A stretch of DNA of 64,000 nucleotides from contig DATHUP010000049.1 of assembly GCA_035462175.1 (NCBI GenBank), positions 52,614 through 116,613 on the forward strand. Reading direction: 5' to 3'. The first letter of the stretch is position 1. Every line of letters starts with the position of its first letter. Source of the DNA: Acidimicrobiia bacterium. GTDB taxonomy: Bacteria > Actinomycetota > Acidimicrobiia > Spongiisociales > ZC4RG35. The notes below the pieces were generated by a model. The model was not told where the DNA came from. It made no database searches and saw only the letters and a program-made list of their open reading frames with translations. The position numbers were made by a program, and so were the translations under genes. This document shows, piece by piece, positions 1 to 64,000 of the stretch.

Positions 1-2
1 AC

Positions 3-878
3 GCCGCCCTGATCGCCGTCGCCGTGGTCGCCATATTCGGCGCGGTCGGGGCCTTCGCCGTCGCCTACCGCAGGTCGCAGACCACCGAGAGGCCTGACCC
101 ATTGGCCGGCGTTTCCGAGGAGACCCGCGCCGCCGACCGGGGGACGCGGGCGGCGGCGATCCCTGCTCCGGTCGAGGTGAGCGATGAGGTCGAGCAGGTC
201 GAGGAGACCGCCGAGCCCGAGCCGGAACCGGTCGACGAGGAGCCCGAGGCCGTGGTGGGGATCGTGGAGGCGCAGCGCATCGTGGAGGTGTCGCCCGAGG
301 AGGGCGGTGTCAGCCGGCGTCAGTTCTTCAACCGGGCGATCACGGCCACCTTCGGCACGTTCCTGGCTGCGCAGGGTCTCTACTACCTGGCTTTCTTCTG
401 GCCCAAGCTGACCGGCGGGTTCGGCGCCGACATCGACGCCGGGTCGATCTCCGATCTCCGCACCCAGGTGTTCACCCCGGCGGGCGGGATCCTGCCGGTG
501 TTCATCCCCGAGGCGCGGGCTTACCTGGTCCCTGCCCCTGGTGAGCTCTCCGAGCAGTTCGAGGGCGCCAGCGTGGCCACCGATGGCCTGATGGCCCTCT
601 ACATGCGTTGTGTCCATCTCGGCTGCCGGGTTCCATGGTGTGCACCCTCCCAGGGTTTCGAATGTCCGTGTCACGGGTCGAGGTACAACGCCGTCGGCGA
701 GTACTTCGGTGGGCCGGCGCCGCGCAACCTCGACCGGTTCGTGGTGGAGAACCGTGGAGGCAACCTCGTGATCCGAACCGGAAGCATCATCGAGACACCA
801 CGCGCCCCGGAACTGAGCATCCAGTACCCACAGGGCCCGAGCTGCATCAGCGCCGTGGCTGCGAGCCCCGAGGCATGA
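3..878 (+). CDS. qcrA: Rieske 2Fe-2S iron-sulfur subunit (cytochrome bc-type complex); 5' end lies outside the window
   Basis: CVHLGC...CPCHGS Rieske boxes; N-terminal TM helix; reading frame is open back to the window edge (the GTG at 24 is only the first start within the window). Confidence 0.75.
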   Translation, partial: AALIAVAVVAIFGAVGAFAVAYRRSQTTERPDPLAGVSEETRAADRGTRAAAIPAPVEVSDEVEQVEETAEPEPEPVDEEPEAVVGIVEAQRIVEVSPEEGGVSRRQFFNRAITATFGTFLAAQGLYYLAFFWPKLTGGFGADIDAGSISDLRTQVFTPAGGILPVFIPEARAYLVPAPGELSEQFEGASVATDGLMALYMRCVHLGCRVPWCAPSQGFECPCHGSRYNAVGEYFGGPAPRNLDRFVVENRGGNLVIRTGSIIETPRAPELSIQYPQGPSCISAVAASPEA

Positions 879-2770
879 CCGCCAACATCATCACGGTCAT
901 CGCCGTGGTCGCCGGGATCGCTTGGCTCGGCGTGTTGTTCATCTCCGCCATCCGCGGCCGCGGCGGCGAGGAGGTCGCCCCCAACCTCCGGCCCGGGATC
1001 GACGACGAGAAGATCGAGACCCGCCGGCTGGAGGGAGGTCAGAAAGCGGCCATCGCCTTCTCCGCCTTCCTTGCCGTGTCGCTTCCCCTCTACTTCCTCG
1101 GTGAGCCGGCCCGGCAAGATGGGTTCGTGGACGAGTTCTCCACCGCCTCGGTCACCCGTGGCCAGCACATCGTCGAGGAGTTCGCCTGCTTTTCCTGTCA
1201 TGGCCCGGAAGGCTCCGGTGGCACCACCAACTATGTGGAGAAGAGGTCGGGGGTGACGGTGTCCTGGGCCGCCCCCTCACTCGACGACGTCTTCTACAGG
1301 TACGACGAGGACGAGGTCAACTACTGGGTCACCTACGGCCGGGGGAACACCCCCATGCCACCGTGGGGAATTCCCGGCGGGGGGCCGCTCAACGCAGACC
1401 AGGTGACCGACGTCGTCAGCTATCTGAGGACCATTCAGGTGCCCCAGGAGGAGAACCTGGCCGATGTCGAACCGGGGATCAGCGGTGCCTTGGATGCGCT
1501 GACCAACGCCGACGCCACGGTCGAGGCCGCCATCCTGGCCCAGCGCCAGGTGTTGGCCCAGATCGAGGCGGCAGAGGGAGACGCCGCGATCGTCATCCCT
1601 CTGGCCGAAAGAGCGCGAACCGTGTTCGATGGCGCAGGTGACGGCCTGGACAGCGACGCCGACGGCCTCTCCGATGCCGCCGAGACCGAGCTGAGCGACA
1701 TCTCCCAACAGGCGTTGGAGGCCTTCCGGATCATGGAGACGGTGACCCTCGACCCGGAGACGCCCGACGCCGAGGCAGCCGAGTCGGCCATAGCCACGCT
1801 CGAGGCTGCAGCCGAGACCGACCCCATCGTGCTCTCCAATCTGACCGCCATCGAGGCCGCTGTCGAAGGGGGCTCAGTCGACCCCGAGGTGGGGCTCAGC
1901 CCCGCTGCCCTGGCGACTCTCGGTGAGATCCGGGACGAAGCCGAGGCAGCTGGTGTCGAGGTGCCCGAATCGGTCGAGAATTCCGACGACGCCGAAGCAC
2001 TCGTCGCCGCCCTCGAGGCGGCGGCATCCGAGTCGGCGGCAGCGGCGACAGAGGCGATCACCGCGGGGTCCGATCCCGATGGGGATGGGCTGTCGACGGA
2101 AGCGGAGACGACGATCACGACCCAGATCGAGGCGGCGATCGGCGCCACCATCCCCAACGAGGTGAGTGCGATCGCGCTGGACCCGACCAACCCCGCCTCG
2201 GTTGGAGGCGAGCCCGACGCCACCACCGCGAACCGCTTCGTGGGCAACCTGGAATCCCTGGCCACGACACTCGGAGTCACGGTCAGCAACGAGGATGCCC
2301 TCCGCGAAAACGAGAGCGCCGGTTTGGCATTCCTCGAGGAGGCCCTGGAAGCTCAGCTATACACGGTCGACTTCGAGGGCGTCGCCGGGGCGATGGGCTC
2401 GTCGGCGGAGGAGGCGGAGCGCGCCGTCGGTCTGTTCAACTCGAACTGCGCCCGCTGCCACACCGCGGGTTACAGCGCCGGCCCCGCTTTCACCCAGGAG
2501 GTGGGCTCGGGTGGCTTCGGCCCCGCGCTGTGGGACGGGCGGCCAACAGTTCAGTTCGGAGAGGCTGATGAGAATCCCGAGGAGGACCTGCTGATCCAGT
2601 TTCTGGTCGCCGGATCCGATTCCGAAGCGCCATACGGTCTCAACGGGTTCGGGTCGGGCCGGATGCCCGGATTCGGTCCCAGCCTCAGCCTCGAGGACAT
2701 CGAATTGCTCGCCCGGTATCTGAGAAGTGGCAACCTGGACGGGAAGGAGGGTGTCGATGTTCTTCCGTGA
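875..2770 (+). CDS. membrane-anchored diheme cytochrome c with a long acidic low-complexity linker
   Basis: Two CXXCH motifs (CFSCH, CARCH); two N-terminal TM helices; ATGA overlap with the upstream stop; ~330 aa Ala/Glu/Asp/Thr-rich linker with DxDxDG-like repeats. Confidence 0.65.
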   Translation: MTANIITVIAVVAGIAWLGVLFISAIRGRGGEEVAPNLRPGIDDEKIETRRLEGGQKAAIAFSAFLAVSLPLYFLGEPARQDGFVDEFSTASVTRGQHIVEEFACFSCHGPEGSGGTTNYVEKRSGVTVSWAAPSLDDVFYRYDEDEVNYWVTYGRGNTPMPPWGIPGGGPLNADQVTDVVSYLRTIQVPQEENLADVEPGISGALDALTNADATVEAAILAQRQVLAQIEAAEGDAAIVIPLAERARTVFDGAGDGLDSDADGLSDAAETELSDISQQALEAFRIMETVTLDPETPDAEAAESAIATLEAAAETDPIVLSNLTAIEAAVEGGSVDPEVGLSPAALATLGEIRDEAEAAGVEVPESVENSDDAEALVAALEAAASESAAAATEAITAGSDPDGDGLSTEAETTITTQIEAAIGATIPNEVSAIALDPTNPASVGGEPDATTANRFVGNLESLATTLGVTVSNEDALRENESAGLAFLEEALEAQLYTVDFEGVAGAMGSSAEEAERAVGLFNSNCARCHTAGYSAGPAFTQEVGSGGFGPALWDGRPTVQFGEADENPEEDLLIQFLVAGSDSEAPYGLNGFGSGRMPGFGPSLSLEDIELLARYLRSGNLDGKEGVDVLP

Positions 2771-3122
2771 GTTCTTCCGGTCGCTGCTGTCGGCCAATCT
2801 CTTCGTCACCGGGATACTCCTCACCCTGGCCTCGGTGGCCTTGTTCTACGGGTCGATCTACCTGTTCAACTTCACGAACCTGGGCAAGCGGCTCGGGTTC
2901 CTGGTGACCGGCTCGGCCGTGTTCGGCTGGCTCACCATCACCTCGATGTTGTTTGTGGTCTACGCCCCCCGAGGCCCCAAGCCCGACGACATCGAAGGGC
3001 TCAATGCCTTCGAGGTCAGGATCATCCCGATCACCTATCTACTCGTCTCCCTGGTGCTGTTCCTGGCGTTCCTGGTAGCCCTGCAGCAGTACGAGGAAGT
3101 GCAAGAGAAGTCGTCGGCCTAA
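2757..3122 (+). CDS. small integral membrane protein (3 predicted TM helices), possibly an accessory subunit
   Basis: ATG (MFFREFF...) overlapping the end of the cytochrome c gene; hydrophobic segments; ORF track 2727..3122. Confidence 0.4.
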   Translation: MFFREFFRSLLSANLFVTGILLTLASVALFYGSIYLFNFTNLGKRLGFLVTGSAVFGWLTITSMLFVVYAPRGPKPDDIEGLNAFEVRIIPITYLLVSLVLFLAFLVALQQYEEVQEKSSA

Positions 3123-3138
3123 TGCTCGATCCGACTAC

Positions 3139-3172
3139 CGACTACCGACCACTGAACTACTACGGCAGCCGC
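3139..3172. terminator. putative bidirectional stem-loop terminator between convergent genes
   Basis: actacggcagccgcc-taaa-ggcggcttccgtagt forms a ~14-bp GC-rich stem with one mismatch, between the + strand gene ending at 3122 and rex ending at 3173. Confidence 0.4.
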
Positions 3173-3790
3173 CTAAAGGCGGCTTCCGTAGTAACTCAGC
3201 ACCTGTAGCTCCATCGACAAGTCGACCTGTCTGACTGAGACGGTGTCGGGGACGTTGACCCTTACCGGGGCGAAGTTGAGGATGGAGTGGATGCCGTGCT
3301 CTACCAGCCGCTCCGCCACCTGTTGCGCGGCGACCGCGGGCACGGCGAGGATGGCTATCTCGAATACGTTGGAGCCACAGTCGCCGTCGATGTCGTCGAG
3401 ATGCTGGATGACGACGCTGCCCACCTTGGTACCGATCTTTCGAACGTCGGTGTCGTACAGGGCGACGACATCGAACCCGCGGCGGCCCAGTCCCGCGTAA
3501 TTGGCCAGGGCGCGACCCAGGTTTCCCGTCCCGACGATGGCCACCCGCTTTCTCTCGGCGATGCCCAACTCCTGACGGATCCGCGCCTTCAGCTCACCGA
3601 CCGAGTATCCGATGCCGCGGACTCCGTGGAAGTCGAGGTGGGAGAGGTCGCGCCGCACATTGGCGGCATTGGCCCCTGCCGCCGCGGCAAGCTCCTCGGA
3701 GCTGACCACGTCCCGGATCGCCTCGAGGTCCTCCAGCAACCGAAGGTAGCGGGGGAGCCGGACCACGGTGGCCTTTGGGATTCCGTTCAC
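3173..3790 (-). CDS. rex: redox-sensing transcriptional repressor Rex
   Basis: N-terminal winged helix (VVRLPRYLRLL) plus Rossmann GTGNLGRAL NADH-binding motif; GTG start. Confidence 0.85.
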   Translation of the reverse strand: MNGIPKATVVRLPRYLRLLEDLEAIRDVVSSEELAAAAGANAANVRRDLSHLDFHGVRGIGYSVGELKARIRQELGIAERKRVAIVGTGNLGRALANYAGLGRRGFDVVALYDTDVRKIGTKVGSVVIQHLDDIDGDCGSNVFEIAILAVPAVAAQQVAERLVEHGIHSILNFAPVRVNVPDTVSVRQVDLSMELQVLSYYGSRL

Positions 3791-3863
3791 AAGCGCACCT
3801 TAAAACCCGCGGGGCGTCTTTGGAATCCCGGCTACGGGGTCCCTGTATCTAACCTCACGAACG

Positions 3864-5102
3864 ATGCCATCTCCCTCGGTCCTGGTCGTTGGTGGGGGTC
3901 CGGCCGGCTCGGCCGCGGCCTACTGGCTGGCGCGAGACGGGCACGACGTGACGATCGTCGAGAAGAAGGAATATCCCAGGGACAAGACCTGTGGTGACGG
4001 TCTGACGCCCCGGGCCGTGCTCCAGCTCCAGGACATGGGTTTCGACTTCGACGTCGCGGAGTTCCACCTGATCACAGGTCTCCGCTCCTACGCCGGAGAC
4101 GATCTCATGCTCGAGTTGCCCTGGCCCGAGCACTCCCGCTTCCCCAGCTGGGGTGGTGTGATCCGGCGACGAGATCTCGATGCCCAGGTGGCGACACTCG
4201 CCGAGAAGCAGGGAGTCAGGATCATGGAGAAGACCCTGGCGACACCGACCATCGAGGAGGGAGTGCTCACCGGGGTCACCCTCGCTCACGACGGGGGCGA
4301 AGAGATCGTCACCCCGGATGTGACCGTCATCGCCGACGGCTCGATGAACCGGTTCGGGCGGGAGCTGGGGAGCGAGCGACGAAGGGATTACCCGATGGGC
4401 CTCGCCGCTCGCGGCTACTACTCGTCGTCCCGATCGACCGACCCGTTCCTGGAGAGCCAGCTGGACATGAGGGACTCGTCGGGGGCAACAATGCCCGGCT
4501 ACGGCTGGGTGTTCCCCCTAGGAGACGGAACAGTGAACGTCGGGGTCGGCCTTCTCTCCACGTTCAAACGATGGAAGCACGTGAACACGACCAGGATGCT
4601 GGCCGACTATGTCGCCACCGCCCCCGAGTACTGGGGGTTGGGCGAGGGATCCAAGCTCACCGACCCCGAAGGCGGAAAGCTGACCATGTCCTTTTCCAAG
4701 GGCCCTCTGGTCGGCGCCAACTGGATCACCATCGGTGACGCCGCAGGAGCGATCAACCCGTGGAACGGAGAGGGCATCTCCTATGCGTACGAGACCGGGC
4801 GCATCGCCGCCGATCATGTCGGTCGGGCATTGGGGACTGCAGATTTGGGGCTGTTGCGCCGATATCCACAACATCTGGAAGACGAATACGGGCTCTACTA
4901 CAAGACGGCCCGGATATTCGTGAAGTTGATCGGTCACCCGTCCGTGATGAGGACTCTGGCCCACACCGGGATGCGGAACCGCTCATTGATGGAATGGACC
5001 TTGAAGGTCATGGCCAACCTGCTCGACGAAGACGACAGACACATGGGAGAGCGGGTGTACGGCGCCCTGGCTGCGGTGGTCCGCGCCCTGCCGACGTCGT
5101 GA
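3864..5102 (+). CDS. geranylgeranyl reductase family FAD-dependent oxidoreductase (menaquinone/isoprenoid saturase-like)
   Basis: VVGGGPAGSAAA FAD-binding fingerprint; GDGLTPR; overall GGR-family architecture. Confidence 0.75.
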   Translation: MPSPSVLVVGGGPAGSAAAYWLARDGHDVTIVEKKEYPRDKTCGDGLTPRAVLQLQDMGFDFDVAEFHLITGLRSYAGDDLMLELPWPEHSRFPSWGGVIRRRDLDAQVATLAEKQGVRIMEKTLATPTIEEGVLTGVTLAHDGGEEIVTPDVTVIADGSMNRFGRELGSERRRDYPMGLAARGYYSSSRSTDPFLESQLDMRDSSGATMPGYGWVFPLGDGTVNVGVGLLSTFKRWKHVNTTRMLADYVATAPEYWGLGEGSKLTDPEGGKLTMSFSKGPLVGANWITIGDAAGAINPWNGEGISYAYETGRIAADHVGRALGTADLGLLRRYPQHLEDEYGLYYKTARIFVKLIGHPSVMRTLAHTGMRNRSLMEWTLKVMANLLDEDDRHMGERVYGALAAVVRALPTS

Positions 5103-5767
5103 GACCCGAGCTCGTCGTCTTCGATGTCAACGAGACCCTCCTCGACCTGTCGCCCCTGAGGATCGACTTCGAGGATGTTTTCGGAACCGCTGAGCCGTTG
5201 GGTGAGTGGTTCGCCCGGCTGCTGCATGGATCGCTGGTGTCCAACCACCTCGGGGACTACCGCGCTTTCGGCGTGATCGGGGTCGAGGCGCTGCTCCAGG
5301 TGGCGGAGCGACACGGTGTCGATCTCGACGAAGCCACCGCCACCGAAGTGGTCACCCGCCTCGCCATCCTGCCCGTCCATCTCGACGTGATTCCCGCCCT
5401 GGAGCGTCTCCTCGACGCCGGCTTCCGCACCGCCGCCCTGACCAACAGCAGCACGAAGGCCGCAAACGTCCAGATCGAGAATGCAGGGCTGCACACTTTC
5501 ATCCAACGCGTGGTGTCCGTAGAGGAGGTCGGCCGCTTCAAACCAGATCCTTCCACGTATCGACATGCGGCCCAGGTCATGGACGTCCAGATCGCCAGTT
5601 CCATGCTCGTCTCCGCGCACGACTGGGATGTCGCCGGGGCACTCCAGGCCGGAGCCGGGGCCGCGTTCATACGACGTCCCAGGCTGATGTGGAGCCTCCC
5701 AAGACCGATGCCGGACGTGACCGGGACCGACCTCACGGGAATCGCCGACCAGCTGATCGCCGGGTAG
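5099..5767 (+). CDS. HAD-superfamily hydrolase (haloacid dehalogenase type II-like)
   Basis: VFDVNETLLDL motif I; GTG start overlapping the upstream stop (GTGA); remainder of ORF 4760..5767. Confidence 0.55.
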   Translation: MRPELVVFDVNETLLDLSPLRIDFEDVFGTAEPLGEWFARLLHGSLVSNHLGDYRAFGVIGVEALLQVAERHGVDLDEATATEVVTRLAILPVHLDVIPALERLLDAGFRTAALTNSSTKAANVQIENAGLHTFIQRVVSVEEVGRFKPDPSTYRHAAQVMDVQIASSMLVSAHDWDVAGALQAGAGAAFIRRPRLMWSLPRPMPDVTGTDLTGIADQLIAG

Positions 5768-5799
5768 CTTCCGCCGACGGGGTGCTCTTCTCAGCGGCC

Positions 5800-6816
5800 C
5801 TAGAGGTGAGGGGCGACCTCCTCGGCCAGCTGTTGCATCAACTCCGCCTGTGCCTCGTACTCCAGGGTGGCGAAGTAGCTGCGGGCCACGAACTCGACCT
5901 CGATCCCGGCGCGCTCCCGCACCTGGAGCAGCGTGGACACGATCTCGTCGCTGGGGCCGGCGATGGTGAATCTCCGGTGCAGGCTCTTTCGATTCTCCTC
6001 GGTGAGATCGGGCGCGGGTGCTGGGGGGCCGGGTCTGGTGGCCGACGCCTCCATGTCGGAGTACTTCCATGTCATGTGCCAGACGTCATCGGCGTAACGC
6101 ATCCAGGCGACGTGGGCGTCCTCACCGGGAATGATCACCGAGTAGTGGACAACCCGCAGCTCGGCCGGGTCCCGACCGATGCGGTCACACTCATCCGTGA
6201 GCCAGCCGACCTGCTCGAGAAACTTGTCGGGCGAGACGTTGGAGAAGATGCCGTCGGCGAGCCGGGCGGCGCGGCGGATCGCCGGTTCGGCCCCGCCCCC
6301 GATCAGGATCGGGATGGATGAGGAAGGTGCGGGTCGCACCGCCAGCGCGGGCAGGTCGTACACCTTCCCCTGATGGCGGAACGGCTCGCCGGTCCAAGAC
6401 TTGCGGAGGATGGTGAGCGTCTCCTCCATGGCCTGGCCGCGTCGGCCCATCTCCGCGGCCAGACCGTCGAACTCGATGGGGATCCATCCCAGGCCCAGGC
6501 CAAGCGTGAACCGACCTCCGCTGAGGAGGCTGACAGTGGCGGCGTCCTCGGCAAGACGGAGTGGGTGGTGGAGCGGGGCGAGGATCACCCCGGTGCCGAT
6601 CTCGATGGTCGTGGTGGCGGCGGCGATGGCGCCGCTGACCACGGCGAGGGAGGGCATGTAGCCGTCGTCCACGAAGTGGTGCTCGGTGGTCCACACCGAG
6701 GAGAGCCCGAGTCTCTCCGCCTCCACGGCGAGGCGGATCGTCTCTTCGTAGGCGCGGGTCCAGTCGGTCTCGCCGGGACGGAGCTGGGCGCTGAGCAGAC
6801 CGAAGCCGAGGCTCAT
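5800..6816 (-). CDS. LLM-class F420-dependent oxidoreductase (luciferase-like monooxygenase family)
   Basis: TIM-barrel LLM motifs (SVWTTEHHF, GRFTLGLGLG). Confidence 0.7.
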   Translation of the reverse strand: MSLGFGLLSAQLRPGETDWTRAYEETIRLAVEAERLGLSSVWTTEHHFVDDGYMPSLAVVSGAIAAATTTIEIGTGVILAPLHHPLRLAEDAATVSLLSGGRFTLGLGLGWIPIEFDGLAAEMGRRGQAMEETLTILRKSWTGEPFRHQGKVYDLPALAVRPAPSSSIPILIGGGAEPAIRRAARLADGIFSNVSPDKFLEQVGWLTDECDRIGRDPAELRVVHYSVIIPGEDAHVAWMRYADDVWHMTWKYSDMEASATRPGPPAPAPDLTEENRKSLHRRFTIAGPSDEIVSTLLQVRERAGIEVEFVARSYFATLEYEAQAELMQQLAEEVAPHL

Positions 6817-6846
6817 GGGAAGCGGGTGTTGGTCATGGTGGGGAGA

Positions 6847-7890
6847 CTAAGGGAAGCGCCGGTGAGGTGGGTCAGGCCCCGATTCGGTTTCTCGGTGGAT
6901 TCTGGGGTGGTGGTAGCGGCAGAGGAGGCGCAGGTTGGAGGCTTCTGTGGGTCCGTTGTCGGCCCAGTGTTGGATGTGGTGGATGTCGCACCAGCGGGGG
7001 TTGCGGTCGCATCCGGGCCAGGTGCAGTGCCGGTCTCTGGCGATGACCGCCCGGCGGAGGGGGGTGGGGATGATCCTGGTGCGTCGGCCTACGTCGATGA
7101 TCTCCGAGTCCGGTCCGAGGATGATGCGGCTCGACGAGCAGTCACAGGTGACGGTGCGAAGCTCGGTGATGGTGAGCAGCCGGCCGCTTTCGGTTTCGTG
7201 GAGACCACCGGCGAGACCCTGTAGTGCGGGGAGGTCGCAGACTAGGTTGACGTGGGGTTTCTCCCCGCCCGTCCTCGCCCGGGGCAGGGATCAATGCGTT
7301 CAGTGCGGTGATCAGGGCTTCGCCGGCGAGACGGGTCATCCACCCGTCGACCCACCATCCCACCCAGGGTCGGTGAGGCGGAGATTCCCCTCATCTCTTC
7401 CTCCTCCAACTCGGTGAGCTGGGTGCCGGGCCCGTCCACCATCTGACGCCAGTACCCGAGGGCGCGACGGGTGTCTGTGACGGTCAGGTCTTCAACGATG
7501 GCGGCAAGCTTCGATTCGGCTTCAGAGAACTGGTCGGGCACTGTCACCGCCTGGTCGAGGAGAAGTGCCACCTGGTCGGTGGAGAGCCGGCCCGAAGTCC
7601 AGGCGACCAGCGTGGTTCGGGCTGCAGTCCGCACCCGTGACCTGGCGACGGCTCGGTGCGCCCGACCCGCCGCCATCCGACACCGGTCCTTGAGAAATGC
7701 GGTGACCGACGAGTAGCCATGACGGTCCGGACCGCCCCGCCGGTCGAAGACGGCGATACGACGGAGGCGTTCGTATTCGACCAGCCCCGAGATCAGCTCC
7801 AACTCGACCGGATCATCGGCCACCTGGTCGATTTGCAGCCGGTCGACCTCTTCGGCCTCCCACTCTTCCAATGCTGATCTGTGCTTCGAG
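6847..7890 (-). pseudogene. DUF222/HNH endonuclease (REP13E12-like), frameshifted copy
   Basis: Minus-strand translation gives an HNH C-terminus (WCDIHHIQHWADNGPTEASNLRLLCRYHH, stop near 6847) and a middle region (GYSSVTAFLKDRCRMAAGRAHR...). Both are homologous to the intact copy at 38604..39749 but lie in at least three different frames (shifts near 7270 and 7330). The 5' end abuts the IS30 element. Confidence 0.6.
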
Positions 7891-8930
7891 TCAAGGGGTG
7901 GTTGCAACGATGAGTTCGTCGAGCACTTCGGCGGGTGTCCTGTATGCGTGGGTCTTGCGGGGTCGCTGGTTGAGTTCGTCGGCGACGAGGTCGAGGTCGT
8001 TTTCGGTGAGTGGCGAGTAGTTGGCTCCTCGCGGGAAGTATTGGCGTAGGAGTCGGTTGGTGTTCTCGACGGTGCCCCGCTGCCAGGGGGAGTGTGGATC
8101 GCAGAAGTAGACGTCGATTCCGGTATCGACGGTGAACTGGGCGTGTTCTCCCATCTCGGACCCTTGATCCCAGGTGAGCGTTCTGGTGAGTGCTTGGGGA
8201 AGACTTCCGATCTTTCTGGCGATGGCATCTCGGACTGTTTCGGCACGACGGTTGTCGGGGAGGTGGAGCAGCATCACGAATCGGCTGGTCCGTTCGACGA
8301 GGACCCCTATCTGGGAGGCACCGTCTCGAGTTCCGATGATCAGGTCGCCTTCCCAGTGGCCGGGCACAGCCCGGTCGTCGACTTCGGCGGGTCGTTCCGA
8401 GATCATCACCATGTCTTTGAGCTTTCCCCGGCCTAGAACCCGGTAGCCACGGGGACGACGACGAGCCCGACCCGTGCGCAGAGCATGGCGCAACTCTCGG
8501 TCCAAACCGCCGCGACCCTGCAGATACAGCGACTTGTAGATGGTCTCGTGAGACACCCTCCAGTTTGGATCATCCGGATGTTCCAAGCGGAGCCTGCCCG
8601 CGATCTGCTGTGGCGACCAGCAGCGCCGAAGCCGGTGAGTCACCTCCGCGGCCAGCTCTGAGTTGGCCACCAGCTTCAACGGTTTCGGCCTCCGCGCCCG
8701 CTCTCCCGCAATCCGATGCGCCTTCCACGCCCCATACCGCTCCCGGCCACCATTACGAGCCACCTCCCGGCATATGGTCGAAGCCGGCCGACCCAACAGT
8801 CTCGCCGCCTCGCTCAACGACCGGTCGAACCGGATAGCCCTCTCGATCACATACCGCTCATCCCTCGACAACCGAGCACCAGCCACTCACTCCTCCAATC
8901 GCCGTTGCAACGATTGTTAGAACTTTTCGA
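7880..8930 (-). mobile_element. IS30-family insertion sequence (boundaries approximate)
   Basis: Contains a complete IS30 transposase; palindromic GTTGCAACGA motifs near both ends (~7901 and ~8905); sits next to a degenerate HNH gene. Confidence 0.7.
7891..8886 (-). CDS. IS30 family transposase (DDE)
   Basis: N-terminal HTH; HWEGDLI...DQGSEM...NTNRLLRQYFPRG catalytic DDE region typical of IS30. Confidence 0.85.
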   Translation of the reverse strand: MAGARLSRDERYVIERAIRFDRSLSEAARLLGRPASTICREVARNGGRERYGAWKAHRIAGERARRPKPLKLVANSELAAEVTHRLRRCWSPQQIAGRLRLEHPDDPNWRVSHETIYKSLYLQGRGGLDRELRHALRTGRARRRPRGYRVLGRGKLKDMVMISERPAEVDDRAVPGHWEGDLIIGTRDGASQIGVLVERTSRFVMLLHLPDNRRAETVRDAIARKIGSLPQALTRTLTWDQGSEMGEHAQFTVDTGIDVYFCDPHSPWQRGTVENTNRLLRQYFPRGANYSPLTENDLDLVADELNQRPRKTHAYRTPAEVLDELIVATTP

Positions 8931-9084
8931 GAGAGCTCAAACCCACCTTCGAACATCTGTTCGATACGCTACAGGGAGGCCGAGACAGATTCCAGGGGGC
9001 CGTCTGTTGTCTTCTTGTGAATCCTCGCGATGAGTTCTCGACCCGCTCGAGGTCTAGAGCGCAACCACGAAAGGAGGGTTCCTG

Positions 9085-9675
9085 ATGAGAAAGCTCGTCG
9101 TTGCCGAAGGTCTCACCTTGGACGGGGTGATGCAGGCCCCGGGCGATCCGGACGAGGACCGGAGCGGAGGCTTCGACCATGGAGGCTGGCAGATGCCCTA
9201 TTTCGACGAGGTCGCCGGCGAGGCGGTGGGCAAGTCGATGGCCGAGACCGGTGCGTTTCTCTTCGGCCGGCGCACCTATGAGATCATGGCCGCCCACTGG
9301 CCCAACGTGCCCGAGGGAGACATGTTCGCCGACGTCCTCAACGGCATGCCCAAGTACGTGGCCTCGACGACGCTCCAGGAGCCGCTGTCATGGGCGAACT
9401 CGAATCTCCTCGGGCAAGATGTCCCCACCTCCATCAAGGAGCTCAAAGAGGAGGACGGAGGGACCATCGTCGTCCTGGGCAGCGGCAATCTGGTTCAGAC
9501 GCTGATCGAGCACGACCTGGTCGACGAGTACGCCTTGATGATCCATCCGCTGGTCCTGGGTACGGGAAAGAAGCTGTTCGAAGATGGCCTCGACAAGCTG
9601 TCGCTGCGCCTGTTGGACTCGATGACGACCACCACGGGCGTGGTCTTCGCCAGCTACGCACCCGAGGGGCGCTGA
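9085..9675 (+). CDS. dihydrofolate reductase family protein (RibD C-terminal domain-like)
   Basis: Strong RBS aaaggaggg; YwjB/RibD_C-like sequence (VMQAPGDP..., VVLGSGNLVQTL). Confidence 0.75.
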   Translation: MRKLVVAEGLTLDGVMQAPGDPDEDRSGGFDHGGWQMPYFDEVAGEAVGKSMAETGAFLFGRRTYEIMAAHWPNVPEGDMFADVLNGMPKYVASTTLQEPLSWANSNLLGQDVPTSIKELKEEDGGTIVVLGSGNLVQTLIEHDLVDEYALMIHPLVLGTGKKLFEDGLDKLSLRLLDSMTTTTGVVFASYAPEGR

Positions 9676-9682
9676 GAGCGGC

Positions 9683-10792
9683 TCATTCCAGACAGGTGGT
9701 CGGCCAGCCGGGTGGAAGGTCGACCCTGTCCAAGTAGGCGCACGACCGGGCAAAGACATGAGCCATGCCGGCGCGCACCCGGACGATCAGGTCGCCGTCT
9801 TCGACGGTGACCAGGAACAGCCGATCGGTGGGGAGCGGTTCGACCGTGTCGCGCAGCTCTTCGTCGCTTATGTCACCTGCCCGGATCTCGATGCCTTCCG
9901 AGGTGAGCGGAGCCCAATCGGCCCCGGGGGCTTCCTCGGGCAGGATGTCCGCAGAGCCCAACGGTGCGCGGCTCATCGACCCGGGCTCGAATCGATCGAC
10001 TTCTCGCCCAACGGAGTCATAGGCGACATATACGATCTCGGCCGGCACGTCATCCAGCCTGATGGAGGAGACTCCACCCACCGGGGTCTGCCACCCAAGG
10101 GGGACTCCGTCGAACTGGTATGCCACCACCGAGACCGCAGGGGAGAGACCGAGCCACTCGGCGACTATCACATCCGGCTGGCCGCTCGTCTGCAAGAAGC
10201 TGAACCCGGGCAACCCACCCTCATGGTCCATGTCACCCCCACTGCAGCAACTGAGCGACGTCCCGAGGGTGTCACCGGAGAAATTGCCGGAGATGACCTC
10301 GGAGATCCGATCCCATATCGACGGGGCAGGGGCGGAGTAGATGTAGAAGGGCTCGCCGTCCAACTCGCCGAGGTACACGGCTCGTATCACCCGCTCGTCG
10401 AGATCACCTGCCGCAGGCTCCCCCGGGCCGAACGACAGGTCGTCGCCCAGGGTCGACGTGTCGAAGAGGGGCTCCGGCCCAGGAAGGCCGATCCAGACGT
10501 CCGGATCGGTCGACACCGGCTCGTCGTCCACCACCGGCACCGCCAGGTCGGCGATCTCGACGGTGTCGATCGAGAATGTGTCGGCCGGGTCGATGCGACC
10601 CGGGTCGACGAAACCGACTACGAGCATCAGCCCGGAGAACAGCCCGACCCCGGCCGACGCCCAGCCGGCCCGACGTGTCCGTTGCCGCCTGCGACCCCGT
10701 TCCCGGATCTGCTCGACCGGCATCGGTGTGGCATGGGGCACCGCGGCGGCGGCCGTCTCGAGATCTGTTCTGATCCTCTCGTCAAGAGTCAT
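9683..10792 (-). CDS. putative anti-sigma factor, single-pass membrane protein
   Basis: Overlaps (ATGA) the end of the ECF sigma gene; N-terminal cytoplasmic segment, Arg-rich stop-transfer plus TM (GLFSGLMLVVGF), extracytoplasmic domain. Confidence 0.45.
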   Translation of the reverse strand: MTLDERIRTDLETAAAAVPHATPMPVEQIRERGRRRQRTRRAGWASAGVGLFSGLMLVVGFVDPGRIDPADTFSIDTVEIADLAVPVVDDEPVSTDPDVWIGLPGPEPLFDTSTLGDDLSFGPGEPAAGDLDERVIRAVYLGELDGEPFYIYSAPAPSIWDRISEVISGNFSGDTLGTSLSCCSGGDMDHEGGLPGFSFLQTSGQPDVIVAEWLGLSPAVSVVAYQFDGVPLGWQTPVGGVSSIRLDDVPAEIVYVAYDSVGREVDRFEPGSMSRAPLGSADILPEEAPGADWAPLTSEGIEIRAGDISDEELRDTVEPLPTDRLFLVTVEDGDLIVRVRAGMAHVFARSCAYLDRVDLPPGWPTTCLE

Positions 10793-11316
10793 GCCAAATG
10801 CTCCTTCAGTCGTCCCAGGCCCCGGCTGAGGCGGCTCTTCACGGTCCCGACCGGAATCCCCAGGGCATTGGCGGTGTCCACTTCAGACATGTCGAGGAGG
10901 CAGCGGGCTATGACCACGTCTCTCTGCCGGCGGGGGAGGGCGCGGACTGCGGCAACGAGGCCCGGTTCCGGCTCGGGCTGATAGGTCACCACCGGTCTCC
11001 CCCACTCCCGAACGCTGAGTGCTTGTCGACGGAGGCGGGAGGTGGCCCAGTTCATGGCCACCCGGAACACCCACCCTTCCGGGTTCGACATCTTGGCCAC
11101 CGCTTGCCACCGCTCGTAGGCACGAACCATCGCCTCGTCGACGGCCTCCTTGGCCAGGTCGCTGTTCTTGACACCCACCGCCACCGCCCGATAGATGCGC
11201 TGCCATCGATCGCGGTAGAACACCTCGAACGAGTCGACGACATATGTCTCAGCCGGGGTGATCTGGTCCTCGATCATCTTGCCCGGTAGACGCTCAGCCC
11301 GGAAGCCACGTTCCAT
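10789..11316 (-). CDS. ECF (sigma-70 family) RNA polymerase sigma factor
   Basis: Region 2 (FYRDRWQRIYRAV) and region 4 HTH (EVDTANALGIPVGTVKSRL); true start may be the internal M (MIEDQ...). Confidence 0.75.
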   Translation of the reverse strand: MERGFRAERLPGKMIEDQITPAETYVVDSFEVFYRDRWQRIYRAVAVGVKNSDLAKEAVDEAMVRAYERWQAVAKMSNPEGWVFRVAMNWATSRLRRQALSVREWGRPVVTYQPEPEPGLVAAVRALPRRQRDVVIARCLLDMSEVDTANALGIPVGTVKSRLSRGLGRLKEHLA

Positions 11317-11363
11317 CTTCCGTTGATTTACCGCACGAGAGGGCCCGTTCTAAGCTCCAGACG

Positions 11364-11774
11364 GTGACTCTGGCCGACTATCTCCCGATCGGCATCATGT
11401 TCCTGCTGGCTGCCGGCTTCGTGGCGGTGTCCCTGATCGCGTCCCGATTGGTCCGTCCCGATCGGCCCACCGAGGCCAAGCTCGATCCTTACGAGAGCGG
11501 GATCGTTCCCGAGACCGAGCCGTCGCAACGCTTCCCGGTCAAGTTCTACCTGGTGGCGATGCTCTTCGTGATCTTCGACGTCGAGATCATCTTCCTCTTC
11601 GCCTGGGCCTCGATCTACGACCGGCTCGGCTGGTACGGAGTGGCGGCCATCCTCATCTTCACATTCTTCGTGGCCGAGACCCTGGCCTATGTCTGGAAAC
11701 GCGGCGCGCTGGATTGGAACGTGCACCGCCGCTCTCGCTACATCGCCGCCGACGCATCGGACGAAGCAGCCTGA
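11364..11774 (+). CDS. nuoA: NADH-quinone oxidoreductase subunit A (cluster 1)
   Basis: Three TM helices; conserved YESGI / FDVEIIF motifs. Confidence 0.85.
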
Positions 11775-12241
11775 TGGCAACCACGGCCCCGGGGAACCTG
11801 CTCATGACCACCGTCGACAAGGCGGCACGGTGGGCCCGGACCCGGTCGATGTTCCCCGCCTCGTTCGGTCTGGCCTGCTGCGCCATCGAGATGATGGCGA
11901 CCGGAGCCGCCCACTACGACCTGGGCCGGTTCGGGATGGAAGTGTTCCGGGCTTCGCCCCGGCAGTCGGACCTCATGGTGGTGGCAGGACGGGTGAGTCA
12001 GAAGATGGCCCCGGTCCTCCGCCAGGTCTACGACCAGATGCCAGACCCGAAGTGGGTGATCTCGATGGGCGCCTGTGCCTCCACCGGGGGGATGTTCAAC
12101 AACTACGCCCTGGTCCAAGGGGTGGACCAGGTGGTGCCGGTGGACATCTACGTGCCCGGCTGTCCGCCCGGGCCGCAGAGCCTGATGCACGGGATCCTCA
12201 CCCTCCACGACAAGATCATGAAAGGCGAGATCTCCAATTGA
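11774..12241 (+). CDS. nuoB: NADH-quinone oxidoreductase subunit B
   Basis: [10 protein letters not shown] ... GACASTGG ... PGCPP Fe-S cluster N2 motifs; start overlaps the nuoA stop (TGATG). Confidence 0.85.
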
Positions 12242-12783
12242 GCGACGAGCACGGCAGCCCAGAGGCCGAGACGGTGGGCGAGGCCACGGTCCTCGAGCGG
12301 CTCCTGCCCGGGCAATCGGTGTTGCGGGGCCTCTTCGAGCGCTTCGAGGACGTCACCTGGGAGCTCTCCATAGACCAGGACGTGGCCCGGATCCCCAACG
12401 GGCGCTGGTTCGAGTTCGGCACGGCGGCGAAGGAAGCGGGCTTCGAGGTCTGCGTCGACGTAACCGCCGTGGATTGGATGCGGCAACGACCGGAGCGGTT
12501 CGAAGTGGTGGCCAACCTGCTCTCCATGCAGCATCGGCTCCGGCTCCGGATGATCACCACGGCACCGCGTCAGGAGCCGGCGGTCGCCTCCCTGGTTCCG
12601 ATCTGGCCCGGGGCCAACTTCCCCGAGCGCGAGGCCTACGACATGTTCGGCATCGTGTTCGAGGGCCATCCCGACTTGACCCGGATCCTGATGCCCGACG
12701 AATGGGAGGGTCACCCTCTGCGCAAGGACTTCGGCGTCGGTTCGGTACCGGTCCAGTTCAAGGAAAGCCACAAGGTGAATTGA
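12238..12783 (+). CDS. nuoC: NADH-quinone oxidoreductase subunit C
   Basis: 30-kDa subunit motifs ([22 protein letters not shown]); probable TTG start overlapping the nuoB stop. Confidence 0.7.
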
Positions 12784-12784
12784 G

Positions 12785-14134
12785 ATGACCGACGACACCG
12801 AGACCACTCAGACCCTCGACGTCTGGGTGGCTGGGACCGAAGAGCCCGAGCTCGCCGCTACTGACGAGGGTGCCCAGGAGATCTCGACCGACGAGTCCGA
12901 GACCCGTCTCGACGAGCAGTTCGGCAGGGTGGTCGAGGACGACTACGTCTTCGACGACGACGCCGACCCCGAGGAGCGGATGATCCTCAACATGGGCCCG
13001 CAGCATCCGTCGACGCACGGCGTGCTCCGCCTCCAGATCGAGTTGGAGGGTGAGATCATCCGCCGCACCAAGCCGATCATCGGATACCTCCACACCGGGA
13101 TGGAGAAGACCGGCGAGCAGCTCACGTTCGCCCAGGGCGGGACCAACGTCACCCGCATGGACTACCTGTCCCCGTTCCACAACGAGCTGGCGTACTCGCT
13201 GGCGGTGGAGCGGCTGCTCGGGATCGAGGTCCCGCACCGGGCCGCCGCCATCCGGGTGCTCATGACCGAGTTGAACCGCTGCTCGTCGCATTTGGTGGCG
13301 CTGGCCACCAACGGGATGGACATCGGTGCGGTCTCGATGATGATCTACGGGTTTCGGGAGCGGGAGCAGATCCTGGCCTTCTTCGAGAAGACCACCGGCC
13401 TCCGCATGAATCACAACTACATCCGGCCCGGCGGTGTCGCCGCCGATCTCCCTCCGGGCTGGAAGGACGACGTCGCCGCCATCATCGAGGAGCTGCCGAA
13501 GCGGATCCAGCAGTACGACGACCTTCTCGAGAACAACCCGATCTGGGTGGGTCGGACCAGGGGAGTGGGTGTGATCTCCGCCGAAGAGGCGATCTCCTAT
13601 GGCATCACCGGGCCGACCCTGCGCTCGACCGGTGTCGACTGGGACCTGCGAAAGGCGTTCCCCTACAGCGGGATCGAGCAGTACGAGTTCGACGTGCCGC
13701 TAGGAGAGCATGGCGATGTCTACGACCGCTACCGGATCAGGGTGGTGGAGATCGAGCAATCGCTGCGCATCGTCGAGCAGGTGATGGACACCATGCCGAA
13801 GGGCGACTTCCGGGTCGACGACCGCAAGGTGACCCCCCCGCCCCGGGGGCGGATCGACGAGTCGATGGAGGCGCTGATCCATCATTTCAAGCTGTTCACC
13901 GAGGGCTACAAGGTGCCGCCGGGAGAAACCTATGTCGCCGTGGAGTCGCCGCGGGGCGAGCTGGGCTGTTATCTCGCCTCCGACGGAGGCGCCATTCCAT
14001 ATCGGATGCACATCAGGGCTCCGTCGTTCTCCAACCTGCAGGCTCTCCCCATCACCATGGCCGACTCCCTCATGGCCGACACCGTCGCCACCATCGCCTC
14101 CCTCGACCCGGTGATGGGCGACGTCGACCGGTAA
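12785..14134 (+). CDS. nuoD: NADH-quinone oxidoreductase subunit D (with ~55-aa acidic N-terminal extension)
   Basis: 49-kDa subunit motifs (LNMGPQHPSTHGVLRL, RAPSFSNL). Confidence 0.9.
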   Translation: MTDDTETTQTLDVWVAGTEEPELAATDEGAQEISTDESETRLDEQFGRVVEDDYVFDDDADPEERMILNMGPQHPSTHGVLRLQIELEGEIIRRTKPIIGYLHTGMEKTGEQLTFAQGGTNVTRMDYLSPFHNELAYSLAVERLLGIEVPHRAAAIRVLMTELNRCSSHLVALATNGMDIGAVSMMIYGFREREQILAFFEKTTGLRMNHNYIRPGGVAADLPPGWKDDVAAIIEELPKRIQQYDDLLENNPIWVGRTRGVGVISAEEAISYGITGPTLRSTGVDWDLRKAFPYSGIEQYEFDVPLGEHGDVYDRYRIRVVEIEQSLRIVEQVMDTMPKGDFRVDDRKVTPPPRGRIDESMEALIHHFKLFTEGYKVPPGETYVAVESPRGELGCYLASDGGAIPYRMHIRAPSFSNLQALPITMADSLMADTVATIASLDPVMGDVDR

Positions 14135-14143
14135 AGAACCGCG

Positions 14144-14190
14144 TTCCTAATGCAGGGCGTCACGTATACGTGACGCGGTGCATAAAGAAT
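14144..14190. repeat. copy A of a ~47-bp nested palindromic element (TTCCTAATGCA-N3-CGTCACG-N4-CGTGACG-N3-TGCAT[TA]A[GA]GAA)
   Basis: Outer 11-bp and inner 7-8-bp inverted repeats; reverse complement of copy C (about 90% identity); lies between the nuoD stop and the stop of the minus-strand cassette. Confidence 0.75.
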
Positions 14191-15176
14191 CAACCGAACG
14201 GCGGCGTAGTTGTGGTCGGCACCGGATTGTCGTCGACCGGCGTCTCGTCCTCTTCGATCGTTGGAAACCCCGATGACGGAGGAGGTACCTCGGTCAGTCG
14301 GCCGTACTCGTCGTAGCGGGAGAGCTGGAGCGGATAGAGATTGGGGATGATCCGCCCGAACCTGTCTCGGTCAAAGGACACGGTGCCACTGTCGTATTGG
14401 ATCACACCGGCGCCCGGGTCGAACTCGACCTCCTCGTAGACATATGGCGGGAGGGATAGAAGTGGACGGCCGGCCTGATCGAACAGCAGCACGTCGACTG
14501 GATTCCCATCGAGGTCGTAGGCGTAGATGTTCTCCACCGGTGTGCCATCGGCGGTGACCAGACGGTCGAACCAGAATTCGACCGAAGGCTCCACGTAGTG
14601 GCTGGGGGTGTTCACCAACGTCGCCATCAGTCCGAGGCCTGCAGCAAGGGAGAACACGAACGAACCTGCCGTCGGAAGATGGATCCCGGGTCGGGTCAGG
14701 TCGCGCCACTTGTCGAGCCAGATGGAGAGCCACGTGGCGCCGGCGACCAGGGCCAGGCCAGTCAGGGAGCTGGAACCAAACCGGGGGATGGGAAAGTGGG
14801 TGAACGGGTCTTGGTAGTAGAGCAAAGCCCATGCGGTCACCAGCATCCACCCACGAATCCATATCCAGAACGGCCTGATCGAGGGCCAGTGGATGATCTC
14901 GCTCAACCGGATCGCCCATGCGTCGGCGCGTGCCCGCGCTGTCACCAGCAACCCGGGCGCGGGATGATCAATGTCCAGCCCCGCACTCTGCCGGAACTCG
15001 GCCACGAACGATTCCGGTGACCCGAGGATGGTCTCGACCTCCTCGTCCCCGAGCTCGGCGAGATGTGCTTCCAGATCCTGCACCACCTCCTCGCGATCCT
15101 CGGCGGCGAGGTCGGCGAGACCCTCGGCGACCCGCGCGAGATAGGCGGCTTTCGACGGTGACAACGTGATGCTCAT
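14190..15176 (-). CDS. PadR-associated membrane protein with N-terminal HAAS/DUF1700-like helical domain
   Basis: N-terminus (AAYLARVAEGLADLAAEDREEVVQDLEAHLAELGDEE...SPESFVAEF) matches the DUF1700/HAAS pattern found downstream of PadR regulators; about 4 TM helices; overlaps the padR stop. Confidence 0.5.
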   Translation of the reverse strand: MSITLSPSKAAYLARVAEGLADLAAEDREEVVQDLEAHLAELGDEEVETILGSPESFVAEFRQSAGLDIDHPAPGLLVTARARADAWAIRLSEIIHWPSIRPFWIWIRGWMLVTAWALLYYQDPFTHFPIPRFGSSSLTGLALVAGATWLSIWLDKWRDLTRPGIHLPTAGSFVFSLAAGLGLMATLVNTPSHYVEPSVEFWFDRLVTADGTPVENIYAYDLDGNPVDVLLFDQAGRPLLSLPPYVYEEVEFDPGAGVIQYDSGTVSFDRDRFGRIIPNLYPLQLSRYDEYGRLTEVPPPSSGFPTIEEDETPVDDNPVPTTTTPPFG

Positions 15177-15499
15177 TCCTCTTCTCCCTCGAGCAGTTGG
15201 TTCATGACCCCGGCGAAGTCGTGCCAGGTCTTCTTGGAGCGGTCCAACAGGTCGGTGCCGGCTCGGTTCAGCCCGTAGTACTTCCGCGCCGGGCCTTCCT
15301 CGGACGGAACCACCTCGGAGGTGAGGTATCCACCCCCGAAGAGGCGACGCAAGGTCCCGTAGACCGAAGCGTCTCCGACCTCGTCGAAGCCACTGACCCG
15401 AAGTTGTCGCACCAAGTCGTAGCCATAGGTGCGGCCCCGACTCAGAACGGCGAGCACCGCCGTGTCGAGCACCCCCTTGAGCAGCTGGGTCGAGTCCAT
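15173..15499 (-). CDS. PadR-family transcriptional regulator
   Basis: Winged HTH (LLKGVLDTAVLAVLSRGRTYGYDLVRQL...YGTLRRL) and PadR C-terminal helix; probable start at the MDSTQLLKG methionine (the ORF track extends to 15601). Confidence 0.75.
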   Translation of the reverse strand: MDSTQLLKGVLDTAVLAVLSRGRTYGYDLVRQLRVSGFDEVGDASVYGTLRRLFGGGYLTSEVVPSEEGPARKYYGLNRAGTDLLDRSKKTWHDFAGVMNQLLEGEEE

Positions 15500-15565
15500 T
15501 CGCACTCCAATCGTCGCTAGTGCGACTTGCACACTACCACGCAATACGGAGTAGTGATCGGTCAA

Positions 15566-15611
15566 TTCCGAATGCAGCCCGTCACGGATACGCGACGCCA
15601 TGCATTAGGAA
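15566..15611. promoter_or_regulatory. copy B of the nested palindromic element; candidate PadR autoregulatory operator
   Basis: TTCCGAATGCA-gcc-CGTCACG-gata-CGCGACG-cca-TGCATTAGGAA, about 65 nt upstream of the probable padR start and just downstream of the amidohydrolase stop. Confidence 0.5.
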
Positions 15612-15615
15612 TCGT

Positions 15616-17079
15616 CTACGGCCAGCCCTGGTGGTGGAGCCTGAACTCACGCACCTCCTCGCTCGTCGACGGTCCCCAGGTCATGGTGGGGACGAGGTGC
15701 TCGACCCGGGCCGCCTCGAGCTCGTCGACGGTGAATCCCACCGGCTCGGTGATGGGGTCGATCTGGTAGAGGCTGGCCGCGTTCCAGCCCAGGATCTTCG
15801 CTTTCATCCCCCGCGTGAGCTCGGGGTATCCATGGCGCTCGCGCAGGTCCGCCGGGATTTGGAAGGCGCGCAGGGCGTCGATCTGACCCTGGGGCGACCC
15901 GTAGAAGATGGAGTCGGTGCCCCAGAGCAGGTTGTCCTCCCCGACCGCCACCAACAGTTTGCCCAGGGCATGTGCCGCCTCGTCGGGACGACGGAGTAGG
16001 TGCCACCACGTCGACCCGATCTCGGCATACACGTTCTGCCCAGGGCCGACCCCGGCTCGTCGCAGCGAGTCGACCAGCCGGTTCACCCCGAGATGGGCGG
16101 TGTCCTCGGTGAAGGGACCCTCCCTCTGCGCCACCTCGAACCCGGAGTGGTAGACGACGAACCGTACATCGGGATGGTTTTTCGCCGCGGGGCCGACGTC
16201 CTCGGGCGACCCAAACCGGGTCTGGTCGGAGAGCCCCTTGTGCACGAACAGGATGGGCGCCCCGGATCCCGCCACTGCATCGAGGAACCGGTCTCCCACC
16301 GCGGGGAGGTCGGGGTCGTGGTCGTCGAGCCACCAGTGGATCCCCGAGGGGAAGTGGGTGAAGGTCTTCCAGCCGGAGATGGTGTTCTCGGCGACGGTCC
16401 GCTGCATCTCTTCCACCACCGATTCGATCGGGGCGGTCTGAGGAAGCGCAAGTGCGTTGACCAATACCCGTTCGTCGCCAGACAGCCCCTGCACCATCTG
16501 CCGGGTCTCCTCCATCACCTCGGGCGAGAGAGGGCTGCCTTCTGGGTGGATCGGCAGTCCGGAGAGGGCGACCATCGTGGTATCCGATCTGATGAAGATC
16601 TCCTCGAGGAAGTGGTTCATCGAGAAACACGCCCGGGGATCGTCCTCGTCCTCGCAGCGTGCCTGGGGGAAGTTCCGACCCCAGAACCAGTCGCCCCGGG
16701 TCGAGGGGTCCAGGTCGTATTCGAGGAGATGGCCCTGGACGTCGAAGACGAACTGAGTCGGGCCCAAGACGGCGCGGGCAGCGTCGGTGTCATGGCGGGA
16801 GGCCGGGTCGAACGGGTACCAGAGCCCGGGTTGGAGGCCGAGGGCGGAGGCCATGACGGAATCGATGGCAGCAAGTGAGACGGCGACGGCGGAGGCCGAG
16901 CGGAGGAACTCGCGTCGGCTCAGACCGGTGCGTCGGATGGCCTCGTCGATGCCGGCGCGGGCGGTCTTCTCCATCTCGCGGCGGACCGGTGTTATCTGCT
17001 CCGGCTCGTATTCGCCATTCGAGCACTGCCCGAAGGCGATGGGAAGGCCCGGGTCCTCGTCGCGCCACGATCGGGACAT
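15616..17079 (-). CDS. amidohydrolase-family (TIM-barrel metal-dependent hydrolase) protein with TAT signal
   Basis: Twin-arginine motif (SRREFLRSASAVAVSLAA) followed by amidohydrolase_2-like motifs (FVHKGL, VVYHSGFE, WGTDS). Confidence 0.65.
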   Translation of the reverse strand: MSRSWRDEDPGLPIAFGQCSNGEYEPEQITPVRREMEKTARAGIDEAIRRTGLSRREFLRSASAVAVSLAAIDSVMASALGLQPGLWYPFDPASRHDTDAARAVLGPTQFVFDVQGHLLEYDLDPSTRGDWFWGRNFPQARCEDEDDPRACFSMNHFLEEIFIRSDTTMVALSGLPIHPEGSPLSPEVMEETRQMVQGLSGDERVLVNALALPQTAPIESVVEEMQRTVAENTISGWKTFTHFPSGIHWWLDDHDPDLPAVGDRFLDAVAGSGAPILFVHKGLSDQTRFGSPEDVGPAAKNHPDVRFVVYHSGFEVAQREGPFTEDTAHLGVNRLVDSLRRAGVGPGQNVYAEIGSTWWHLLRRPDEAAHALGKLLVAVGEDNLLWGTDSIFYGSPQGQIDALRAFQIPADLRERHGYPELTRGMKAKILGWNAASLYQIDPITEPVGFTVDELEAARVEHLVPTMTWGPSTSEEVREFRLHHQGWP

Positions 17080-17119
17080 CGATGTTGATTCTGCCCCACA
17101 ACCGTGAGGTATGGGTCCG

Positions 17120-17166
17120 ATTCTTTATGCAGTCCGTCACGCATACGTGACGCCCTGCATTAGGAA
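17120..17166. promoter_or_regulatory. copy C of the nested palindromic element; candidate operator in the divergent amidohydrolase / nuoE control region
   Basis: gATTCTTTATGCA-gtc-CGTCACG-cata-CGTGACG-ccc-TGCATTAGGAA; 41-87 nt upstream of the amidohydrolase start and 60 nt upstream of the nuoE start. Confidence 0.5.
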
Positions 17167-17225
17167 CGCGGTGTGACCCCCCGGGTTTCGCTCGGGATAG
17201 GGGTGCTACCTAATCTCCGGCCTCG

Positions 17226-17849
17226 ATGAGTCAATGGTCGGAGGCCACTCAGGAGCGCGCCCGGCAGATCATGGCGCGTTATCCGCAGAAGCGGTCGGCG
17301 GTCATGCCGTTGCTCTATCTGGCCATGGCCGAGGAGGGCCATCTCAGCGACGAGGGGATGGAGGAAGTCGGCCGCTGGGTCGGCATCACCCCGGCCCAGG
17401 TGCAGGCAGTGGCCACCTTCTACACGATGTACAAGCGGAGACCGACCGGGAGGTACCTGATCTCGTGTTGCACCTCGATATCCTGCATGCTGCTTGGTGC
17501 TGACGACGTTCTTCACGGGGTCGAGGACGAGTCGGGCGTGCCCCACGGCGAGACCGATCCCGACGGGCTCTTCTCGGTGGAGCACGTCGAGTGCATCGGC
17601 GCCTGCGGGGGAGCGCCTGCGGTCCAGGTCAACTACGAGCTGATCGAGGGAGTGACCCCCGAGAAGGCCAGGGAGCTGGTGAGGTGGCTCGGCAAAGCCC
17701 GCCCCGAAGTGGTCAACGGCGACGAGATGCAGGAGCTGTTCGGCGGGGTTCGCAGCTTCGATTGGGCGATCAGGGAGGAAGACGGGGCGGTTGGCCCCTA
17801 TCCGGCCTTCCAGCCGCTGGGCACGGTGGGAAGCGAGGGCGGCGCTTGA
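17226..17849 (+). CDS. nuoE: NADH-quinone oxidoreductase subunit E
   Basis: 24-kDa subunit, 2Fe-2S motifs (CCTSISC...CIGAC). Confidence 0.9.
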   Translation: MSQWSEATQERARQIMARYPQKRSAVMPLLYLAMAEEGHLSDEGMEEVGRWVGITPAQVQAVATFYTMYKRRPTGRYLISCCTSISCMLLGADDVLHGVEDESGVPHGETDPDGLFSVEHVECIGACGGAPAVQVNYELIEGVTPEKARELVRWLGKARPEVVNGDEMQELFGGVRSFDWAIREEDGAVGPYPAFQPLGTVGSEGGA

Positions 17850-19159
17850 CGACGCCACTCGTTGTCACCAAGCGGATGACCGAGTTCCCCGCCGACTCGC
17901 ACAGCATCGACCGTTACGAGGCAACCGGCGGCTACGAGCAGGCCCGCCGCGCCCTGGGGATGACCCGGGACGAGCTGGTGGAGGAGATCAAGGCCTCGGG
18001 TCTTCTCGGGCGGGGCGGAGCCGCCTTCCCCGCCGGCCTCAAGTGGAGCTTTCTCGCCCCGGCCCGGCCCTCGTTCCTCGTGGTCAACGCCGACGAGTCG
18101 GAGCCGGGCACGTTCAAGGACCGCCAGTTGCTGGAACGAGACCCGCATCAGATGTTGGAGGGGGTGATGATCACCGCCATCGCCAACGAGGCGCACCACG
18201 CTTTCGTCTACATCCGTGGCGAGTACCCGAAGCCGGCTCGCCGGGTCCAGGCCGCAGTCGACGAGGCGTATGCCCGGGGGTATCTGGGAGGGGGGATCTT
18301 CGGCTCGGATTACGACCTGGATGTGATCGTCCACCTCGGAGCCGGCGCCTACATCTGCGGTGAGGAGACCGCCCTGATCAACAGTCTCGAAGGTCTCCGC
18401 GGCGAGCCGCGTCTCAAGCCGCCCTACTTCCCCGCGGCGAAGGGCCTCTACATGCAGCCCACCATCGTCAACAACGTCGAGACGGTGTCCAACCTGCCTC
18501 ACATCCTGGCGATGGGCGCCGAGGCCTACACCCAACTCGGTCACCCGGACGACACCGGGACCTTCCTCATCTCGGTCTCGGGTCATGTCAAGAAGCCGGG
18601 CAACTACGAGCTTCCCCACGGGATCACCTGGCGTCAGCTCATCTTCGACATTGCCGGGGGCATCGCCGGAGACCGGGAGTTGAAAGCGATCATCCCCGGC
18701 GGCGCCTCCGCGCCCTGGTTCGTCCCCGAGATCCACCTCGACGACCGGATCACCAAAGACGTCTGCGCCGAGGCGGGCTCGATGCTCGGGTCGGGTGCCG
18801 TAATCGTGATGGACGAGAACACCTGCATGGTGCGCGCTGCCGAGCGTCTGGTGCGTTTCTTCGCCCACGAGTCGTGCGGCCAATGCACCCCGTGCCGTGA
18901 GGGAACCACATGGATGGAGATGATCCTGCGCCGAATCGAGGAAGGTCAGGGGCGGGCCATCGATCTCGACCTCCTTCTCGACGTCTCCGACAACATCAGC
19001 GTCGGTCTCAACTGGCCCCCGAAGATGACCACCATCTGCCCCCTCGGCCCGTCGGCGGTGTCTCCGATCCTCGCCCTCCGCGACTACTTCCGCGACGAGG
19101 TCCAGGCCCACGTGGAATTGGGCGGATGTCCATTAGAACTGGCGAAGGCTGCAGTATGA
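17846..19159 (+). CDS. nuoF: NADH-quinone oxidoreductase subunit F (start uncertain: TTG 17846 or ATG 17876)
   Basis: 51-kDa subunit; NAD/FMN site GRGGAAFP, Fe-S site ESCGQCTPCREG. Confidence 0.85.
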   Translation: MTTPLVVTKRMTEFPADSHSIDRYEATGGYEQARRALGMTRDELVEEIKASGLLGRGGAAFPAGLKWSFLAPARPSFLVVNADESEPGTFKDRQLLERDPHQMLEGVMITAIANEAHHAFVYIRGEYPKPARRVQAAVDEAYARGYLGGGIFGSDYDLDVIVHLGAGAYICGEETALINSLEGLRGEPRLKPPYFPAAKGLYMQPTIVNNVETVSNLPHILAMGAEAYTQLGHPDDTGTFLISVSGHVKKPGNYELPHGITWRQLIFDIAGGIAGDRELKAIIPGGASAPWFVPEIHLDDRITKDVCAEAGSMLGSGAVIVMDENTCMVRAAERLVRFFAHESCGQCTPCREGTTWMEMILRRIEEGQGRAIDLDLLLDVSDNISVGLNWPPKMTTICPLGPSAVSPILALRDYFRDEVQAHVELGGCPLELAKAAV

Positions 19160-19315
19160 GCCTGACGCGAACCACTTCTGGGGGGACCACTACTTCTGGG
19201 GGGCGACCCCCAGACCCCCGCTCGCTCCGAGCCGTAAGTGCCAAGACATCACGGCGGCCAACCTCAGTGGTCGCGCCGGGCTGTGATCGCGAATGAGGCT
19301 CAAACCGTGAGCGAG

Positions 19316-21742
19316 ATGGGCCAAACGGTCAGCATCACCATCGACGGGGTGGAGCATCGGGTGGCGGCCGGGTCGCTGCTGATCAGGGCGGCCCAGGACA
19401 CCGGGACCTACATCCCCCGTTTCTGCTGGCACGAGCGGATGAAGCCGGTGGGGATGTGCCGGATGTGCCTGGTGGAGGTGGAGGGGCCGCGGGGGCCGAT
19501 GCTGGTCACGGCATGTACCAACGAGGTCGTCGACGGGATGGTGGTCGACACCGGGAACGCCACGGTGAGGAAGGCCCAGGAGGGGGTACTCGAGTTCCTC
19601 CTCGCCAACCACCCCCTCGACTGCCCTGTGTGCGACAAGGGAGGGGAATGCCCGCTTCAGGACCAGGCGTTCTCGCACGGGCCGGGAGAGAGCAGGTTCG
19701 TCGAGATCAAGCGCAACTACGAGAAGCCGATCGCGATCTCGAGCCTGGTCCTCCTCGACCGGGAGCGATGCATTCTCTGCGCTCGCTGCACCCGGTTCTC
19801 CGAAGAGATCAGTGGCGACCCGCTCATCGAGTTCAAGGCGAGGGCCAACATCACCGAGGTCAACACCTTTCCGGACCACCCCTTCGCCTCCTACTTCTCG
19901 GGCAACACCATCCAGATCTGCCCGGTCGGTGCCCTCACCTCGGTTCAGTACAGATTTCGCGCCCGGCCCTGGGACCTGCAGATGGTGGAGAGCTCCGGTC
20001 TCCACGACACCGCCCACCCGCGGGTGTCGGTCCATGCCAGCCAGAACCAGATCCTCCGGCTGGTGGGAGTGGACAACGACGCAACCAACCATGGCTGGCT
20101 CTCCGACAAGGAGCGGTTCGGCTTCGAGTACCTCGGCTCCGAGGAGCGTCTCACCGCACCGCTGGTTCGGAAAGACGGCCGACTGATCGAGGTGGATTGG
20201 GCCGAAGCCCTGGAGCTGGTGGCGGAGAGGATCGGGCGGATCAGGGACGAACACGGGGGTGAGTCGTTTGCAGTGATCGGCGGCGCTCACGGCACCAACG
20301 AGGACGCCTACGCCCTTGCCAAGTTCGCCCGTGTGGTGCTCGGGACCAACAACGTCGACGCCCGGCTCGATGACACGCTCGCATCGCATTTCCTGGCGGC
20401 CACGGTCGATCGAGCCCGGATCGCCGACATCGACACCGCCGACACCATCCTCGTCTGGGGGCCAGACCTGAAAGAAGAGCATCCCACCCTCTACCTGCGG
20501 GTGCGGATGGCGGCGCAAGAGCTCGGCGTCCGGCTGGTCGTGGTCCATCCCCGGGCCACCGGTCTCGACGACCGCGCCACCATCAAGGTCGAGTACCGCC
20601 CCGGGGCGGGCTTCGCCCTCCTCGACGAGATCGCCGAGGGCCGTCACCCCGAGCTGAGTGAGGCCCTCAGCGCAGAGCGGGTCGTGGTCTTCGCCGGGCA
20701 GGCCTCGTTCGCCGATGGTCCCCGGTTGGCCGAGGCGGTGGCGGCATACGTGCGGAGCAAGGCAGGCTCCACCCGCATCCTCCCCCTGGCTCGGAGGGGC
20801 AACCTCTTTGGCGCCCTGGACATGGGCCTCGCCCCCGACCTGCTTCCCGGGCGGGTGGGCGACGACGAGGCGGGCCGGGCGGCCCTCGCCGAAGCGTGGG
20901 GCGAGATCCCGGCGGCCCGGGGCCAGGACACCAAGGGGATGCTCGGAGGGCTGGCTTCGGGGGAGATCAGGTTCCTCCTCCTGGTCGGCTCCGACCCTGT
21001 CCGCGACCTGCCCGACCCGAGACCGGCACTCCCCGCCCTCGAGGGTGCGGAGTCCGTGGTCTCGATCGACCTGTTCCTCAACGACTCCAACCGGGAGGCC
21101 GACGTCATCTTCCCCGCAGCCGGCTTCACGGAAAAGGAGGGGACCGTGACGAACCTCGAGGGGCGGGTGCAGAAGGTGAACATGCTCGCCCCCGGCCCGG
21201 GTCAGACACGACCCGACTGGGCGATCCTGGCCGATCTGGCCGACAGGGCGGGTCGCTCGATCGGTCTTTCCTCCGCGGACACCATCGCCAAGGAGATCTC
21301 CGATCTGGCACCTGTCTACGCCGGGATCACCTGGGACCACCTGGAGTGGGAGGCCAGGGACGGGGCGGTCGTTCCGCTCTCCGGTGTCTCACCGCTCACT
21401 CACATCCCGGTCTCCCTGAAAGGCGACATCGCCCCGTCGGCGGAGTTGACGCTGCATGTGGGGCGGACCCTGTACGACGACGGGGTGATGATGAGGCACA
21501 GCCCCAATCTCCATCCTCTCGCCCCCGGGCCCCTGGCTCATCTCAACCCCGAAGATGCCAAGCGGGCAGGGGCGCTCCATGGTCACACGGTGAGAGTGGT
21601 GACCAAACACGGTGAGGGCGAGTTCTCCGCCGTGCTCGACGAGGGGACCCCGCCCGGCGTGGTCTACGTCCCTTTCAACCAGCCGGGCGCAGCTCCGCTG
21701 GGCACCGACGCCGTGGTCCGGGTAACGACGGTGGGCCGGTGA
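19316..21742 (+). CDS. nuoG: NADH-quinone oxidoreductase subunit G
   Basis: 75-kDa subunit: N-terminal 2Fe-2S/4Fe-4S Cys clusters (CRMCLVEV, CPVCDKGGECPLQD), molybdopterin-like domain; ATG 19316 (GTG 19307 is also in frame). Confidence 0.85.
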   Translation: MGQTVSITIDGVEHRVAAGSLLIRAAQDTGTYIPRFCWHERMKPVGMCRMCLVEVEGPRGPMLVTACTNEVVDGMVVDTGNATVRKAQEGVLEFLLANHPLDCPVCDKGGECPLQDQAFSHGPGESRFVEIKRNYEKPIAISSLVLLDRERCILCARCTRFSEEISGDPLIEFKARANITEVNTFPDHPFASYFSGNTIQICPVGALTSVQYRFRARPWDLQMVESSGLHDTAHPRVSVHASQNQILRLVGVDNDATNHGWLSDKERFGFEYLGSEERLTAPLVRKDGRLIEVDWAEALELVAERIGRIRDEHGGESFAVIGGAHGTNEDAYALAKFARVVLGTNNVDARLDDTLASHFLAATVDRARIADIDTADTILVWGPDLKEEHPTLYLRVRMAAQELGVRLVVVHPRATGLDDRATIKVEYRPGAGFALLDEIAEGRHPELSEALSAERVVVFAGQASFADGPRLAEAVAAYVRSKAGSTRILPLARRGNLFGALDMGLAPDLLPGRVGDDEAGRAALAEAWGEIPAARGQDTKGMLGGLASGEIRFLLLVGSDPVRDLPDPRPALPALEGAESVVSIDLFLNDSNREADVIFPAAGFTEKEGTVTNLEGRVQKVNMLAPGPGQTRPDWAILADLADRAGRSIGLSSADTIAKEISDLAPVYAGITWDHLEWEARDGAVVPLSGVSPLTHIPVSLKGDIAPSAELTLHVGRTLYDDGVMMRHSPNLHPLAPGPLAHLNPEDAKRAGALHGHTVRVVTKHGEGEFSAVLDEGTPPGVVYVPFNQPGAAPLGTDAVVRVTTVGR

Positions 21743-22842
21743 GCGGGGCCCAGTTCTGGATCGTGGTGCTGCGGGTGGTGCTCACGTTCGGCCTGCTGCT
21801 CCTGGTCACACTGCTCAACGTGTGGGCGGAGCGGAAGATCCTGGCCGATATGCAGAGCAGGATCGGGCCGAAACGGGCCGGCCCGTTCGGGATTCTCCAG
21901 ACCGTGGCCGACGGGCTCAAGCTGTTCTTCAAGGAGGCCGTCACCCCGCGCAAGGTCGAGTTGGGCATGTACCTCCTCGCCCCGTTCCTGGCCGTGGTCC
22001 CGGCCTTCCTCATCTTCATGATGGTGCCCTGGGGCAGGCCATTCATGATCGGGGACAACGAGGTCGCGCTGCAGGGAGCCGATCTCAACATCGGCCTGCT
22101 CTTCATCCTGGCCATGTCGTCGCTGGCGGTGTACTCGGTGGTCCTTGCCGGGTGGTCCTCCGGCTCCAAGTACCCCCTCCTCGGCGGGGTGAGGGCGACG
22201 GCCCAGGCGATCTCCTACGAGGCGGCGATGGGCTTGGCCATGGTGGCCGTGGTCATGTTCACCGCCACCCAAGGCGACGGAGGCACGCTCTCCCTGGCCG
22301 AAATCGTCAATCGTCAGGCCGGCACCTGGGGCGATGTGATCCCGGCACTGGAGCCGATCCTCCGCTTCGTCCCGAGATGGAACCTGTTCCCCCAAATCGT
22401 GGCCTTCGTCATCTTCTTCGTGGCCATCGTCGCCGAGACCAACCGCGCCCCGTTCGACCTGGTCGAGGCGGAGCAGGAGATCGTCGGCTTCCACACCGAG
22501 TACTCGGGGATGAGGTTCGCCATGTTCTTCCTCGCCGAATACGTCAACATCTTCTCTATGTGCGCCATCGCCGCCACCCTCTTCCTCGGTGGCTGGAACG
22601 GGCCAACCTTCGAAGGGTCGGTCCCCGGGTTCGTCTCCGCCCTCCTCCCAACGGTGTGGTTCCTGGCCAAGACCTACTTCCTGGTCTTCATCTTCTTCTG
22701 GATCAGAGCCACGCTTCCCCGGCTCCGCTACGACCAGCTGATGCAGGTGGGCTGGAAACGACTCATCCCGGCCGCTCTGGGCTGGCTCGTCGTTTCGGCA
22801 ACTGTCATATCGTTCCGTCAATTCGGTCCACCCTGGAGCTGA
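21739..22842 (+). CDS. nuoH: NADH-quinone oxidoreductase subunit H
   Basis: ND1-like polytopic protein; GTGA overlap with nuoG. Confidence 0.9.
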   Translation: MSGAQFWIVVLRVVLTFGLLLLVTLLNVWAERKILADMQSRIGPKRAGPFGILQTVADGLKLFFKEAVTPRKVELGMYLLAPFLAVVPAFLIFMMVPWGRPFMIGDNEVALQGADLNIGLLFILAMSSLAVYSVVLAGWSSGSKYPLLGGVRATAQAISYEAAMGLAMVAVVMFTATQGDGGTLSLAEIVNRQAGTWGDVIPALEPILRFVPRWNLFPQIVAFVIFFVAIVAETNRAPFDLVEAEQEIVGFHTEYSGMRFAMFFLAEYVNIFSMCAIAATLFLGGWNGPTFEGSVPGFVSALLPTVWFLAKTYFLVFIFFWIRATLPRLRYDQLMQVGWKRLIPAALGWLVVSATVISFRQFGPPWS

Positions 22843-22845
22843 GCA

Positions 22846-23501
22846 TGGGTCTCATAGCAGAGCTGATCAGAGGTCTCCGGGTGACTGGTGGGACGATGCT
22901 CCGCACCATCGCGGGCTCTGGGTTGGTCACCACCGAGTACCCAAAGGAGATGCGGGTCAAGCCGCAGCGCTTCCACGGGCGTCATGTGCTCAACCGCTAC
23001 CCCGACGGCATGGAGAAGTGCATCGGCTGCGAGCTCTGTGCCGGGGCGTGCCCCGCCGACTGCATCTACGTGCGGGGGATGGACAACGACCCGGAGGCCC
23101 CGACCTCGCCGGGAGAGAGATTCGGCTACGTGTACGAGATCAACATGCTCCGTTGCATCTTCTGCGGTCTGTGTGTCGAGGCATGCCCCACCGAGGCGAT
23201 CACCATGACCCATCTCTTCGAGTTCTCCACCACCAACCGCGAGGACGCGGTCTACACCAAAGAGACGCTGCTCATGGAGCGGGACGGGACCGTGCCTCAC
23301 ATGTTCCCCGACGACGAGTTGGCCGATCTCGGCGAGCTCGACACCGCCGACGGGTGGATGCGGGCCACGGCCTCCTCGGGGGTCGCCGCCTACGAGGGGA
23401 CCCTGATGTGGCAGGGCACCCCCGGGCCGGCCGACTGGGCTCCCGAGCCCACCCAGGAGGAGCGAGACCGCAGGAGTGGTGAGGACGAGACCGATGGTTG
23501 A
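22846..23501 (+). CDS. nuoI: NADH-quinone oxidoreductase subunit I (with ~60-aa C-terminal extension)
   Basis: Two 4Fe-4S ferredoxin motifs (CIGCELCAGACP, CIFCGLCVEACP). Confidence 0.85.
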
Positions 23502-24018
23502 GGGCGTCCTCTTCGTCATAGCCGGGCTCGCCGCCCTGGCCGGGGCGGTGACCGTCGTGGTGGCGAGGAACCCGGTCTACTCGGCCGTGGGCCTGCTCGG
23601 CACCTTGTTCTCGGTGGCCGTGCTCTACGTGCTCCAGCTGGCCCACCTCGTGGCCGCGGTCCAGGTGATCGTCTACGCCGGAGCGGTGATGACCTTGTTC
23701 CTCTTCGTGATCATGCTCATCGGCGTGGACAAAGAGGAGACCCGGTCGGAGTCACTCCCGCTGCAGCGGATATGGGTCGGGATGTTGGCCGTGGGGATGA
23801 TCCTCTTCGCCGCCGGCGTCACCCTGTTCGGGGACTTCGAGTGGGTGCCGGCCGCCTCGGCGAGGTTCATCGAGAGCAACACCAACGGCACGATCCAGGC
23901 CATCGCCGAGCCCCTGTTCACCGATTGGGTGCTTGCCTTCGAAGCCACGGCGCTGCTCTTGACCATCGCCGCGGCGGCCGCCGTGGTGCTGGCCCAGTTC
24001 AAGAGAAAGCGATCCTGA
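23494..24018 (+). CDS. nuoJ: NADH-quinone oxidoreductase subunit J
   Basis: ND6-like; overlaps the nuoI end. Confidence 0.8.
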
Positions 24019-24320
24019 TGGTCCCGGTCGACTGGTACATGGGGCTGGCTGCTGCGCTGTTCCTCATCGGCGCCCTCGGCATGTTGCTCAGACGCAACGC
24101 ACTGGTCATGTTCATGTGCATCGAGCTGATGCTCAACGCAGTCAACCTGACCCTCATCTCGGCGGGCCGGGTCATGAACGACATCAACGGGCAGGTGGCG
24201 GTGTTCTTCATCCTGGTGGTTGCCGCCGCCGAGGTGGTGGTCGGCCTGGCCATCATCGTGGCCATCTTCCGCCGGCGCTCTACGGCCTCGGTAGACGAGT
24301 TGAGCGAGATGAGAGGCTGA
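24018..24320 (+). CDS. nuoK: NADH-quinone oxidoreductase subunit K
   Basis: ND4L-like, 100 aa, ATGA-type overlap with nuoJ. Confidence 0.85.
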
Positions 24321-24340
24321 TGATGCTTCGCATCATCAGC

Positions 24341-24413
24341 CGCTACGAGCGACGAGCCACGAGCCATGAGCCAGAAGCTCGTTGCTCGTTGCTCGTTGCT
24401 CGTTGCTCATTGC
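24341..24413. repeat. intercistronic heptamer-periodic hairpin repeat, copy R1 (GAGCNAC arm / GCTCGTT arm)
   Basis: Left arm cgctacgagcgacgagccacgagccatgagc, loop cagaa, right arm (gctcgtt)x4 gctcattgc; preceded by small hairpin tgatgc-ttc-gcatca; lies between nuoK and nuoL. Confidence 0.8.
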
Positions 24414-24426
24414 TGGAGGTCACAAC

Positions 24427-26310
24427 GTGACCGACTATCTCTGGCTGGTCATTGCCCTTCCGCTGGCCGGGTCTCTGTTCTTGCACTTTTTCGGGCGGTA
24501 TGTGCGCGAGCCGCTGAGTGGGTGGCTGGCCTCGGTGGCGATCGGGGGTGCGTTCGTCATCGCTGCTGTGGCGGCTTGGCCCTTCCTCGAGGGAGGTGAG
24601 GCGGCGAGCACGATCGCGCTCTGGGAGTGGATGCCCGCGATCGGGGCGTCATTCGAGCTGTTGTGGGACCCGCTGGCCGCACTGATGACCCTGGTCGTGA
24701 CCGGGGTGGGCACCCTGATCCACGTCTTCGCCATCGGCTACATGCACGGTGACGAGAGGTTCCATCGTTTCTTCACCTACCTCAACCTGTTCGCCGCCTC
24801 CATGCTCACCCTGGTCCTCGCCGGGAACTACGCCATGTTGTTCCTCGGCTGGGAGCTGGTCGGGCTCTGCTCCTACCTGCTCATCGGGTTCTGGTTCACC
24901 CGGCCCACCGCCTCCGCTGCGGCCAAGAAGGCCTTCGTCGTCAACCGGATCGGCGACTTCGGGTTCATGATCGGCTTGATGCTGGTCTTCGCCACCTTCG
25001 GCACGCTCTCCTTCGGCGACGTGTTCGAGAGAGCCGGCGCCGAGATGAGCAGCGGGCTGGCCACGGCCATCGGCCTGCTCTTCCTGCTCGGGGCGGCGGG
25101 CAAGTCGGCTCAGATCCCTCTCTACGTGTGGCTGCCCGACGCCATGGAGGGTCCCACCCCGGTGTCGGCCCTGATCCATGCCGCCACCATGGTCACCGCC
25201 GGCGTCTACGTGATCGCCCGCTCCGCCCCCATCTACGAGTTGACCCCGTTCGCCTCGACGGTGGTGGCCAGCGTCGGGGCCCTCACCGCGATTTGGGCCG
25301 CCTCGATCGCCCTGGCCCAGCGCGACATCAAGCGCGTCCTCGCCTACTCGACCATCTCCCAACTCGGGTTCATGTTCCTCGCAGTGGGCACCGCCGCCTA
25401 TGTGGCCGGAGTCTTCCACCTCATGACCCACGCCTTTTTCAAGGCCCTCCTCTTCCTCGGTGCCGGATCGGTGATCCATGCCATGAGCGACGAGCAGGAC
25501 ATGCACAAGATGGGTGGGTTGCGGCGCAGGATGCCGATCACCGCGGCCACGATGGGGATCGCCTCCCTGGCCCTGGCCGGGATCCCTCCCCTGGCCGGTT
25601 TCTGGTCCAAGGACGAGATCCTCGCCGCGGGTTTCGCCCGGGGCGGCTGGTACTACTTCCTCTGGGTCATCGGGCTGGTCACAGCCCTGCTCACCGCCTT
25701 CTACATCACGAGGTTGTGGGCCCTGGTCTTTCTCGGAGAGCCGCGCTGGGCCGAGGGCGCCCAACCGCACGAATCGCCAAGGGTGATGACACTCCCCCTC
25801 ATCGCATTGGCCGCACTCTCCGTGGTGGGTGGGTTGGTCAACACGCCGTTCCGCCTCACCCTGGAGCACTTCCTCGAGCCAAGCTTCGAGTTGGTCCATC
25901 TGCAGCACGCCCCTGACGACTGGGCGCTCCTGGGGATCTTGGCCGGTCTCTCCACCCTGGCCGCACTCGGCGGCGCCGCGGCTGGGTACCTGGCCTACAA
26001 CCGGCCGCCGGAGAGATGGAGACGGTTCGAGGATTCCTTCCAACCGCTCTGGGGGGCATGGGAGCAGGCGTACGGGGTCGACGATCTCTACGGGAGAGCC
26101 CTGGTCGCGCCCGGCCGGCGACTGGCCGAGATCGGTGCCTTCGACTTCGACGCCAGAGTGGTCGATGGGGCGGTCAACGGTGTGGGCCGCCTGGTCCGGG
26201 ACGTCGGCGAATGGGCCCGCCCCCTCCAGACCGGTTTCGTCCGAAACTACGGAGTGTTGTTCCTCGCAGGTGCCCTCGTGGTCATCACCTGGCTGGTGGC
26301 GGGCGGATGA
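24427..26310 (+). CDS. nuoL: NADH-quinone oxidoreductase subunit L
   Basis: ND5-like antiporter subunit; GTG start preceded by GGAGG (the ORF-track start at 24382 reads through the repeat and is rejected). Confidence 0.85.
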   Translation: MTDYLWLVIALPLAGSLFLHFFGRYVREPLSGWLASVAIGGAFVIAAVAAWPFLEGGEAASTIALWEWMPAIGASFELLWDPLAALMTLVVTGVGTLIHVFAIGYMHGDERFHRFFTYLNLFAASMLTLVLAGNYAMLFLGWELVGLCSYLLIGFWFTRPTASAAAKKAFVVNRIGDFGFMIGLMLVFATFGTLSFGDVFERAGAEMSSGLATAIGLLFLLGAAGKSAQIPLYVWLPDAMEGPTPVSALIHAATMVTAGVYVIARSAPIYELTPFASTVVASVGALTAIWAASIALAQRDIKRVLAYSTISQLGFMFLAVGTAAYVAGVFHLMTHAFFKALLFLGAGSVIHAMSDEQDMHKMGGLRRRMPITAATMGIASLALAGIPPLAGFWSKDEILAAGFARGGWYYFLWVIGLVTALLTAFYITRLWALVFLGEPRWAEGAQPHESPRVMTLPLIALAALSVVGGLVNTPFRLTLEHFLEPSFELVHLQHAPDDWALLGILAGLSTLAALGGAAAGYLAYNRPPERWRRFEDSFQPLWGAWEQAYGVDDLYGRALVAPGRRLAEIGAFDFDARVVDGAVNGVGRLVRDVGEWARPLQTGFVRNYGVLFLAGALVVITWLVAGG

Positions 26311-26321
26311 GCAAGCTCATC

Positions 26322-26392
26322 CGCCGTTCTACGTTTTACGTGTTACGTCCTACGTACGACGTAGGGCGTAGGACGTATGACGGGGCGACCGG
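26322..26392. repeat. intercistronic heptamer-periodic hairpin, TACG-type variant
   Basis: ttctacg ttttacg tgttacg tcctacg / tacgacg tagggcg taggacg tatgacg; arms complementary (tcctacg vs cgtagga); between nuoL and nuoM. Confidence 0.7.
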
Positions 26393-26401
26393 AGGTCGCC
26401 C

Positions 26402-27931
26402 ATGTTGACCGCCCTCGTGCTGGTGCCTGCGGTCAGCGCCTTGATCGTGGCGTTGGTGCCTTCGCGGAGGAGGGAGGTCCATCTCCCGCTCGGGATCGCC
26501 CTGTCGGTGATGCCGCTCGCCCTCGCCGGCTATCTGTTCTGGGTATTCGAGCCGGCGGCAGGGTTCCAATATGTCGACCGGGTGGCCTGGTACGAGCCAT
26601 GGGGGATCGACTGGTTCCTCGGTGTCGACGGGATCTCCCTGCCGATGGTCGCCCTTACCACCCTCTTCGTTCCCATCGCCCTCGCCGCCTCGACCTCGAT
26701 CACCACCCGGACCAAGGAGTTCGTGGTCTTCACGTTGTTGCTCGAGGCCGGTCTGATTGGGGCCTTCCTCGCCCTCGACCTGTTCCTCTTCTTCGTCTTC
26801 TTCGAGGCGATGCTGATCCCGATGTACTTCATCATCGGAATCTGGGGCTCGGAGCGTCGGGTCTACGCCGCGGTCAAGTTCTTCATCTACACCGCTTTCG
26901 GCTCCGCCCTGCTGCTGGCCGCGATCATCGGTCTCGCCCTGATCCATGCCACCGAGGAAGGTTTTGCCTCCTTCGCCCTGACCGACCTGGTCGGGCTCGA
27001 CCTCTCCGTCGGCGCGGAACGATGGCTCTTCGCCGCCTTCGCCATCGCCTTTGCCATCAAGGTCCCGCTCTTCCCGTTCCACACCTGGCTCCCCGATGCC
27101 CATGTCGAGGCGCCGACGGCCGGCTCGGTCCTGCTCGCCGCAGTCCTCCTGAAGCTGGGCACCTACGGCCTGCTTCGCTTCAACCTGGCGCTCTTCCCGG
27201 AGACCTCGGTCGACGCGGTTCCGATCATGGCCGCCCTCGCGGTGATCGGGATCATCTACGGGGCGGTGGTCGCCATCGTCCAGCCTGATCTCAAGAAGCT
27301 CGTCGCCTACTCCTCGGTCAGCCATCTCGGCTTCATCGTGCTCGGCACCTTCGCCCTGACCTCGGGGGGTTTACAGGGCGCGGTGATCCAGAACGTGAAC
27401 CACGGGCTGACCACCGGTGCCCTCTTCCTCCTGGTCGGGATGATCTACGACCGGAGACACACCAAGAAGATCGCCGACTTCGGAGGTCTGCAGAAGACAG
27501 TCCCCATGCTCGCCGGGTTCTTCCTCTTCATGGCTTTCGCCTCGATCGGGCTCCCCGGCCTGAATGGGTTCGTCGGGGAGTTCCTGGTCCTCATCGGGAG
27601 CTTCCCCACCCTCCCCGTCCCGACCGTCCTCGCCGCCTCCGGGGTGGTGCTCGCCGCCATCTACCTGCTCTGGGCCTACGAACGGGTCTTCACCGGTGTC
27701 CCCGACAACGAGGAGAACAAGGTCCTGTCCGACCTCTCACCCCGTGAGATCGCGGTCCTCGCACCCTTGGCCGTGTTGGTGCTCGTGATCGGGCTCTATC
27801 CCAACCTGCTCCTCGACAAGATCACGCCTTCGACCGAGGCCGTGCTCGACCACATCGAGGCGCAGACCGACTTCGTCGTTCCCGAACCGGGACGGATCGA
27901 CGAGGTCGTGATGATCGGAGGCGAAGGATGA
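26402..27931 (+). CDS. nuoM: NADH-quinone oxidoreductase subunit M
   Basis: ND4-like antiporter subunit. Confidence 0.9.
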   Translation: MLTALVLVPAVSALIVALVPSRRREVHLPLGIALSVMPLALAGYLFWVFEPAAGFQYVDRVAWYEPWGIDWFLGVDGISLPMVALTTLFVPIALAASTSITTRTKEFVVFTLLLEAGLIGAFLALDLFLFFVFFEAMLIPMYFIIGIWGSERRVYAAVKFFIYTAFGSALLLAAIIGLALIHATEEGFASFALTDLVGLDLSVGAERWLFAAFAIAFAIKVPLFPFHTWLPDAHVEAPTAGSVLLAAVLLKLGTYGLLRFNLALFPETSVDAVPIMAALAVIGIIYGAVVAIVQPDLKKLVAYSSVSHLGFIVLGTFALTSGGLQGAVIQNVNHGLTTGALFLLVGMIYDRRHTKKIADFGGLQKTVPMLAGFFLFMAFASIGLPGLNGFVGEFLVLIGSFPTLPVPTVLAASGVVLAAIYLLWAYERVFTGVPDNEENKVLSDLSPREIAVLAPLAVLVLVIGLYPNLLLDKITPSTEAVLDHIEAQTDFVVPEPGRIDEVVMIGGEG

Positions 27932-29388
27932 TCGCCACGCCCGAGATCTCCTGGATCGCCATCGCCCCCGACCTGGCCCTCGCCGTCGGTGCTGCCCTGG
28001 TGCTGCTGGTCGACGTGCAATGGAAGCCGCGGCCCGTGGTGCTGGGATGGGTTGTCGGGGCCACCCTGGCCGTGGTGGCCGGTTTGACCATCCTGCAATG
28101 GCTGATCGGGACCGACGCCGTGGCCGCGGGGGACAGCGCGAGCCTGATCGCGTTCTCCGGGATGATCACGATGGACGGGTTCACCGTCTTCGCCCGTCTC
28201 GCATTGATCGCTGCGACGGCACTGGGTGTGACCGGCGGCTGGCGCTTCGTGGTCGGGATGGGCCGTCGCGGGGCGGAGGCCCTGGCCCTCGTCTTGCTGG
28301 CGACGGCCGGCTTCTCACTGATGGTCGCCTCCAACAACCTGGTCATGATGTTCCTCGGTCTGGAAGTCGGCTCGATCTCCCTCTACGTGCTCGCCGGGCT
28401 TGCCCGGGAGAGAAGGGAATCTGAGGAGGCGGCGATCAAGTACTTCCTGCTCGGGTCCTTTGCCTCCGCCCTGTTCGTGTACGGGGTGGCCCTGATCTAC
28501 GCCGGCACCCGGCAATTCCAGATCCTCGAGATCCGGCACTACCTGGACAACTTCATCGTGACCAACCCGGCGGTTATCTACGTCGGGCTCGGGCTCGTGA
28601 TCGCCGGTCTCGGGTTCAAGGTGTCGGCCGCCCCCTTCCACGCCTGGGCCCCCGACGTCTATCAGGGGGCGCCGGCCGGACTGGTCGGATACCTGGCCGC
28701 GGTGGCGAAGATCGCCGGATTCGCCGCCATAGCCCGGGTCCTGCTCACCGCTCTCCCCGAACTGGACGCCGCCTGGATGCCGGTTGTGGCCGGGATCTCG
28801 GTCGTGTCCATGACTCTCGGCTCGTTGCTCGCCCTCGTCCAAGGGGACGTCCGCCGGCTACTCGCCTACTCCGGAGTGGCCCACGCCGGGTTCATCATGA
28901 CCGGCGTCGTCGGCGGGTCGACGGAGGCGATCCTGTTCTATCTGGCCATCTACTCCATCCAGCTGCTCGGCGCCTTCGCCGTGGTGTCGGTGGTGAGCGG
29001 CCCCGACGGGGCCGGGTCGGCTCTGGATCGGTATCGCGGGCTGGGTCGGCGAAGCCCTCTCCTCGCCTCGTCCTTCGCCGTCCTCCTCCTGGGGATGGGG
29101 GGTCTGCCCCTGACCTCGGGGTTCGTGGCCAAGTTCGGCGTGTTCACCGAGGCGTGGGCCCGGGGATACGAATGGCTGGTCATTGTGGCCGTGGTGGCAT
29201 CGGTGGTCGCCTTTGCCTTCTATATCCGGGTCATCGTCGTGATGTACATGGACGACGCCGGGGACGAGGAGTCGTTGAGGGTCGGGCCCGAGGGTTGGGT
29301 GTTGGCGGTGGCTGTCGGAACGACGATTCTCTGGGGCATCTTCCCGTCGTCGCTTCTCGATCTGGCAGCTGATGCGCTTCCGCTATAG
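27928..29388 (+). CDS. nuoN: NADH-quinone oxidoreductase subunit N
   Basis: ND2-like antiporter subunit; ATGA overlap with nuoM. Confidence 0.9.
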   Translation: MIATPEISWIAIAPDLALAVGAALVLLVDVQWKPRPVVLGWVVGATLAVVAGLTILQWLIGTDAVAAGDSASLIAFSGMITMDGFTVFARLALIAATALGVTGGWRFVVGMGRRGAEALALVLLATAGFSLMVASNNLVMMFLGLEVGSISLYVLAGLARERRESEEAAIKYFLLGSFASALFVYGVALIYAGTRQFQILEIRHYLDNFIVTNPAVIYVGLGLVIAGLGFKVSAAPFHAWAPDVYQGAPAGLVGYLAAVAKIAGFAAIARVLLTALPELDAAWMPVVAGISVVSMTLGSLLALVQGDVRRLLAYSGVAHAGFIMTGVVGGSTEAILFYLAIYSIQLLGAFAVVSVVSGPDGAGSALDRYRGLGRRSPLLASSFAVLLLGMGGLPLTSGFVAKFGVFTEAWARGYEWLVIVAVVASVVAFAFYIRVIVVMYMDDAGDEESLRVGPEGWVLAVAVGTTILWGIFPSSLLDLAADALPL

Positions 29389-30535
29389 GGCTCTACCGGG
29401 CACCGGCCTCGTCGTCGTCTTCCTTCTCGCCTCGGCCGGGCCCGCCCTCGCCGCGGAGACGGCGTCGTCTGAGATCGTCGTCATCAGAGAGAACGACACG
29501 GTCGCGGAGGACCTCTACGCCTCCGGAGTTCGCATCATTGTCGAGGGAGTGGTGGACGGTGATCTGGTCGCCTTCGCCGCCGAGGACGTAGTCATCACCG
29601 GAGAGGTGACCGGGAGTGTGCTGGCGGTCGCACCGACGGTCACGATCGACGGCGACGTCGGGGGGTCGGCCCGCGTGTCTGCTGGGAATCTCTCGGTGCC
29701 CGGGTCCGTGGGTGTGGATCTGGTGGCCGCCGCGCTCTCCGTCGAGCTCGACCAGGGCTCGGTGATCGAAGGTGACGTTCTGGTCTGGGCGTTGGAGATG
29801 ACATCGGAAGGTACCATCGGAGCCGACCTGGAGGGATCCCAGCGCAGCCTCTATTTGGCTGGCATCGTGGAGGGCGACGTCGAAGTCAGTGTCAATCGTC
29901 TCGTCGTTACGGGCCCGCTCCAGGTGACAGGGGACATGGGTTATCGCTCGCCCTCCGAGGGGGATGGGTTGGATCAGGCCGACGTGGGAGGGGTGGTTGC
30001 GCGTAAGAGCCCGCTGCCTCCCAACATCCGGGTCCGCGCTCTCGGTCTCTTGGCCCGCTTCTTGGTGGTTGTCGCCCTCACCGCGACGGCGCTGCTGGTG
30101 GGGTGGGGATGGCCGAAACGGACCAGGCTGGCGGCTGAGCGGGCTCGGGCCCAGACGTGGCGTGCCTTCGGATATGGCGCCGTCGTGGTGCTCTCGCCGC
30201 TCCTCCTTGCTGCTGTGGCAGCCGTTGTCGCCGGTCTCGCCCCCGCCGCCGCCAGCCTGCCGCTCGTGGCCATCTTCGGGCCGCTGGTCATTGCCACCGC
30301 GGGTGTGGTCCTCGTGCTCAGCCTCGTGGCAGGCGTGCCCGCAGTCCTCGCCGCCGGCCGCGCCCTTCCCAGTGATCTCGGCATGTTCGGCGCGATCGTC
30401 GCCGGGTCGATCCTGGCCGGCGTGGTCTGGCTCATCCCGATCGTGGGCTGGATCGTCCCACTGTTGGTCCTGCCCACCGGGGTGGGGGCTTGGCTGCTCA
30501 GCTTCCGAGAGAGTCAGGAAACGCAGACAGGCTGA
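29372..30535 (+). CDS. bactofilin-like (polymer-forming cytoskeletal, DUF583-type beta-helix) protein with C-terminal polytopic membrane domain
   Basis: Signal/TM at N-terminus; repetitive G-D/S-V-x-G-x-V beta-strand repeats (VIEGDV, VEGDVEVSV, VTGPLQVTGD); 4 C-terminal TM helices; overlaps the nuoN end by 17 nt. Confidence 0.4.
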   Translation: MRFRYRALPGTGLVVVFLLASAGPALAAETASSEIVVIRENDTVAEDLYASGVRIIVEGVVDGDLVAFAAEDVVITGEVTGSVLAVAPTVTIDGDVGGSARVSAGNLSVPGSVGVDLVAAALSVELDQGSVIEGDVLVWALEMTSEGTIGADLEGSQRSLYLAGIVEGDVEVSVNRLVVTGPLQVTGDMGYRSPSEGDGLDQADVGGVVARKSPLPPNIRVRALGLLARFLVVVALTATALLVGWGWPKRTRLAAERARAQTWRAFGYGAVVVLSPLLLAAVAAVVAGLAPAAASLPLVAIFGPLVIATAGVVLVLSLVAGVPAVLAAGRALPSDLGMFGAIVAGSILAGVVWLIPIVGWIVPLLVLPTGVGAWLLSFRESQETQTG

Positions 30536-30542
30536 TCCACGA

Positions 30543-32927
30543 TCAGATACCCGGGTTGACGCCCAGGTGGGCGACCTCGACCGTCCCCTCGAACCGCTTG
30601 ACCGGTGGCCGGGAACGGTCGGCGATCACTGTGAACACCCCGGCGTGGACCAGGTCCTGTGACGAGGCGCCGACCATGACCTCGATCTCCCCGGGCTCGA
30701 CCACGTAGCTCAGGTGGCGATCGTAGAAGCCGAGCTGGCCCACCGGCAGCCGGAAGGTGACTCGCTTCGAGGCTCCGGCCTCCACCTCGACCCGGACGAA
30801 GCCCTTCAGCTCCAGCACCGGCCGGGTCACGCTGGCCTGCGGGTCGCGCACATAGAGCTGGACCACTTCGTCGCCATCCCGCTGACCGGTGTTGACCACC
30901 TCGATCGCGACGCTCACCTCGTCGTTCCAGGTCACGAGGTCGGGGGTCACCGACGGCGAGCTGAGCTCGAAGGTGGTGTAGCTCAGACCGTGGCCGAACG
31001 GGTACAGCGGGGCCACCGGGCCGTCGACGTAGTCGCCCTTCCAATAGGATCTCCCACCGGACACCTTGTGCCCGTAGTAGACCGGGATCTGGCCGACGGT
31101 GCGAGGGTGGGTGATGGGGAGCTTGCCCCCCGGGTTCACCTCTCCGGTCAACACGTCGACGATCGCAGCGGCACCCTCCTGACCGGGGAGCCAGGCGGCG
31201 ACCACCGCCGCGCAACTCTCATGGGCCCAAACGCTGCCGGTGGGTCGCCCGGCAACCAGAACCAGCACCACTGGGGTACCCGTCTTGACCACTTCCGCCA
31301 GCAGTGCCTCCTGCACCCCGGGAAGATCCAGCGAGTGCCGGTCCCTGCTCTCACCGCTGGTGCAGTCTTCGGTCAGGCCGGACTTGTCGCCGAGAACGAG
31401 GACCGCCACATCGGAGTCGGCGGCCAGGGCCACGGCCTCGGCGAAACCTTCGGTCGAGTCCTCGCTGATCCCACACCCCATGGCGAGGCGCACTTTGTCC
31501 CCAAAGCGGCCCTCCAGCGCATCGAAGACGGTGGGGAAGCGAATCGTCGGCCCACCGAGGTCGGCCTCGTCGGGAAGGGGAATCGAGAACACGTTGCCGT
31601 GGTCCCGCATCTCGAGGAGCGACTCGACATGGGCCGGATAGGTGTAGTCGCCGAAGAGGTTGCGGGCCTCATGTGCGTTGGGGCCGATGACGGCGATCGA
31701 CTCCAGCTTCGGTGACAACGGCAGGATCCCATCGTTGCGCAGCAGAACGATGCTCTTCCGGGCCAGTCGCCCCGCCAGCTCCAGCTGGAAGGGAGTGCTC
31801 ATCACCGATAGGGCCACGTCGGGATCGATGAAAGGATGTTCGAAGAGCCCGAGCTCGAGCTTGGCGCGGAGGACCCGGCTCACCGCGTCGTCCAGCGTGG
31901 CCTCGGTCAACCTGCCCGATTCCAGTGCCTGAAGCAGCGGCTGTCCGTAACAGTCGGTCGAGGGGAGCTCCACGTCGAGACCGGCTTCGAGTGCGATCGA
32001 GGCCGCCTCGGGGGCGTCCTCGGCCAGATGGTGGTAGTCGCTGAGCTGGCGCACCGCGAAGTAGTCGGAGACCACGCAACCCTGGAACTCCCACGACCGG
32101 CGCAGGATCTCGGTGAGCAGCTCCCGGTCGGCGGCTCCGGGGACGCCGTCGATCTCGTGGTAGCCGTTCATGACGGATCGAAGCCCGGCGAGCTTGACCG
32201 CTGCCTCGAAGGGGTGGAGATAGACCTCGCGCAACTCGCGCGGCGGGATGTGGGCAGGTGCCCAGTTGAGCCCACCTTCGGAGGCCCCGTATCCGACGAA
32301 GTGCTTCCCGGTGGCTACAACACCGTTGGTCGGCGAGTTTCCCTGCAGACCCCGGACCATGGCCAAGCCCATCTGGGCCACGAGATGGGGGTCCTCGCCG
32401 AATGTCTCCTCGGTCCGTCCCCACCTCGGGTCGCGGCAGACGTCGAGGACCGGGGACAGCCCCTGATGGGCGCCCACCGCTCTCATCTGGACCCGGACAA
32501 CGTCGGCCATCGCCTCGGCCAGCCCCGGGTCCCATGTGCTGGCCACACCGATGGCCTGGGGAAACACGGTGGACTGGCTGGCCATCAGACCGGAACAGAC
32601 TTCCTCGTGGACGATGGCGGGGATCCCGAGCCGGGTTCCCTCCAGGAGGAACCGCTGGATCTCGTTGGCGAGGCGGGCCGCCTCTGCCGCCCCGAGGCTG
32701 CTGGCACCGGAGATTCTGGTCACCTGGCCGAGTCCCCGTCGGAGCAAGGGCGCCGCCTTCGACTCGGACAGACGGTCGCCCTCGGTCAGCTGGAACACCC
32801 AGACGCTGCCCAGTTGGGCCACCTTCTCCTCGCGTGTCATCCGGCGCAACAGGTCTGCGGCGCGCTCGTCCGCCCCCCGAGACGGGTCGCGATACGGCGG
32901 CGCCTGCTCCAGCGGGACGGTGCTCAT
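30543..32927 (-). CDS. glycoside hydrolase family 3 beta-glucosidase (BglX-like, with FnIII-like C-terminal domain)
   Basis: GH3 N- and C-terminal domain motifs (GFVVSDY..., KHFVGYGASEGG). Confidence 0.85.
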   Translation of the reverse strand: MSTVPLEQAPPYRDPSRGADERAADLLRRMTREEKVAQLGSVWVFQLTEGDRLSESKAAPLLRRGLGQVTRISGASSLGAAEAARLANEIQRFLLEGTRLGIPAIVHEEVCSGLMASQSTVFPQAIGVASTWDPGLAEAMADVVRVQMRAVGAHQGLSPVLDVCRDPRWGRTEETFGEDPHLVAQMGLAMVRGLQGNSPTNGVVATGKHFVGYGASEGGLNWAPAHIPPRELREVYLHPFEAAVKLAGLRSVMNGYHEIDGVPGAADRELLTEILRRSWEFQGCVVSDYFAVRQLSDYHHLAEDAPEAASIALEAGLDVELPSTDCYGQPLLQALESGRLTEATLDDAVSRVLRAKLELGLFEHPFIDPDVALSVMSTPFQLELAGRLARKSIVLLRNDGILPLSPKLESIAVIGPNAHEARNLFGDYTYPAHVESLLEMRDHGNVFSIPLPDEADLGGPTIRFPTVFDALEGRFGDKVRLAMGCGISEDSTEGFAEAVALAADSDVAVLVLGDKSGLTEDCTSGESRDRHSLDLPGVQEALLAEVVKTGTPVVLVLVAGRPTGSVWAHESCAAVVAAWLPGQEGAAAIVDVLTGEVNPGGKLPITHPRTVGQIPVYYGHKVSGGRSYWKGDYVDGPVAPLYPFGHGLSYTTFELSSPSVTPDLVTWNDEVSVAIEVVNTGQRDGDEVVQLYVRDPQASVTRPVLELKGFVRVEVEAGASKRVTFRLPVGQLGFYDRHLSYVVEPGEIEVMVGASSQDLVHAGVFTVIADRSRPPVKRFEGTVEVAHLGVNPGI

Positions 32928-32970
32928 CGGCCCCGTCCCCGAAACCGGCCGGTTCTGTCGATCATCTCTC

Positions 32971-33840
32971 TCACCCCTTCAGGGCACCCTTGGGGAGGAT
33001 GCCGCGCACGATCTGACGTTCGGCAATGACGTAGAAGAGGATGGCGGGGAGCATGGCCAGGGTGGTGTAGGCGAGCACGAGGGCGGTGTCGGTCGAGTAC
33101 TGGGCCGATATGTTGTTGACCCCGATGGGGAGGGTCCACTGCTCGGCGCGGATCAGGACGTGGAGGGGGAGGAGGAAGGCGTTCCAGCTGGTCACGATGG
33201 CGAGCACCGCCACCGTGCTCATGACCGGCCGCGACAGGGGAAGCATCACCGACCAGTAGAAGCGGAGCGGGCCGCAGCCGTCAAGGGAGGCGGCGTCTTC
33301 GAGATCTCTGGGGATGCCCTGGAAGAAGGGACGGATGATGACGATGGACAGGGGAAGGGCGAAGGCGGCCTGGGGCAGTGCCACCCCGAGCGGGTTGTCG
33401 AGGAGCCCGGTCTGGCGGAGCACGATGAAGAGGGGGAGGATGGCCACGGCCACCGGGAAGAGAAGCCCGAGAGTGAACAGGGCGTATACCGCGTTGCGAC
33501 CCCGGAACTTGAACCGGGCGATGACGAAGGCGGCCAGAGAGGAGGCTGGGAGGACCAGGAGGATGGTGACGAGGGCGATGAAGGCGCTGTTCCCCATCTG
33601 CTTCCAGAATGAGGCGGAGCCCAGGGTCTCCAGGTAGTTGCTGGTGACCCAAGGGTCGGGGAGGCTCACCGGGTCGACCACGAGCTGGCCGGTGGTGCTG
33701 AAGCCGCCGAGCACGGCGAAGGCGAGGGGGACGATGATCACCGCCAGCACCCCGAGCGCGACGATATAGAGCAGTCCCCGGCCCACGGTCCGTCGCAGGC
33801 GGTGATTCGGTGCTGTCCTCGGGTGGGTCACATCAAGCAC
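32971..33840 (-). CDS. carbohydrate ABC transporter permease
   Basis: 6-TM MalG-like permease with EAA loop (DAASLDGCGPLRFYW). Confidence 0.8.
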   Translation of the reverse strand: MLDVTHPRTAPNHRLRRTVGRGLLYIVALGVLAVIIVPLAFAVLGGFSTTGQLVVDPVSLPDPWVTSNYLETLGSASFWKQMGNSAFIALVTILLVLPASSLAAFVIARFKFRGRNAVYALFTLGLLFPVAVAILPLFIVLRQTGLLDNPLGVALPQAAFALPLSIVIIRPFFQGIPRDLEDAASLDGCGPLRFYWSVMLPLSRPVMSTVAVLAIVTSWNAFLLPLHVLIRAEQWTLPIGVNNISAQYSTDTALVLAYTTLAMLPAILFYVIAERQIVRGILPKGALKG

Positions 33841-34810
33841 CGGTCAGGGCTCCTTCGAGGTCTCGTCGCAGGACGAACCGCTGGTAGAGCAGGGCGACGA
33901 TCAGTGAGAGGACGAAGACGATCACCGACACGGCACTGGCATAGCCGAACTGGCCGCGCCGGAAGGCCGAGTCGACCAGGTAGGTGGCCATGGTCGAGGA
34001 GGCGTTGATCGGGCCGCCACGTGTGGTCACCCAGACCAGGTCGAAGAGCTGTAGGGAGCCGATGATGGAGAGGAAGACCGAGACCCGGATGGTCGGGCCG
34101 AGCAACGGGAGCGTGATGTAGCGGAATGTGTCCCACCAATTGGCCCCGTCGATGGCCGCCGCCTCGTCGAGCTCGCCGGGGATGGTCTGCAGCCCGGCCA
34201 TGAGCAGGATCATGTGGAAGCCGAAGTATTTCCAGGAGATGACGAAGAACAAGCTGTAGAGCACCACCTCGGGGTCCCCCAGCCATTCCCGGACCACGCT
34301 TTCCCCTCCCGCCGACGCCAGAGTGGTGTCGAGAAAGCCTCCCGGCCGCAGCATCTGGCGCCAGACCACCCCGGTCACCACCTCGGAGAGGATGTAGGGA
34401 GCGAAATAGAGGGTACGGAGCAGGGCTCGTCCCTTCAGCTGCTGGTTGAGCATTACGGCAAGGGCGAGGGCGAAAGGGAGTTGGAGGGCCAGGGAAAGGA
34501 CCACGATGATCGCGTTGTGGCTCAGCGCCTCGAGGAACTCCGGCTCGGTGAAGGCGTCGATGAAGTTCTGGAGGCCTACCCACTGGTTCAGGGGCTCCAG
34601 GCCGTTCCAGTCGTAGCCGCTGTAACGGATGCTCTGAGCGATGGGATAGAGGACGAAGAGGCAGTAGAGCGCCAGGGCTGGGATGAGGAAGAGGATGACG
34701 ACCGGCCACGGTGTCCGGTGCAGGGATCGCCTGGGACGCGCCGAACCCGTGCCCGTTGTCTCTTTCTCTTGAACTGTGGTCATGACCAGTTGGGCCGGGG
34801 AGGGCCGCAC
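33833..34810 (-). CDS. carbohydrate ABC transporter permease
   Basis: MalF-like permease with EAA loop (EAAAIDGANWWDTFRYITLP). Confidence 0.8.
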   Translation of the reverse strand: MRPSPAQLVMTTVQEKETTGTGSARPRRSLHRTPWPVVILFLIPALALYCLFVLYPIAQSIRYSGYDWNGLEPLNQWVGLQNFIDAFTEPEFLEALSHNAIIVVLSLALQLPFALALAVMLNQQLKGRALLRTLYFAPYILSEVVTGVVWRQMLRPGGFLDTTLASAGGESVVREWLGDPEVVLYSLFFVISWKYFGFHMILLMAGLQTIPGELDEAAAIDGANWWDTFRYITLPLLGPTIRVSVFLSIIGSLQLFDLVWVTTRGGPINASSTMATYLVDSAFRRGQFGYASAVSVIVFVLSLIVALLYQRFVLRRDLEGALTGA

Positions 34811-34851
34811 ACCGGCGGCCCTCCGGCTCGACCGATTTCAGTCGAATCTCA

Positions 34852-36210
34852 TCAGCCCTGCGCTGCTTCGGTGATAGTTTCGGCTATCTCCTCCGAGGTG
34901 GCGGTCCCGGCAAACAGGGTCTGCACCGCGTCATTGATCGCGGCGCCGAGCTCCGGGTCGAAGAACTGGTCCAGGTAGAGCTGGACGAAAGTCGCTGCGG
35001 CGCGGCCCTGAAGTACCTCCACCATGTTGGGATCGGTGACCGAGTCCTCGGAGCCGACCGTGATCGGGAGGATGGTCCCGACTTCACCCACCCGGTTCGC
35101 CTGTTCGATGGCCGTCAGGTACTCGAGGAACTGGACCGCTTCGGGTGGTGCGTCACGTCCCACGGCGAAGCCGTCGCCGCCTCCCAGAGCGTCGGTGATC
35201 GCACCGGCGCCTCCTTCGACCTCGGGGAAGGGGAACCAACCGAGATCCTCCCCCAGACCCTCACCGTCGGGCGAGGCGTTGACGAACGCATTGGGGGCCC
35301 ATTGCCCCATGAGGTCCATCGCGGCCTGGCCGCTGCCCATGAACCCGGCCTCGCCGTCGGCCCCGTCCCACGGGGTGGCCAGGAAGCCAGGCTGGAACGG
35401 CTCCATATCGATCAGCCGTTGCAGCTGGTTCCCCGCCTCTATGAACGGCTCGGCGGAGAAGTCGCGGTCTTCGGCCAGCTGGTTCATTGCCTCCTCGCCC
35501 CCGATGCGGATCATCAGGTAGGTGTAGTAGAAGTGGGCGGGCCATTTGTCACCGGCTCCCACGGCAATGGGGGTGATCCCGGCGTCCTTGAGTGTTTGCA
35601 CGTCCTCGAGGTACTCCTCCCAGGTGGCGGGTGGAGCGTCGATCCCGGCCTCGGCGAAGAGCGCCTTGTTGTACCAGGCGCCGACCATGCCCAGGTTGTA
35701 AGGGATCCCGTATTGGACCCCGTCCACCTGATACAGGCCCACCGCGCCCGGGTTCAGGTTCTCGATGAAGCCGGCCGAGGCCTCGGTTATATCCTGCACC
35801 AGCCCGGCTTCGACTTGCTCACGAAGACCGCCGCCTCCCCATGACTGGAACAAGTCGGGTGGATCCCCCGCCTGGAGCCGGGTCTGAAGCGCCGCCTTCA
35901 ACGCCTCGTTCTCCATAGCGGTGATCTCGATGGTCACATGGGGGTTGGCCGCCGTGAACTGGTCGGCCATCTCCTGCCACACGCCGAGCATCGGATCGAC
36001 GTTCTGCAGATGCCACCACTCGAGGGAGACCGGCTCCATCTCATCGGTGGGGGCACCTGTCGTCGTGGTCTCATCGGCGGCCGCGGTTGTCTCCGAGGTG
36101 TCGGGCGCCGCGGTGGTGGTGGCCTCGCCGCCCTCACCCCCTCCACAGGCGGCGACGAGCATGGCCAGGACGGCCAGCAGCGTCAGTAGGCGTGTCGGGT
36201 TTTTCTTCAT
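34852..36210 (-). CDS. ABC transporter sugar-binding lipoprotein (extracellular solute-binding protein family 1)
   Basis: Lipobox LVAACGGG; SBP_bac_1-like fold; strong RBS GGAGGAG. Confidence 0.8.
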   Translation of the reverse strand: MKKNPTRLLTLLAVLAMLVAACGGGEGGEATTTAAPDTSETTAAADETTTTGAPTDEMEPVSLEWWHLQNVDPMLGVWQEMADQFTAANPHVTIEITAMENEALKAALQTRLQAGDPPDLFQSWGGGGLREQVEAGLVQDITEASAGFIENLNPGAVGLYQVDGVQYGIPYNLGMVGAWYNKALFAEAGIDAPPATWEEYLEDVQTLKDAGITPIAVGAGDKWPAHFYYTYLMIRIGGEEAMNQLAEDRDFSAEPFIEAGNQLQRLIDMEPFQPGFLATPWDGADGEAGFMGSGQAAMDLMGQWAPNAFVNASPDGEGLGEDLGWFPFPEVEGGAGAITDALGGGDGFAVGRDAPPEAVQFLEYLTAIEQANRVGEVGTILPITVGSEDSVTDPNMVEVLQGRAAATFVQLYLDQFFDPELGAAINDAVQTLFAGTATSEEIAETITEAAQG

Positions 36211-36252
36211 TTGGCTCCTCCTCTTTCTCGCCCCTGCGCTGGGGCGATGATG

Positions 36253-36268
36253 TTGGAATCGTTTTCAA
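36253..36268. promoter_or_regulatory. candidate LacI-family operator upstream of the ABC importer operon
   Basis: TTGGAATCGTTTTCAA pseudo-palindrome about 45 nt upstream of the SBP start; shares the A[AT]CGTT[GT]TC core with the site at 37337. Confidence 0.3.
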
Positions 36269-36307
36269 CGGCACATGGTTGTCTCGTCTCTTCCTCCTCC
36301 GGTTGTT

Positions 36308-37321
36308 TCAGGTGGCCAGGGCCCGGCATGACTGCCGGACCACCAGCTCGGTGGGCAAGGTCAAGTGAACCGGCTCGCGGGCGGGCTCGTCGATCAGCTC
36401 GATGAGCAGCCGGGCCGCCTCCGAGCCCATCTCTTGTATCGATTGGTCGATCGTGGTCAGGGGCGGGGTGGAGAGGGCCGATTCGGGGATGTTGTCGAAA
36501 CCGATCACGGAGACGTCCCTCGGCACCTCGAGCCCCAACTCGCTCGCCACCTTCATGGTCCCGATGGCGGAGACGTCGTTGGCGGCGAAGACGGCGGTCG
36601 GTCGCCGATCGAGGAGGAGCAGCTCCCGGGCAGGCGTCTCGGCCGTCTCCTCGGTGTAACCGCCGACCCGGACGAGTTCGGGATCGAATGCGATGCCGGC
36701 TTGATCCAACGCCTTGCGGTATCCCAACTCGCGGAGACGGGCGGACTCCAGATCGGGCCGACCGGCGAGGAATCCGATGTGGCGATGCCCCAATGAGATG
36801 AGGTATTCGGTGGCAGCGACTGCCCCTTCGAGGTTCTGGGAGTCGACGGTGGGGAGGCTGGAGGATCCGGCGTGGGGATCGACCGCTACCACCGGGGCGC
36901 CTCTGGGAACGTCGACCACGGTGGGTGTGACCAGGATGGTTCCGTCTGTGAGCGTGCCGTTGAGACGGGATAGGTAGCGGCGCTCCCACCCGACCTGATC
37001 CTCGACGTGACCGCCCCCGGAGTAGATGATGAGCTCGTACCCGGTGCCGCGGATGGCTCGGGCCGCTCCTTTCAGCAACTCGGCGCTGAACGGCTCGAGA
37101 TCGGCGACGACGATCCCGATCACATTTGTGCGGCGGCTGCGCAGACTCCTCGCCACCAGGCTCGACTCGTAGCCGAGATCCTCGATCACTGCCCTGACCC
37201 GGGAGAAGGTGTCGGGTGCCACCCCGTAGCGGCCATTCACCACCCTGGAGACAGTGGCGATGGAGACCCCGGCTTCGGCGGCTACGTCACCGATGGTGAC
37301 TCTCTCAGTCGATCGTCGCAT
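36308..37321 (-). CDS. LacI-family transcriptional regulator
   Basis: N-terminal HTH (VTIGDVAAEAGVSIATVSRVVNG) plus periplasmic-binding-protein-like sugar-binding domain. Confidence 0.85.
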   Translation of the reverse strand: MRRSTERVTIGDVAAEAGVSIATVSRVVNGRYGVAPDTFSRVRAVIEDLGYESSLVARSLRSRRTNVIGIVVADLEPFSAELLKGAARAIRGTGYELIIYSGGGHVEDQVGWERRYLSRLNGTLTDGTILVTPTVVDVPRGAPVVAVDPHAGSSSLPTVDSQNLEGAVAATEYLISLGHRHIGFLAGRPDLESARLRELGYRKALDQAGIAFDPELVRVGGYTEETAETPARELLLLDRRPTAVFAANDVSAIGTMKVASELGLEVPRDVSVIGFDNIPESALSTPPLTTIDQSIQEMGSEAARLLIELIDEPAREPVHLTLPTELVVRQSCRALAT

Positions 37322-37336
37322 CTTCGTCCCGAGCGC

Positions 37337-37350
37337 CGATAACGTTGTCG
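37337..37350. promoter_or_regulatory. candidate LacI operator (CGATAACGTTGTCG) overlapping the lacI 5' region
   Basis: 14-bp palindrome with one mismatched pair centred on AACGTT; half-site repeated immediately downstream (cgataacgttt). Confidence 0.35.
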
Positions 37351-37524
37351 ATAACGTTTACAAACCTACACCGTGGAGTGAGGACGGCGCAAGCCAAAGC
37401 GAGGTATTTCTGCTCAATCTCGTCTCGGCCGGGTCTGGCCGGCGTGACGCGTTTGCGTCTCCGCCGCTGGAATGAGAGGTCGAGTACCACCTTTGGCGCG
37501 GAGGCCAAATACTGTTGGCATCAG

Positions 37525-38529
<1,005 letters not shown>

Positions 38530-38603
38530 GCGCCTTCACAGCGCGCTTTCCGTCCAGAACTGGCCGAGCGGCCGACATGATCATTTGAGGGGGAGCTACG
38601 CCC

Positions 38604-39749
38604 CTAGGTACTTCGTCGTCGGGCCGACCCGGCCAGGGGTCTGATCTCCAGGTCCTCGAGACAGAGCTGCCCGAGGTGCACCTGGCCGTGGTGGTAGCGG
38701 CAGAGGAGACAGAGATTGTCGATCACGGTCTCGCCTCCATCGAGCCAGGGGACGATGTGGTGGACATCGCACCAGCTGGCCGAGCGTCCGCAGCCGGGAG
38801 CGACGCAGTGACGATCACGGGCGATCACGCCCCGACGTAGCCCGGCCGGGATCACCCTGGTCTTGCGGCCGACGTCGAGCACTTCGGAGGCGGGGCCGAA
38901 GACGATCCTCGACACCGAGGCGTCGCAGGCGAGCTGACTCACCGCGAACGGGTCGAGGACAAAGCCGCCGTCGGTCTCGTGGAGACCTCCCGGGCGATCA
39001 TGCAGGCCGTCGAGGTCGACATGGATGTTCAGGTGGGGGCGCTCCCCACCAACGAGCGCCGTCTCGGAACCTTCGAGGTAGCTGCGAGCGAGATCCCCGA
39101 GGGCATCGGCGCGTCGCTGGGTCGTGGTCCGCTTGTCGTTGTCAGCCGGAGGCGGCATGAGAGTGTCGACAGCCGCGAGCAAGCCCTCTCCTTCCAGCTG
39201 CGGCAGTAGGAACTCGCCGGCGACCATTCCGTTGTGCCTCCTCGTCAGGTCGAAGCGTCGACGCTGTAGCTGGTCTTCGAGATCGAGCCGCACGCCGGGG
39301 AGGTCTACGTCGCTTCGCCAGTAGTCGAGGACCCGCCTGGTCTCGTCGACACCATCGCCGACGAGCTCGAGAAGGACACTCTCCGCTTCGGGGTACTTGT
39401 CCGGAAGGCGCTCGGATGCCTTGAACATGAGCTCGGCCTCGTCACCCGAGATCTGACGATGTCTCCATGCCGAGAATGTGGCCGCATGCTTCGTCGCGGC
39501 CCGGGCGATCCTCACGTACCGATGCGCCCGGCCGCCGGCCATCCGCATCCGGTGCTTGAGATAGGCGACCATCGACGGGTACCCCATGACATTGTGGTCT
39601 GACGCCGCTTCGGCAGCAGCGAGGGTCTCGGTCCATTCGACATCGAGGGCATGACGCGCTGCTTCGAGCAGCATCAGATGCTCGTCACGTTCGTCCAGCG
39701 AGGCGGCGGACGGGTCTTCGAGTCGGGGGATGATGATCGGCATCATCCT
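38604..39749 (-). CDS. DUF222 / HNH endonuclease (REP13E12-like), intact copy
   Basis: HNH motif HHIVPWLDGGETVIDNLCLLCRYHH; DUF222 N-region; probable start at the MMPIIIPR methionines (the ORF track extends to 40031 through antisense of a methyltransferase remnant). Confidence 0.65.
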   Translation of the reverse strand, partial: RMMPIIIPRLEDPSAASLDERDEHLMLLEAARHALDVEWTETLAAAEAASDHNVMGYPSMVAYLKHRMRMAGGRAHRYVRIARAATKHAATFSAWRHRQISGDEAELMFKASERLPDKYPEAESVLLELVGDGVDETRRVLDYWRSDVDLPGVRLDLEDQLQRRRFDLTRRHNGMVAGEFLLPQLEGEGLLAAVDTLMPPPADNDKRTTTQRRADALGDLARSYLEGSETALVGGERPHLNIHVDLDGLHDRPGGLHETDGGFVLDPFAVSQLACDASVSRIVFGPASEVLDVGRKTRVIPAGLRRGVIARDRHCVAPGCGRSASWCDVHHIVPWLDGGETVIDNLCLLCRYHHGQVHLGQLCLEDLEIRPLAGSARRRST

Positions 39750-39859
39750 CTGCGAGGTCCTTCCCCTTCCCATGCCCACAACGTACAAGGAGGGTCTGAC
39801 AGATATCACCGGCTGGAAGAAAATCGCAAGCAGTCGCAATCCGATCGTCCCTACATCCC

Positions 39860-40202
39860 CGCCGGTGCCGCCGAGCATCTCGATCCTGGTGGCCGTTTCG
39901 TCATCGAGGTGGGTGTCCCCGACCTGCGCCGCCTGCCTCCGGGTCAAACCAGCATCGTCTTCCGCTCCGACGACACCGGCTGGAACATCGACGACTACGA
40001 CGTGGCCAACCAAGGGCTGATCTCGCATCACCTCGACCTGGTCGACGGAGACATCAGACGATTCTCGGTGCCATTTCGCTTACGTGTGGCCGGGCGAGCT
40101 GGACCTGATGGCTGAGATGGCCGGGATGAAGTTCGTCTCGCGTCATGCCGGCTGGGCCCGGGAACCGTTCACCGGCGACAGCCGAGAGCACGTCTCGGTC
40201 TA
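39860..40202 (+). pseudogene. 3' fragment of a class I SAM-dependent methyltransferase, frameshifted
   Basis: ...AAEHLDPGGRFVIEVGVPDLRR...DDYDVANQGLISHHLDLVDG...RFSVPFR then +1 frame YVWPGELDLMAEMAGMKFVSRHAGWAREPF; no N-terminal part present. Confidence 0.35.
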
Positions 40203-40237
40203 GGAGAAGCTCTGACCGAGCCGCCGCTGAGATGAAG

Positions 40238-40945
40238 CTAGTTCGGGGGCTGACCGGCCACTGCTCCGACTCCGGCCCGATCATCCGACACTCGTTTTCC
40301 CGACGCCACCCGGTAGCCGGCCCAGATCAGCGTGACCGCGGCCAGCAGGGACAAGGCGAATGCGCTGGACTCGCCGAGGGCCAAGCCGGTGCCGCCGGAC
40401 GCCGCGGCCAATGTCCCGCCCACGATGAGGAGGTTGCCCCACACGATGCTCCTGTTCTTCTTCCAGAAACGGAGCGCCGACACCAGGGCGAGGGCGATCA
40501 AGATCGTGGAGCCGGTGGCGCCGCCGATGATGGCGAACAACCTGGGCCCGAACCCCGAGGCGAAGATGTCGTGGGGCACGCCGGTATCGGGCAGCGGGTT
40601 GGCGAAGGCTACGGTCGCGGTCAGGGTGGCCGAGATGGCGGTCAACGCCCCCAGGGCAATCGCCATGGCGTGGCCGGAGCGCTTCCCGACGACCAGGAAC
40701 ATCGAGCCGAGCGCGAGGAAGGGGATGTTGAGGATCGCCCCGAACAGATAGAAGGTCCGGTAGAGCGGCCCGGACCAGCCGATGGTCAGGCCGAGGTAAA
40801 AGGCCATCGTGGCCACGGCGAACATGCTCATCCCGGTGCCGAAGGCAGCGATGTGCGGTCGGGGGCGTCTCCGGTAGTCGAGCCAGAGGTCGATGGAGAA
40901 GCCGAGGGCGGCAAGTGCGGCGAGCAGGGCTAGGGCCGAGTCCAT
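40238..40945 (-). CDS. hypothetical polytopic membrane protein
   Basis: About 6 hydrophobic helices; no recognisable motif. Confidence 0.4.
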   Translation of the reverse strand: MDSALALLAALAALGFSIDLWLDYRRRPRPHIAAFGTGMSMFAVATMAFYLGLTIGWSGPLYRTFYLFGAILNIPFLALGSMFLVVGKRSGHAMAIALGALTAISATLTATVAFANPLPDTGVPHDIFASGFGPRLFAIIGGATGSTILIALALVSALRFWKKNRSIVWGNLLIVGGTLAAASGGTGLALGESSAFALSLLAAVTLIWAGYRVASGKRVSDDRAGVGAVAGQPPN

Positions 40946-41000
40946 AGGGTGGCGAGGCTAGGGGCCGGTGGCGAGGGCGGGCCCGTTTGGTGGGGCATCC

Positions 41001-42026
41001 TCACGTCGCCTTGGTGAAGATGCGGGCGTCACTGGCTCTCACCCGTGCCGTCTGCCCGACCCGGTATACCGGCTGAGGGCCGATCCGGGCACGGACCCTG
41101 GTGCCGCCGTGCAGTGCCAGGGTCACCAATTGGTCGTGACCGAAGAACTCGGATCCGGCCACGACTGCGTTGGGGGTCTCGCCGAGGGAGATCTGGACGT
41201 TCTCGGGCCGGATGATCACCGACACCGGGCCGAGCAGGGTGGTCTCGAATCGACCGATCGGTGTGTCGACCAGACCGTCGCGCGCCTCCGAGTCGAGGAT
41301 GTCGGCGTCACCAAGGAACTCGGCGATCCACGGATCGGCGGGATTCGAGTAGAGGTGGGCCGGTGTGTCCGCCTGGAGGACCCTGCCCTCCCTCATCACC
41401 GCGACGATGTCGGAAGTGGCCAGAGCCTCCTCCTGGTCGTGGGTGACGAACACAGCCGTGGTGCGAGCCTCGGTCAAGATCGCGCGCAACTCGCGACGGA
41501 CCCGATCGCGCAGACCTGCGTCGAGGTTGCTGAACGGCTCGTCGAGGAGGATGACCTCGGGACCCGGTGCCAACGCCCGGGCCAGGGCAACCCTCTGTTG
41601 CTGACCACCGGAGAGCTCGTTCGGCATCCGGCTCTCCAGCCCGGTCAGCCCTACCAGTTCCAGCACCTCTCCGACGCGGGTTTGGCGATCCTCCTTGGGA
41701 AGACCGTAGGCGACGTTTCCGGCCACGGTCATGTGGGGGAACAATGCGTAGTCCTGGAATACCATCCCCACCCTCCGCCGCTCTGGTGGAACGAAGACAT
41801 CGGGGCCGAGCACTGCTCGCCCGTGGATCTCGACGGTGCCGTGGGCGGTCTCGAAACCGGCGATCACCCGTAGCGCTGTGGTCTTGCCGCAGCCCGACGG
41901 CCCGAGGAGGGTGACAACACCCCCCTCCCACACGTCGAGACTGAAGCGGTCGAGGGCCACTGCGTCGCCGAACGTCCTGCTCAGTTCCCGGGCACGGATT
42001 GCCAGCCGATCAGTCGCAGAGCTCAC
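41001..42026 (-). CDS. ABC transporter ATP-binding protein with C-terminal TOBE domain (ModC/PotA/FbpC-like)
   Basis: Walker A GPSGCGKTT, signature LSGGQQQRVALARAL, Walker B ILLDEP; TOBE-like C-terminus. Confidence 0.8.
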   Translation of the reverse strand: MSSATDRLAIRARELSRTFGDAVALDRFSLDVWEGGVVTLLGPSGCGKTTALRVIAGFETAHGTVEIHGRAVLGPDVFVPPERRRVGMVFQDYALFPHMTVAGNVAYGLPKEDRQTRVGEVLELVGLTGLESRMPNELSGGQQQRVALARALAPGPEVILLDEPFSNLDAGLRDRVRRELRAILTEARTTAVFVTHDQEEALATSDIVAVMREGRVLQADTPAHLYSNPADPWIAEFLGDADILDSEARDGLVDTPIGRFETTLLGPVSVIIRPENVQISLGETPNAVVAGSEFFGHDQLVTLALHGGTRVRARIGPQPVYRVGQTARVRASDARIFTKAT

Positions 42027-42044
42027 ATCACATCATCCCGAAGG

Positions 42045-42626
42045 GTGGCAGGTATCCCAAAGACAGGCCAACCCCCGGGTCAGAATGAGTGGATGGACCC
42101 GGTCACGGTGCAGTTCTACAAGAGCCCCCGAGGTATGCATTGGGGGTTCGCCGGGTATCTCATCGGAGAGGACGAGCACGGGCACTGGGTGGGTCTCCCC
42201 CGGGGCAGCGATCGGTGGAAGGGAGAGACCGCCTGGAGGCCGACCCAGGAGGATGCGGTCCAATGCTTCCCCCACGACGGATGGTGGGTCCTCCACTACA
42301 ACGGGCCGGTGCGACCCGTTTCGCATTTCGTCGACATCACCACACAGCCGACCCTGAGTCACGGACGTTTCGAGATGATCGATCTCGATCTCGACGTGGT
42401 GGTGCTGGCAGACGGGACGGTGGAGATCGAGGACGAGGACGAGTTCGAGGTCAACCAGGTGAGCTTGGGCTACAGCCAGGAGACGATCCGGAAGGCCGAG
42501 GCGGAGACCGAGCGGGTGGCCGAGCTGCTGCGCCGGCGCGAGGAGCCCTTCTTCGAGGTTGCGGAGCAGTGGCTGCACATGGTCAGCTCCGGCTCTTTTC
42601 CTCACCCTGGCGCTGAACGAAGCTGA
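42045..42626 (+). CDS. DUF402-domain protein (possible start at the MDPVTV methionine near 42093)
   Basis: DUF402-like core (WGFAGYLIGEDEHGHWVGLP...HFVDITTQP). Confidence 0.45.
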   Translation: MAGIPKTGQPPGQNEWMDPVTVQFYKSPRGMHWGFAGYLIGEDEHGHWVGLPRGSDRWKGETAWRPTQEDAVQCFPHDGWWVLHYNGPVRPVSHFVDITTQPTLSHGRFEMIDLDLDVVVLADGTVEIEDEDEFEVNQVSLGYSQETIRKAEAETERVAELLRRREEPFFEVAEQWLHMVSSGSFPHPGAERS

Positions 42627-43044
42627 AACGCCCGTCCGCCTCGAGCACGGCGAACTCGACCTGGCTCAGGTCACCGATGCCCTCCATGCGGGCGGCTTCC
42701 TTCAGCTCCTCGAGCGTCACGCGTTCCTGTTCGAGCCGGGACATGATCGGCTCGCCGGAGTGGATGACGATCACCGGCTCGCTGGCGAAGATCCGGTTGG
42801 CGGTCCGGGATCGCCGCCCCCACATATCGGCGACCAGAGTCCAGAGCACGAACACGGATACGGCGATCATCGCCCCTGTCATCGACATGTCCTCCTGGGT
42901 CACGCCTTGCTGCACGAAGTCGCCTAGGACCACGATCAGGAGCAGGTCGAGCGGAGTCAGCTCGGCGAGCGACCGCTTCCCGGTGCCGCGGACCACGATC
43001 CAGAGGAACCAATAGATGACGGTGGCGCGCAGGAACAGCTCCAT
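42583..43044 (-). CDS. DUF421 (YetF-like) membrane protein
   Basis: Two N-terminal TM helices plus C-terminal YetF-like domain. Confidence 0.55.
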   Translation of the reverse strand: MELFLRATVIYWFLWIVVRGTGKRSLAELTPLDLLLIVVLGDFVQQGVTQEDMSMTGAMIAVSVFVLWTLVADMWGRRSRTANRIFASEPVIVIHSGEPIMSRLEQERVTLEELKEAARMEGIGDLSQVEFAVLEADGRFSFVQRQGEEKSRS

Positions 43045-43053
43045 CAGTCCTCC

Positions 43054-43647
43054 TCAGGGCAGGACCCATGTGGTGAATTCGACCGATGCCTTCCTGTCGT
43101 CGGCGATCTCCAGTGCAGCCGAGCCCGACCGGGCCCATTGGACCGCAGGCTCCAGGCGGACGTCGAGCTCGATGTGAAGACTCCTCCGGCCCGGTGGCAC
43201 CTCGAACTCCCACCAGGTCCATTGTCCGGTGCTGTAGGTGCTCGACGGAGTTGGACTGAGCCCGTTGAGGTCGAGCATGGCCAGATAGGACGTGGTCAGC
43301 CCGACGGCGACCATCCCGGGCAAGGTGGATCCGTCGACAGTCGACACTTCCGCGCTCCAGGGTGTCGCCAGGCCGGGACGGCTGACCTCGGTGTGTTTGA
43401 CCTGCAGCACGTATCCATCGCCGGAAGACTCCACCACGCCGGTTCGAACTCCGAGCAGCCCGACCGCGGCGGCCAGAACGATCGCCGCGACCAGGGCGAT
43501 GGACGCGGTGTGGAAACGTCGCTCCCAGCGGTTCCAATGCTCGGGTGGCTCGTCGGGAATCGTCGAGCTGTTCAGGGCGGGGGAGCCCGGATCGGGCGCT
43601 CCATCCATGGCCCGGAGATTTACCCCCGGGATTTGGTTTCCTAACAA
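43054..43647 (-). CDS. hypothetical membrane-anchored protein
   Basis: Single TM (IALVAAIVLAAAVGLLGV), extracytoplasmic domain; no motif recognised. Confidence 0.35.
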   Translation of the reverse strand: MLGNQIPGVNLRAMDGAPDPGSPALNSSTIPDEPPEHWNRWERRFHTASIALVAAIVLAAAVGLLGVRTGVVESSGDGYVLQVKHTEVSRPGLATPWSAEVSTVDGSTLPGMVAVGLTTSYLAMLDLNGLSPTPSSTYSTGQWTWWEFEVPPGRRSLHIELDVRLEPAVQWARSGSAALEIADDRKASVEFTTWVLP

Positions 43648-43706
43648 CAGGAACCCTCATCGTCTCCGGTTTGGGGATGGCGGCGAGGGGGAATCGTTGC
43701 CCGTTC

Positions 43707-44738
43707 ATGACCATCGAAGACTCGATGTCGCTCGCTGCGCACGCCGGTCTGCACTATGTCGCCGAGGAGACCCCTGGTCTGCGGCGGATCCGGCGGGGAC
43801 GGGGGTTCTCCTACGTCGGCCCCGATGGCGGGACGGTCAACGGCGAGGTCCGGAAGCGGATCGAATTGCTAGTGATACCGCCGGCCTGGGAAGGGGTTTG
43901 GATCTCACCCGATTCGTCGGGGCACATCCTGGCCACCGGCTACGACAGTGCCGGGAGGAAGCAGTACATCTATCACCCGCTCTGGGAGCAGGTCAGGGAC
44001 GAGGCGAAGTTCGAGCGGATGGGCGAGTTCGGGCGCCGCCTGGCCAGGTTGCGTCGCCGGATGGACTCCGATCTGAGACGACCCGGGCTGTCCCGGGAGA
44101 AAGTGACGGCTCTTGCCGTCTCGGTCCTGGATCGGACGCTCATCCGGGTGGGCAACCGGAAGTACGCCGACGAGAACGAGGCCTACGGGCTGACCACACT
44201 CACCTGTGACCATGTCGAGGTGGACGGCTTCCACGTCCATCTCGAGTTCGCCGGCAAGGGTGGCGCCGATCACCAGTTGGTGTTCCGCGACCGCCGGCTC
44301 GCTTCGTTGATTGCCCGCTGCCAGGAGCTGTCCGGACAGACCCTCTTCGGGTATGAGACGGGCCAGGGTGTGAGCCCGATCACGTCGACCGACGTCAACG
44401 GCTACCTGTCCGAGGTGATGTCGGGCCCGTTCACAGCCAAGGACTTCCGGACCTGGGGGGCGAGCACGGCCGTGGCCGAGGACCTGGCCACCGGCCCCGA
44501 CAACGAAGACGCCGAGGTCCGGTTGTTGCGGGCAATCGACGCGACGGCCGAGAAATTGGGCAACACACGGGAGGTCTGCCGCAGCTCCTATCTGCATCCA
44601 ATCATCCCCGAGGCTTTTCGGGCCGGGTCGCTGCAGAAGACATGGGCCCGATCCCGTCGCGGCCTGTGGCTGGGGCGGGCCGAATCGGCGGTGAACCGGC
44701 TGGTAGCGGAACGAGTCGGGTCGAACGGTTCTGTTTGA
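43707..44738 (+). CDS. DNA topoisomerase IB (poxvirus/eukaryote-type Topo I)
   Basis: TopIB catalytic region (FRTWGAS...RSSYLHP with active-site Tyr region), N-terminal DNA-binding domain; ORF track starts 43545. Confidence 0.75.
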   Translation: MTIEDSMSLAAHAGLHYVAEETPGLRRIRRGRGFSYVGPDGGTVNGEVRKRIELLVIPPAWEGVWISPDSSGHILATGYDSAGRKQYIYHPLWEQVRDEAKFERMGEFGRRLARLRRRMDSDLRRPGLSREKVTALAVSVLDRTLIRVGNRKYADENEAYGLTTLTCDHVEVDGFHVHLEFAGKGGADHQLVFRDRRLASLIARCQELSGQTLFGYETGQGVSPITSTDVNGYLSEVMSGPFTAKDFRTWGASTAVAEDLATGPDNEDAEVRLLRAIDATAEKLGNTREVCRSSYLHPIIPEAFRAGSLQKTWARSRRGLWLGRAESAVNRLVAERVGSNGSV

Positions 44739-44788
44739 GCGGGCGCGGCTGCGGGTATCGAAAGGCAGCACGAATCAGGAGGCGCAAG

Positions 44789-45247
44789 ATGGTGGGAAAC
44801 CCCGCAGCCACGATTCTCGAAGAGCTCGTGGAGACGCTCGAAGACGGGCGTGAAGGATTCAGGAAAGCAGCCGAGAAGCTGGAAGAGGATGGGTACCCGG
44901 ACCTCGCCCAGAGGATGACCCGGTACTCGGACCAACGCGCCCGCCTCTCCGCCGAGTTGCGCGAGATCGCTCTCACCCAGGGCGTGGAGCTCGAAGACGA
45001 GGGGACCGTGGCCGCGGCCCTGCATCGCGGTTGGATGGCGATCGCGGACGCCGCCACCGGTGACGACCCACACGCCGTCTTGGCCGTGGCCGAGAGTGGA
45101 GAGGACCACGCTGTCGCCGAATTCGAGAAGGCGCTCCAGAACGACGACCTACCCGCCGACTGGCGACCAGTGATCGCAGCCCAGGCCGACGCGGTCAAGA
45201 CCGCCCACGACGAGGTGCGGGCTCTGCGGGACCAGGTCGGAGGCTAA
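44789..45247 (+). CDS. DUF2383 (PA2169-family ferritin-like four-helix bundle) protein
   Basis: RBS aggagg; EELVETLEDGREGFRKAAEKLEE...RARLSAELRE pattern. Confidence 0.55.
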   Translation: MVGNPAATILEELVETLEDGREGFRKAAEKLEEDGYPDLAQRMTRYSDQRARLSAELREIALTQGVELEDEGTVAAALHRGWMAIADAATGDDPHAVLAVAESGEDHAVAEFEKALQNDDLPADWRPVIAAQADAVKTAHDEVRALRDQVGG

Positions 45248-45304
45248 GACGCAGCCTGGCGGACGGCGATAGGTGATCCCGGTCACCATCCGCCACCGTG
45301 ACAG

Positions 45305-45351
45305 ACGGGGAGGGAGCCCAGGGATGATCGATTCACACGCTCCCTCCCCGT
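45305..45351. terminator. GC-rich stem-loop (acggggagggagc / gctccctccccgt, 13-bp stem)
   Basis: Perfect inverted repeat downstream of the 44789..45247 gene; no U-tract (common in high-GC actinobacteria). Confidence 0.35.
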
Positions 45352-45391
45352 CCGTCGTTCCGCCGAGGCGGTTCGGAGGTAAAACCACACC

Positions 45392-46351
45392 ATGGTCCAA
45401 TACGGGTTGACACTGTCGAGTGAGGAGCACCCTCCGTCCAAACTGGTGGAGATGGCCGTCGCCGCTGAGGAAGCCGGGTTCGACTTCGTGTCGGTCTCCG
45501 ATCATTTTCACCCCTGGATTGGCGAGCAGGGGCACAGCCCCTTTGTATGGTCAGTCCTCGGAGCCATCTCCCAGGTCACCCACCGGTTGAAGGTGGGGGT
45601 CGGTGTCACCTGCCCCACGGTCCGTATCCACCCGGCGATCAACGCCCACGCCGCCGCCACGGCGGCCTGTCTGCTCGAAGGCAGGTTCACCTGGGGTGTG
45701 GGCACCGGTGAGGCCCTCAATGAGCATGTGCTCGGCGATCGCTGGCCGCCGGCCGAAGTCAGGCTCGAGATGCTGGAGGAGGCGATCGAGATCATCAGGG
45801 CCTTGTGGACGGGTGAGAGTGTCACCCATCGCGGCCGTCACTACACGGTGGAGGACGCCCGCATCTTCGATCTGCCCGACCAGCTTCCTCCCATCGTCGT
45901 CTCGGCCTTCGGGGACCAGGCGGTGGCCCTCGCCGCCCAGGTCGGGGACGGGTTGTGGATCACGGGGCTCGAGGCCGACATCATCGACAATTATCGGGCC
46001 CAAGGTGGAAAAGGGCCGATATGGAGTCAGCTGTCACTCAGCTGGGATCCGGATCGTTCCACCGCCGTCGACCGGGCTTTCCGCGTCTGGCCGAATACCG
46101 GCCTCGCCGGCCAATTGGCCCAGGACCTGCGCACCGTTGCCCACATGGAGCAGGCGGTGCAGATGATCCATCGCGAGGACATCGAACAGGCCCTGCCCTG
46201 CGGGCCCGATCCCGGCCCGATCATCGAATCCATCGAAGAGGCCTCGAGCCTCGGGGTGGACCACATATACCTGCATCAGATCGGAGACCCAATGGACGGG
46301 TTCATCGAGTTCTGGCGCGAAGAGATACGACCGGCCCTGGAAGAGTCTTGA
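45392..46351 (+). CDS. F420-dependent glucose-6-phosphate dehydrogenase family / LLM-class F420-dependent oxidoreductase
   Basis: LLM TIM-barrel with the F420-G6PD family pattern (FDFVSVSDHFHPW, GVGTGEALNEH). Confidence 0.7.
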   Translation: MVQYGLTLSSEEHPPSKLVEMAVAAEEAGFDFVSVSDHFHPWIGEQGHSPFVWSVLGAISQVTHRLKVGVGVTCPTVRIHPAINAHAAATAACLLEGRFTWGVGTGEALNEHVLGDRWPPAEVRLEMLEEAIEIIRALWTGESVTHRGRHYTVEDARIFDLPDQLPPIVVSAFGDQAVALAAQVGDGLWITGLEADIIDNYRAQGGKGPIWSQLSLSWDPDRSTAVDRAFRVWPNTGLAGQLAQDLRTVAHMEQAVQMIHREDIEQALPCGPDPGPIIESIEEASSLGVDHIYLHQIGDPMDGFIEFWREEIRPALEES

Positions 46352-46566
46352 GCCCCCAAGTCGTGCTCGTGCTCGCCGTGACCCTGGCAGTCGGGATCTC
46401 CGTCGTCTTGCTCCTCAAAGCATCCGGGGCTGGACGGCGGGACACTTCGGAGCCCTTGGCCGAGCCGGGCTCGGAGGGGATGCATGTCGCCGACGATGGC
46501 GAGATCGCGCCCGGGCCGCCGGGGCGAACGGCCGATTAGCCGGTCCCGGGGTTGCGGCCGAAAGGT

Positions 46567-47016
46567 TCAGATCCCTTGGCCAACTCTCATATCGTCGGAG
46601 ACCACGCGAACGCCGTCGACCGATTCCACCAGTCTGATCAACTCTCCGGCCTGATCCGGGTCTGCCGGCCCTCGCACAATCACGTTGCCGTCACGGACGT
46701 CTATCACGAGGTCCCTCTTCGGCCCGTCCCAGCGACCGACCGCTTCGCTCTTGATCTTCTGGAGGAGGGTCTCGTCGTCGACCTCGACGGGCTCCTGGAA
46801 TGGCTCGGTGAGCTTGTGGGCCACCCCGCGGGCGACACCCTGTTGGTAGCGCGCCTTCGCCATCATCTTGTCACGGGCGGTCCGCAGGGCGGCGTTGGAC
46901 TGGTCGGCGAGCTTGGCCCGTCGGGTCCGACCGCGATCCGGATCGAAGAGATAGACGCCTGCTGCGCCGACGGTGGCACCGATGCCAGCCGAGCGCCAGA
47001 ACTTTCCCATGCTCAT
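46567..47016 (-). CDS. YtxH-like plus BON-domain stress protein
   Basis: N-terminal GIGATVGAAGVYLFDPDRGRTRR (YtxH/DUF948 motif); C-terminal BON (VIDVRDGNVIVRG...ESVDGVRVVSD). Confidence 0.6.
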   Translation of the reverse strand: MSMGKFWRSAGIGATVGAAGVYLFDPDRGRTRRAKLADQSNAALRTARDKMMAKARYQQGVARGVAHKLTEPFQEPVEVDDETLLQKIKSEAVGRWDGPKRDLVIDVRDGNVIVRGPADPDQAGELIRLVESVDGVRVVSDDMRVGQGI

Positions 47017-47096
47017 AGCTGTGCCTCCACACTTGGCCTGTCGGCGTCCCTTACCCTCCCCACCACGTGGGAAAACCCGCCGGGGGTCACCTCCGC

Positions 47097-48731
47097 ATGA
47101 TCAGTCCGCGTCAAGCCCTCGGTGCTGCGCTTTGGAGGCTCTCCGACCTGGTCCGGGCCGATGAGAGAGGTCGCTCCTTTCGGGCCAAGGCCTACCGGAA
47201 GGCGGTTTGGTCGCTGGACGACCTCCCCCCGGACCTGGCCGGGCCTGTCGAGGCCATGCTCGCCGTCCCCGGCATCGGGCCCGGGGTCCTCAGGCTCGTC
47301 GACGAGTTCCGGTCCAGCGGCGAGATCTCACTTCTGGAAGCGCTCAGGGAGCAGTATCCGCGCGACGTGGCCAGGCTGCGGAAGCTGCCCCGGATGACTC
47401 CCGCCCTGCTCAGGTCTCTCAAAGGGGAGCTCGGTGTGGACCAGACCGCCGACCTGATCGCAGCGGTAGAGAGCGGTGCAGTCGAGACCCTCAAGGGCGT
47501 GGGCCCGACCACGGCGGATCGATGGGCTCGCGCCCTCGAGCTGGCACCCTCGGCGAAGGCGATTCCCGCCTTCGAAGCGGCGGGGCTCGCCGGGAGTCTC
47601 GATCACCACCTGACCCACCACCATGGCGGGAGAACCTGGGTTGCAGGCGCGGTGCGCCGACTCGACGAATGGGTGGAGACAATCGACCTGGTCTCGGAGA
47701 TGGACGATCCGATCCGGGTTGGCCGGTTCCTCGAGGAGACCGCGGTGGCCCGCTTCCTCGGCCAAACCGGAGCAGGGACATCGACGCTCGAGTCTCACGA
47801 CGGTGTCGGGCTCCGGGTCCATTTGGCCCCAGCGGGTGAAGGAGGAGCCCGGCTCATCGAAGCGACTGGGCCACCGGACCACGTCGCCACATTGGTCCCC
47901 GGGATCGACGACGCCACCCTGTCCGAAGCCGAGATCTATGCCCGCCGGGGTCGGGTGTGGATCCCGGCCCCTGCACGCGGTCTCCCGGAGAATCAGGCAA
48001 TCGGTGTGGTCCGCTCGACGGAGATCCGCGGCGACCTCCACATTCACACCGAACGATCACCAGACGGCCGGATGAGCCTCGGCGAGGTTCTCACCACCGC
48101 GGTGGACCTCGGCTACGAGTATGTCTTGATCACAGATCACACCTCGGGCCTCCGCTTCGGGGGACTCGACGAGCAGGAGCTCGTCATGCAACGGGCCGAG
48201 ATCGACGCGGTCCGGGGCCGCTTCCCCGATCTCTTGGTGCTCCACGGGGCTGAGTTGAACATCGACCGCGACGGCGGGCTCGACATCGGCGACGAAGGTG
48301 TGGCGCTCCTCGACCTAGCAGTGGCCGGGCTTCACTCCCACTTCGATCTGGGGCGGGAGGAACAGACGGCCCGTGTGCTCACTGCCATGCGTCATCCGGT
48401 TGTGCGGATCCTGGCGCACCCCACCGGCCGACGGATCGGGATCCGCCCCGCAGTCGACCTCGACGTCGAGGCGGTGATCGCCGCTGCGGTGGACCACGGC
48501 GTGGCGTTGGAGGTCAACGGCCATCGCGACCGGCTCGATCTGTCCGCCGATCTCGCCAAAGCGGCTCTGTCGGGCGGGGCGATGCTGGCGGCGAACTCGG
48601 ACGCCCACAGAATGGGAGAGTTGGGCAACGTTGCCAACTCGGTGGGCACCCTGCAGAGAGCCGGTGTTGCCCCGGCATCCGTCGTCAACACGCTGCCCCT
48701 CCCGCGTTTCCAGGACTGGATCTCGGGATGA
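47097..48731 (+). CDS. PolX-family DNA polymerase/PHP-domain phosphoesterase
   Basis: N-terminal Pol-beta-like 8-kDa/HhH region (SFRAKAYRKA, GVGP), C-terminal PHP (DLHIHTERSPDG...ITDH...HGAE...AHP); ORF track starts 47067. Confidence 0.75.
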   Translation: MISPRQALGAALWRLSDLVRADERGRSFRAKAYRKAVWSLDDLPPDLAGPVEAMLAVPGIGPGVLRLVDEFRSSGEISLLEALREQYPRDVARLRKLPRMTPALLRSLKGELGVDQTADLIAAVESGAVETLKGVGPTTADRWARALELAPSAKAIPAFEAAGLAGSLDHHLTHHHGGRTWVAGAVRRLDEWVETIDLVSEMDDPIRVGRFLEETAVARFLGQTGAGTSTLESHDGVGLRVHLAPAGEGGARLIEATGPPDHVATLVPGIDDATLSEAEIYARRGRVWIPAPARGLPENQAIGVVRSTEIRGDLHIHTERSPDGRMSLGEVLTTAVDLGYEYVLITDHTSGLRFGGLDEQELVMQRAEIDAVRGRFPDLLVLHGAELNIDRDGGLDIGDEGVALLDLAVAGLHSHFDLGREEQTARVLTAMRHPVVRILAHPTGRRIGIRPAVDLDVEAVIAAAVDHGVALEVNGHRDRLDLSADLAKAALSGGAMLAANSDAHRMGELGNVANSVGTLQRAGVAPASVVNTLPLPRFQDWISG

Positions 48732-48783
48732 TGCAGAGGGCCGAGTCGAAGCAGCCGGCTGACACGGCTGGCCTACTGAACCG

Positions 48784-49455
48784 TCAGCTGCGGAGACGGG
48801 TCGGCTGGAGGTGCTTACCTCTCGGGAGCAGCGATGTGCTGGTGTCGTCGTGGTCGAGCCACGATCCGAGCACCTCGAGCGGAGAGAGGCCAGCACCGTG
48901 TTGCCACATCACCCGCTGAGCGGGGGCGCGGGCTCCGGGGCGGGTCCGCGCTCTGAAGGTCATCGGGTCGTGGCGCCCCATCACCGTCTCGGCGAGTCTC
49001 GCCTTGTCCGGCTCGAGCGCGTCGACCTCGACGGTCAGACCTCTCTCCGGGTAGGCCAGTAGATCCTCTTCACGGGGGGGGTGGGCGGTGGTGGCGATCG
49101 CGCTTCCGATCCATCCCGTCAGCGCACCGACAACGACACCGAGCAGGCCGTACAGCACCCAGTGCCTCCCCTCAAGCCAGACGAGAGATCCGAACGTGGT
49201 CACCAGCCCCAGCACGAGGGCGCCGGTGGCAGCCGTGCTCATCGAGTGCTCGAGGACTCTGCCACCGGGACCCGGTCCGGACCCCGTCAAGGAGCCGAGC
49301 GGGACGATCACGGTGGGGCGAAGCCCGGCTTGCTCTAGGGCCTCGACCACAGCCCGCGCCGCGGATGAGTCGGAGTATGCGGCACTGACCGTGCTCAGCT
49401 CGTCGTGAGCGATCCCTTGGGCCGAATTCGCAGGTAAAGAGACGTTCATGGACAT
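48784..49455 (-). CDS. hypothetical membrane protein, YflT/general-stress-17M-like N-terminal domain
   Basis: N-terminal domain AVVEALEQAGLRPTVIV...; central TM helices. Confidence 0.35.
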   Translation of the reverse strand: MSMNVSLPANSAQGIAHDELSTVSAAYSDSSAARAVVEALEQAGLRPTVIVPLGSLTGSGPGPGGRVLEHSMSTAATGALVLGLVTTFGSLVWLEGRHWVLYGLLGVVVGALTGWIGSAIATTAHPPREEDLLAYPERGLTVEVDALEPDKARLAETVMGRHDPMTFRARTRPGARAPAQRVMWQHGAGLSPLEVLGSWLDHDDTSTSLLPRGKHLQPTRLRS

Positions 49456-49511
49456 GAAATCCTCCTGGACCGACTCATTTACCCCCTGATCGGCCGCCCG
49501 AAACGCCTATG

Positions 49512-49937
49512 TCAACTCTCGTCGTTCAGCACGGTCATCGAGGTCTTCGGGGAATCCCGGCGCGCTCTGGCCGCGAGCGGGATCCCGTCGTCTTGTGGGA
49601 AGGTGCCGCGCAGGGTGACGGTGCCCTGGTCGATGTCGATGTCCACTGTCGCCATCGGGAGCTCCCAGCTGTCCGCCGCAGTCGGTGGCACCCTTCGGAA
49701 TGACCAGCCCCGGAGGCCCTTGCCGGAGCGGAGTACGGCGATCACTCGGGGGGTACGGCCGGTCCTGGCGACGGCGCGGCGCTCGACCTCCGTGACGGCC
49801 GCGTCGAAGGCGGCGCCGGTGGCCCGGCCCATCCGTGCGGCCAGGGCGCGACGACGCGATTTGCCGTTGGCGGGGTCGAGGAGATACGCGAGGGAGGCTC
49901 CGATGACTGCGCCCTCGAGCAGATCGAGACGGCTCAT
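49512..49937 (-). CDS. YtxH-like plus BON-domain stress protein (paralog of 46567..47016)
   Basis: GAVIGASLAYLLDPANGKSRRR; BON-like TVDIDIDQGTVTLRG. Confidence 0.6.
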   Translation of the reverse strand: MSRLDLLEGAVIGASLAYLLDPANGKSRRRALAARMGRATGAAFDAAVTEVERRAVARTGRTPRVIAVLRSGKGLRGWSFRRVPPTAADSWELPMATVDIDIDQGTVTLRGTFPQDDGIPLAARARRDSPKTSMTVLNDES

Positions 49938-50092
49938 GAGTCGAAGACGGGCGCCCGTACTCGGTTGGTCTCACACGTCGCGTGCTCGCATCCGCAGAAT
50001 TGGCCTGACATCGCTCCCAACTCGCATACCTCGCTGCAGTACTCGCCCGGTTCCGGCACGTGACAGGTGCAGGGCTGGTGTGCACACTCCAT
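49934..50092 (-). CDS. 52-aa cysteine-rich small protein (8 Cys, 3 His); candidate metallothionein/metal-binding peptide
   Basis: MECAHQPCTCHVPEPGEYCSEVCELGAMSGQFCGCEHATCETNRVRAPVFDS; its TGA overlaps the ATG of the downstream BON gene (ATGA); below the ORF-track size cutoff as a separate gene. Confidence 0.45.
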   Translation of the reverse strand: MECAHQPCTCHVPEPGEYCSEVCELGAMSGQFCGCEHATCETNRVRAPVFDS

Positions 50093-50154
50093 GGCAACTC
50101 CTGGTCCGGTGAGACCGTCATACCCCGGCGCGATGCCTCCGAAACCCTGCCCGG

Positions 50155-50919
50155 TCATGGCTGCCAGATCTCGCCGGCGTCGAGATCGGGGAAGGGGGCG
50201 GGCTCGATGCTGGACAGAGGGGTGACGGTGACGAAGTTCTTGGCGCAGAGCGCGGTGTCGCTGGCCGGGTCGGTACCCGCCGAGGACGAACCGACCACGA
50301 ACTGAAGCCTCCGGTCTTCGACGTCGGCATTGGCGACCCGGAAGTAGCCGAAGTCGTCGAGATCTGCCCAATGGATCCCGTTGATCTCGGAAAGCGGGAC
50401 GCCGGGGACGTTGATGTTGAGCACATAAGGCCCGCGGCTGCGATCGATGATCCACCGCGCGGCGGAGACCCCCACCTCGACGGCAGTCTCCCACCTCCAC
50501 GGATCCGACTGGGCGAGACTGATGGCGATCCCGCGGCTGCGAAAGGTCCGCGCGGTCAGGGCGGCCCCAACGGTTCCGGAGTGAATGATCGAGTGACCGG
50601 TGTTCATCCCGGCGTTGACTCCGGAGACCACCAGGTCCGGGAACCGGCCGAATGCACCCAGGGCGGCTGCCATCACCGCAAGCCCGGGAGGCCCGGCGAT
50701 GGTGAAGGCCGTCATGTCGTCCATGTCGACCTCGGTGAGCTCGACGCCGGTGACCGGGTCGAATCCACCAATCCCCGTGCCACTGCCTGACATGTCGCTG
50801 CTGGGGGCGGCGACGACGACGTCGTAGTCTTCGGCCAGCCTGATGGCCAACATGCGGAGGCCGGGCGAGTCGATCCCGTCGTCGTTGGTGACTATTACGC
50901 GGCGCTGCTCGGTCGTCAC
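50155..50919 (-). CDS. surE: 5'/3'-nucleotidase SurE
   Basis: VIVTNDDGIDSPG N-terminal motif and full-length SurE similarity. Confidence 0.85.
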   Translation of the reverse strand: MTTEQRRVIVTNDDGIDSPGLRMLAIRLAEDYDVVVAAPSSDMSGSGTGIGGFDPVTGVELTEVDMDDMTAFTIAGPPGLAVMAAALGAFGRFPDLVVSGVNAGMNTGHSIIHSGTVGAALTARTFRSRGIAISLAQSDPWRWETAVEVGVSAARWIIDRSRGPYVLNINVPGVPLSEINGIHWADLDDFGYFRVANADVEDRRLQFVVGSSSAGTDPASDTALCAKNFVTVTPLSSIEPAPFPDLDAGEIWQP

Positions 50920-51860
50920 GGTGCCGTGGAGAGGATCTCGATCTCGACCCGCTCCGCCAGCTTCGGTATCAGGTCGTGGGATGCGCTGCCCAACCCGTGG
51001 CGAGTGACGTTGGCCGCACCGGCGCCGGAAGCCAGCCGGAGCAGCTCTTCGGGTCCGAGACGCCTGCTGACTCCGGCAGCAAGCCCGGCCGTCATCGAGT
51101 CACCGGCACCGCGGAAGTCGGCAGGCTCGAGCGCGGGCCCGGTCACCCGGAAGGTGGTGTCGCCGAGACGTGCGAGCGAGGGCTGCCGGCCCCGCGAGAT
51201 GACGACACTCCGGGCCCCCTGCTCGATCAGCTGATGCAGCGCATCGAGTGCCGCCGGCTCCTCGCGGCTCTCTAGGGCACCGTCCTCGATCAGGTCGTCG
51301 TCGCTCACCTTGAGCAGGTCTATGGGGCCACCATCGAGGTAGGCCTGCAGCTCCCGGCCGTGGAGGTCGCCCACCACCCGGACATCGGCTGAGGCAAGAT
51401 CGTGGCCGAGGCGCCGGTAGGTGTCGACCGGCACGATCTCGGTTCTCTGGCCGGTGATGACGACCACCTTGGAGCTCAGCGCATGGTCCAGGATCTTCCC
51501 GTAGGCGTCGTCCAGCTCATGGCGGGCCAGCCCGTAGGACGGTGCCTCGGCGATCGGGTTGCGGTCACCGGTTCGTCGATCCTGGATGATCGCCGGGGAG
51601 CTCTCCTGGACCTCCACCGGGCTCAGGTCGATGCCCCACTGCCGAACCAACCCGCGCAACACAGCACCCGACTCCCCTCCGATCGGACCGCAGAGCAACG
51701 GTTTCTCGCCGAGATGGCGGAGCATCCGGGCCACCCAGAACCCCTGACCCCCGGGGTGGATGTGGATATCGTCGGGCCCGTCTTCCCTCCCTTTCTCGAT
51801 GGTCACAGTCAACGCCAGGTGAGGGGCGAATACGGCCACCGTGTGCTGGGCTTGGGCCAT
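50916..51860 (-). CDS. PfkB-family carbohydrate/nucleoside kinase (1-phosphofructokinase/ribokinase-like)
   Basis: PfkB C-terminal signature region DFRGAGDSMTAGLA; GG dipeptide (GGQG) N-terminal motif. Confidence 0.7.
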   Translation of the reverse strand: MAQAQHTVAVFAPHLALTVTIEKGREDGPDDIHIHPGGQGFWVARMLRHLGEKPLLCGPIGGESGAVLRGLVRQWGIDLSPVEVQESSPAIIQDRRTGDRNPIAEAPSYGLARHELDDAYGKILDHALSSKVVVITGQRTEIVPVDTYRRLGHDLASADVRVVGDLHGRELQAYLDGGPIDLLKVSDDDLIEDGALESREEPAALDALHQLIEQGARSVVISRGRQPSLARLGDTTFRVTGPALEPADFRGAGDSMTAGLAAGVSRRLGPEELLRLASGAGAANVTRHGLGSASHDLIPKLAERVEIEILSTAP

Positions 51861-51863
51861 CGA

Positions 51864-52247
51864 TCAGCCTTCCCCGGATCCTTCGGATCCGACGCGGTTG
51901 AAGCTCCACTCCCCGAGCCGCCACATGTCGTGAGCGTCGTGTTCCTCGAGGACGGTAGCCACCCGCGCTGCCTCATCTGATGTCACATCGACCGACACCA
52001 CCGACGCTCCCTCGTCCAAGGCGGCCTCCATGCGGTCCAGAATCCGGGTCTCGTCGCCGAAGACGATGGCCAGCTTGCTGACCAAGCCGGATACACCCTC
52101 CTCCTCCCGATCGGGGGCGAGTGCTGCCTTCCCCGCCTCTCCGTGGAAGAGTTCGGCCGGGAATTGCTCGGCAGCCAGAGCCGCCACTGCGTCACGCCCC
52201 TTGCCGTGATCATCGATGATGGCTACGACCGTGTCGGTGCGATCCAT
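51864..52247 (-). CDS. hypothetical protein, YflT-like stress domain
   Basis: VVAIIDDHGKGRDAVAALAAEQFPAE pattern resembling general stress protein 17M family. Confidence 0.35.
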   Translation of the reverse strand: MDRTDTVVAIIDDHGKGRDAVAALAAEQFPAELFHGEAGKAALAPDREEEGVSGLVSKLAIVFGDETRILDRMEAALDEGASVVSVDVTSDEAARVATVLEEHDAHDMWRLGEWSFNRVGSEGSGEG

Positions 52248-52283
52248 GCGCCGTCTAGGCCAGCCTGGCCGGGTCGGCCACGA

Positions 52284-52457
52284 TCATGCGTCGGGTATGA
52301 ACGAGAGCAGCACCACCACCGCGGCGATCGCCAGCAAGATGAGGGCCAGAGAGAGCCAGACGGCTTTGGCGTTGTTTCGCCTGCCGTGGGGTGTTCCAGT
52401 GGGGAGCTCGCGCTCAGCCATCGGCCGGTCCGTGGGTGAGAGTCCTCCGGGGATCAT
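52284..52457 (-). CDS. putative 57-aa single-TM small protein
   Basis: GGAGG RBS 6 nt before the ATG; MIPGGLSPTDRPMAERELPTGTPHGRRNNAKAVWLSLALILLAIAAVVVLLSFIPDA; under the ORF-track cutoff. Confidence 0.25.
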   Translation of the reverse strand: MIPGGLSPTDRPMAERELPTGTPHGRRNNAKAVWLSLALILLAIAAVVVLLSFIPDA

Positions 52458-52546
52458 CGTCTACCTCCTGTTGTAGACCGCGCCCTATCGAGGGCTCTCT
52501 TGATTACCCACGAGAGCTCGTCGTCAAACCCGCGGCTCGCACCTGT

Positions 52547-53629
52547 TCAGCCGACCAGCAATGGGATTTCCAGCTCCTCCTTGGCCTGGCCGCCGTGATA
52601 GCTGCGGAGACGCTTGTCGAAGCCCGGCGGGAGGAGAATCTTGCCTGGGGGTGCGAGGAGGAGAACCTCGCCTACTCGGGCCCTCGCGGCCGGGATCGGG
52701 CCAGGTCCGAGCAGGGCCAATGGATCGGCGGGGAGGGCGCCGGTGATTCGGGCGAGCTCGTCGATAATGGCCTGGGATCCCCAGACATGGACGCCTCTCG
52801 GGTCGCCCGCATAGCGGAGATCGTCGAAGGGTTTGCCCCGGATCAAGATCTTGTCTCCCTCCGCGTAGTCGATGAGACCGTGATCCGCGGTTCCCAGCAA
52901 TGTCACGTCGGGTGGGAGCCGGGACGCCACAGCTTCCCAAAGATTGGCGGCAAGGCGCATCGCCTCGCCGAACTCCTCGGATCCGACCCCGTGAACGTGC
53001 CCGGCGAAGTCGACCGGCCAGAAATAGGTGAAGACCAAGCGATTCGGCTCCGAGGCGAGCTGAACGGTCGCCTCCACCAGGTCTTGGTCGTCCCATGCGC
53101 CCTCGAAGCGAGCGCCCCGATAGAGCAGTCGGGAGAGCGGGCTGCCGGCGAACGTCGCAGGCTGGACGGTGATCGGCTCCACCCCGCCTCGACGGAGACG
53201 CTCCCAGAGATTGGGGCGAGGGAGGAACGATTCATAGTCGTATGCCACCGGTCGACCGGAGAGATCGACCCACTTCAAGGTGTTCACCACCTGCCCCGTC
53301 TCCTCGAGCCAGGTGAGATGGGCAACCAGACCGTGACGCGAGGGGGGGAGGGCGGTGGCGATCGTGGCGAGCGAGACGCTGGTTGTGGTCGGGAACGGGG
53401 CGTGCAGCGTCGCCTGATGCGTTTTAGCGAGTGGCCCGGCCTCCGCGTGCCCGAGTTGGGCCACGCCGAGACCGTCGAACAAGATGAGCACGTAGGTCCT
53501 GCCCTCGGAGACGAGGTCACCGACACCGGGATCGAGACCGGGGGAGGGAGAGCTCCCGATCAGGCGGGATTCGATCTCCGCGACCAGATTGACCAGACCG
53601 CGCGAGTCGTACGAAGGGGCGTCGACCAT
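52547..53629 (-). CDS. alkaline-phosphatase-superfamily (nucleotide pyrophosphatase/phosphodiesterase type I-like) protein
   Basis: Metal-ligand motifs of the AP superfamily (LFDGLG, GTADHG). Confidence 0.65.
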   Translation of the reverse strand: MVDAPSYDSRGLVNLVAEIESRLIGSSPSPGLDPGVGDLVSEGRTYVLILFDGLGVAQLGHAEAGPLAKTHQATLHAPFPTTTSVSLATIATALPPSRHGLVAHLTWLEETGQVVNTLKWVDLSGRPVAYDYESFLPRPNLWERLRRGGVEPITVQPATFAGSPLSRLLYRGARFEGAWDDQDLVEATVQLASEPNRLVFTYFWPVDFAGHVHGVGSEEFGEAMRLAANLWEAVASRLPPDVTLLGTADHGLIDYAEGDKILIRGKPFDDLRYAGDPRGVHVWGSQAIIDELARITGALPADPLALLGPGPIPAARARVGEVLLLAPPGKILLPPGFDKRLRSYHGGQAKEELEIPLLVG

Positions 53630-53687
53630 CGCCGCAGGCTAGGACCAGTCCCGGGGTTTTTCCCGATAGGACTTGGAGATTCCAAAC

Positions 53688-53716
53688 TTCGACCAGAAAC
53701 GACCTCTGCGTATACT
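53688..53716 (+). promoter_or_regulatory. putative sigma-A-type promoter for nuo cluster 2
   Basis: TTCGAC-17 nt-TATACT about 35 nt upstream of the nuoA2 ATG. Confidence 0.35.
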
Positions 53717-53750
53717 CGCCCGCGGTGCTGTCCTTTCCACCCGAAACGGT

Positions 53751-54116
53751 ATGACCCCATACTTCGAGAGTTACCTGACAGTCGGCGCATTCGCCGTTCT
53801 CGGGGCAGTCCTGGTGATGATGATGCTCGGCCTGGCCACGGTGCTGCGACCGACCAACCCCACGGCCACCAAGATGCTCACCTACGAGTGCGGGGTTGAC
53901 CCTGTCGGATCGGGGTGGAGCCAGAGCTACGTTCGCTACTACGTCTACGGGCTGCTATTTGTCATCTTCGACGTGGAGGCGGTCTTCATCTTTCCCTGGG
54001 CGATAGTGCTCGACCAGTTGGGCACGTTTGGCCTGGTGGAGATGTTCGTGTTCATCGCCATCCTCCTCCTTGGGCTGGTCTACGCGGTCCGCAAAGGAGT
54101 CCTGCGGTGGGAGTAG
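53751..54116 (+). CDS. nuoA: Nuo-like complex subunit A (cluster 2)
   Basis: YECGVDP / [12 protein letters not shown] motifs; 121 aa. Confidence 0.85.
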
Positions 54117-54604
54117 TCCAGAAGTTCGGGGCCCCGAAGCCGGTGACTTGGCTTCTCAACTGGTCCCGGAAGTACTCCCTCTGGCTGTTCCAGTTCGGTC
54201 TGGCCTGCTGTGCCATCGAGCTGATGGCAGCGTCTGGCCCCCGGTTCGACTTCATGCGCTTCGGGATCATCCCTCTTCCCGCCTCGCCCCGTCAGGCCGA
54301 TCTGATGGTCGTCGCCGGGACGGTCACCGACAAGATGGCTCCGGCCATTCGTCGTCTCTACGACCAGATGCCCGATCCCAAGTACGTCATCTCGATGGGG
54401 TCGTGCGCCAACTGCGGCGGCCCATATTGGGATTCCTACTCGGTGACCAAGGGAGTCGACCAGGTGATCCCGGTGGACGTGTACGTCCCGGGCTGTCCGC
54501 CTCGGCCCGAGGCATTGATGGACGGGATCGTGCTCCTCCAGAAGAAGATCCAGGGCGAAGACATCAAAGAGAAATGGAACCGGCGTGACCTCGAGCCCGT
54601 CTGA
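54107..54604 (+). CDS. nuoB: Nuo-like complex subunit B (cluster 2)
   Basis: [12 protein letters not shown]...GSCANCGG...PGCPPRP; GTG start with AAAGGAG RBS. Confidence 0.85.
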
Positions 54605-55229
54605 GACCGAGACGGCCGCCGTCCACCCGCTCCAGGAGTACGCCGATCGGGTTGCTGCCGCGGTAGGGGGCGATGGGACGGTGACCTTCGACACGGTCAA
54701 GATCAGGGTTCCCCTCGAGCGATGGGTCGATGCCCTGACCACGGCACGCGACGAGCTCGATCTCGTCTTCTTCTCTTGGCTCTCTGCAGTCGACTGGTCC
54801 TCCGAGGTCGAGGTGGGCGACCCTTTTCCCGAGCCGGTCGAAGATCGTCTCGAGCTCCTCGCCACCGTGGCCGATGTCAGCGAGGGGCGACGGGTGATCT
54901 TCTCCACCGATCTGGACAAGGAAACGCCTTCTGCACCCACCCTGATCGACGTGTACGCCGGGGCCAACTGGCACGAACGGGAAGCCCACGAGATGTTCGG
55001 GATCCATTTCGATGGTCATCCCAACCTGATCCACCTCTACTTGCCCGACCAGTTCCTGGGCAACCCGCTGCGAAAGAGCTATCCCCTTCTCAGCCGTGAG
55101 GTCAAGCCCTGGCCCGGCACGGTCGACGTCGAGGCGATGCCGGGCAGTGACGAAGGAACAGAGGACGAAGGAGCAGAGGGAGACGGGGCCGAGGCGGACG
55201 GGCCCTCCGAGGAGAACCCGGAGGCATGA
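54585..55229 (+). CDS. nuoC: Nuo-like complex subunit C (cluster 2), acidic C-terminal tail
   Basis: [18 protein letters not shown] motif. Confidence 0.85.
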
Positions 55230-55230
55230 C

Positions 55231-56421
55231 ATGGTGCTAGACCAGGATCTGGTCCGCCACCTCTCCGAGTCTTCGGTGTCGGTGGAGCTCGACACCGAGG
55301 ACATGACCCTCAACATCGGGCCCCAGCACCCGTCGACTCACGGCGTTCTCCGACTCAAGGCACGGGTGGACGGCGAACGCGCCTTCGACGTGCAACCGGT
55401 CATCGGCTACATGCATCGCGGCTACGAGAAGCTGTCGGAGGCGAGGACCTACCCCCAGATCACCACCCTCGTCAACCGCATCGACTGGGTGTCGGGTTAC
55501 GCCAACGAGATCCCCTTCATCGTCGCCGCCGAGAAGCTGCTCGGCGTCGAGGTGCCGGAGCGAGCCCAATACATCCGGCTCATCCTCACCGAAATGGCCC
55601 GGATCTCCTCCCACCTGGTCTTCATGGCGTCCTACCCGCTGGAGCTGGGGGCGGCCACCCCGCTCTTCTTCGCCCTGAGGGAGCGGGAGCGTGTGCTCGA
55701 CCTGCTCGAGGGTGTGACCGGTGGCAGGTTCCACCCGAACTTCAACCGGATCGGCGGGGTCAAGCCGGCGTACGGGTCGGGCTCGGCGACCCGGAAGGTG
55801 ATCCAAGACCTCCCTGCCGGGTTCCTCGCCGAGACCAGGGATGCGATGGACAAGGTGGTGGAGGCGGTGGACGAGCTGAATCAGCTGGTTGCCGACAACG
55901 AGATCATCGTGGCCCGGACCAAGGGGGTCGGGGTCCTGCCCCCCGAGGTGGCTGCCGCATACGGGGTCTCCGGGCCCAACCTCCGTGCCTCCGGAGTCGG
56001 GTTCGATCTGCGCAAGGTGGAGGACTACCTCCCCTACCACCTGTTCGACTTCGAGATCCCGACCGGGGAGAACGGCGACTGCTGGGATCGATGGCATGTC
56101 CGCCTCCTCGAGATTCGCCAGTCGGTGCGCATCGTCCAGCAGGCGATCGACGGCATCCCCTCCGGCCCGCTCCAGGCCAAGGTGCCCAAGGTGATCAAGG
56201 TGCCTCAGGGAGAGACCTATGTCCGGGCGGAGAACCCGAAGGGGGAGATGGGCTACTACCTGGTCTCCAACGGCAACCAGGGCCCCTACCGGCTGAAGAT
56301 CCGCTCCGCCAGCTTCTCCAACATCTCGATCCTTCCCTGGATCCTGGAGGGTGTCCTGGTCCCCGACATCATCGCCATCATGGGAAGTCTGGACTTCGTG
56401 TTGGGGGACGTGGACCGATGA
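55231..56421 (+). CDS. nuoD: Nuo-like complex subunit D (cluster 2)
   Basis: NIGPQHPSTHGVLRL...RSASFSN motifs; no N-terminal acidic extension, unlike cluster 1 NuoD. Confidence 0.9.
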   Translation: MVLDQDLVRHLSESSVSVELDTEDMTLNIGPQHPSTHGVLRLKARVDGERAFDVQPVIGYMHRGYEKLSEARTYPQITTLVNRIDWVSGYANEIPFIVAAEKLLGVEVPERAQYIRLILTEMARISSHLVFMASYPLELGAATPLFFALRERERVLDLLEGVTGGRFHPNFNRIGGVKPAYGSGSATRKVIQDLPAGFLAETRDAMDKVVEAVDELNQLVADNEIIVARTKGVGVLPPEVAAAYGVSGPNLRASGVGFDLRKVEDYLPYHLFDFEIPTGENGDCWDRWHVRLLEIRQSVRIVQQAIDGIPSGPLQAKVPKVIKVPQGETYVRAENPKGEMGYYLVSNGNQGPYRLKIRSASFSNISILPWILEGVLVPDIIAIMGSLDFVLGDVDR

Positions 56422-56439
56422 GTGCTCGCTTCGCTGATT

Positions 56440-56518
56440 TGGCTACGAGCTACGAGCCACGAGCAACGGGCCAGAGCGCGATTCTGGCTCGTCGCTCGTT
56501 GCCCGTTGCTCATCGCGT
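56440..56518. repeat. intercistronic heptamer-periodic hairpin repeat, copy R2
   Basis: gctacgagctacgagccacgagcaacgg / GCCAGAGCGCGattCTGGC apex / gctcgtcgctcgttgcccgttgctcatcgc; between nuoD2 and nuoH2. Confidence 0.8.
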
Positions 56519-56533
56519 CAGGAAGGACACCCA

Positions 56534-57538
56534 GTGTCCTTCCTGACCGAGCTGTTCTCCAACTTCTGGGTCTCTCTTGCCGGGAAGCTGCTCATCGTCG
56601 CTCTCATGATCCCGCTCGTGGGCATGGTCATCGGGTTCGCCGAGATGAAGCTCTCGGCCAAGATGCAGGCACGGGTCGGCCCCTACTTCGCCGGGGGACG
56701 CTGGGGCTGGGCACAGCTCATCGCCGACGGGGTCAAGTTCTTCCAGAAAGAGGATCTGATCCCCACCGAGGCGGATCGCCCGGTGTTCAAGCTGGCGCCT
56801 GTGCTGGTGCTGGTGAGCACGGTCGCCCTTCTGGTGGTGATCCCCTTTGGCCCGGACCTGATCTTCCGCGATCTCTCGGTCGGCATCTTCTACGCCCTCG
56901 CTATCTCCTCGCTGAGCACTGTCGGGATCCTGATGGCCGGCTGGTCGTCGGGCAACAAGTACTCGCTGATGGGTGGGCTCAGGGCCGCCGGACAGCTGAT
57001 CGCCTACGAGCTGCCCCTGGTGCTGGCCGTCGTGGGCGCGGTCATGCTGGCCGGGACCATGAGCATGTCCGGGATCGTCGAGGCCCAGATCGAGGCCGGG
57101 TACCCCTTTGTGGTACTCCAGTTCCTCGGCTTCGGGATCTTCCTGATCGCCGCCCTCGCCGAGCTGAGTCGGATCCCCTTCGACATGCCCATCGCCGAGT
57201 CGGAGCTGGTGATGGGATATCTGACCGAGTACTCGGGATTCCGTTTCCTGTTCTTCTTCCTGGCCGAGTTCGCCAATATGTTCACCCTGTCGGCGATCGC
57301 CGTGACCCTTTTCCTCGGCGGCTACTGGCTTCCCGGGATCCCCGAGGACGTCCTCGCCTATGCCGGTCCGGTGATCCTCATCGCCAAGACCTTCCTCCTC
57401 GTCTTTGTCATGATCTGGTTCCGCTGGACCTTCCCCCGGTTCCGAGAAGACCAGTTGCAGAGCATGGCCTGGAAGTGGTTGATCCCGATCGCCCTGGCCA
57501 ACATCCTCCTCACCGGAGCCTTCAAGGTGTACCTATGA
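56534..57538 (+). CDS. nuoH: Nuo-like complex subunit H (cluster 2)
   Basis: ND1-like; GTG start embedded in the palindrome gtcaggaaggacac-cca-gtgtccttcctgac. Confidence 0.9.
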   Translation: MSFLTELFSNFWVSLAGKLLIVALMIPLVGMVIGFAEMKLSAKMQARVGPYFAGGRWGWAQLIADGVKFFQKEDLIPTEADRPVFKLAPVLVLVSTVALLVVIPFGPDLIFRDLSVGIFYALAISSLSTVGILMAGWSSGNKYSLMGGLRAAGQLIAYELPLVLAVVGAVMLAGTMSMSGIVEAQIEAGYPFVVLQFLGFGIFLIAALAELSRIPFDMPIAESELVMGYLTEYSGFRFLFFFLAEFANMFTLSAIAVTLFLGGYWLPGIPEDVLAYAGPVILIAKTFLLVFVMIWFRWTFPRFREDQLQSMAWKWLIPIALANILLTGAFKVYL

Positions 57539-58035
57539 CCAGCGCCACCGACCGACGTGTGCTTCCCGGCGTGGGGATGCTCAAGGGCCTCTGGGTGACC
57601 ATCTACACCATGTTCCGCACCATCTTCCGTCCCGGGAAGTACCTCGCCACGATCAACTACCCGGTGGTCAAGGAGACCCCGGTGCCCCGGGCGCGGGGCG
57701 TCATCGCCCTGGACCAGGAGGCGTGCACGGTGTGCATGCTCTGTGCCCGCCAGTGCCCCGACTGGTGCATCTACATCGAAGGGCACAAAGAGGAGAAGGA
57801 GCCGGACAAGCCCGGGGGCAGGGTCAAGGTGCGGAACACGCTCGACCGTTTCGACATCGACTACGCGCTCTGCATGTACTGCGGGATCTGTGTCGAGGTG
57901 TGCCCGTTCGACGCCCTGTTCTGGTCACCGGAGTACGAGTACTCCGAGACGCAGATGGGCGACATGTTGCACGACATGGACCGTCTCCAGGACTGGCTCG
58001 CCACCGTCCCCGACAATCCGGAGCTGGAGAAATGA
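57535..58035 (+). CDS. nuoI: Nuo-like complex subunit I (cluster 2)
   Basis: Two 4Fe-4S motifs (CTVCMLCARQCP, CMYCGICVEVCP). Confidence 0.85.
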   Translation: MTSATDRRVLPGVGMLKGLWVTIYTMFRTIFRPGKYLATINYPVVKETPVPRARGVIALDQEACTVCMLCARQCPDWCIYIEGHKEEKEPDKPGGRVKVRNTLDRFDIDYALCMYCGICVEVCPFDALFWSPEYEYSETQMGDMLHDMDRLQDWLATVPDNPELEK

Positions 58036-58039
58036 GAGC

Positions 58040-58113
58040 TCGGCTTCGCCTCGCCGCTGCGAGCTACGAGCTTCGAGCTACGAGTTGCTCTGGCTCGTTG
58101 CTCGTTGCTCGTT
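58040..58113. repeat. intercistronic heptamer-periodic hairpin repeat, copy R3
   Basis: gagctacgagcttcgagctacgag / ttgctctg / gctcgttgctcgttgctcgttgctcatggc; between nuoI2 and nuoJ2. Confidence 0.8.
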
Positions 58114-58129
58114 GCTCATGGCGCCCGGA

Positions 58130-58690
58130 GGGTGGATCGTGAGTTTCGGCGACTGGGTGTCCGAGCCGGTCAACTGGGTGTTTCTCGTCGTCGGGGCCCT
58201 GGTGCTGGTTTCCGCGTTCCGGGTGGTCACCGCTAAGAACGTGGTGCACGCCGCCCTGTTCCTGGTTGCCGCTCTGGCCGGGACCGCAGTGCTCTTCCTC
58301 ATGCTCTCCGCCGAGTTCGTTGCCTGGGTCCTGGTGTTGGTCTACATCGGCGCGGTGATCGTCCTGTTCCTGTTCGGGATAATGATCACCCGGGCCCCCA
58401 CCGGTCGTGACGTGGGCCTCGACGTGGAGAAGCGACTGTGGGCCGGGATCCTGTCCCTAGCCACCTTCGTGCTCCTCTCCTGGGCCTCGATCGACGCTTT
58501 CGGATCGACCCGGATCGAAGAGGTGGGAGAGGCCACCTCGACCGAGGTCCTCGGGCTGGCCCTGTTGGGTCGATTCGTCATCCCGTTCGAGGTGGTCTCC
58601 TTTGTTCTCCTCGCGGCCCTGATCGGGGGGATAACCATCGCCCGCCGCGATCTCACTCCCCTCGAGGAAGAGCAGAGGAGCTCGGTATGA
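58130..58690 (+). CDS. nuoJ: Nuo-like complex subunit J (cluster 2)
   Basis: ND6-like; GTG start 7 nt after GGAGGG (the alternative ATG at 58109 lies inside the repeat and has no RBS). Confidence 0.75.
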   Translation, partial: GWIVSFGDWVSEPVNWVFLVVGALVLVSAFRVVTAKNVVHAALFLVAALAGTAVLFLMLSAEFVAWVLVLVYIGAVIVLFLFGIMITRAPTGRDVGLDVEKRLWAGILSLATFVLLSWASIDAFGSTRIEEVGEATSTEVLGLALLGRFVIPFEVVSFVLLAALIGGITIARRDLTPLEEEQRSSV

Positions 58691-58770
58691 GAGCCATGAG
58701 CCACGAGCTACGAGCGACGAGCCGGAGCGCGTTGCTGGCTCATTGCCCGTCGCTCGTTGCACGTCGCGCA
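58691..58770. repeat. intercistronic heptamer-periodic hairpin repeat, copy R4
   Basis: gagccatgagccacgagctacgagcgacgagc / GCCGGAGCGCGttgCTGGC apex / tcattgcccgtcgctcgttgcacgtcgc; between nuoJ2 and nuoK2. Confidence 0.8.
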
Positions 58771-58790
58771 TCGTTCGCCGGAGGTGAACG

Positions 58791-59096
58791 ATGCTTCTGA
58801 ATCAGTTTCTGATTCTCGCGGCGGCAATGTTCTCGCTTGGGATCTACGGGCTGTTGGTCCGGCGCAACATCGTGCTCATCCTGCTCTCGGTCGAGTTGAT
58901 GCTGGCCGCGGTGAACATCAACCTCATCGCCTTCGAAGCGGTGCTGCGCAGCCCTGATGCGATCGGCCAGGTGTTCGCCATATTCGTGATCACCGTTGCC
59001 GCCGCCGAGGTGGGCATCGGTCTCGCCATCGTCCTGATGATCTTCCGCAACCGGAAGTCGGCCAACGTCGACGAGCTCCACCTGATGAGATGGTGA
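58791..59096 (+). CDS. nuoK: Nuo-like complex subunit K (cluster 2)
   Basis: ND4L-like, 101 aa; start codon inside the hairpin gcatcgttc-gccggaggt-gaacgatgc. Confidence 0.85.
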   Translation: MLLNQFLILAAAMFSLGIYGLLVRRNIVLILLSVELMLAAVNINLIAFEAVLRSPDAIGQVFAIFVITVAAAEVGIGLAIVLMIFRNRKSANVDELHLMRW

Positions 59097-59109
59097 GAGC
59101 GTCGCTCCG

Positions 59110-59195
59110 CTCCGCAGCTACGAGCTATGAGCTTCGAGCTCTGAGCCAGAGCGCGTCTTCGGCTCGTTGCTCGTTGCTCGTTGCCCGTTGCCCGG
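59110..59195. repeat. intercistronic heptamer-periodic hairpin repeat, copy R5
   Basis: gcagctacgagctatgagcttcgagctctgagcc / AGAGCGCG apex / ggctcgttgctcgttgctcgttgcccgttgccc; between nuoK2 and nuoL2. Confidence 0.8.
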
Positions 59196-59205
59196 AGGTC
59201 ACGAA

Positions 59206-61233
59206 GTGACCTCCGTCCTTGCCACCGAGGCGGAGCAGGCGGTCGAAGCCGGCATCACCGGCGGCTTCTTCGTGGACACAGCCGGAATCATGCTGGTACT
59301 GCCCTTCGTCGCCTTCCTCCTCATCATCGCCTTCGGGAAGCGGATGAGGAACCAGGGGGCGGAGCTGGCCATCGGGGCTCTCACCGTCAACACGGTGTGG
59401 GCCACCGTCCTCTTCGTGATGAACATGACCGACGGGGTGCTCGCCACCACCACCTTCGAGATCGGCCGGATCGGGAGCAATCTCGTCTTCGAGCTGGGGT
59501 GGGTGGTCGACGGGCTCTCCATCATGATGTACTTCCTGGTCAGCCTGGTGGGCCTGATCGTGTTCATCTACGCGGTGGGCTACATGCACGGCGACGTCAG
59601 GGTCCCCTGGTTCTTCGCCGCCTTCTCCCTGTTCGCCGGTTCGATGCTGGTCCTGGTGGGGGCCCCCAACTTGATCCAGCTCATCATCGGCTGGGAAGGG
59701 GTCGGTCTCGCCTCTTACCTGCTCATTGCCTTCTACTGGGAGGACATGGCCAATGTGAACGCGGGCAACAAGGCTTTCATGGTCAACCGCACCGCCGACA
59801 TCGGGCTCATGCTCGGGGCGATCATCGTGGCGGTGGCGGTGGGCACCTTCGACTTCGCCGCCATCAACGAGGCCGCCGTCGCCGGGCTCGGCGCGCTCTC
59901 CACTGTCGCCGTAGTGGGTGGGGCACTTCTCTTCGTCGGGGCGATGGGCAAGAGTGCCCAGTTCCCCTTCCATATCTGGCTTCCCGATGCCATGGCCGGC
60001 CCGACCCCGGTCTCTGCTCTGATGCACGCAGCGACGATGGTCACCGCCGGGGTGTACCTCATGGGCCGGATGTTCCCTCTCTTCCAGAACATGGCCACCG
60101 AGCTCAGGCCCTGGATGGTGGTCATCGGCGCCGTCACGCTGTTCGCCCTGGGCTTGCTCGCCCTGGTCGCCGACGACATCAAGAAGGTGCTGGCCTATTC
60201 GACCGTGTCCCAGCTCGGCTACATGATGACCGCGGTCGCCGCCGGCGGCTACACCGCCGGGCTGTTCCACCTGTTCACCCACGCCTTCTTCAAGGCCTTG
60301 CTCTTCCTGGGTGCGGGATCGGTGATACATGCCGTCCACTCCAACAACATGAGCGATATGGGCGGTCTGAGGAAGTTCATGCCCCGCACCTACTGGACCT
60401 TTGTGATCGGGGCCTTGTCCCTGGCCGGGATCTTTCCCCTGGCCGGGTTCTGGTCCAAGGACGAGATACTGGCCACCCTCGGCTTCGAGGGGTACACCGC
60501 GATCATGTGGATCGCGGTCGCCGGCGCATTCGTCACCGCCTTCTACATGACCCGTGCCGTCGCTCTCACCTTCCATGGGGAATACAAGGGGCACGGGCAT
60601 CCCCATGAGTCACCGAGAGTCATGACCGGCCCACTGATCGCCTTGGCCATCCCCTCGGTCCTCTTCGGGCTGTTGAACATTCCCGGTGTCGGGTTCCCGG
60701 TCATCGGCAACTTCACCGAGTGGCTGGCGGTGCGAGCGGTCCCGATGGGGGACCATCACGCCGAGGGGATCGACTTCCTCCTCGCCGGAGCCGGGCTGCT
60801 CGCCGCCCTGGGCGGCATCGCCCTGGGCTGGCTGGTCTGGGGCAAGGACCGGGATACCCAGGCGGAGCGGGACCGCTTCCAGATTCCTGCTCTCTACCCG
60901 CTGCTCCGCAACAAGTATTTCGTGGACGACCTCGCCGACGGTGTCGTGGCGGGGACCATGGGGCCGCTCGCCCGTTTCACCAATTGGGTCAACGACTACA
61001 TCATCGACGGGATCGTCAACGGGGTCGGGTTGCTCACCAGAGGTTTGGGCTCGTTCGTCTACGGGGTGGTTGACCAGAAGGGTGTCGATGGTGTGGTCCA
61101 CGGTTTGTCGGCGGGAGCCGACGGCGCCGGGTCGGCTCTGCGTAGGTGGCAGACCGGCCGGGTGCAGCAGTATGCGGCATCGGTGGTCGGGGGCGCCCTG
61201 ATCCTGATAGTCCTGTTCGTGTTCGTGAGATAG
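59206..61233 (+). CDS. nuoL: Nuo-like complex subunit L (cluster 2)
   Basis: ND5-like; GTG start inside the perfect palindrome ggaggtcac-gaa-gtgacctcc (the ORF-track start at 59167 reads through the repeat). Confidence 0.85.
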   Translation: MTSVLATEAEQAVEAGITGGFFVDTAGIMLVLPFVAFLLIIAFGKRMRNQGAELAIGALTVNTVWATVLFVMNMTDGVLATTTFEIGRIGSNLVFELGWVVDGLSIMMYFLVSLVGLIVFIYAVGYMHGDVRVPWFFAAFSLFAGSMLVLVGAPNLIQLIIGWEGVGLASYLLIAFYWEDMANVNAGNKAFMVNRTADIGLMLGAIIVAVAVGTFDFAAINEAAVAGLGALSTVAVVGGALLFVGAMGKSAQFPFHIWLPDAMAGPTPVSALMHAATMVTAGVYLMGRMFPLFQNMATELRPWMVVIGAVTLFALGLLALVADDIKKVLAYSTVSQLGYMMTAVAAGGYTAGLFHLFTHAFFKALLFLGAGSVIHAVHSNNMSDMGGLRKFMPRTYWTFVIGALSLAGIFPLAGFWSKDEILATLGFEGYTAIMWIAVAGAFVTAFYMTRAVALTFHGEYKGHGHPHESPRVMTGPLIALAIPSVLFGLLNIPGVGFPVIGNFTEWLAVRAVPMGDHHAEGIDFLLAGAGLLAALGGIALGWLVWGKDRDTQAERDRFQIPALYPLLRNKYFVDDLADGVVAGTMGPLARFTNWVNDYIIDGIVNGVGLLTRGLGSFVYGVVDQKGVDGVVHGLSAGADGAGSALRRWQTGRVQQYAASVVGGALILIVLFVFVR

Positions 61234-61248
61234 GAGAGGCAGAGAGCG

Positions 61249-62871
61249 ATGGAATTGTTCGAAACGTGGGCCCTGACCCTGATCGTCTTCCTGCCTCTGG
61301 CCGGTGCCCTCCTCCTCGGGTTGGTCCCCAAGGAGAACGAGGGGGCGCTGAAGGCGTTGTCCCTCCTCGTCACCGGCGCCGCCTTCATCCTCTCCGTGGT
61401 CGCCATCGGTCTGTTCGACTTCTCCGGCGCCCCCTACAACACCTATCAGTTCGAGGTCAACGAGAGCTGGATCGGGGCGATCAACGCCAACTACCACATT
61501 GGCATCGACGGGATCAGCCTTCCCATGCTCGTCCTGTCCACCTTCGTCATGGTGCTCTCGGTGATCTACAGCTGGAATCACTGGGAGGAGCCGAGGAACC
61601 CCAAGGTCTTCCTCATCCTCATGCTGATCCTGGCCACCGGGCTCAACGGCACCTTCGTCGCCCTCGACCTGGTCCTGTTCTTCATCTTCTTCGAGGTGGT
61701 CCTGGTCCCGATGTACTTCATGATCGGGATCTGGGGCGACCGGTCGCCACGCAGGCTGCCCGGGTTCGGCAGGGAGGTGCAGACCCGTCTCTACGCCGCC
61801 ATCAAGTTCTTCCTGTTCACCCTGTTCGGGTCGGCGTTCATGCTCCTCGGCTTCCTGGCCCTCTACTTCGCCTCGGGCGACGCCAGCGAGACCGGATTGC
61901 GCACCTTCGACATCGTCGAGCTCACCGTCCTCGGATCGGAAGGTGCTTTCACCGGCACCTTTGCCTTCCTCGTGTTCGGGGCGATGTTCCTCGGGTTTGC
62001 GGTCAAGGTGCCGATGTGGCCTCTCCACACCTGGCTGCCCGACGCCCACACCGCCGCCCCCACGGTCGGCTCGGTCTTGCTGGCCGCCATCATGCTGAAA
62101 CTCGGCTCATACGGGTTCATCCGCATCTCGCTGCCGATTCTCCCCGATGAGGCGCGCAACTGGGCTCCTGCCATCGCCATCCTCGCCGTGATCGGGATCA
62201 TCTACGGCTCGCTGGCCTGTCTCGCCCAGACCGACATGAAACGGCTCATCGCCTTCTCCTCGGTCGGTCACATGGGATTCGTGATGCTGGGGATCGCGAC
62301 CCTGACCGACGTCGGGATCAACGCGGCCGTCATCGGGATGGTGGCCCACGGTTTGATCACGGGTCTCCTCTTCTTCCTGGCCGGCTCGATGTCACATCGT
62401 TATCACACGAGGGAGATGTCCCGCCTCGGGGGCAACATGAGGTTGATGCCGGTGATGGGGGGCATCCTCGCCTTCACCGCGATGGCATCCCTCGGTCTGC
62501 CCGGCCTGGCCGGGTTCTGGGGCGAGTTCATGTCGCTGGTGGGCGCCTACAACCCCCTCGACGGGCTCTCCCTGGGTGTGTTCCGCACCTCTATGGTCCT
62601 CGGGGCGGTCGGGACCGTACTCACCGCCGGGTACATGCTCTACATGCTGCAGCAGGTCAACCTGGGTGAGCCGGGCGAAGAGTGGCAGGGTCGTGAGTTC
62701 CACGACGTGGACCGCTTCGAGATGACCGCCTGGGTCCCACTAATCGTCCTGATCGTGGTGGTCGGGTTCTACCCCAAGATCATCTTCAACGCCACCACCG
62801 ACAGCGTGGTGTCCCTGGTGGAGATGGTGTTCAAGCCGGAGACCGTCGCCTCGCTGGGCTCGGGAGGATGA
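61249..62871 (+). CDS. nuoM: Nuo-like complex subunit M (cluster 2)
   Basis: ND4-like antiporter subunit, 540 aa. Confidence 0.9.
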   Translation: MELFETWALTLIVFLPLAGALLLGLVPKENEGALKALSLLVTGAAFILSVVAIGLFDFSGAPYNTYQFEVNESWIGAINANYHIGIDGISLPMLVLSTFVMVLSVIYSWNHWEEPRNPKVFLILMLILATGLNGTFVALDLVLFFIFFEVVLVPMYFMIGIWGDRSPRRLPGFGREVQTRLYAAIKFFLFTLFGSAFMLLGFLALYFASGDASETGLRTFDIVELTVLGSEGAFTGTFAFLVFGAMFLGFAVKVPMWPLHTWLPDAHTAAPTVGSVLLAAIMLKLGSYGFIRISLPILPDEARNWAPAIAILAVIGIIYGSLACLAQTDMKRLIAFSSVGHMGFVMLGIATLTDVGINAAVIGMVAHGLITGLLFFLAGSMSHRYHTREMSRLGGNMRLMPVMGGILAFTAMASLGLPGLAGFWGEFMSLVGAYNPLDGLSLGVFRTSMVLGAVGTVLTAGYMLYMLQQVNLGEPGEEWQGREFHDVDRFEMTAWVPLIVLIVVVGFYPKIIFNATTDSVVSLVEMVFKPETVASLGSGG

Positions 62872-62877
62872 TGGCTG

Positions 62878-62958
62878 GCAAGCGAGCTACGAGCTACGAG
62901 CTTCGAGCTACGAGTCGGAACGGTCTGGCCCGTTGCCCATTGCTCGTTGCTCGTCGCC
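62878..62958. repeat. intercistronic heptamer-periodic hairpin repeat, copy R6
   Basis: gcgagctacgagctacgagcttcgagctacgag / tcggaacggtct / ggcccgttgcccattgctcgttgctcgtcgcctcg; between nuoM2 and nuoN2. Confidence 0.8.
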
Positions 62959-63001
62959 TCGAGGGTTGCCGACGGGCAAAGTCGGCCGGCAAGGAAAAAC
63001 A

Positions 63002-64000
63002 GTGACCTTCGAGATCGACTATCTGGCCCTGGCGCCCGAATTCGTGGTGGTGGGGACGATGCTCGGAGTGTTCACTCTCGACCTCGTCCTTCCCCGCGCC
63101 CGGAAGTACTGGACCGCCACCATGGCCGTGGCCGGCACCACCCTCGCCGCCGTCCCCCTGGTCCTCCTCGCATCCGAGGGGACGACCAGGTCGATGTTCG
63201 ACGGTTCGTACGTTGTGGACGAGTTCGCAGTCATCCTCAAAGGCGTCTTCCTCGTCTCGGCATACATCGTCCTTCTCATGTCCCACCATTACATCGAGTC
63301 GGATCGCTACTACCAGGGCGAGTACTACTTCCTCCTCCTGGCGTCGGTGCTCGGCTCCCTGGTCATGGCATCTGCTCGAGACCTGATCATCCTGTTCATC
63401 GGTCTCGAGCTCACCACCGGGCCCCTCTACATGCTGGCAGGATGGAGAAAGGGCGACGCCAAGTCCAACGAGGCCTCGATGAAGTACTTCATCCTCGGGG
63501 TCCTATCGACGGCGATTCTGCTCTACGGGATGTCGATGCTGTACGGATTGACGGGGGAGGTCACCTTCGCCGGTCTCGCCGAGGCGACCACGGGCATGGC
63601 CGACGAGCCCGCCATCATCGTGGCCGTGTTCGGGCTCATCGTCGGGTTCGGGTTCAAGATCTCGGCGGTGCCCTTCCACTTCTGGGCGCCGGACACCTAT
63701 GAAGGGGCGCCCACGCCGGTGACCGCCTATCTCTCGGTCAACTCGAAGGCAGCCGGATTCGTCGCCTTCCTCCTCATCATGTACCAGGCCCTTCCCGGGC
63801 TCTCCGAGATCTGGGCTCCGGCGCTGTGGCTGCTGGCTGTCTTGTCCATGACGGTGGGCAACCTGGCCGCCCTGCGTCAGAGCAACATCGTCCGTCTACT
63901 TGCCTACTCGTCGATCGCACAGGCAGGTTTCATGCTGGTCCCCTTCGCCGCGGCGGCCGTGGCGGGAGCCGACCTGGCCGAGGCGTTCTCGGCGACCGTG
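63002..64000 (+). CDS. nuoN: Nuo-like complex subunit N (cluster 2), 3' end outside the window
   Basis: ND2-like (GLELTTGPLYML, KISAVPFHFWAPDTYEGAPTPV); GTG start after a short hairpin gccgac-gggcaaa-gtcggc; the ORF-track entry 62947..63702 is a wrong-frame read through the repeat. Confidence 0.8.
   Translation, partial: MTFEIDYLALAPEFVVVGTMLGVFTLDLVLPRARKYWTATMAVAGTTLAAVPLVLLASEGTTRSMFDGSYVVDEFAVILKGVFLVSAYIVLLMSHHYIESDRYYQGEYYFLLLASVLGSLVMASARDLIILFIGLELTTGPLYMLAGWRKGDAKSNEASMKYFILGVLSTAILLYGMSMLYGLTGEVTFAGLAEATTGMADEPAIIVAVFGLIVGFGFKISAVPFHFWAPDTYEGAPTPVTAYLSVNSKAAGFVAFLLIMYQALPGLSEIWAPALWLLAVLSMTVGNLAALRQSNIVRLLAYSSIAQAGFMLVPFAAAAVAGADLAEAFSATV

Follow-up and report, generated by a model that had tools for sequence, protein, structure and literature searches.

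In the window, the whole stretch of 64,000 nucleotides that was analysed, seven junctions between nuo genes of two operons are held apart by spacers. Each start hairpin described here closes a spacer of about 100 nt, whose core is a long hairpin made of 7-nt repeats. In some spacers three hairpins are laid out, with short helices adjoining the stop and the start codons. The length is 1 mod 3 in all seven spacers, and each of them contains a small ORF, with its ATG on the upstream stop and its TGA at the downstream start. These bridging or relay ORFs are stop-free in the third frame. At their start they overlap the upstream gene as ATGA or TGATG, and in seven of seven cases they terminate between +1 and +10 relative to the downstream start. 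The coordinates are listed in Table 1.

Table 1. Spacer features between nuo genes, in positions of the window (SD, Shine-Dalgarno sequence; z and shuffle counts from 200 shuffles per fold)
Feature	Position	Strand	Details
Hairpin over nuoK1 stop and bridging-ORF start	24312-24344	+	GGCTGATGATGC-TTC-GCATCATCAGCC
Bridging ORF K1->L1, 36 aa	24320-24430	+	ATG overlaps nuoK1 stop (TGATG); TGA overlaps nuoL1 start (GTGA)
Long 7-nt-repeat hairpin, K1-L1	24345-24414	+	ACGAGCN / GCTCGTT
nuoL1 SD and start hairpin	24415-24432	+	SD GGAGG 24415-24419; GTG start 24427; GGTCAC 24418-24423 / GTGACC 24427-24432, loop AAC, 6 bp; -8.3 kcal/mol
Bridging ORF L1->M1, 33 aa	26307-26408	+	ATGA on nuoL1 stop; TGA ends 4 nt into nuoM1 (ATGTTGA)
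Long 7-nt-repeat hairpin, L1-M1	26325-26382	+	CGTNNTA / ACGTAGG
nuoM1 hairpin	26383-26404	+	GGGCGACC-GGA-GGTCGCCC; 26383-26390 / 26394-26401, 8 bp; SD in loop and 3' arm; ATG 26402; -18.4 kcal/mol, z -3.38, 2/200
Bridging ORF D2->H2, 42 aa	56418-56546	+	ATGA on nuoD2 stop; TGA at +10 of nuoH2 start
Long heptad-repeat hairpin, D2-H2	56442-56516	+	
nuoH2 SD/start hairpin	56517-56547	+	GTCAGGAAGGACAC-CCA-GTGTCCTTCCTGAC; 56517-56530 / 56534-56547, 14 bp, perfect; GTG start 56534; -28.9 kcal/mol, z -6.98, 0/200
Bridging ORF I2->J2, 36 aa	58032-58142	+	ATGA on nuoI2 stop; GTGA on nuoJ2 start 58139
Long heptad-repeat hairpin, I2-J2	58056-58122	+	
nuoJ2 start-region hairpin	58114-58144	+	Last 3' heptad pairs with TCGTGAG around start; SD GGAGG in loop and 3' arm; z -1.48, weak
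Bridging ORF J2->K2, 37 aa	58687-58800	+	ATGA on nuoJ2 stop; TGA at +7 of nuoK2 start
Long heptad-repeat hairpin, J2-K2	58691-58771	+	
nuoK2 hairpin	58768-58794	+	GCATCGTTCGCC-GGA-GGTGAACGATGC; 58768-58779 / 58783-58794, 12 bp including one G-U; ATG 58791 within stem; -20.1 kcal/mol, z -3.43, 1/200
Bridging ORF K2->L2, 39 aa	59090-59209	+	ATGGTGA on nuoK2 stop; GTGA on nuoL2 start 59206
Long heptad-repeat hairpin, K2-L2	59116-59191	+	
nuoL2 SD/start hairpin	59193-59215	+	CGGAGGTCAC-GAA-GTGACCTCCG; 59193-59202 / 59206-59215, 10 bp; start 59206; -18.0 kcal/mol, z -4.56, 0/200
Bridging ORF M2->N2, 45 aa	62868-63005	+	ATGA on nuoM2 stop; GTGA on nuoN2 start 63002
Long heptad-repeat hairpin, M2-N2	62883-62954	+	
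nuoN2 stem around SD and start	62958-63013	+	CTCGAGGGTT / GACCTTCGAG; z -1.87, weak

The K1-L1 spacer measures 106 nt (1 mod 3), and its remaining two frames are closed. In the L1->M1 ORF the third heptad reads TAT compared with TAG in the preceding two, which keeps the frame free of stops. The TGA of the D2->H2 ORF is located inside the 3' arm of the nuoH2 hairpin. A Pfam search of the seven bridging peptides matched no family. The peptides mirror the repeat units (ATSYELR, CSLLVAR), and where close relatives differ in the repeats, the peptides differ as well; therefore a function of the peptides is unlikely. At the opposite end of the spacers, the stop codons of nuoK1 and nuoL1 lie in perfect palindromes formed from the final codons of each gene. 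Neither sigma-70 promoters nor terminator-like sites (a GC-rich stem followed by a T tract) were detected within the spacers, and a search of the whole window against Rfam at gathering thresholds gave 0 matches, hence no known cis-regulatory RNA family.

The preliminary description had reported inverted repeats at the starts of nuoL1, nuoL2, nuoH2, nuoK2 and nuoM1, and all five are present where it had placed them. It had also considered the ribosome binding site and the start codon to be locked in these repeats. This holds for nuoL1, nuoL2 and nuoH2, where codons 2-4 pair with the SD and the start codon itself belongs to the stem, and less well for nuoK2 and nuoM1, where the SD is largely looped out. 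The start ATG of nuoK2 is paired, with the SD half in the loop, and the ATG of nuoM1 follows immediately beyond the main stem. Gene calls of a near-identical public contig and the N-termini of orthologues place the start codons at the same positions. Folding energy, proposed earlier as a check, was evaluated for each start against 200 dinucleotide-preserving shuffles. The hairpins of nuoL2, nuoH2, nuoK2 and nuoM1 folded far better than the shuffles (z -3.4 to -7.0), whereas nuoL1 remained within the shuffle range (z -1.75; 16 of 200 folded equally well) and is not significant alone.

As a set, the structures at the post-spacer starts of the window exceed chance. The window has 63 called gene starts. 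Mean local MFE (-25 to +20) was -17.4 kcal/mol at the seven post-spacer nuo starts versus -10.3 kcal/mol at the remaining 56 (Mann-Whitney p = 0.0011). Values of -15 or lower were obtained for five of the seven, compared with 6 of the 56 (Fisher p = 0.0012). The former view that each downstream cistron begins in a structured, possibly regulated or coupled region is partly supported: the two further post-spacer starts, nuoJ2 and nuoN2, resemble the others but are weak, and start hairpins were found in only about 10-25% of comparable spacers among relatives. Nothing hints at regulation, the spacers having neither promoter nor terminator and no Rfam family. Outside the nuo genes, a 10-bp SD/anti-SD hairpin is present at the start of an ABC permease gene (34810, minus strand) and a 7-bp hairpin at a GH3 start (32927, minus strand).

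The spacers were compared in 80 orthologous operon-2 loci from related Acidimicrobiia genomes, where they are present in some and absent in others. Spacers of at least 50 nt are polymorphic at the D-H, I-J, J-K, K-L and M-N junctions, the common state being an overlap of -4/-1. The same junction holds unrelated sequence types in different relatives. Judging from this pattern, the spacers are insertions into coupled stop/start junctions which originally overlapped (ATGA, TGATG). A length of 1 mod 3 was found for 126 of 173 spacers of the relatives (p = 3e-26), and for 102 of 142 with one count per sequence cluster (p = 8e-21). Of the 173, 136 contain the complete relay ORF. The relay frame is free of stops in 142 spacers, whereas the two alternative frames are so in 81 and 82; stops per 100 codons amount to 0.86 versus 2.45 and 2.21. 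For operon 1, examined in independent metagenomes with only about nine usable relatives, 9 of 10 spacers were 1 mod 3 and 10 of 10 were relay-type. These frame statistics suggest that the bridging ORFs are translated. The preliminary description had named translationally coupled initiation as a possibility and lacked these ORFs; the stop-free small ORFs that run from the upstream stop to the downstream start now lend coupling strong, though indirect, support.

Start hairpins are also enriched behind the spacers of the relatives. Stems of at least 8 Watson-Crick bp anchored at the start were detected in 15 of 137 spacers of at least 50 nt, versus 6 of 479 junctions of at most 15 nt (Fisher p = 1.3e-6) and 0.6% of controls with shuffled upstream sequence. 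In 15 cases from four genes, the 3' arm starts exactly at the start codon. The triplet CAC at -6 to -4 ahead of a GTG start occurred in 14 of 58 long spacers versus 0 of 190 short junctions (p = 4e-10). Past the three selected CAC:GTG pairs, the next six positions were 67-80% Watson-Crick paired, compared with 26-42% at the remaining GTG starts behind mid-length or long spacers. Plain local MFE (-25 to +20) was shifted in the relatives for nuoH2, nuoL2, nuoJ2 and nuoK2, with no shift for nuoN2; the start-anchored stem score is the more specific measure.

The two arms change together. In alignment A1, 77.6% of the cells were paired versus 34-41% after sliding, changes on both sides occurred in 7 of 12 pairs, and the covariation score was 0.260 versus 0.170 +/- 0.027 in shuffles (1 of 500). 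Covariation, whose absence among orthologues had been named beforehand as a refutation, was thus observed. The nuoH2 hairpin covaries in L008, L049, L023, L051, L006 and L028. A compensated form of the nuoL2 hairpin, GGAGATCAC/GTGATCTCC, is present in L008 and L028, and for nuoM1 one relative (L088) shares the hairpin architecture with a different stem sequence. The closest relative (L004, 96% NuoL2 identity) carries a degraded hairpin, in which the coding arm is identical and the 5' arm has two disrupting changes. At non-Watson-Crick stem positions, G-U and A-C counts were 11 versus 11 and 4 versus 2, without the excess of G-U by which RNA-level selection on the sense strand would be recognised.

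Hairpin and relay ORF are associated. For 33 of 34 hairpins with a score of at least 12, a relay ORF terminates between +1 and +14 relative to the covered start, and where the 3' arm begins at the start codon, the relay stop is located in this arm. Only 1 of 37 spacers without a relay ORF had such a hairpin (Fisher p = 0.0013). The relay appears to manage without the hairpin, because only 33 of 136 relay spacers carry a strong one (score of at least 12). Spacers with the element CCGGCCGAC...GTCGGCCGG kept the relay frame in 25 of 29 cases and had a start hairpin in 1 of 29. The idea that the hairpin offsets a strong SD was dropped: the energy of the SD-to-anti-SD duplex was unrelated to the hairpin score (Spearman p = 0.37) and to the spacer class.

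We consider the hairpins real, and the downstream genes are probably translated by ribosomes passed on from the preceding gene. The reading that we favour, and regard as reasonably probable, is that MIRU-like intercistronic insertions keep translational coupling by means of the relay ORF, while the hairpin silences free initiation. The start hairpins would then be the 3' ends of insertions of about 100 nt which landed in once-overlapping nuo stop/start junctions. In each spacer the small bridging ORF spans the insertion in the third frame, beginning at the stop of the upstream gene, the presumed ancestral re-initiation site, and terminating on the downstream start or at most 10 nt past it (GTGA, ATGTTGA and similar). 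A ribosome that has completed the upstream subunit may re-initiate on this ORF and unwind first the long hairpin, next the SD/start hairpin. Since the relay stop lies at or after the covered start, the ribosome would have to melt the hairpin in order to finish the bridging ORF. It would terminate atop the actual start of the downstream gene, 7 nt beyond the SD, and could re-initiate there. Without a passing ribosome, SD and start codon would remain paired (-8 to -29 kcal/mol for the stem), and free 30S subunits would be excluded. We infer both the block of de novo initiation and the subsequent re-initiation. Synthesis of each membrane subunit would thus stay tied to that of the preceding subunit in spite of the insertion. 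Hopping of ribosomes over the base of the long hairpin, considered as well, is made unnecessary by the relay ORFs. Against occlusion, nuoK2 and nuoM1 leave much of the SD exposed in the loop; against the relay, the ribosome also has to traverse a long, stable hairpin within the bridging ORF.

Alternatively, the start hairpin could be a mere by-product of the element or a scar left by its insertion, arising from the element's own fold or from inverted copying of flanking coding sequence. It would then be irrelevant to initiation, and expression would be preserved by the relay ORF alone. The near-perfect palindromes without a G-U excess are compatible with this, as are the rapid turnover of hairpins among close relatives, their presence in only about one quarter of the relay spacers, and the palindromes made from the last codons of nuoK1 and nuoL1 over the stops at the opposite end. 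However, the arms change jointly across species at one gene (e.g. GGAGGTCAC/GTGACCTCC versus GGAGATCAC/GTGATCTCC), and the exact register of the 3' arm with the start codon recurs in 15 cases across four genes. A pure insertion scar would furthermore be expected in spacers without a relay ORF, where hairpins are nearly absent, and the single hairpin among the 29 CCGGCCGAC-type spacers indicates that insertions do not carry them as a rule. Hence, we consider a scar without function unlikely.

A related and rather more doubtful proposal concerns the origin of the spacers. They may be unrecognised mobile or self-expanding DNA of Acidimicrobiia, which targets overlapping ATGA junctions before genes of membrane proteins. 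Such an element would build palindromes from flanking coding sequence at both ends, giving the hairpins at stop and start codons, and its 7-nt repeats would be homogenised over all copies in a genome. It would persist only if a translated relay ORF forms. Relay and hairpins might then impose a delay between successive membrane subunits.

Processing or stability of the transcript would be another explanation. The long hairpin would be cut, e.g. by RNase III, and the short end hairpins would protect the cistrons from exonucleases, which would set segment-specific half-lives. The three-hairpin layout with helices beside stop and start fits this model, and for the 7-bp repeat hairpins between cyanobacterial hupS and hupL a role in transcript stability has been proposed (PMC2670836). 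Nevertheless, it leaves the 1-mod-3 rule, the open relay frame and the ATGA/GTGA overlaps unexplained. A protective 5' hairpin needs neither SD nor start codon, and including them would block translation. In addition, the stems are anchored at the start codon and not at a set distance from the long hairpin. This explanation is therefore improbable.

Hairpins of the SD/anti-SD type are the usual form of thermometers and of switches responding to sRNAs or proteins, and the nuo hairpins could be autonomous riboregulators of this kind, opening on a signal independently of upstream translation. We think this very improbable: Rfam gave no match in the window, thermal melting is not to be expected of such stable stems (-18 to -29 kcal/mol), their sequences vary by gene and species, which speaks against a common ligand or sRNA site, and the association with relay ORFs would be unexplained. 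There is just as little probability that the function of the palindromes lies in the DNA, where they could bind a protein, form cruciforms or serve in recombination. Perfect inverted repeats would suit this, as would the lack of a strand-specific G-U signal in the counts (11 versus 11; 4 versus 2), but every gene has a different sequence, and the 3-nt spacer and the exact register with SD, start codon and relay stop point to mRNA. Chance complementarity of purine-rich SDs to pyrimidine-rich early codons (ACC TCC, TCC TTC CTG) would suit the nuoL1 stem, which lies within shuffle range, and nuoH2, where conserved F-L codons yield the anti-SD-like CCTTCC, but it has a negligible probability and is ruled out as the origin of the whole set by the shuffle rate (11% observed versus 0.6%), by the covariation and by the CAC:GTG geometry, which like the stems of 14-18 bp is not accounted for by SD complementarity.

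The hairpins alone are ordinary control elements; the informative part is their context. If the relay is true, these operons would be a natural experiment on the strength of selection for translational coupling, in which 80 species, with about 140 independent spacer sequences between them, maintain a dispensable open frame, confined to one of the three frames and overlapping its neighbours by 4 nt at both ends. The rule of length 1 mod 3, ATGA...NTGA and an open third frame could then be used to find hidden relays in uncultured Actinomycetota and to flag mis-annotated "intergenic" regions there. The MIRU idea would reach beyond mycobacteria. For heptanucleotide-repeat hairpins, whose cyanobacterial role is still described as unknown, coupling would be suggested beyond stability.

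The proposed mechanism would be of a known kind, with a relay ORF across an inserted heptad-repeat spacer as the new variant, its translation being deduced from sequence. Structures occluding the ribosome binding site of coupled gene pairs, with an RNA-unfolding model, are described for f1 genes VII-IX, MS2 coat-lysis and E. coli rpmI-rplT (PMC12548453). In those pairs, as in the nuo operons, the downstream SD and start lie in a local stem, the upstream frame ends within melting reach, and by analogy matched synthesis of neighbouring products would be expected. In contrast, the masking partner is here the downstream gene's own first codons, and the melting ribosome is proposed to come from a non-annotated bridging ORF in an inserted repeat instead of the preceding gene.

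MIRUs (mycobacterial interspersed repetitive units) are direct tandem units of roughly 50-100 bp. As summarised in PMC12548453 (Supply et al. 1997), they are repeats of Actinomycetota between operon genes at start codons, and their ORF couples at -4, with flanking overlaps of 4 nt. By analogy with that summary, we propose that the nuo insertions cost little expression. This comparison is based on layout and description: the nuo spacers consist of 7-nt units in two complementary arrays that form the long hairpin, short hairpins sometimes cover stop and start codons, and the host belongs to Acidimicrobiia instead of Mycobacterium.

Cyanobacterial STRRs are 7-bp tandem repeats forming hairpins, e.g. 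between hupS and hupL, for which a role in stability or translational coupling was proposed (PMC2670836). As in the nuo operons, heptanucleotide tandems fold into a hairpin that separates two co-transcribed genes, and these encode a membrane-associated redox enzyme. The nuo repeats are found in another phylum and have other units (ACGAGCN/GCTCGTT and CGTNNTA/ACGTAGG), and the passages of PMC2670836 considered mention neither a bridging ORF nor a start-codon hairpin for STRRs.

In Salmonella, the small ORF mgtQ is located between mgtC and mgtB, and its translation remodels stem-loops controlling the downstream transporter (PMC8092293). It is likewise a short intercistronic ORF ahead of a membrane-protein gene and tied to stem-loops. 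Unlike the nuo relay ORFs, mgtQ acts via alternative stem-loops and ribosome destabilisation, with no start-on-stop/stop-on-start relay and no repeat family. For M. tuberculosis, a member of the same phylum, NUGA/URRUG termination-reinitiation overlaps of uORFs and ORFs were described (bioRxiv 10.1101/2022.06.01.494293). Identical overlap motifs (ATGA, GTGA, TGATG) are present at both ends of the bridging ORFs. There, the overlaps concern leader uORFs or neighbouring annotated genes, whereas in the nuo operons they belong to ORFs crossing an inserted hairpin repeat.

Two complex I operons were identified in the window by gene calls carried over from the ENA metagenome contig ERZ27272640 k141_368896 and by Pfam scans. 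This contig is near-identical to the window. The two, assemblies of one species, differ by approximately 1 SNP every 2.5 kb and by one insertion of 1047 bp, an IS polymorphism. The relatives of the window are Acidimicrobiia MAGs. Operon 1 is split (11364-17271) by three opposite-strand genes of the HAAS, PadR and amidohydrolase families between nuoA-D and nuoE-N. Most nuo cistrons have overlaps of 4 or 1 nt with their neighbours. The exceptions are seven junctions with spacers of 91-130 nt: K1-L1 and L1-M1 in operon 1, and D2-H2, I2-J2, J2-K2, K2-L2 and M2-N2 in operon 2.

Each of these spacers centres on a long hairpin with tandem 7-nt repeats in both arms (ACGAGCN against GCTCGTT in six spacers, CGTNNTA against ACGTAGG in L1-M1). 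Such heptad arrays were not found outside the spacers within the 64-kb window, and neither an Rfam match, a sigma-70-like promoter nor a T-tract terminator was detected in the spacers. Furthermore, a short hairpin covers the start of the next gene in every window spacer, and K1 and L1 show a second one over the stop codon. There, the stop codon and the overlapping ATG of a small ORF lie inside perfect 11-12-bp palindromes built from the last codons of the gene and their inverted copy, mirroring the start hairpins at the other spacer end.

Five inverted repeats locking the Shine-Dalgarno (SD) sequence and start codon of nuo cistrons had been quoted in the preliminary description, and all were found in the sequence. 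Folding beyond dinucleotide shuffles was observed for nuoH2, nuoL2, nuoK2 and nuoM1 (z -3.38 to -6.98), but not clearly for nuoL1 at the position first proposed (z -1.75). As a group, the seven post-spacer nuo starts are the most structured of the window, with a mean local MFE of -17.4 kcal/mol vs -10.3 kcal/mol for the others among 63 called starts (Mann-Whitney p 0.0011). The geometry varies: in L1, L2 and H2, the SD is paired to codons 2-4 and the three bases ahead of a 3-nt loop are paired to the start codon, while much of the SD is located in the loop in K2 and M1.

Features of the window and folding of nuo starts (n=200 dinucleotide shuffles per start)
Feature	Position	Strand	Description	z	Shuffles folding equally well
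1047-bp insertion	7882-8928		missing from ENA contig
Transposase, IS30-like	7891-8886	minus	331 aa, HTH_38 and rve integrase core, inside the insertion
Operon 1, first block, nuoA-D	11364-14134
Operon 1, second block, nuoE-N	17271-29388
nuoF1-nuoG1 spacer	19156-19306		147 nt, 0 mod 3, strongly folded
nuoK1 stop palindrome	24312-24344
nuoL1 stop palindrome	26301-26325
Permease-to-GH3 junction	32927-32971	minus	43-nt spacer (1 mod 3), 7-bp start hairpin
ABC transporter permease start hairpin	34780-34852	minus	start 34810; 10-bp SD/anti-SD, GGAGGGCCGC-cggtgt-GCGGCCCTCC
Uncalled Cys/His-rich ORF	49934-50158	minus	74 aa, in 217-nt 'spacer' after surE
Operon 2, nuoA,B,C,D,H,I,J,K,L,M,N	53751 to beyond 64000		11 subunits
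nuoH2 start hairpin			14 bp	-6.98	0/200
nuoL2 start hairpin			10 bp	-4.56	0/200
nuoK2 start hairpin			12 bp	-3.43	1/200
nuoM1 start hairpin			8 bp	-3.38	2/200
nuoL1 start hairpin (position first proposed)			6 bp	-1.75	16/200
nuoJ2 start hairpin			weak	-1.48	19/200
nuoN2 start hairpin			weak	-1.87	8/200

The junctions of 80 operon-2 loci from different Acidimicrobiia species (NuoL2 identity 70-96%) were mapped by tblastn. The genes usually overlap there (-4 or -1). Spacers of at least 50 nt were present at D-H (26/65), I-J (23/72), J-K (15/75), K-L (42/77) and M-N (22/68), and nearly absent at A-B, B-C, C-D, H-I and L-M. They precede genes of membrane subunits (H, J, K, L and N in operon 2, L and M in operon 1); a spacer is almost never found ahead of the genes of the peripheral arm (B, C, D and I), although the overlaps there are likewise -4/-1. 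One junction can hold unrelated sequence types depending on the species; besides heptad hairpins with many different repeat units, a CCGGCCGAC...GTCGGCCGG element and further types were seen. Presence in some species only and unrelated types at the same junction indicate that the spacers are lineage-specific insertions into junctions with ancestral translational coupling. In other species these nuo junctions also hold a second repeat family with long-range inverted ends, TTGCCGGCCGACTTCGCCC...GGGCGAACAGACGCCGGTCGGCCGG, in operon 1 as well as in operon 2 (K2-L2 in L010, L011, L016, L018, L022, L025, L031, L051, L055 and L067; K1-L1 in the operon-1 relative L088). It keeps the relay frame described below in 25/29 cases, and start hairpins are absent.

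In L004, the relative with 96% identity, two junctions that hold a spacer in the window hold one as well (59097-59205 and 62872-63001 in the window, 81-198 and 3830-3977 in L004). The hairpin loops of the two K2-L2 spacers are similar (CCAGAGCGCG..TCTGGC), and the 7-nt repeats are wholly different in both arms at both loci (TAAGCC/GGCCTAT vs ACGAGCT/GCTCGTT in the window). Since the repeats differ at both loci and one unit is used in six window spacers, a concerted replacement or homogenisation of the repeats appears to take place within each genome.

All seven window spacers have a length of 1 mod 3 (106, 91, 112, 103, 100, 109 and 130 nt), and each contains an ORF in the third frame, used by neither flanking gene. 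The ATG of this relay ORF overlaps the stop codon of the upstream gene, in the form ATGA in five spacers and as TGATG and ATGGTGA in one each; its TGA lies on the downstream start as GTGA four times and otherwise 4, 7 or 10 nt inside the gene. The L1-M1 spacer has TAG in the first two ACGTAGG-type units and TAT in the third; as the two TAGs belong to the two non-relay frames, the relay frame is free of stops. Among spacers of at least 30 nt in the 80 relatives, 126/173 were 1 mod 3 (binomial p 3e-26), or 102/142 per sequence cluster (p 8e-21), a measure set by the relative frames of the two flanking genes and independent of start-codon choice. A complete relay ORF was detected in 136 of the 173 spacers and in 118 of the 126 with 1 mod 3. 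The relay frame was stop-free in 142/173 spacers, the other frames in 81 and 82, with 0.86 stops per 100 codons vs 2.45 and 2.21. This frame rule holds for all three spacer types. Independent metagenomes provided operon-1 relatives, in which 9/10 long spacers were 1 mod 3 and all had a relay-type ORF. The predicted peptides matched no Pfam family and merely spell out the repeats, which suggests that translation across the spacer is conserved and the peptide is not.

Start-anchored stems of at least 8 Watson-Crick pairs were found in 15/137 long spacers vs 6/479 short junctions (p 1.3e-6), and in 0.6% of upstream-shuffled controls. A form recurring in four genes and twelve genomes consists of a purine-rich SD, 1 base, CAC, 3 bases, GTG and a pyrimidine-rich run. 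CAC at -6 to -4 of GTG starts occurred in 14/58 long spacers vs 0/190 short junctions (p 4e-10). The six positions past these selected CAC:GTG pairs were 67-80% Watson-Crick paired vs 26-42% for the other GTG starts after mid and long spacers; in the anchored alignment 77.6% of cells were paired, after sliding 34-41%. Covariation was observed as well: both sides had changed in 7/12 pairs, with a score above 499/500 shuffles. The nuoL2 stem is GGAGGTCAC/GTGACCTCC in the window vs GGAGATCAC/GTGATCTCC in L008 and L028. For nuoH2 the stem has 14 bp in the window and 18 bp in L008, with other spellings in L049, L023, L051, L006, L028 and L053. The nuoM1-type hairpin with the SD in the loop was found again in L088 with a different stem. 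The start stems are not universal; only about one quarter of the heptad-type spacers carry one, and CCGGCCGAC-type spacers have essentially none (1/29). Turnover is fast among close relatives; in L004 the nuoL2 5' arm has two disrupting changes. Neither an excess of G-U over A-C at stem positions nor a link between hairpin presence and SD strength was detected.

Hairpin and relay ORF are connected by position. In 33/34 hairpin junctions (score at least 12) the relay stop lies at +1 to +14 of the hairpin-covered start, and, if the 3' arm starts from the start codon (the case for the window hairpins), inside that arm. Only 1/37 spacers without relay ORF has such a hairpin (Fisher p 0.0013). The start hairpin is dispensable for the relay; 103 of the 136 relay spacers lack a strong one. 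Given this position of the relay stop, a ribosome finishing the relay ORF must unwind the hairpin. We propose two steps of termination-reinitiation, the first passing ribosomes from the upstream subunit gene to the relay ORF and the second passing them on to the gene of the downstream subunit. At the end of the relay ORF, the ribosome would open the hairpin and terminate with the SD approximately 7 nt behind and the real start codon beneath it. Free 30S initiation would be silenced by the SD/start hairpin, tying output to the preceding cistron. As a complementary benefit, a translated spacer should escape Rho-dependent polarity.

The near-perfect palindromes of the start stems and the similar ones over the nuoK1 and nuoL1 stop codons would also fit another view, in which the hairpins arise with the insertion and not by selection on initiation; we consider this unlikely. 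Explanations by processing or stability, a riboregulator, DNA-level effects or chance are less well supported.

A non-nuo gene, the ABC permease downstream of a solute-binding protein gene, has the lowest local MFE of the 63 window starts; its spacer (41 nt, 2 mod 3) contains no relay ORF. The permease-to-GH3 spacer has a relay-type ORF with GTGA on the stop codon and its stop at +1 of the start, so the relay layout is not confined to nuo. The ORF after surE (…CAHQPCTCH…CSEVC…CGCEHATC…), with an ATGA overlap at each end and no Pfam match, looks like a real small metal-binding protein overlooked by the gene caller. The nuoF1-nuoG1 spacer lacks heptad repeats and contains a 46-codon ORF with ATGA start, ending 13 nt before the called nuoG1 start; an alternative longer nuoG1 ORF from 19238 is possible.

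Coupled pairs with an occluded RBS and a short ORF that brings in ribosomes are a known class of mechanism. In coupled pairs, structure often silences the downstream gene, and the relay proposal agrees with the RNA-unfolding and scanning pictures of coupling (PMC12548453). NUGA/URRUG overlaps, common in M. tuberculosis (bioRxiv 10.1101/2022.06.01.494293), are likewise used at the relay ORF ends. The nearest named systems are MIRUs and cyanobacterial STRR hairpins. MIRUs are inserted at start codons with their own ORF coupled at -4 (PMC12548453); the proposed logic is the same, but architecture and host differ. STRRs are 7-nt repeat hairpins between cistrons as well, with a suggested role in coupling (PMC2670836). 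A literature search gave no description of a heptad hairpin combined with an obligatory relay ORF overlapping at both ends and a start-codon hairpin, the combination that is polymorphic across Acidimicrobiia complex I operons.

Follow-up and report, generated by a model that had tools for sequence, protein, structure and literature searches.

Heptanucleotide-repeat hairpins between complex I genes of an Acidimicrobiia bacterium as candidate translated coupling linkers

Heptanucleotide repeats are over-represented in prokaryotes, where they are the commonest long simple repeat (Mrazek 2007, as cited in PMC4679880). Described families include the STRR of heterocystous cyanobacteria and TAACTGA of Beggiatoaceae (PMC4679880), together with GGGAATC of Xanthomonas and GGGGAYT of Nostoc (PMC4692102); the Xanthomonas arrays occasionally lie in convergent pairs able to form stem-loops (PMC4692102). 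For the TAACTGA repeats it has been pointed out that a heptad cycles through the three reading frames and that its stop content limits its location (PMC4679880). The rank of heptanucleotide repeats as the commonest long simple repeat in bacteria has been recognised since 2007, and their function is not agreed. In Geobacter metallireducens, paired sites of classes 1-3 have been read as binding sites for global regulators or for IHF/HU (PMC2700814), while the REP/BIME of enterobacteria and the GTAG/CGTC-tagged REPs are palindromes mobilised by RAYT transposases (PMC3733652). The mycobacterial MIRU carry an ORF coupled at -4 nt to a neighbouring gene (Supply et al. 1997, as cited in PMC12548453), and translational coupling in general can proceed through a sequestered ribosome-binding site and through termination-reinitiation at an overlapping stop and start (reviewed in PMC12548453).

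Here we describe paired heptad arrays in the complex I (nuo) operons of an Acidimicrobiia bacterium whose NuoM shares no more than 87% identity with proteins from uncultured Acidimicrobiia. The window (the whole stretch of DNA analysed, 64 kb) contains two complex I clusters, nuoEFGHIJKLMN at 17271-29388 and nuoABCDHIJKLMN from 53751 on, according to the gene calls of the matching public contig. Judged by unit length, copy number and intergenic habit, the arrays fall within the known heptanucleotide long simple-sequence repeats; a literature search returned no account of heptad hairpins occurring, or being concentrated, in complex I (nuo) operons, nor of heptanucleotide repeats in coupling ORFs.

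A preliminary description of this DNA had reported a hairpin of 7-nt architecture between nuoL and nuoM of the first cluster. Positions 26311-26401 are exactly the nuoL-nuoM spacer (91 nt; nuoL TGA at 26308-26310, nuoM ATG at 26402), and all features given below lie on the forward strand. Tandem Repeats Finder detected two period-7 arrays in the spacer (26325-26355 and 26352-26382, with 4.4 copies per arm), which an inverted-repeat finder paired with each other. The heptamers originally named for both arms are present: the 5' arm (26327-26354) consists of four NNNTACG units (TTCTACG 26327-26333, TTTTACG 26334-26340, TGTTACG 26341-26347 and TCCTACG 26348-26354), and the 3' arm (26360-26382) of CGTAGGG (26360-26366), CGTAGGA (26367-26373) and CGTATGA (26374-26380), then CG. 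In silico folding, which had been proposed as a check, gave -59.7 kcal/mol for the spacer RNA (z = -7.1), a value equalled by 0 of 200 shuffles, and DNA parameters returned the same structure (z = -4.5). Repeat detection, inverted-repeat detection and folding all confirm a hairpin of 7-nt period at this intercistronic site.

The folded spacer contains three consecutive RNA hairpins, one over the nuoL stop, the heptad stem-loop, and one over the nuoM Shine-Dalgarno sequence. The heptad stem-loop (26332-26382, 51 nt) has 13 uninterrupted inner pairs closed by an ACG loop (26356-26358), and its outer pairs are broken by single mismatches every 6-7 nt. At the nuoL stop, the inverted-repeat finder identified a perfect 11-bp repeat with a 2-nt loop (26302-26325; GGCGGATGAGC / GCTCATCCGCC), compared to 7 bp paired in the RNA fold (26305-26322); its 5' arm includes both the nuoL stop and an overlapping ATG (ATGA, 26307-26310), the start of a mini-ORF described below. 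The same design is found at nuoK-nuoL (GCTGATGATGC/GCATCATCAGC, 24316-24340), and the left flank, GCAAGCTCAT, is shared with an Acidimicrobiia orthologue (L014). The third hairpin (26383-26401, 8 bp; GGGCGACC-GGA-GGTCGCCC), recovered both as an inverted repeat and in the fold, encloses the nuoM Shine-Dalgarno GGAGG at 26391-26395 and ends one base 5' of the ATG. Across six orthologous junctions, 89.6% of cells in this hairpin pair, compared to 23-52% in slid controls, and compensatory changes occur in 3 of its 8 pairs.

The heptad stem at nuoL-nuoM is followed by GGGGCGACC and lacks the T-run of an intrinsic terminator, and a terminator and promoter scan of positions 17000-31000 returned nothing at the heptad elements. 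A reading as terminator or attenuator was dropped on both counts. Rfam 15, searched at the gathering threshold, matched no family anywhere in the window.

The preliminary description had offered a choice between a constraint on an RNA hairpin with periodic bulges and a slipped-strand mechanism stepping by 7 nt. This choice stands in so far as the hairpin and the 7-nt period are real and slippage fits the published excess of heptanucleotides, but it missed an open, coupled mini-ORF. Frame analysis placed this ORF across the whole spacer (26307-26408; 33 codons and a stop, MSKLIRRSTFYVLRPTYDVGRRTYDGATGGRPC). It opens with an ATG that shares bases with the nuoL TGA and closes with a TGA (26406-26408) 2 nt beyond the nuoM ATG codon, giving a 7-nt overlap with nuoM. 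The geometry of termination-reinitiation is thus present at both ends, as ATGA between nuoL and the mini-ORF and as the 7-nt overlap between the mini-ORF and nuoM. The mini-ORF frame has no stop within the spacer; the other two frames carry TAG at 26362 and 26369. Programmed -1 frameshifting at the nuoL stop and ribosome hopping were also considered, and were rejected because there is no slippery heptamer at GGC GGA TGA and because every downstream gene has a ribosome-binding site and start of its own.

The nuoL-nuoM hairpin has six counterparts in the window. All seven heptad hairpins lie between complex I genes and outside called genes, at K-L and L-M in cluster 1 and at D-H, I-J, J-K, K-L and M-N in cluster 2. 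Nearly every long spacer of the two nuo clusters is filled by such an element; the exception is F-G (19160-19306), which has no heptads and does not belong to the family. The mini-ORF of the nuoK-nuoL element of cluster 1 (24320-24430) runs from an ATG in TGATG to the TGA in a GTGA that overlaps the nuoL start at 24427, and its hairpin (24341-24417) has the form (NNCGAGC)4 / (GCTCGTT)5. In cluster 2, the mini-ORF of the nuoD-nuoH element (56418-56546, hairpin 56440-56516) begins in ATGA and ends with a TGA that lies 10 nt past the GTG at 56534, and that of the nuoI-nuoJ element (58032-58142, hairpin 58055-58125) runs from ATGA to GTGA (start 58139). At nuoJ-nuoK (58687-58800, hairpin 58690-58771) the mini-ORF again begins in ATGA, and its TGA lies 7 nt past the ATG at 58791; it runs from ATGGTGA to GTGA (start 59206) in the nuoK-nuoL element (59090-59209, hairpin 59116-59198) and from ATGA to GTGA (start 63002) in the nuoM-nuoN element (62868-63005, hairpin 62880-62957). 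All seven linkers fold better than their shuffles, with z between -2.4 and -6.7 in this comparison.

The claim that the nuoL-nuoM hairpin is distinct in sequence holds for its core, which is TACG/CGTA compared to CGAGC/GCTCG in the other six elements, all in one orientation; it is weakened by the commonest unit of those six, GCTACGA, which also contains TACG. Three of the CGAGC-core elements, all in cluster 2 (nuoD-nuoH, nuoJ-nuoK and nuoK-nuoL), share the loop AGAGCGCG. A lone hairpin with no enrichment of periodicity in other intergenic regions, the outcome that the preliminary description had set against its own reading, is not what the window holds. When the 64 kb were scanned for self-match of at least 80% in a 24-nt window at lags 2-15, lag 7 gave 10 segments, lag 14 gave 2 and all other lags gave none; a more sensitive scan of the window returned nine segments of period 7 and one of period 6. 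The sole period-7 array outside nuo in the window is a short (CCGACTA)3 at 3130-3158.

The coupled frame recurs with the hairpins. All seven spacer lengths (106, 91, 112, 103, 100, 109 and 130 nt) are 1 mod 3, the length needed for an ORF that starts in ATGA to end in NTGA, with a chance probability of (1/3)^7 = 5e-4. The mini-ORF frame, which lies one base behind that of the upstream gene, is open across all seven. Each mini-ORF opens on a start codon that overlaps the stop of the gene before it (five ATGA, one TGATG and one ATGGTGA), against a background in which A makes up only 4.8% of third codon positions in these genes. Its first stop likewise falls 1-10 nt after the downstream start in 7/7 (GTGA in four; 4, 7 and 10 nt in the others); the frequency of a +1-frame stop within 10 nt of a random nuo codon is 12.7%, or 5e-7 for seven of seven. 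Nine stop codons occur inside the seven spacers, all of them in the other two frames. Taken singly, each of these features is improbable by chance. These two frames are nonetheless stop-free in 6 of 14 cases, and openness alone is weak evidence because high G+C makes open frames common. The gene callers left every mini-ORF uncalled. Each downstream gene has its own GGAGG, and a relay through the mini-ORF is therefore not strictly needed.

The frame rule extends to related genomes. A set of 43 Acidimicrobiia loci centred on nuoM (683 kb), taken together with the window, supplied 43 long spacers from nuo junctions of the membrane arm. Of these, 34 have a length of 1 mod 3 (19/23 with heptads and 15/20 without), with the caveat that orthologous junctions are not fully independent. 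The upstream stop reads ATGA, GTGA or TTGA in 36 of the same 43 spacers. At the nuoL-nuoM junction, relatives have either no spacer or one of 46-379 nt, and these lengths nearly all differ by multiples of 3, as in coding DNA. Exceptions to the rule among heptad spacers were found in L014 and L005 and at the K-L junctions of L023 and L016; in the last of these (2 mod 3) the frame opened at ATGA continues into nuoL without a shift, and in L036 the nuoI frame itself extends through the arrays. The same analysis of 37 nuo loci from other phyla gave a 1 mod 3 length for just 22 of 58 long spacers, with frames that close early, which argues that the signal is not an artefact of the method or a property of nuo operons in general.

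A translated array has consequences for its sequence. Because 7 leaves a remainder of 1 on division by 3, each further unit of a heptad array shifts the frame by one, and three copies expose every triplet in all three frames; an array lying in a translated frame must therefore lack TAA, TAG and TGA on its sense strand, while its antisense strand is free. The nuo arrays contain 20 stop triplets in the sense direction and 69 in the antisense direction, counts in which units of the same array are not independent. By heptamer family, about 12 have antisense stops and about 2 have sense stops. An array that follows the last gene of its operon (L037, 13128) does carry sense stops.

The mismatches of the stem appear to reflect the same constraint. 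In 19 hairpins the consensus units of the two arms are complementary at 5-6 of 7 positions. Were the 3' arms perfect complements of the 5' arms they would contain 39 stop triplets rather than the actual 10, and the 5' arms, made perfect complements in turn, would contain 17 rather than 4. For example, the complement of AGTTCAC is GTGAACT and the actual arm reads GTCAACT, while the complement of GCTACGA is TCGTAGC and the actual arm reads TCGTTGC. At nuoL-nuoM the three 3' units each present a different frame: TAG falls in the nuoL and nuoM frames (26362 and 26369), and the third unit reads CGTATG instead of CGTAGG, which places TAT (26376-26378) in the mini-ORF frame at the cost of a G-U pair. 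The periodic bulges of the preliminary description are periodic mismatches that fall mostly where perfect pairing would create a stop codon, and stop-codon avoidance would largely explain them. In 6 of the 19 hairpins the mismatch is not required for this purpose, which suggests that there is probably a second force as well, for example selection against perfect palindromes.

Folding of the two strands was compared for the seven spacers. No consistent bias was detected, with four favouring the sense RNA and three the antisense; G-U counts in this comparison were 20 and 15, respectively. Because the energies do not differ consistently, the large stem provides no independent proof of action at the RNA level. 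These results bear on a model in which the spacers are untranslated REP-like stem-loops that would only block 3'-5' exonucleases or mark a site for RNase III processing within the long nuo transcript, and the mini-ORFs are coincidental. In E. coli operons, the mRNA upstream of a REP element is stabilised by it, and the nuo stems share with REP elements great stability without terminator function (no T-run, no site in the scan), an intercistronic position and a single orientation. Such a stem does not, however, account for the 1 mod 3 rule, the ATGA/GTGA overlaps, the stop at the downstream start or the avoidance of sense stops, and no G-U excess marks the sense strand. In about 83 kb of this genome, no RAYT gene was found among the called genes, and the six elements with a CGAGC core are all in nuo. 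We consider the untranslated stem improbable compared to a translated linker.

Comparison with relatives supports the view that the architecture, rather than a particular heptamer, is what recurs. Unrelated heptamers occupy the nuoL-nuoM junction in other Acidimicrobiia, with 5'/3' units of CAGCGTT/AACGGTC in L014, TTTTACG/ACGTACC in L023, AGTTCAC/AACTGTC in L024, CCCGCTA/GGCGGGA in L036, AGTCTCC/GCGACTG in L037 and CCAGTAT/TTACTGG in L043. The flanks are conserved in part, the stop-hairpin sequence in L014 and the Shine-Dalgarno hairpin in L003, which indicates that the heptads are replaced rapidly while the frame around them is conserved. This diversity also bears on a possible function at the level of DNA, in which the arrays would be bound by a regulator, a nucleoid protein or gyrase, or would form a cruciform taking up the supercoils of a heavily transcribed operon for membrane proteins. 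Paired tandem hepta- or octanucleotide sites in Geobacter metallireducens have been proposed to bind global regulators or IHF/HU, the nuoL-nuoM spacer has a significant DNA hairpin (z = -4.5), and the sense and antisense folds of the seven spacers are similarly stable. Yet heptamers that change with junction and species argue against one sequence-specific protein, and strand-specific signatures of frame and stop codons would not be expected of a DNA site, such that we regard this explanation as very improbable.

The arrays are also concentrated in one kind of operon. In the 43 Acidimicrobiia loci, period 7 accounts for 39 segments and any other period for at most 10; 37 of the 39 lie inside annotated nuo spans and the remaining two just upstream of partially annotated nuoI/nuoJ, with no period-7 segment in about 300 kb of flanking DNA. 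Restricting the comparison to array-bearing loci plus the window, 128 kb of nuo sequence hold about 32 junction elements and 113 kb of flanks hold one. All heptad arrays in nuo in this set lie from nuoH onward, at nuoH-N junctions. Heptad arrays were also found in nuo operons of other phyla (L046, L065, L072 and L077). When metagenomes were scanned for GCTCGTT, the 120 loci recovered came from many taxa (31-73% G+C) and mostly had simple direct arrays; a single locus (L127, at a nuoJ-nuoK junction) adjoins nuo genes. The nuo concentration is therefore specific to the clade and not to the heptamer. Stop-to-stop frames, used for the gene context of these 120 loci, were too noisy in G+C-rich DNA.

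These observations can be set against the possibility that the arrays are selfish or neutral repeats, expanded by slippage and given inverted arms by template switching, which persist in nuo linkers as the variants left after those that break coupling have been purged, and whose hairpins are useless. Presence and absence vary among close relatives: the two closest, L001 and L035 (86% NuoM identity), have no nuoL-nuoM spacer, and the element is therefore dispensable. The complete exchange of heptamers at one junction, the status of heptads as the commonest long repeat unit across prokaryotes and the GCTCGTT arrays in many unrelated metagenome contigs also favour this model. In L003 two adjacent arrays barely pair (spacer fold z = 0.14). 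Units within an array evolve in concert, as seen in TCTCCAG of L037 compared to TATCCAG of L043. The same pair of loci, however, shows a compensatory C-G to A-T change, and useless hairpins would leave unexplained why the arms of 19 hairpins pair at 5-6 of 7 positions and why all 39 segments fall in nuo operons with none in the roughly 300 kb of flanks, which contain unconstrained intergenic DNA. Moreover, linkers without heptads are strongly structured too: most linkers of relatives, including ones with no detectable heptads, are more structured than shuffles, with a few exceptions, and the K-L linker of L003 reaches z = -8.4, with weak heptads found there as well. The concentration in nuo, the arm complementarity and the L037/L043 change argue for some selection on pairing, and hairpin strength may itself be selected. 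Selfish or neutral repeats are thus an unlikely but serious alternative, and one that still accepts a translated linker.

Variation of heptamer copy number between strains, which the preliminary description had raised, was absent from three near-identical assemblies (0.04-0.14% divergent). The window differs from the public ENA contig k141_368896 by 27 substitutions and a 1047-bp insertion, none of them in any heptad element, and copy number is the same in all seven; two Logan contigs from another run, one of which covers three elements, likewise showed no difference. Elements that do not change between assemblies indicate that the arrays are not hypervariable; since they are wholly different from species to species, turnover is real but slow. 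A phase-variation switch, in which the gain or loss of one heptad (7 = 1 mod 3) would shift the mini-ORF frame and toggle downstream expression, would suit a unit length that is not a multiple of 3, and frames that read on do occur (from ATGA into nuoL at L016 K-L; the nuoI frame through the arrays of L036). The constant copy number in all seven elements relative to k141_368896, and in three relative to the Logan contig, speaks against such a switch, as does the housekeeping nature of complex I, which makes it an unlikely target, and we give this idea hardly any credence. Neither such a switch nor a terminator would account for the signals specific to strand and frame.

Considered together, these findings make it somewhat probable, in our judgement, that ribosomes translate the nuoL-nuoM spacer as a coupling linker, gated by hairpins and made of heptanucleotide simple-sequence repeats. 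A ribosome that ends nuoL at the TGA would restart on the overlapping ATG (ATGA), read the 33-codon mini-ORF through the heptad hairpin and through the small hairpin that would sequester the nuoM Shine-Dalgarno sequence, and stop at the TGA just inside nuoM, beside the ribosome-binding site and ATG thereby exposed. Translation of nuoM would in this way follow that of nuoL, coupling the expression of the two genes. Without an upstream ribosome, the three hairpins (over the stop/start, the heptad stem and the Shine-Dalgarno sequence) would hold the linker closed. The repeats of the central stem would be created and replaced by replication slippage in steps of 7 nt together with inverted copying, and only units free of stops on the sense strand would survive, leaving one mismatch per heptad where the complement would read TAA, TAG or TGA.

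A broader proposal is more doubtful, although we regard it as possible. In this clade of Acidimicrobiia, hairpin-gated relay mini-ORFs between complex I membrane-subunit genes might enforce strictly sequential, one-to-one translation, perhaps with a timed delay (33-45 codons plus unwinding of the stem) between one polytopic membrane protein and the next; heptads would then be a fast-evolving means to build and tune the gate, and the mismatches an imprint of the genetic code on an RNA stem. If the translated linker itself were confirmed, operon spacers of 90-200 nt could still be translationally coupled via a relay ORF, mismatches in palindromes of RNA or DNA could be dictated by the genetic code and not by structure, and the complex I membrane subunits of this clade would have a special arrangement for their expression. 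The nuo linkers would also offer a testable setting for heptanucleotide repeats, as hairpins in tiny gene-linking frames that are constrained by frame and by stop avoidance, and they would serve as a warning for annotation that "intergenic" repeats in operons may be translated.

How do these elements compare with the systems already described? They resemble the heptanucleotide simple-sequence repeats in having tandem 7-nt units in 3-6 copies, an intergenic position and 7 as the dominant repeat period; at least 3 head-to-tail copies define that class, and the nuoL-nuoM arms contain four and three full units. Copy-number variation between strains, a further mark of the class, is not seen in the near-identical assemblies. 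Known heptanucleotide families are genome-wide, with mostly one heptamer per genome and mostly direct arrays, whereas the nuo elements use many heptamers, nearly always in inverted pairs, are concentrated in one operon, and contain an ORF coupled at both ends whose frame is conserved. The Geobacter metallireducens sites are likewise paired, with 3-5 tandem units of 7 or 8 nt on each of the two strands and a variable distance between them, sometimes inside an operon (proB-proA), but each class has one consensus genome-wide and no constraint of translation or frame has been reported for them.

Palindromic repeats provide a second comparison. Like REP/BIME, the nuo elements are imperfect palindromes in transcribed intercistronic spacers that would form stable, non-terminator stem-loops in mRNA, whereas REPs are 20-40 nt long, lack internal 7-nt periodicity and exist in hundreds of near-identical copies, traits not seen in the nuo elements within the roughly 83 kb of this genome covered. 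Ogata et al. are said to have described, in 2000, Rickettsia palindromic elements of 100-150 bp, conserved in sequence and lying within functional protein genes. The likeness is that palindromic repeats are tolerated as an open, translated frame (in the nuo linkers translation is what we infer from sequence); the Rickettsia elements differ in lacking 7-nt periodicity and in their location inside protein genes rather than in linkers.

The closest parallels in translation are the MIRU and classical coupling. MIRU are likewise actinobacterial, intra-operon and in one orientation, with a small ORF that overlaps both neighbours (-4 nt, NTGA type), and an ORF overlapping both flanking gene termini is present in all seven nuo elements; in both cases, the ORF overlaps would allow translational coupling to survive an insertion. 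MIRU units, however, are non-palindromic direct repeats, about 40-100 bp long and conserved in sequence, while the nuo elements have a 7-nt unit, inverted arrays that form hairpins, a sequence that varies between sites and no evident MIRU homology. These differences in unit size, symmetry and sequence indicate that the nuo elements are not MIRU. With classical coupling they share the ATGA/GTGA overlaps and a Shine-Dalgarno hairpin that an upstream ribosome could open; classical coupling joins two real genes directly, whereas the putative nuo relay places between them a non-conserved mini-ORF of 33-45 codons and a large hairpin.

The complex I genes are arranged in an unusual split within the window, with a nuoABCD set (11364-14134) separated from nuoEFGHIJKLMN (17271-29388) by three minus-strand genes. 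Together with the latter set, a second cluster, nuoABCDHIJKLMN (53751-64000), which lacks nuoEFG, means that the membrane-arm genes H-N are duplicated. Outside the nuo clusters, the only period-7 array in the window is (CCGACTA)3 at 3130-3158, which lies between two convergent genes, immediately past a stop codon, and has a distinct hairpin (CTACTACGGCAGCCGCC..GGCGGCTTCCGTAGTA) after it. The public contig ENA ERZ27272640 k141_368896 is 99.9% identical to the window apart from a 1047-bp segment (7882-8928), which is present in the window and missing from the public contig. The ends of this segment are alike in sequence (GGTTGCAACGAT / CGTTGCAACGATTG), and it resembles an insertion sequence carrying a minus-strand ORF; it thus appears to be a polymorphic IS insertion.

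The nuoF-nuoG spacer of the window (147 nt, 0 mod 3; within 19156-19310) contains no heptads. Within it, ACCACTTCTGGGGGG and ACCACTACTTCTGGGGGG form a direct repeat, and the spacer may encode two relay mini-ORFs in succession, the first candidate running from ATG 19156 to TGA 19282 and the second from ATG 19291 to a TGA that overlaps the GTG start at 19307.

Heptad arrays were also found at nuo genes of other Acidimicrobiia. In one contig (L036, 501-1461) the arrays surround nuoI, with (GGAGGCG)3 and (GGCGACT)4 directly before the gene and their reverse complements, (AGTCTCC)4 and (CCTCCCG)4, directly after its conserved part. Here the nuoI reading frame continues for ~60 extra codons through both downstream arrays. 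Two further loci have homologous nuoL-nuoM linkers (L037, 9856-9985; L043, 3074-3225) that share the loop AGAAGACCCRCAACAGAATTCGGGAAACGG. While the 5′ unit is TCTCCAG in L037, it is TATCCAG in L043, such that every 5′ unit differs by one base; an additional outer 3′ array (CTGGTTA), newly acquired in L043, restores the pair. This comparison shows concerted evolution together with compensatory change, in which the mismatch position is retained.

Beyond the Acidimicrobiia, Geomesophilobacter sediminis encodes a heptad hairpin, (GTTCGAC)5 ... (GTCGAAC)3, between nuoF and nuoG (L072, 2635-2802). No open frame bridges this hairpin, and therefore nuo operons of bacteria other than Acidimicrobiia can contain heptad hairpins that lack the coupling signature. 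Among the 120 metagenome loci identified by the GCTCGTT array scan, a single array was linked to nuo, at the nuoJ-nuoK junction of a 52% G+C host unrelated to the window organism (L127, 1258-1278). In many unrelated metagenome contigs (L093, L103, L113, L123, L131, L136, L155, L156) the GCTCGTT array adjoins a ribosome-binding site and start codon in reverse-complement orientation. Read in the mRNA sense, these contigs place (AACGAGC)n immediately 5′ of the Shine-Dalgarno sequence and ATG, an arrangement that closely resembles the TAACTGA repeats of Beggiatoaceae.

Follow-up and report, generated by a model that had tools for sequence, protein, structure and literature searches.

A predicted SmtA/BmtA-type metallothionein of a divergent kind, encoded in a SurE/YtxH gene cluster of Acidimicrobiia

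A 52-codon open reading frame (ORF) of an Acidimicrobiia genome encodes a small Cys-rich protein, here called MT, that on sequence evidence is a distant homologue, and a divergent member, of the SmtA/BmtA metallothionein lineage. We consider it probable (roughly 0.72) that MT is a cytosolic metal-thiolate cluster protein of this lineage belonging to a starvation/dormancy operon. The window is the whole stretch of DNA that was analysed, 64,000 nucleotides in length.

The MT ORF translates as MECAHQPCTCHVPEPGEYCSEVCELGAMSGQFCGCEHATCETNRVRAPVFDS. The ORF, with its eight Cys and three His, and the ATGA that joins it to the 141-aa gene downstream are both seen where the first-pass annotation had described them (Table 1). 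Within the window there is a single occurrence of the opening eight codons of the Cys/His motif, compared with 0.08 expected by chance. MT is translated from its own Shine-Dalgarno (SD) sequence and ATG as a 52-aa form, not as a 74-aa form; in 13 of 25 orthologues there is no upstream in-frame start before the conserved ATG. It had been suggested at first pass that coding potential and conservation of the reading frame in relatives should be checked, the alternative being that this region is just the 5′ UTR of the gene that follows. Orthologues were found, and dN/dS against 21 of them is 0.12-0.31, or 0.14-0.56 after dropping 12 codons that the search pattern had constrained. GC3 peaks in the MT reading frame, and each of the 41 genome pattern matches is an ORF, 43-100 aa in length (43-64 aa in 40 cases). 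Judged by its substitution pattern, MT is a genuine protein-coding gene under purifying selection and not a 5′ UTR. Nor is it unannotatable or below ORF-calling thresholds, as had been supposed: gene calls exist for the identical protein in JGI/IMG and for an orthologue in NCBI, each time labelled 'hypothetical protein'.

Table 1. Features of the MT gene and its surroundings, in window coordinates
Feature	Coordinates	Strand	Evidence and remarks
149-aa YtxH+BON protein	46567..47016	-	Pfam BON 28.1 bits (cut-off 27), YtxH 28.7 bits; ~2.5 kb from its 141-aa paralogue
PolX-like protein (HHH_8, HHH_5, PHP domains)	47067..48731	+	Pfam; opposite strand, between the two YtxH genes
223-aa conserved membrane protein (p223), last cluster gene	48784..49455	-	No significant Pfam match; syntenic in ~27 loci; hydrophobic central segment in alignment
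141-aa YtxH-like protein with truncated BON-like motif, coupled partner	49512..49937	-	Sub-threshold Pfam YtxH; paralogy; orthologues downstream of MT
ATGA overlap	49934..49937	-	TGA of MT and start ATG of the YtxH-like gene have bases in common
Metallothionein-like (MT) gene	49934..50092	-	52 aa, 8 Cys and 3 His; Cys8His2 (+1 His), predicted divergent BmtA/SmtA type; stop codon within coordinates
Shine-Dalgarno AGGAG	50098..50102	-	5 nt upstream of MT ATG; read from sequence
SurE (5′/3′-nucleotidase, 'survival protein E')	50155..50919	-	Pfam PF01975, 138.8 bits, E 2.4e-40; directly upstream of MT, 62-nt gap
PfkB-family kinase	50916..51860	-	Pfam PF00294, E 2.6e-30; stop overlaps SurE start by 4 nt
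127-aa conserved protein (p127)	51864..52247	-	No Pfam match; invariant C-terminal HDMWRLGE motif, then F-N
57-aa peptide (p57), hydrophobic C-terminal segment	52284..52457	-	ORF; homologues of 33-74 % identity at equal position in several loci
360-aa phosphodiesterase/nucleotide pyrophosphatase-family protein (PF01663)	52547..53629	-	Pfam from orthologues; probable first gene of the same-strand cluster

The 41 pattern-matched loci come from species-representative MAGs and were retrieved with a pattern demanding the Cys/His motif and an M-E start, so that the invariance of the family among them is partly by construction. An exhaustive profile search free of this constraint yielded 22 representatives at E<1e-3, all of which have the ten invariant residues. 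These ligand residues, invariant in both the 24- and the 51-sequence sets, are C3, H5, C8, C10, C19, C23, C33, C35, H37 and C40, with the spacing C-x-H-x2-C-x-C-x8-C-x3-C-x9-C-x-C-x-H-x2-C.

The resemblance of the ORF to bacterial metallothioneins, remarked on in the first-pass annotation, is explained by distant homology to SmtA/BmtA. Aligned profile to profile by hhalign with 11 canonical cyanobacterial BmtAs, the MT family gives 96.9 % (E 1.8e-10, 46 columns), and with the 51-sequence alignment 96.5 %; the real score of 52.5 compares with 11.0±2.8 (maximum 24) in a column-shuffled null of 200 shuffles. BLASTP of MT against SmtA finds 37 % identity (E 2e-5), and the best PDB profile match is SmtA 1JJD (E 0.025), the Pseudomonas metallothionein entries 6GRV and 6GV7 also being in the list. 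Pfam PF02069 scores the window MT at 15 bits (E 0.029), below the gathering cut-off of 33, and matches 15 of 24 family members, weakly (best 4.6e-5); NCBIfam gave no match to the MT protein. The AF2 model is of moderate confidence (pLDDT 71.9), and its best Foldseek match, the Pseudomonas metallothionein 6GV6, is non-significant (E 2.2, TM 0.40).

MT is equal in size to the SmtA/BmtA proteins (PF02069; Synechococcus SmtA, PDB 1JJD, Zn4Cys9His2) and has their motif order: a CxCxxCxC-like N-terminus, a [YF]CSxxC helix start and a C-terminal GCxHxxC. Shared too are the Cys positions of the zinc-finger site and the aromatic residue before the third of these Cys. Position by position, the ligand residues of MT align with the SmtA ligands. 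C3, C8, C19 and C23 of MT align with the four Cys of SmtA zinc-finger site A, which we take to be C9, C14, C32 and C36, and are invariant in 24 and 51 sequences. BmtAs conserve zinc-finger site A in full and vary at site C (PMC3323870). The conserved Tyr31 and Ala37 of BmtA make a CH-pi contact between hairpin and helix (PMC3323870); Tyr31 of SmtA corresponds to Y18 in the window MT and is mostly Y or F across the family, whereas the Ala37 position is not conserved, being Glu in the window MT and E, R, S, G, A, T, Q, D or C in relatives. The Cys9His2 set of the four-metal cluster is not kept, the MT family being Cys8His2. Its peripheral ligands are remodelled relative to SmtA: Cys11 is replaced by H5 and His40 by Ala, Cys54 has no counterpart, and Lys45 is replaced by a new Cys33, which creates a CxC motif; in addition, the hairpin loop is seven residues shorter.

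Unlike that of SmtA, the MT locus has no divergent SmtB repressor, and it lies in the SurE operon, coupled to the YtxH-like gene. The order phosphodiesterase-p57-p127-PfkB-SurE-MT-YtxH-like-p223 is kept in ~27 of the 41 pattern-matched loci. Identity of SurE across loci is 75-98 %, and tblastn identity of the 360-aa phosphodiesterase is 70-82 % in syntenic loci; the PolX-like gene occupies the same position in four other loci (L001, L007, L024 and L042). Pfam matches bear out the first-pass naming of SurE, PfkB and the PolX-like HHH+PHP protein, and the 57-aa peptide that it listed is conserved in related loci. Its term 'island' does not suit a region where GC is flat (0.63-0.68 over 40-60 kb) and the cluster keeps its synteny in many genomes. 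The YflT-like identity it gave to p223 and p127 found no support: there was no PF11181 match among the window proteins or nine orthologues of each, and hhalign of the two families gave a probability of 1.6 %, thus no detectable kinship between them.

Two YtxH+BON paralogues had also been proposed. The 149-aa protein is one by Pfam, and its paralogy with the 141-aa protein holds (29 % identity, E 6e-8). The 141-aa protein itself scores 22.7 bits with Pfam YtxH (PF12732) against a cut-off of 37.5, has no match to Pfam BON (PF04972) and retains just an N-terminal BON-like (first strand) motif, VDIDIDQGTVTLRG. Its gene follows MT closely. The coupling, which the first-pass annotation had marked for checking in related genomes, recurs: MT stop and YtxH-like start overlap by 4 nt (NTGA) in 21 of 24 syntenic loci and are 1-4 nt apart in the other three. 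An SD core precedes the MT gene in all 24 syntenic orthologues, and an SD belonging to the YtxH-like gene itself in none (0/24); the start codon of the latter is often GTG or TTG. Ribosomes that end the MT ORF would re-initiate on the YtxH-like gene, and through re-initiation the two proteins would be made together. It is conceivable, though in our judgement rather unlikely, that MT works with the YtxH/BON-like protein in a dedicated module of two. MT, co-translated in fixed ratio, would then supply or deny zinc (or redox equivalents) to a partner that acts as a LEA-like, membrane-associated stress protein in desiccation or dormancy. YtxH/BON-type genes within ~3.5 kb of MT paralogues at 4 of 19 non-syntenic loci (L029, L032, L037 and L045) indicate that the MT-YtxH/BON link recurs outside the inherited operon. 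Such a module, if true, would pair a metallothionein functionally with one particular client, something undescribed for bacterial metallothioneins.

Elsewhere, MT paralogues adjoin MscS-like, Transgly_assoc/GlsB, OtsA/OtsB/amylase, BON, STAS and YtxH-BON genes, and one lies beside a trehalose phosphatase gene. Some have no coupled downstream gene. A distant family member, P0075, is encoded 24 nt downstream of an HMBD-containing heavy-metal P-type ATPase, with OEP and CusB/CzcB genes near, which gives the family a link to metals. Within the MT operon we saw no metal sensor (ArsR/SmtB, Zur) or metal transporter. Judged by gene context, the neighbourhood may plausibly be one for stationary phase or desiccation, in view of SurE, the YtxH/BON proteins and the paralogues beside MscS-like, trehalose and GlsB genes.

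The most likely role, drawn from gene context and by analogy with a single Pseudomonas study, would be that of a Zn(II)-thiolate cluster protein which the cell makes together with a stress protein to meet dormancy or starvation. By the same analogy MT would fold around a treble-clef Zn site. Its predicted cluster would hold ~3 Zn(II), possibly 4 Cd(II), as in the ten-ligand PflQ2 metallothionein of Pseudomonas (Zn3/Cd4 Cys9His; 6GV6/6GV7/6GRV). The same-strand cluster from the phosphodiesterase through p57, p127, PfkB, SurE, MT and the YtxH-like gene to p223 would be a starvation, dormancy or desiccation operon, and in it MT may buffer or store zinc, perhaps thiol redox capacity too, to serve long-term survival and not acute metal detoxification. 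Such a survival role agrees with experiments on the BmtA homologue of Pseudomonas fluorescens, which is induced in stationary phase only and aids long-term starvation survival (PMC7387436). PflQ2 is like MT in being BmtA-type with ten ligands, in having no metal-responsive regulator and in being co-operonic with genes of unknown function, and its stationary-phase induction and long-term starvation benefit (PMC7387436) match the survival/stress context of MT. The Pseudomonas metallothioneins differ in keeping a canonical CxCxxCxC start and a long, disordered, His-rich tail, and in their neighbours. By 2020 the physiological role of only two bacterial metallothioneins had been investigated, and function beyond cyanobacterial zinc detoxification was called 'enigmatic' (PMC7387436).

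Other readings of the same gene were weighed. MT might be a single-site SmtA-like zinc finger comparable to E. coli GatA. Instead of storing metal, it would then hold one structural Zn and serve as a binding partner of proteins or nucleic acids or as a regulator, with the YtxH-like protein as one possible target. In favour of this, alignment with SmtA is best at the four zinc-finger positions, such close co-translation with a single partner would fit a hetero-complex, and the operon is without metal-homeostasis genes. We nonetheless hold this unlikely, since all ten ligand positions are invariant beyond the four zinc-finger Cys, pattern-free members included, and P0075 has genes for a heavy-metal P-type ATPase and Cus/Czc proteins as neighbours. 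GatA-type proteins are not known to retain more than the one zinc-finger site, while six further ligand positions are invariant in MT. What the 'SmtA-like zinc fingers' have in common with SmtA, as Blindauer et al. (2002) are cited in PMC3323870, is a treble-clef zinc-finger core.

The metal-efflux cluster around P0075 also speaks for a detoxification metallothionein that sequesters excess Zn/Cd, or Cu(I) in the manner of MymT, with the stress-operon location incidental; SmtA, for its part, protects against zinc excess (PMC7387436). This seems improbable to us. No efflux pump or metal sensor is found beside the gene in Acidimicrobiia, where the SurE/YtxH operon is kept in ~27 of 41 loci, and the paralogues adjoin osmotic-stress genes. 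His ligands and a four-coordinate zinc-finger site disfavour Cu(I) (PMC3323870). As to size and source, MT resembles MymT, the copper metallothionein of Mycobacterium tuberculosis, which is likewise a small, Cys-rich metal-binding protein of ~50 aa from Actinomycetota. MymT differs in binding Cu(I) and in the arrangement of its Cys residues, and it is not known to be a relative of BmtA.

A YtxH-like gene that has no SD and overlaps the MT stop could instead mean that MT is a leader or upstream ORF only, driving or regulating translation of that gene, the peptide being irrelevant. This is very improbable and largely refuted by purifying selection on the amino-acid sequence with its ten invariant ligand residues, by MT paralogues that exist without a coupled downstream gene and by the homology of the family to BmtA. 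Small and Cys-rich as the product is, a precursor of a ribosomally synthesised, post-translationally modified Cys-rich peptide (RiPP) is scarcely credible and is disfavoured by a conserved neighbourhood with no radical-SAM enzyme, cyclase, protease or exporter, by the lack of a leader/core division and by good homology to a folded metalloprotein.

Returning to MT as a metal-thiolate cluster protein, these results define, in uncultured soil Acidimicrobiia, a Cys8His2 branch of the BmtA lineage that is distinct in sequence and whose members the databases carry as hypothetical only; a motif and a profile are now on hand for annotating such genes. With His in place of Cys at the first CxC and with His40 and Cys54 lost, the branch is a clean natural variant in its ligands and offers a model for how cluster composition tunes zinc affinity. 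It is a fixed part of a SurE/YtxH survival operon, not of a metal-resistance locus, and this placement lends independent support to the idea, based on Pseudomonas, that BmtA-type proteins serve long-term survival.

Upstream of the YtxH-like gene, and 62 nt downstream of surE, lies a cysteine-rich ORF (MT, for metallothionein-like) that, judged from its sequence, is a real gene. The first-pass annotation had considered it unannotatable and below ORF-calling thresholds; it is callable, and public collections already hold the exact 52-aa protein, under the label 'hypothetical protein' in every naming source. Searching the 64-kb window for the first eight codons of its motif, CxHxxCxC, gives one occurrence where chance predicts 0.08. 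Products of 73-74 aa (family sequences P0002 and P0003) are IMG calls sometimes made from an ATG that overlaps the surE stop. Because this upstream extension is frame-shifted in L001, a related locus on another contig, and more than half of the orthologues compared (13 of 25) lack any start codon in frame ahead of the conserved one, the 74-aa form is rejected and the product is taken to be the 52-aa form.

Window coordinates of the MT ORF, its signals and neighbouring features
Feature	Position	Strand	Remark
MT ORF, 52 codons	49934-50092	minus	8 Cys and 3 His; sequence MECAHQPCTCHVPEPGEYCSEVCELGAMSGQFCGCEHATCETNRVRAPVFDS
Shine-Dalgarno AGGAG	50098-50102	minus	ends 5 nt ahead of the MT ATG
ATGA overlap		minus	MT stop TGA and start ATG of the YtxH-like gene (49512-49937); read from sequence
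Second ATGA overlap	50155-50158	minus	in-frame ATG 22 codons 5′ of the MT start, overlapping the surE stop
223-aa protein (p223)	48784-49455	minus	
127-aa protein (p127)	51864-52247	minus	
57-aa peptide (p57)	52284-52457	minus	
PolX-like protein	47067-48731	plus	GTG start uncertain
Luciferase-like monooxygenase (PF00296, E 2.6e-52)	45392-46351	plus	flanks the cluster; syntenic in several relatives

Close relatives of MT (84-98 % identity) occur on metagenome contigs sharing the gene order. Genome loci were identified using a degenerate DNA pattern, which yielded 41 loci among species-representative genomes. The genome set is biased, since a match had to begin with M-E and to show the Cys/His spacing. 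All 41 are ORFs of 43-100 aa with a purine-rich Shine-Dalgarno (SD) sequence, and all come from Acidimicrobiia/Actinomycetota MAGs or Acidobacteriota-labelled MAGs, except one labelled 'uncultured bacterium'. Comparing MT of the window with 21 syntenic orthologues gave a dN/dS (Nei-Gojobori) of 0.12-0.31, or 0.14-0.56 without the 12 codons that the search pattern fixes. These values rule out a non-coding or 5′ UTR reading of the region and, with a GC3 of 0.74 that is maximal in the MT frame, bear out the coding ORF first proposed.

Loci L013, L017, L019, L021, L022, L025, L030, L034, L038 and L040 lie in MFD MAGs that are titled 'uncultured Acidobacteriota bacterium' and carry the Acidimicrobiia-type operon, with SurE about 85 % identical and MT near-identical; their phylum label or binning looks inconsistent. 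In tblastn, some genes fell into two or three pieces in different frames (SurE and PfkB in L010, PfkB in L025 and L034, the YtxH-like gene in L040), which suggests MAG assembly frameshift errors or pseudogenes.

The Pfam model for prokaryotic metallothionein, PF02069, gave a weak full-length match to MT (E 0.029; 15 bits versus a 33-bit cut-off) and weak matches to 15 of 24 family members, while NCBIfam gave no match to the protein. Since phmmer with the single MT sequence reached only spurious matches to concatenated RecA chains in the PDB, a profile search was needed to find 1JJD, the structure of the cyanobacterial metallothionein SmtA; this was the top PDB match of the family profile, with Pseudomonas metallothionein entries also among the matches. 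Alignment of the family to 11 canonical cyanobacterial BmtAs by hhalign had a probability of 96.9 % (E 1.8e-10), and 96.5 % with a larger alignment of 51 MT sequences. As a null for cysteine richness alone, the columns of the BmtA alignment were shuffled 200 times, giving scores of 11.0±2.8 (maximum 24), and 12.2 for the reversed alignment, versus a real score of 52.5. When 1.84 billion representatives were searched exhaustively with a profile, no more than 22 proteins reached E<1e-3. The cluster members P0042 (379 aa) and P0079 (536 aa) are unrelated sequences that look like clustering artefacts, and were rejected.

The 24-sequence MT alignment has no conserved stretch of 7-10 columns. Ten family positions are invariant (C3, H5, C8, C10, C19, C23, C33, C35, H37 and C40), and the same ten are invariant in the 51-sequence alignment. 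C3, C8, C19 and C23 align to the positions of the four cysteines of the SmtA zinc-finger site. C10, C35, H37 and C40 align to SmtA Cys16, Cys47, His49 and Cys52. MT has His5 where SmtA has Cys11 and a new Cys33 at the position of SmtA Lys45, whereas His40 and Cys54 of SmtA have no counterpart in MT, whose hairpin loop is 7 residues shorter. Across SmtA/BmtA proteins the zinc-finger site A is fully conserved and site C is variable (PMC3323870). An AF2 model of MT is of moderate confidence (pLDDT 72), and its best Foldseek match, the Pseudomonas metallothionein 6GV6, is not significant (E 2.2, TM 0.40).

Together the sub-threshold Pfam match, the profile homology and the remodelled ligands make the family, as far as sequence comparison goes, a remote offshoot of the BmtA lineage that stays below the Pfam threshold and has Cys8His2 as its ligand set. 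With ten invariant ligands in the family, we think it unlikely, if worth keeping in view, that MT is a single-site GatA-like zinc finger and partner of the YtxH-like protein. The MT sequence and ligand set are new and the kind of protein, a BmtA metallothionein, is known; literature searches for this MT subfamily in Acidimicrobiia or Actinobacteria brought up no specific account of it.

In several MAGs a further MT paralogue is found at another site. Its neighbours include MscS-like channel genes (predicted at four loci from a shared N-terminal sequence, Pfam-confirmed only in L012), a GlsB/Transgly_assoc gene, a BON protein, a STAS protein, YtxH or YtxH-BON genes, and OtsA, OtsB and amylase. 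Non-operonic paralogues lie beside an OtsA-like GT20, a trehalose phosphatase and an alpha-amylase-family enzyme in L028 (3856-7570), and beside a trehalose phosphatase in L058 (4208-5059), a contig unrelated to L028. Genomes with two MT genes (L026+L039, DATHUL01; L042+L047, DASUSU01; L013+L025, CAWKEI01; L035+L045, DATABS010000003.1) have a SurE-operon copy and a more divergent copy elsewhere, or both in SurE-type clusters; DATABS01 has two non-operonic copies on a single 54.7-kb contig.

In L052 (2728-5138), a distant CxH-type member of 45 aa lies 24 nt downstream of a heavy-metal P-type ATPase gene (HMBD + E1-E2), and OEP and CusB/CzcB efflux genes follow downstream at about 3-5 kb. This gene neighbourhood is independent evidence for metal-ion handling by the family. 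It has the classical make-up of a metal-resistance locus, which the Acidimicrobiia operon does not. A classical detoxification role for MT itself is distinctly improbable.

In the window, the same-strand gene order is phosphodiesterase (PF01663), p57, p127, PfkB, SurE, MT, YtxH-like and p223, and of the 41 loci about 27 keep this order, at MT identities as low as 54 %. Among 24 syntenic loci, an SD core precedes every MT gene (24/24) but no YtxH-like gene downstream of it (0/24); the latter often starts with GTG or TTG. The ATGA coupling noted at first pass proved conserved: MT stop and YtxH-like start overlap by 4 nt in 21 of the 24 loci and are 1-4 nt apart in the remaining three. The layout is that of a classic, here predicted, termination-reinitiation coupling, and conserved coupling of MT to a YtxH-like stress protein is unusual. 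That MT is a mere leader ORF seems very improbable alongside its dN/dS. A RiPP precursor is barely credible, no modifying enzymes having been found in the conserved neighbourhood.

The cluster is uninterrupted by any Rfam element or terminator: an Rfam scan of 45.0-54.5 kb returned nothing but chance miRNA-model matches and a promoter/terminator scan nothing exceeding shuffles, and we therefore do not propose a riboswitch, an attenuator or an internal terminator. Flat GC content over the cluster region, and synteny beside the nuo operon in relatives, speak against a horizontally acquired island, and the first-pass label 'island' is not supported. The initial identifications of SurE, PfkB, the PolX-like protein and p57 were confirmed, and 'YflT-like' is unsupported for either p223 or p127. 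One of the two supposed YtxH+BON paralogs, of 149 aa, stands; in its paralogue, the MT partner, the YtxH helix scores below threshold and, of BON, just the first motif is recognisable.

p127 is an uncharacterised conserved family within the SurE/MT operon. It has no Pfam family, an invariant C-terminal HDMWRLGE then F-N in all orthologues, and a mostly conserved GSEGSGEG tail; one weak NCBIfam match, to an F420-dependent LLM subfamily, is probably chance. The PolX-like protein matches only HHH_8, HHH_5 and PHP models, with no polymerase palm/thumb domain found at E 0.1, and could be a PolX relative that is degenerate or has PHP nuclease function only. Short UDG-fragment ORFs separate p223 and PolX in relatives (L001, 7322-7887); in the window the two are about 50 nt apart (48731-48784), without such ORFs.

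With MT coding status, ligand conservation, BmtA homology, coupling geometry and synteny demonstrated, the following mechanism is proposed. The peptide would fold around a treble-clef zinc site and, by analogy with the Pseudomonas PflQ2 metallothionein, which has ten ligands (Cys9His) and binds Zn3 or Cd4 (PMC7387436), may gather about three Zn(II) into a cluster. MT and the YtxH-like protein would be made together, as products of a putative starvation or desiccation operon. Induction of the P. fluorescens homologue is confined to stationary phase; the protein is not needed for metal resistance and improves long-term survival under starvation (PMC7387436), a good fit with the survival-operon context of MT. 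The task of MT in the putative operon would be to store zinc or buffer it, and perhaps thiol redox capacity too, in support of long-term survival.
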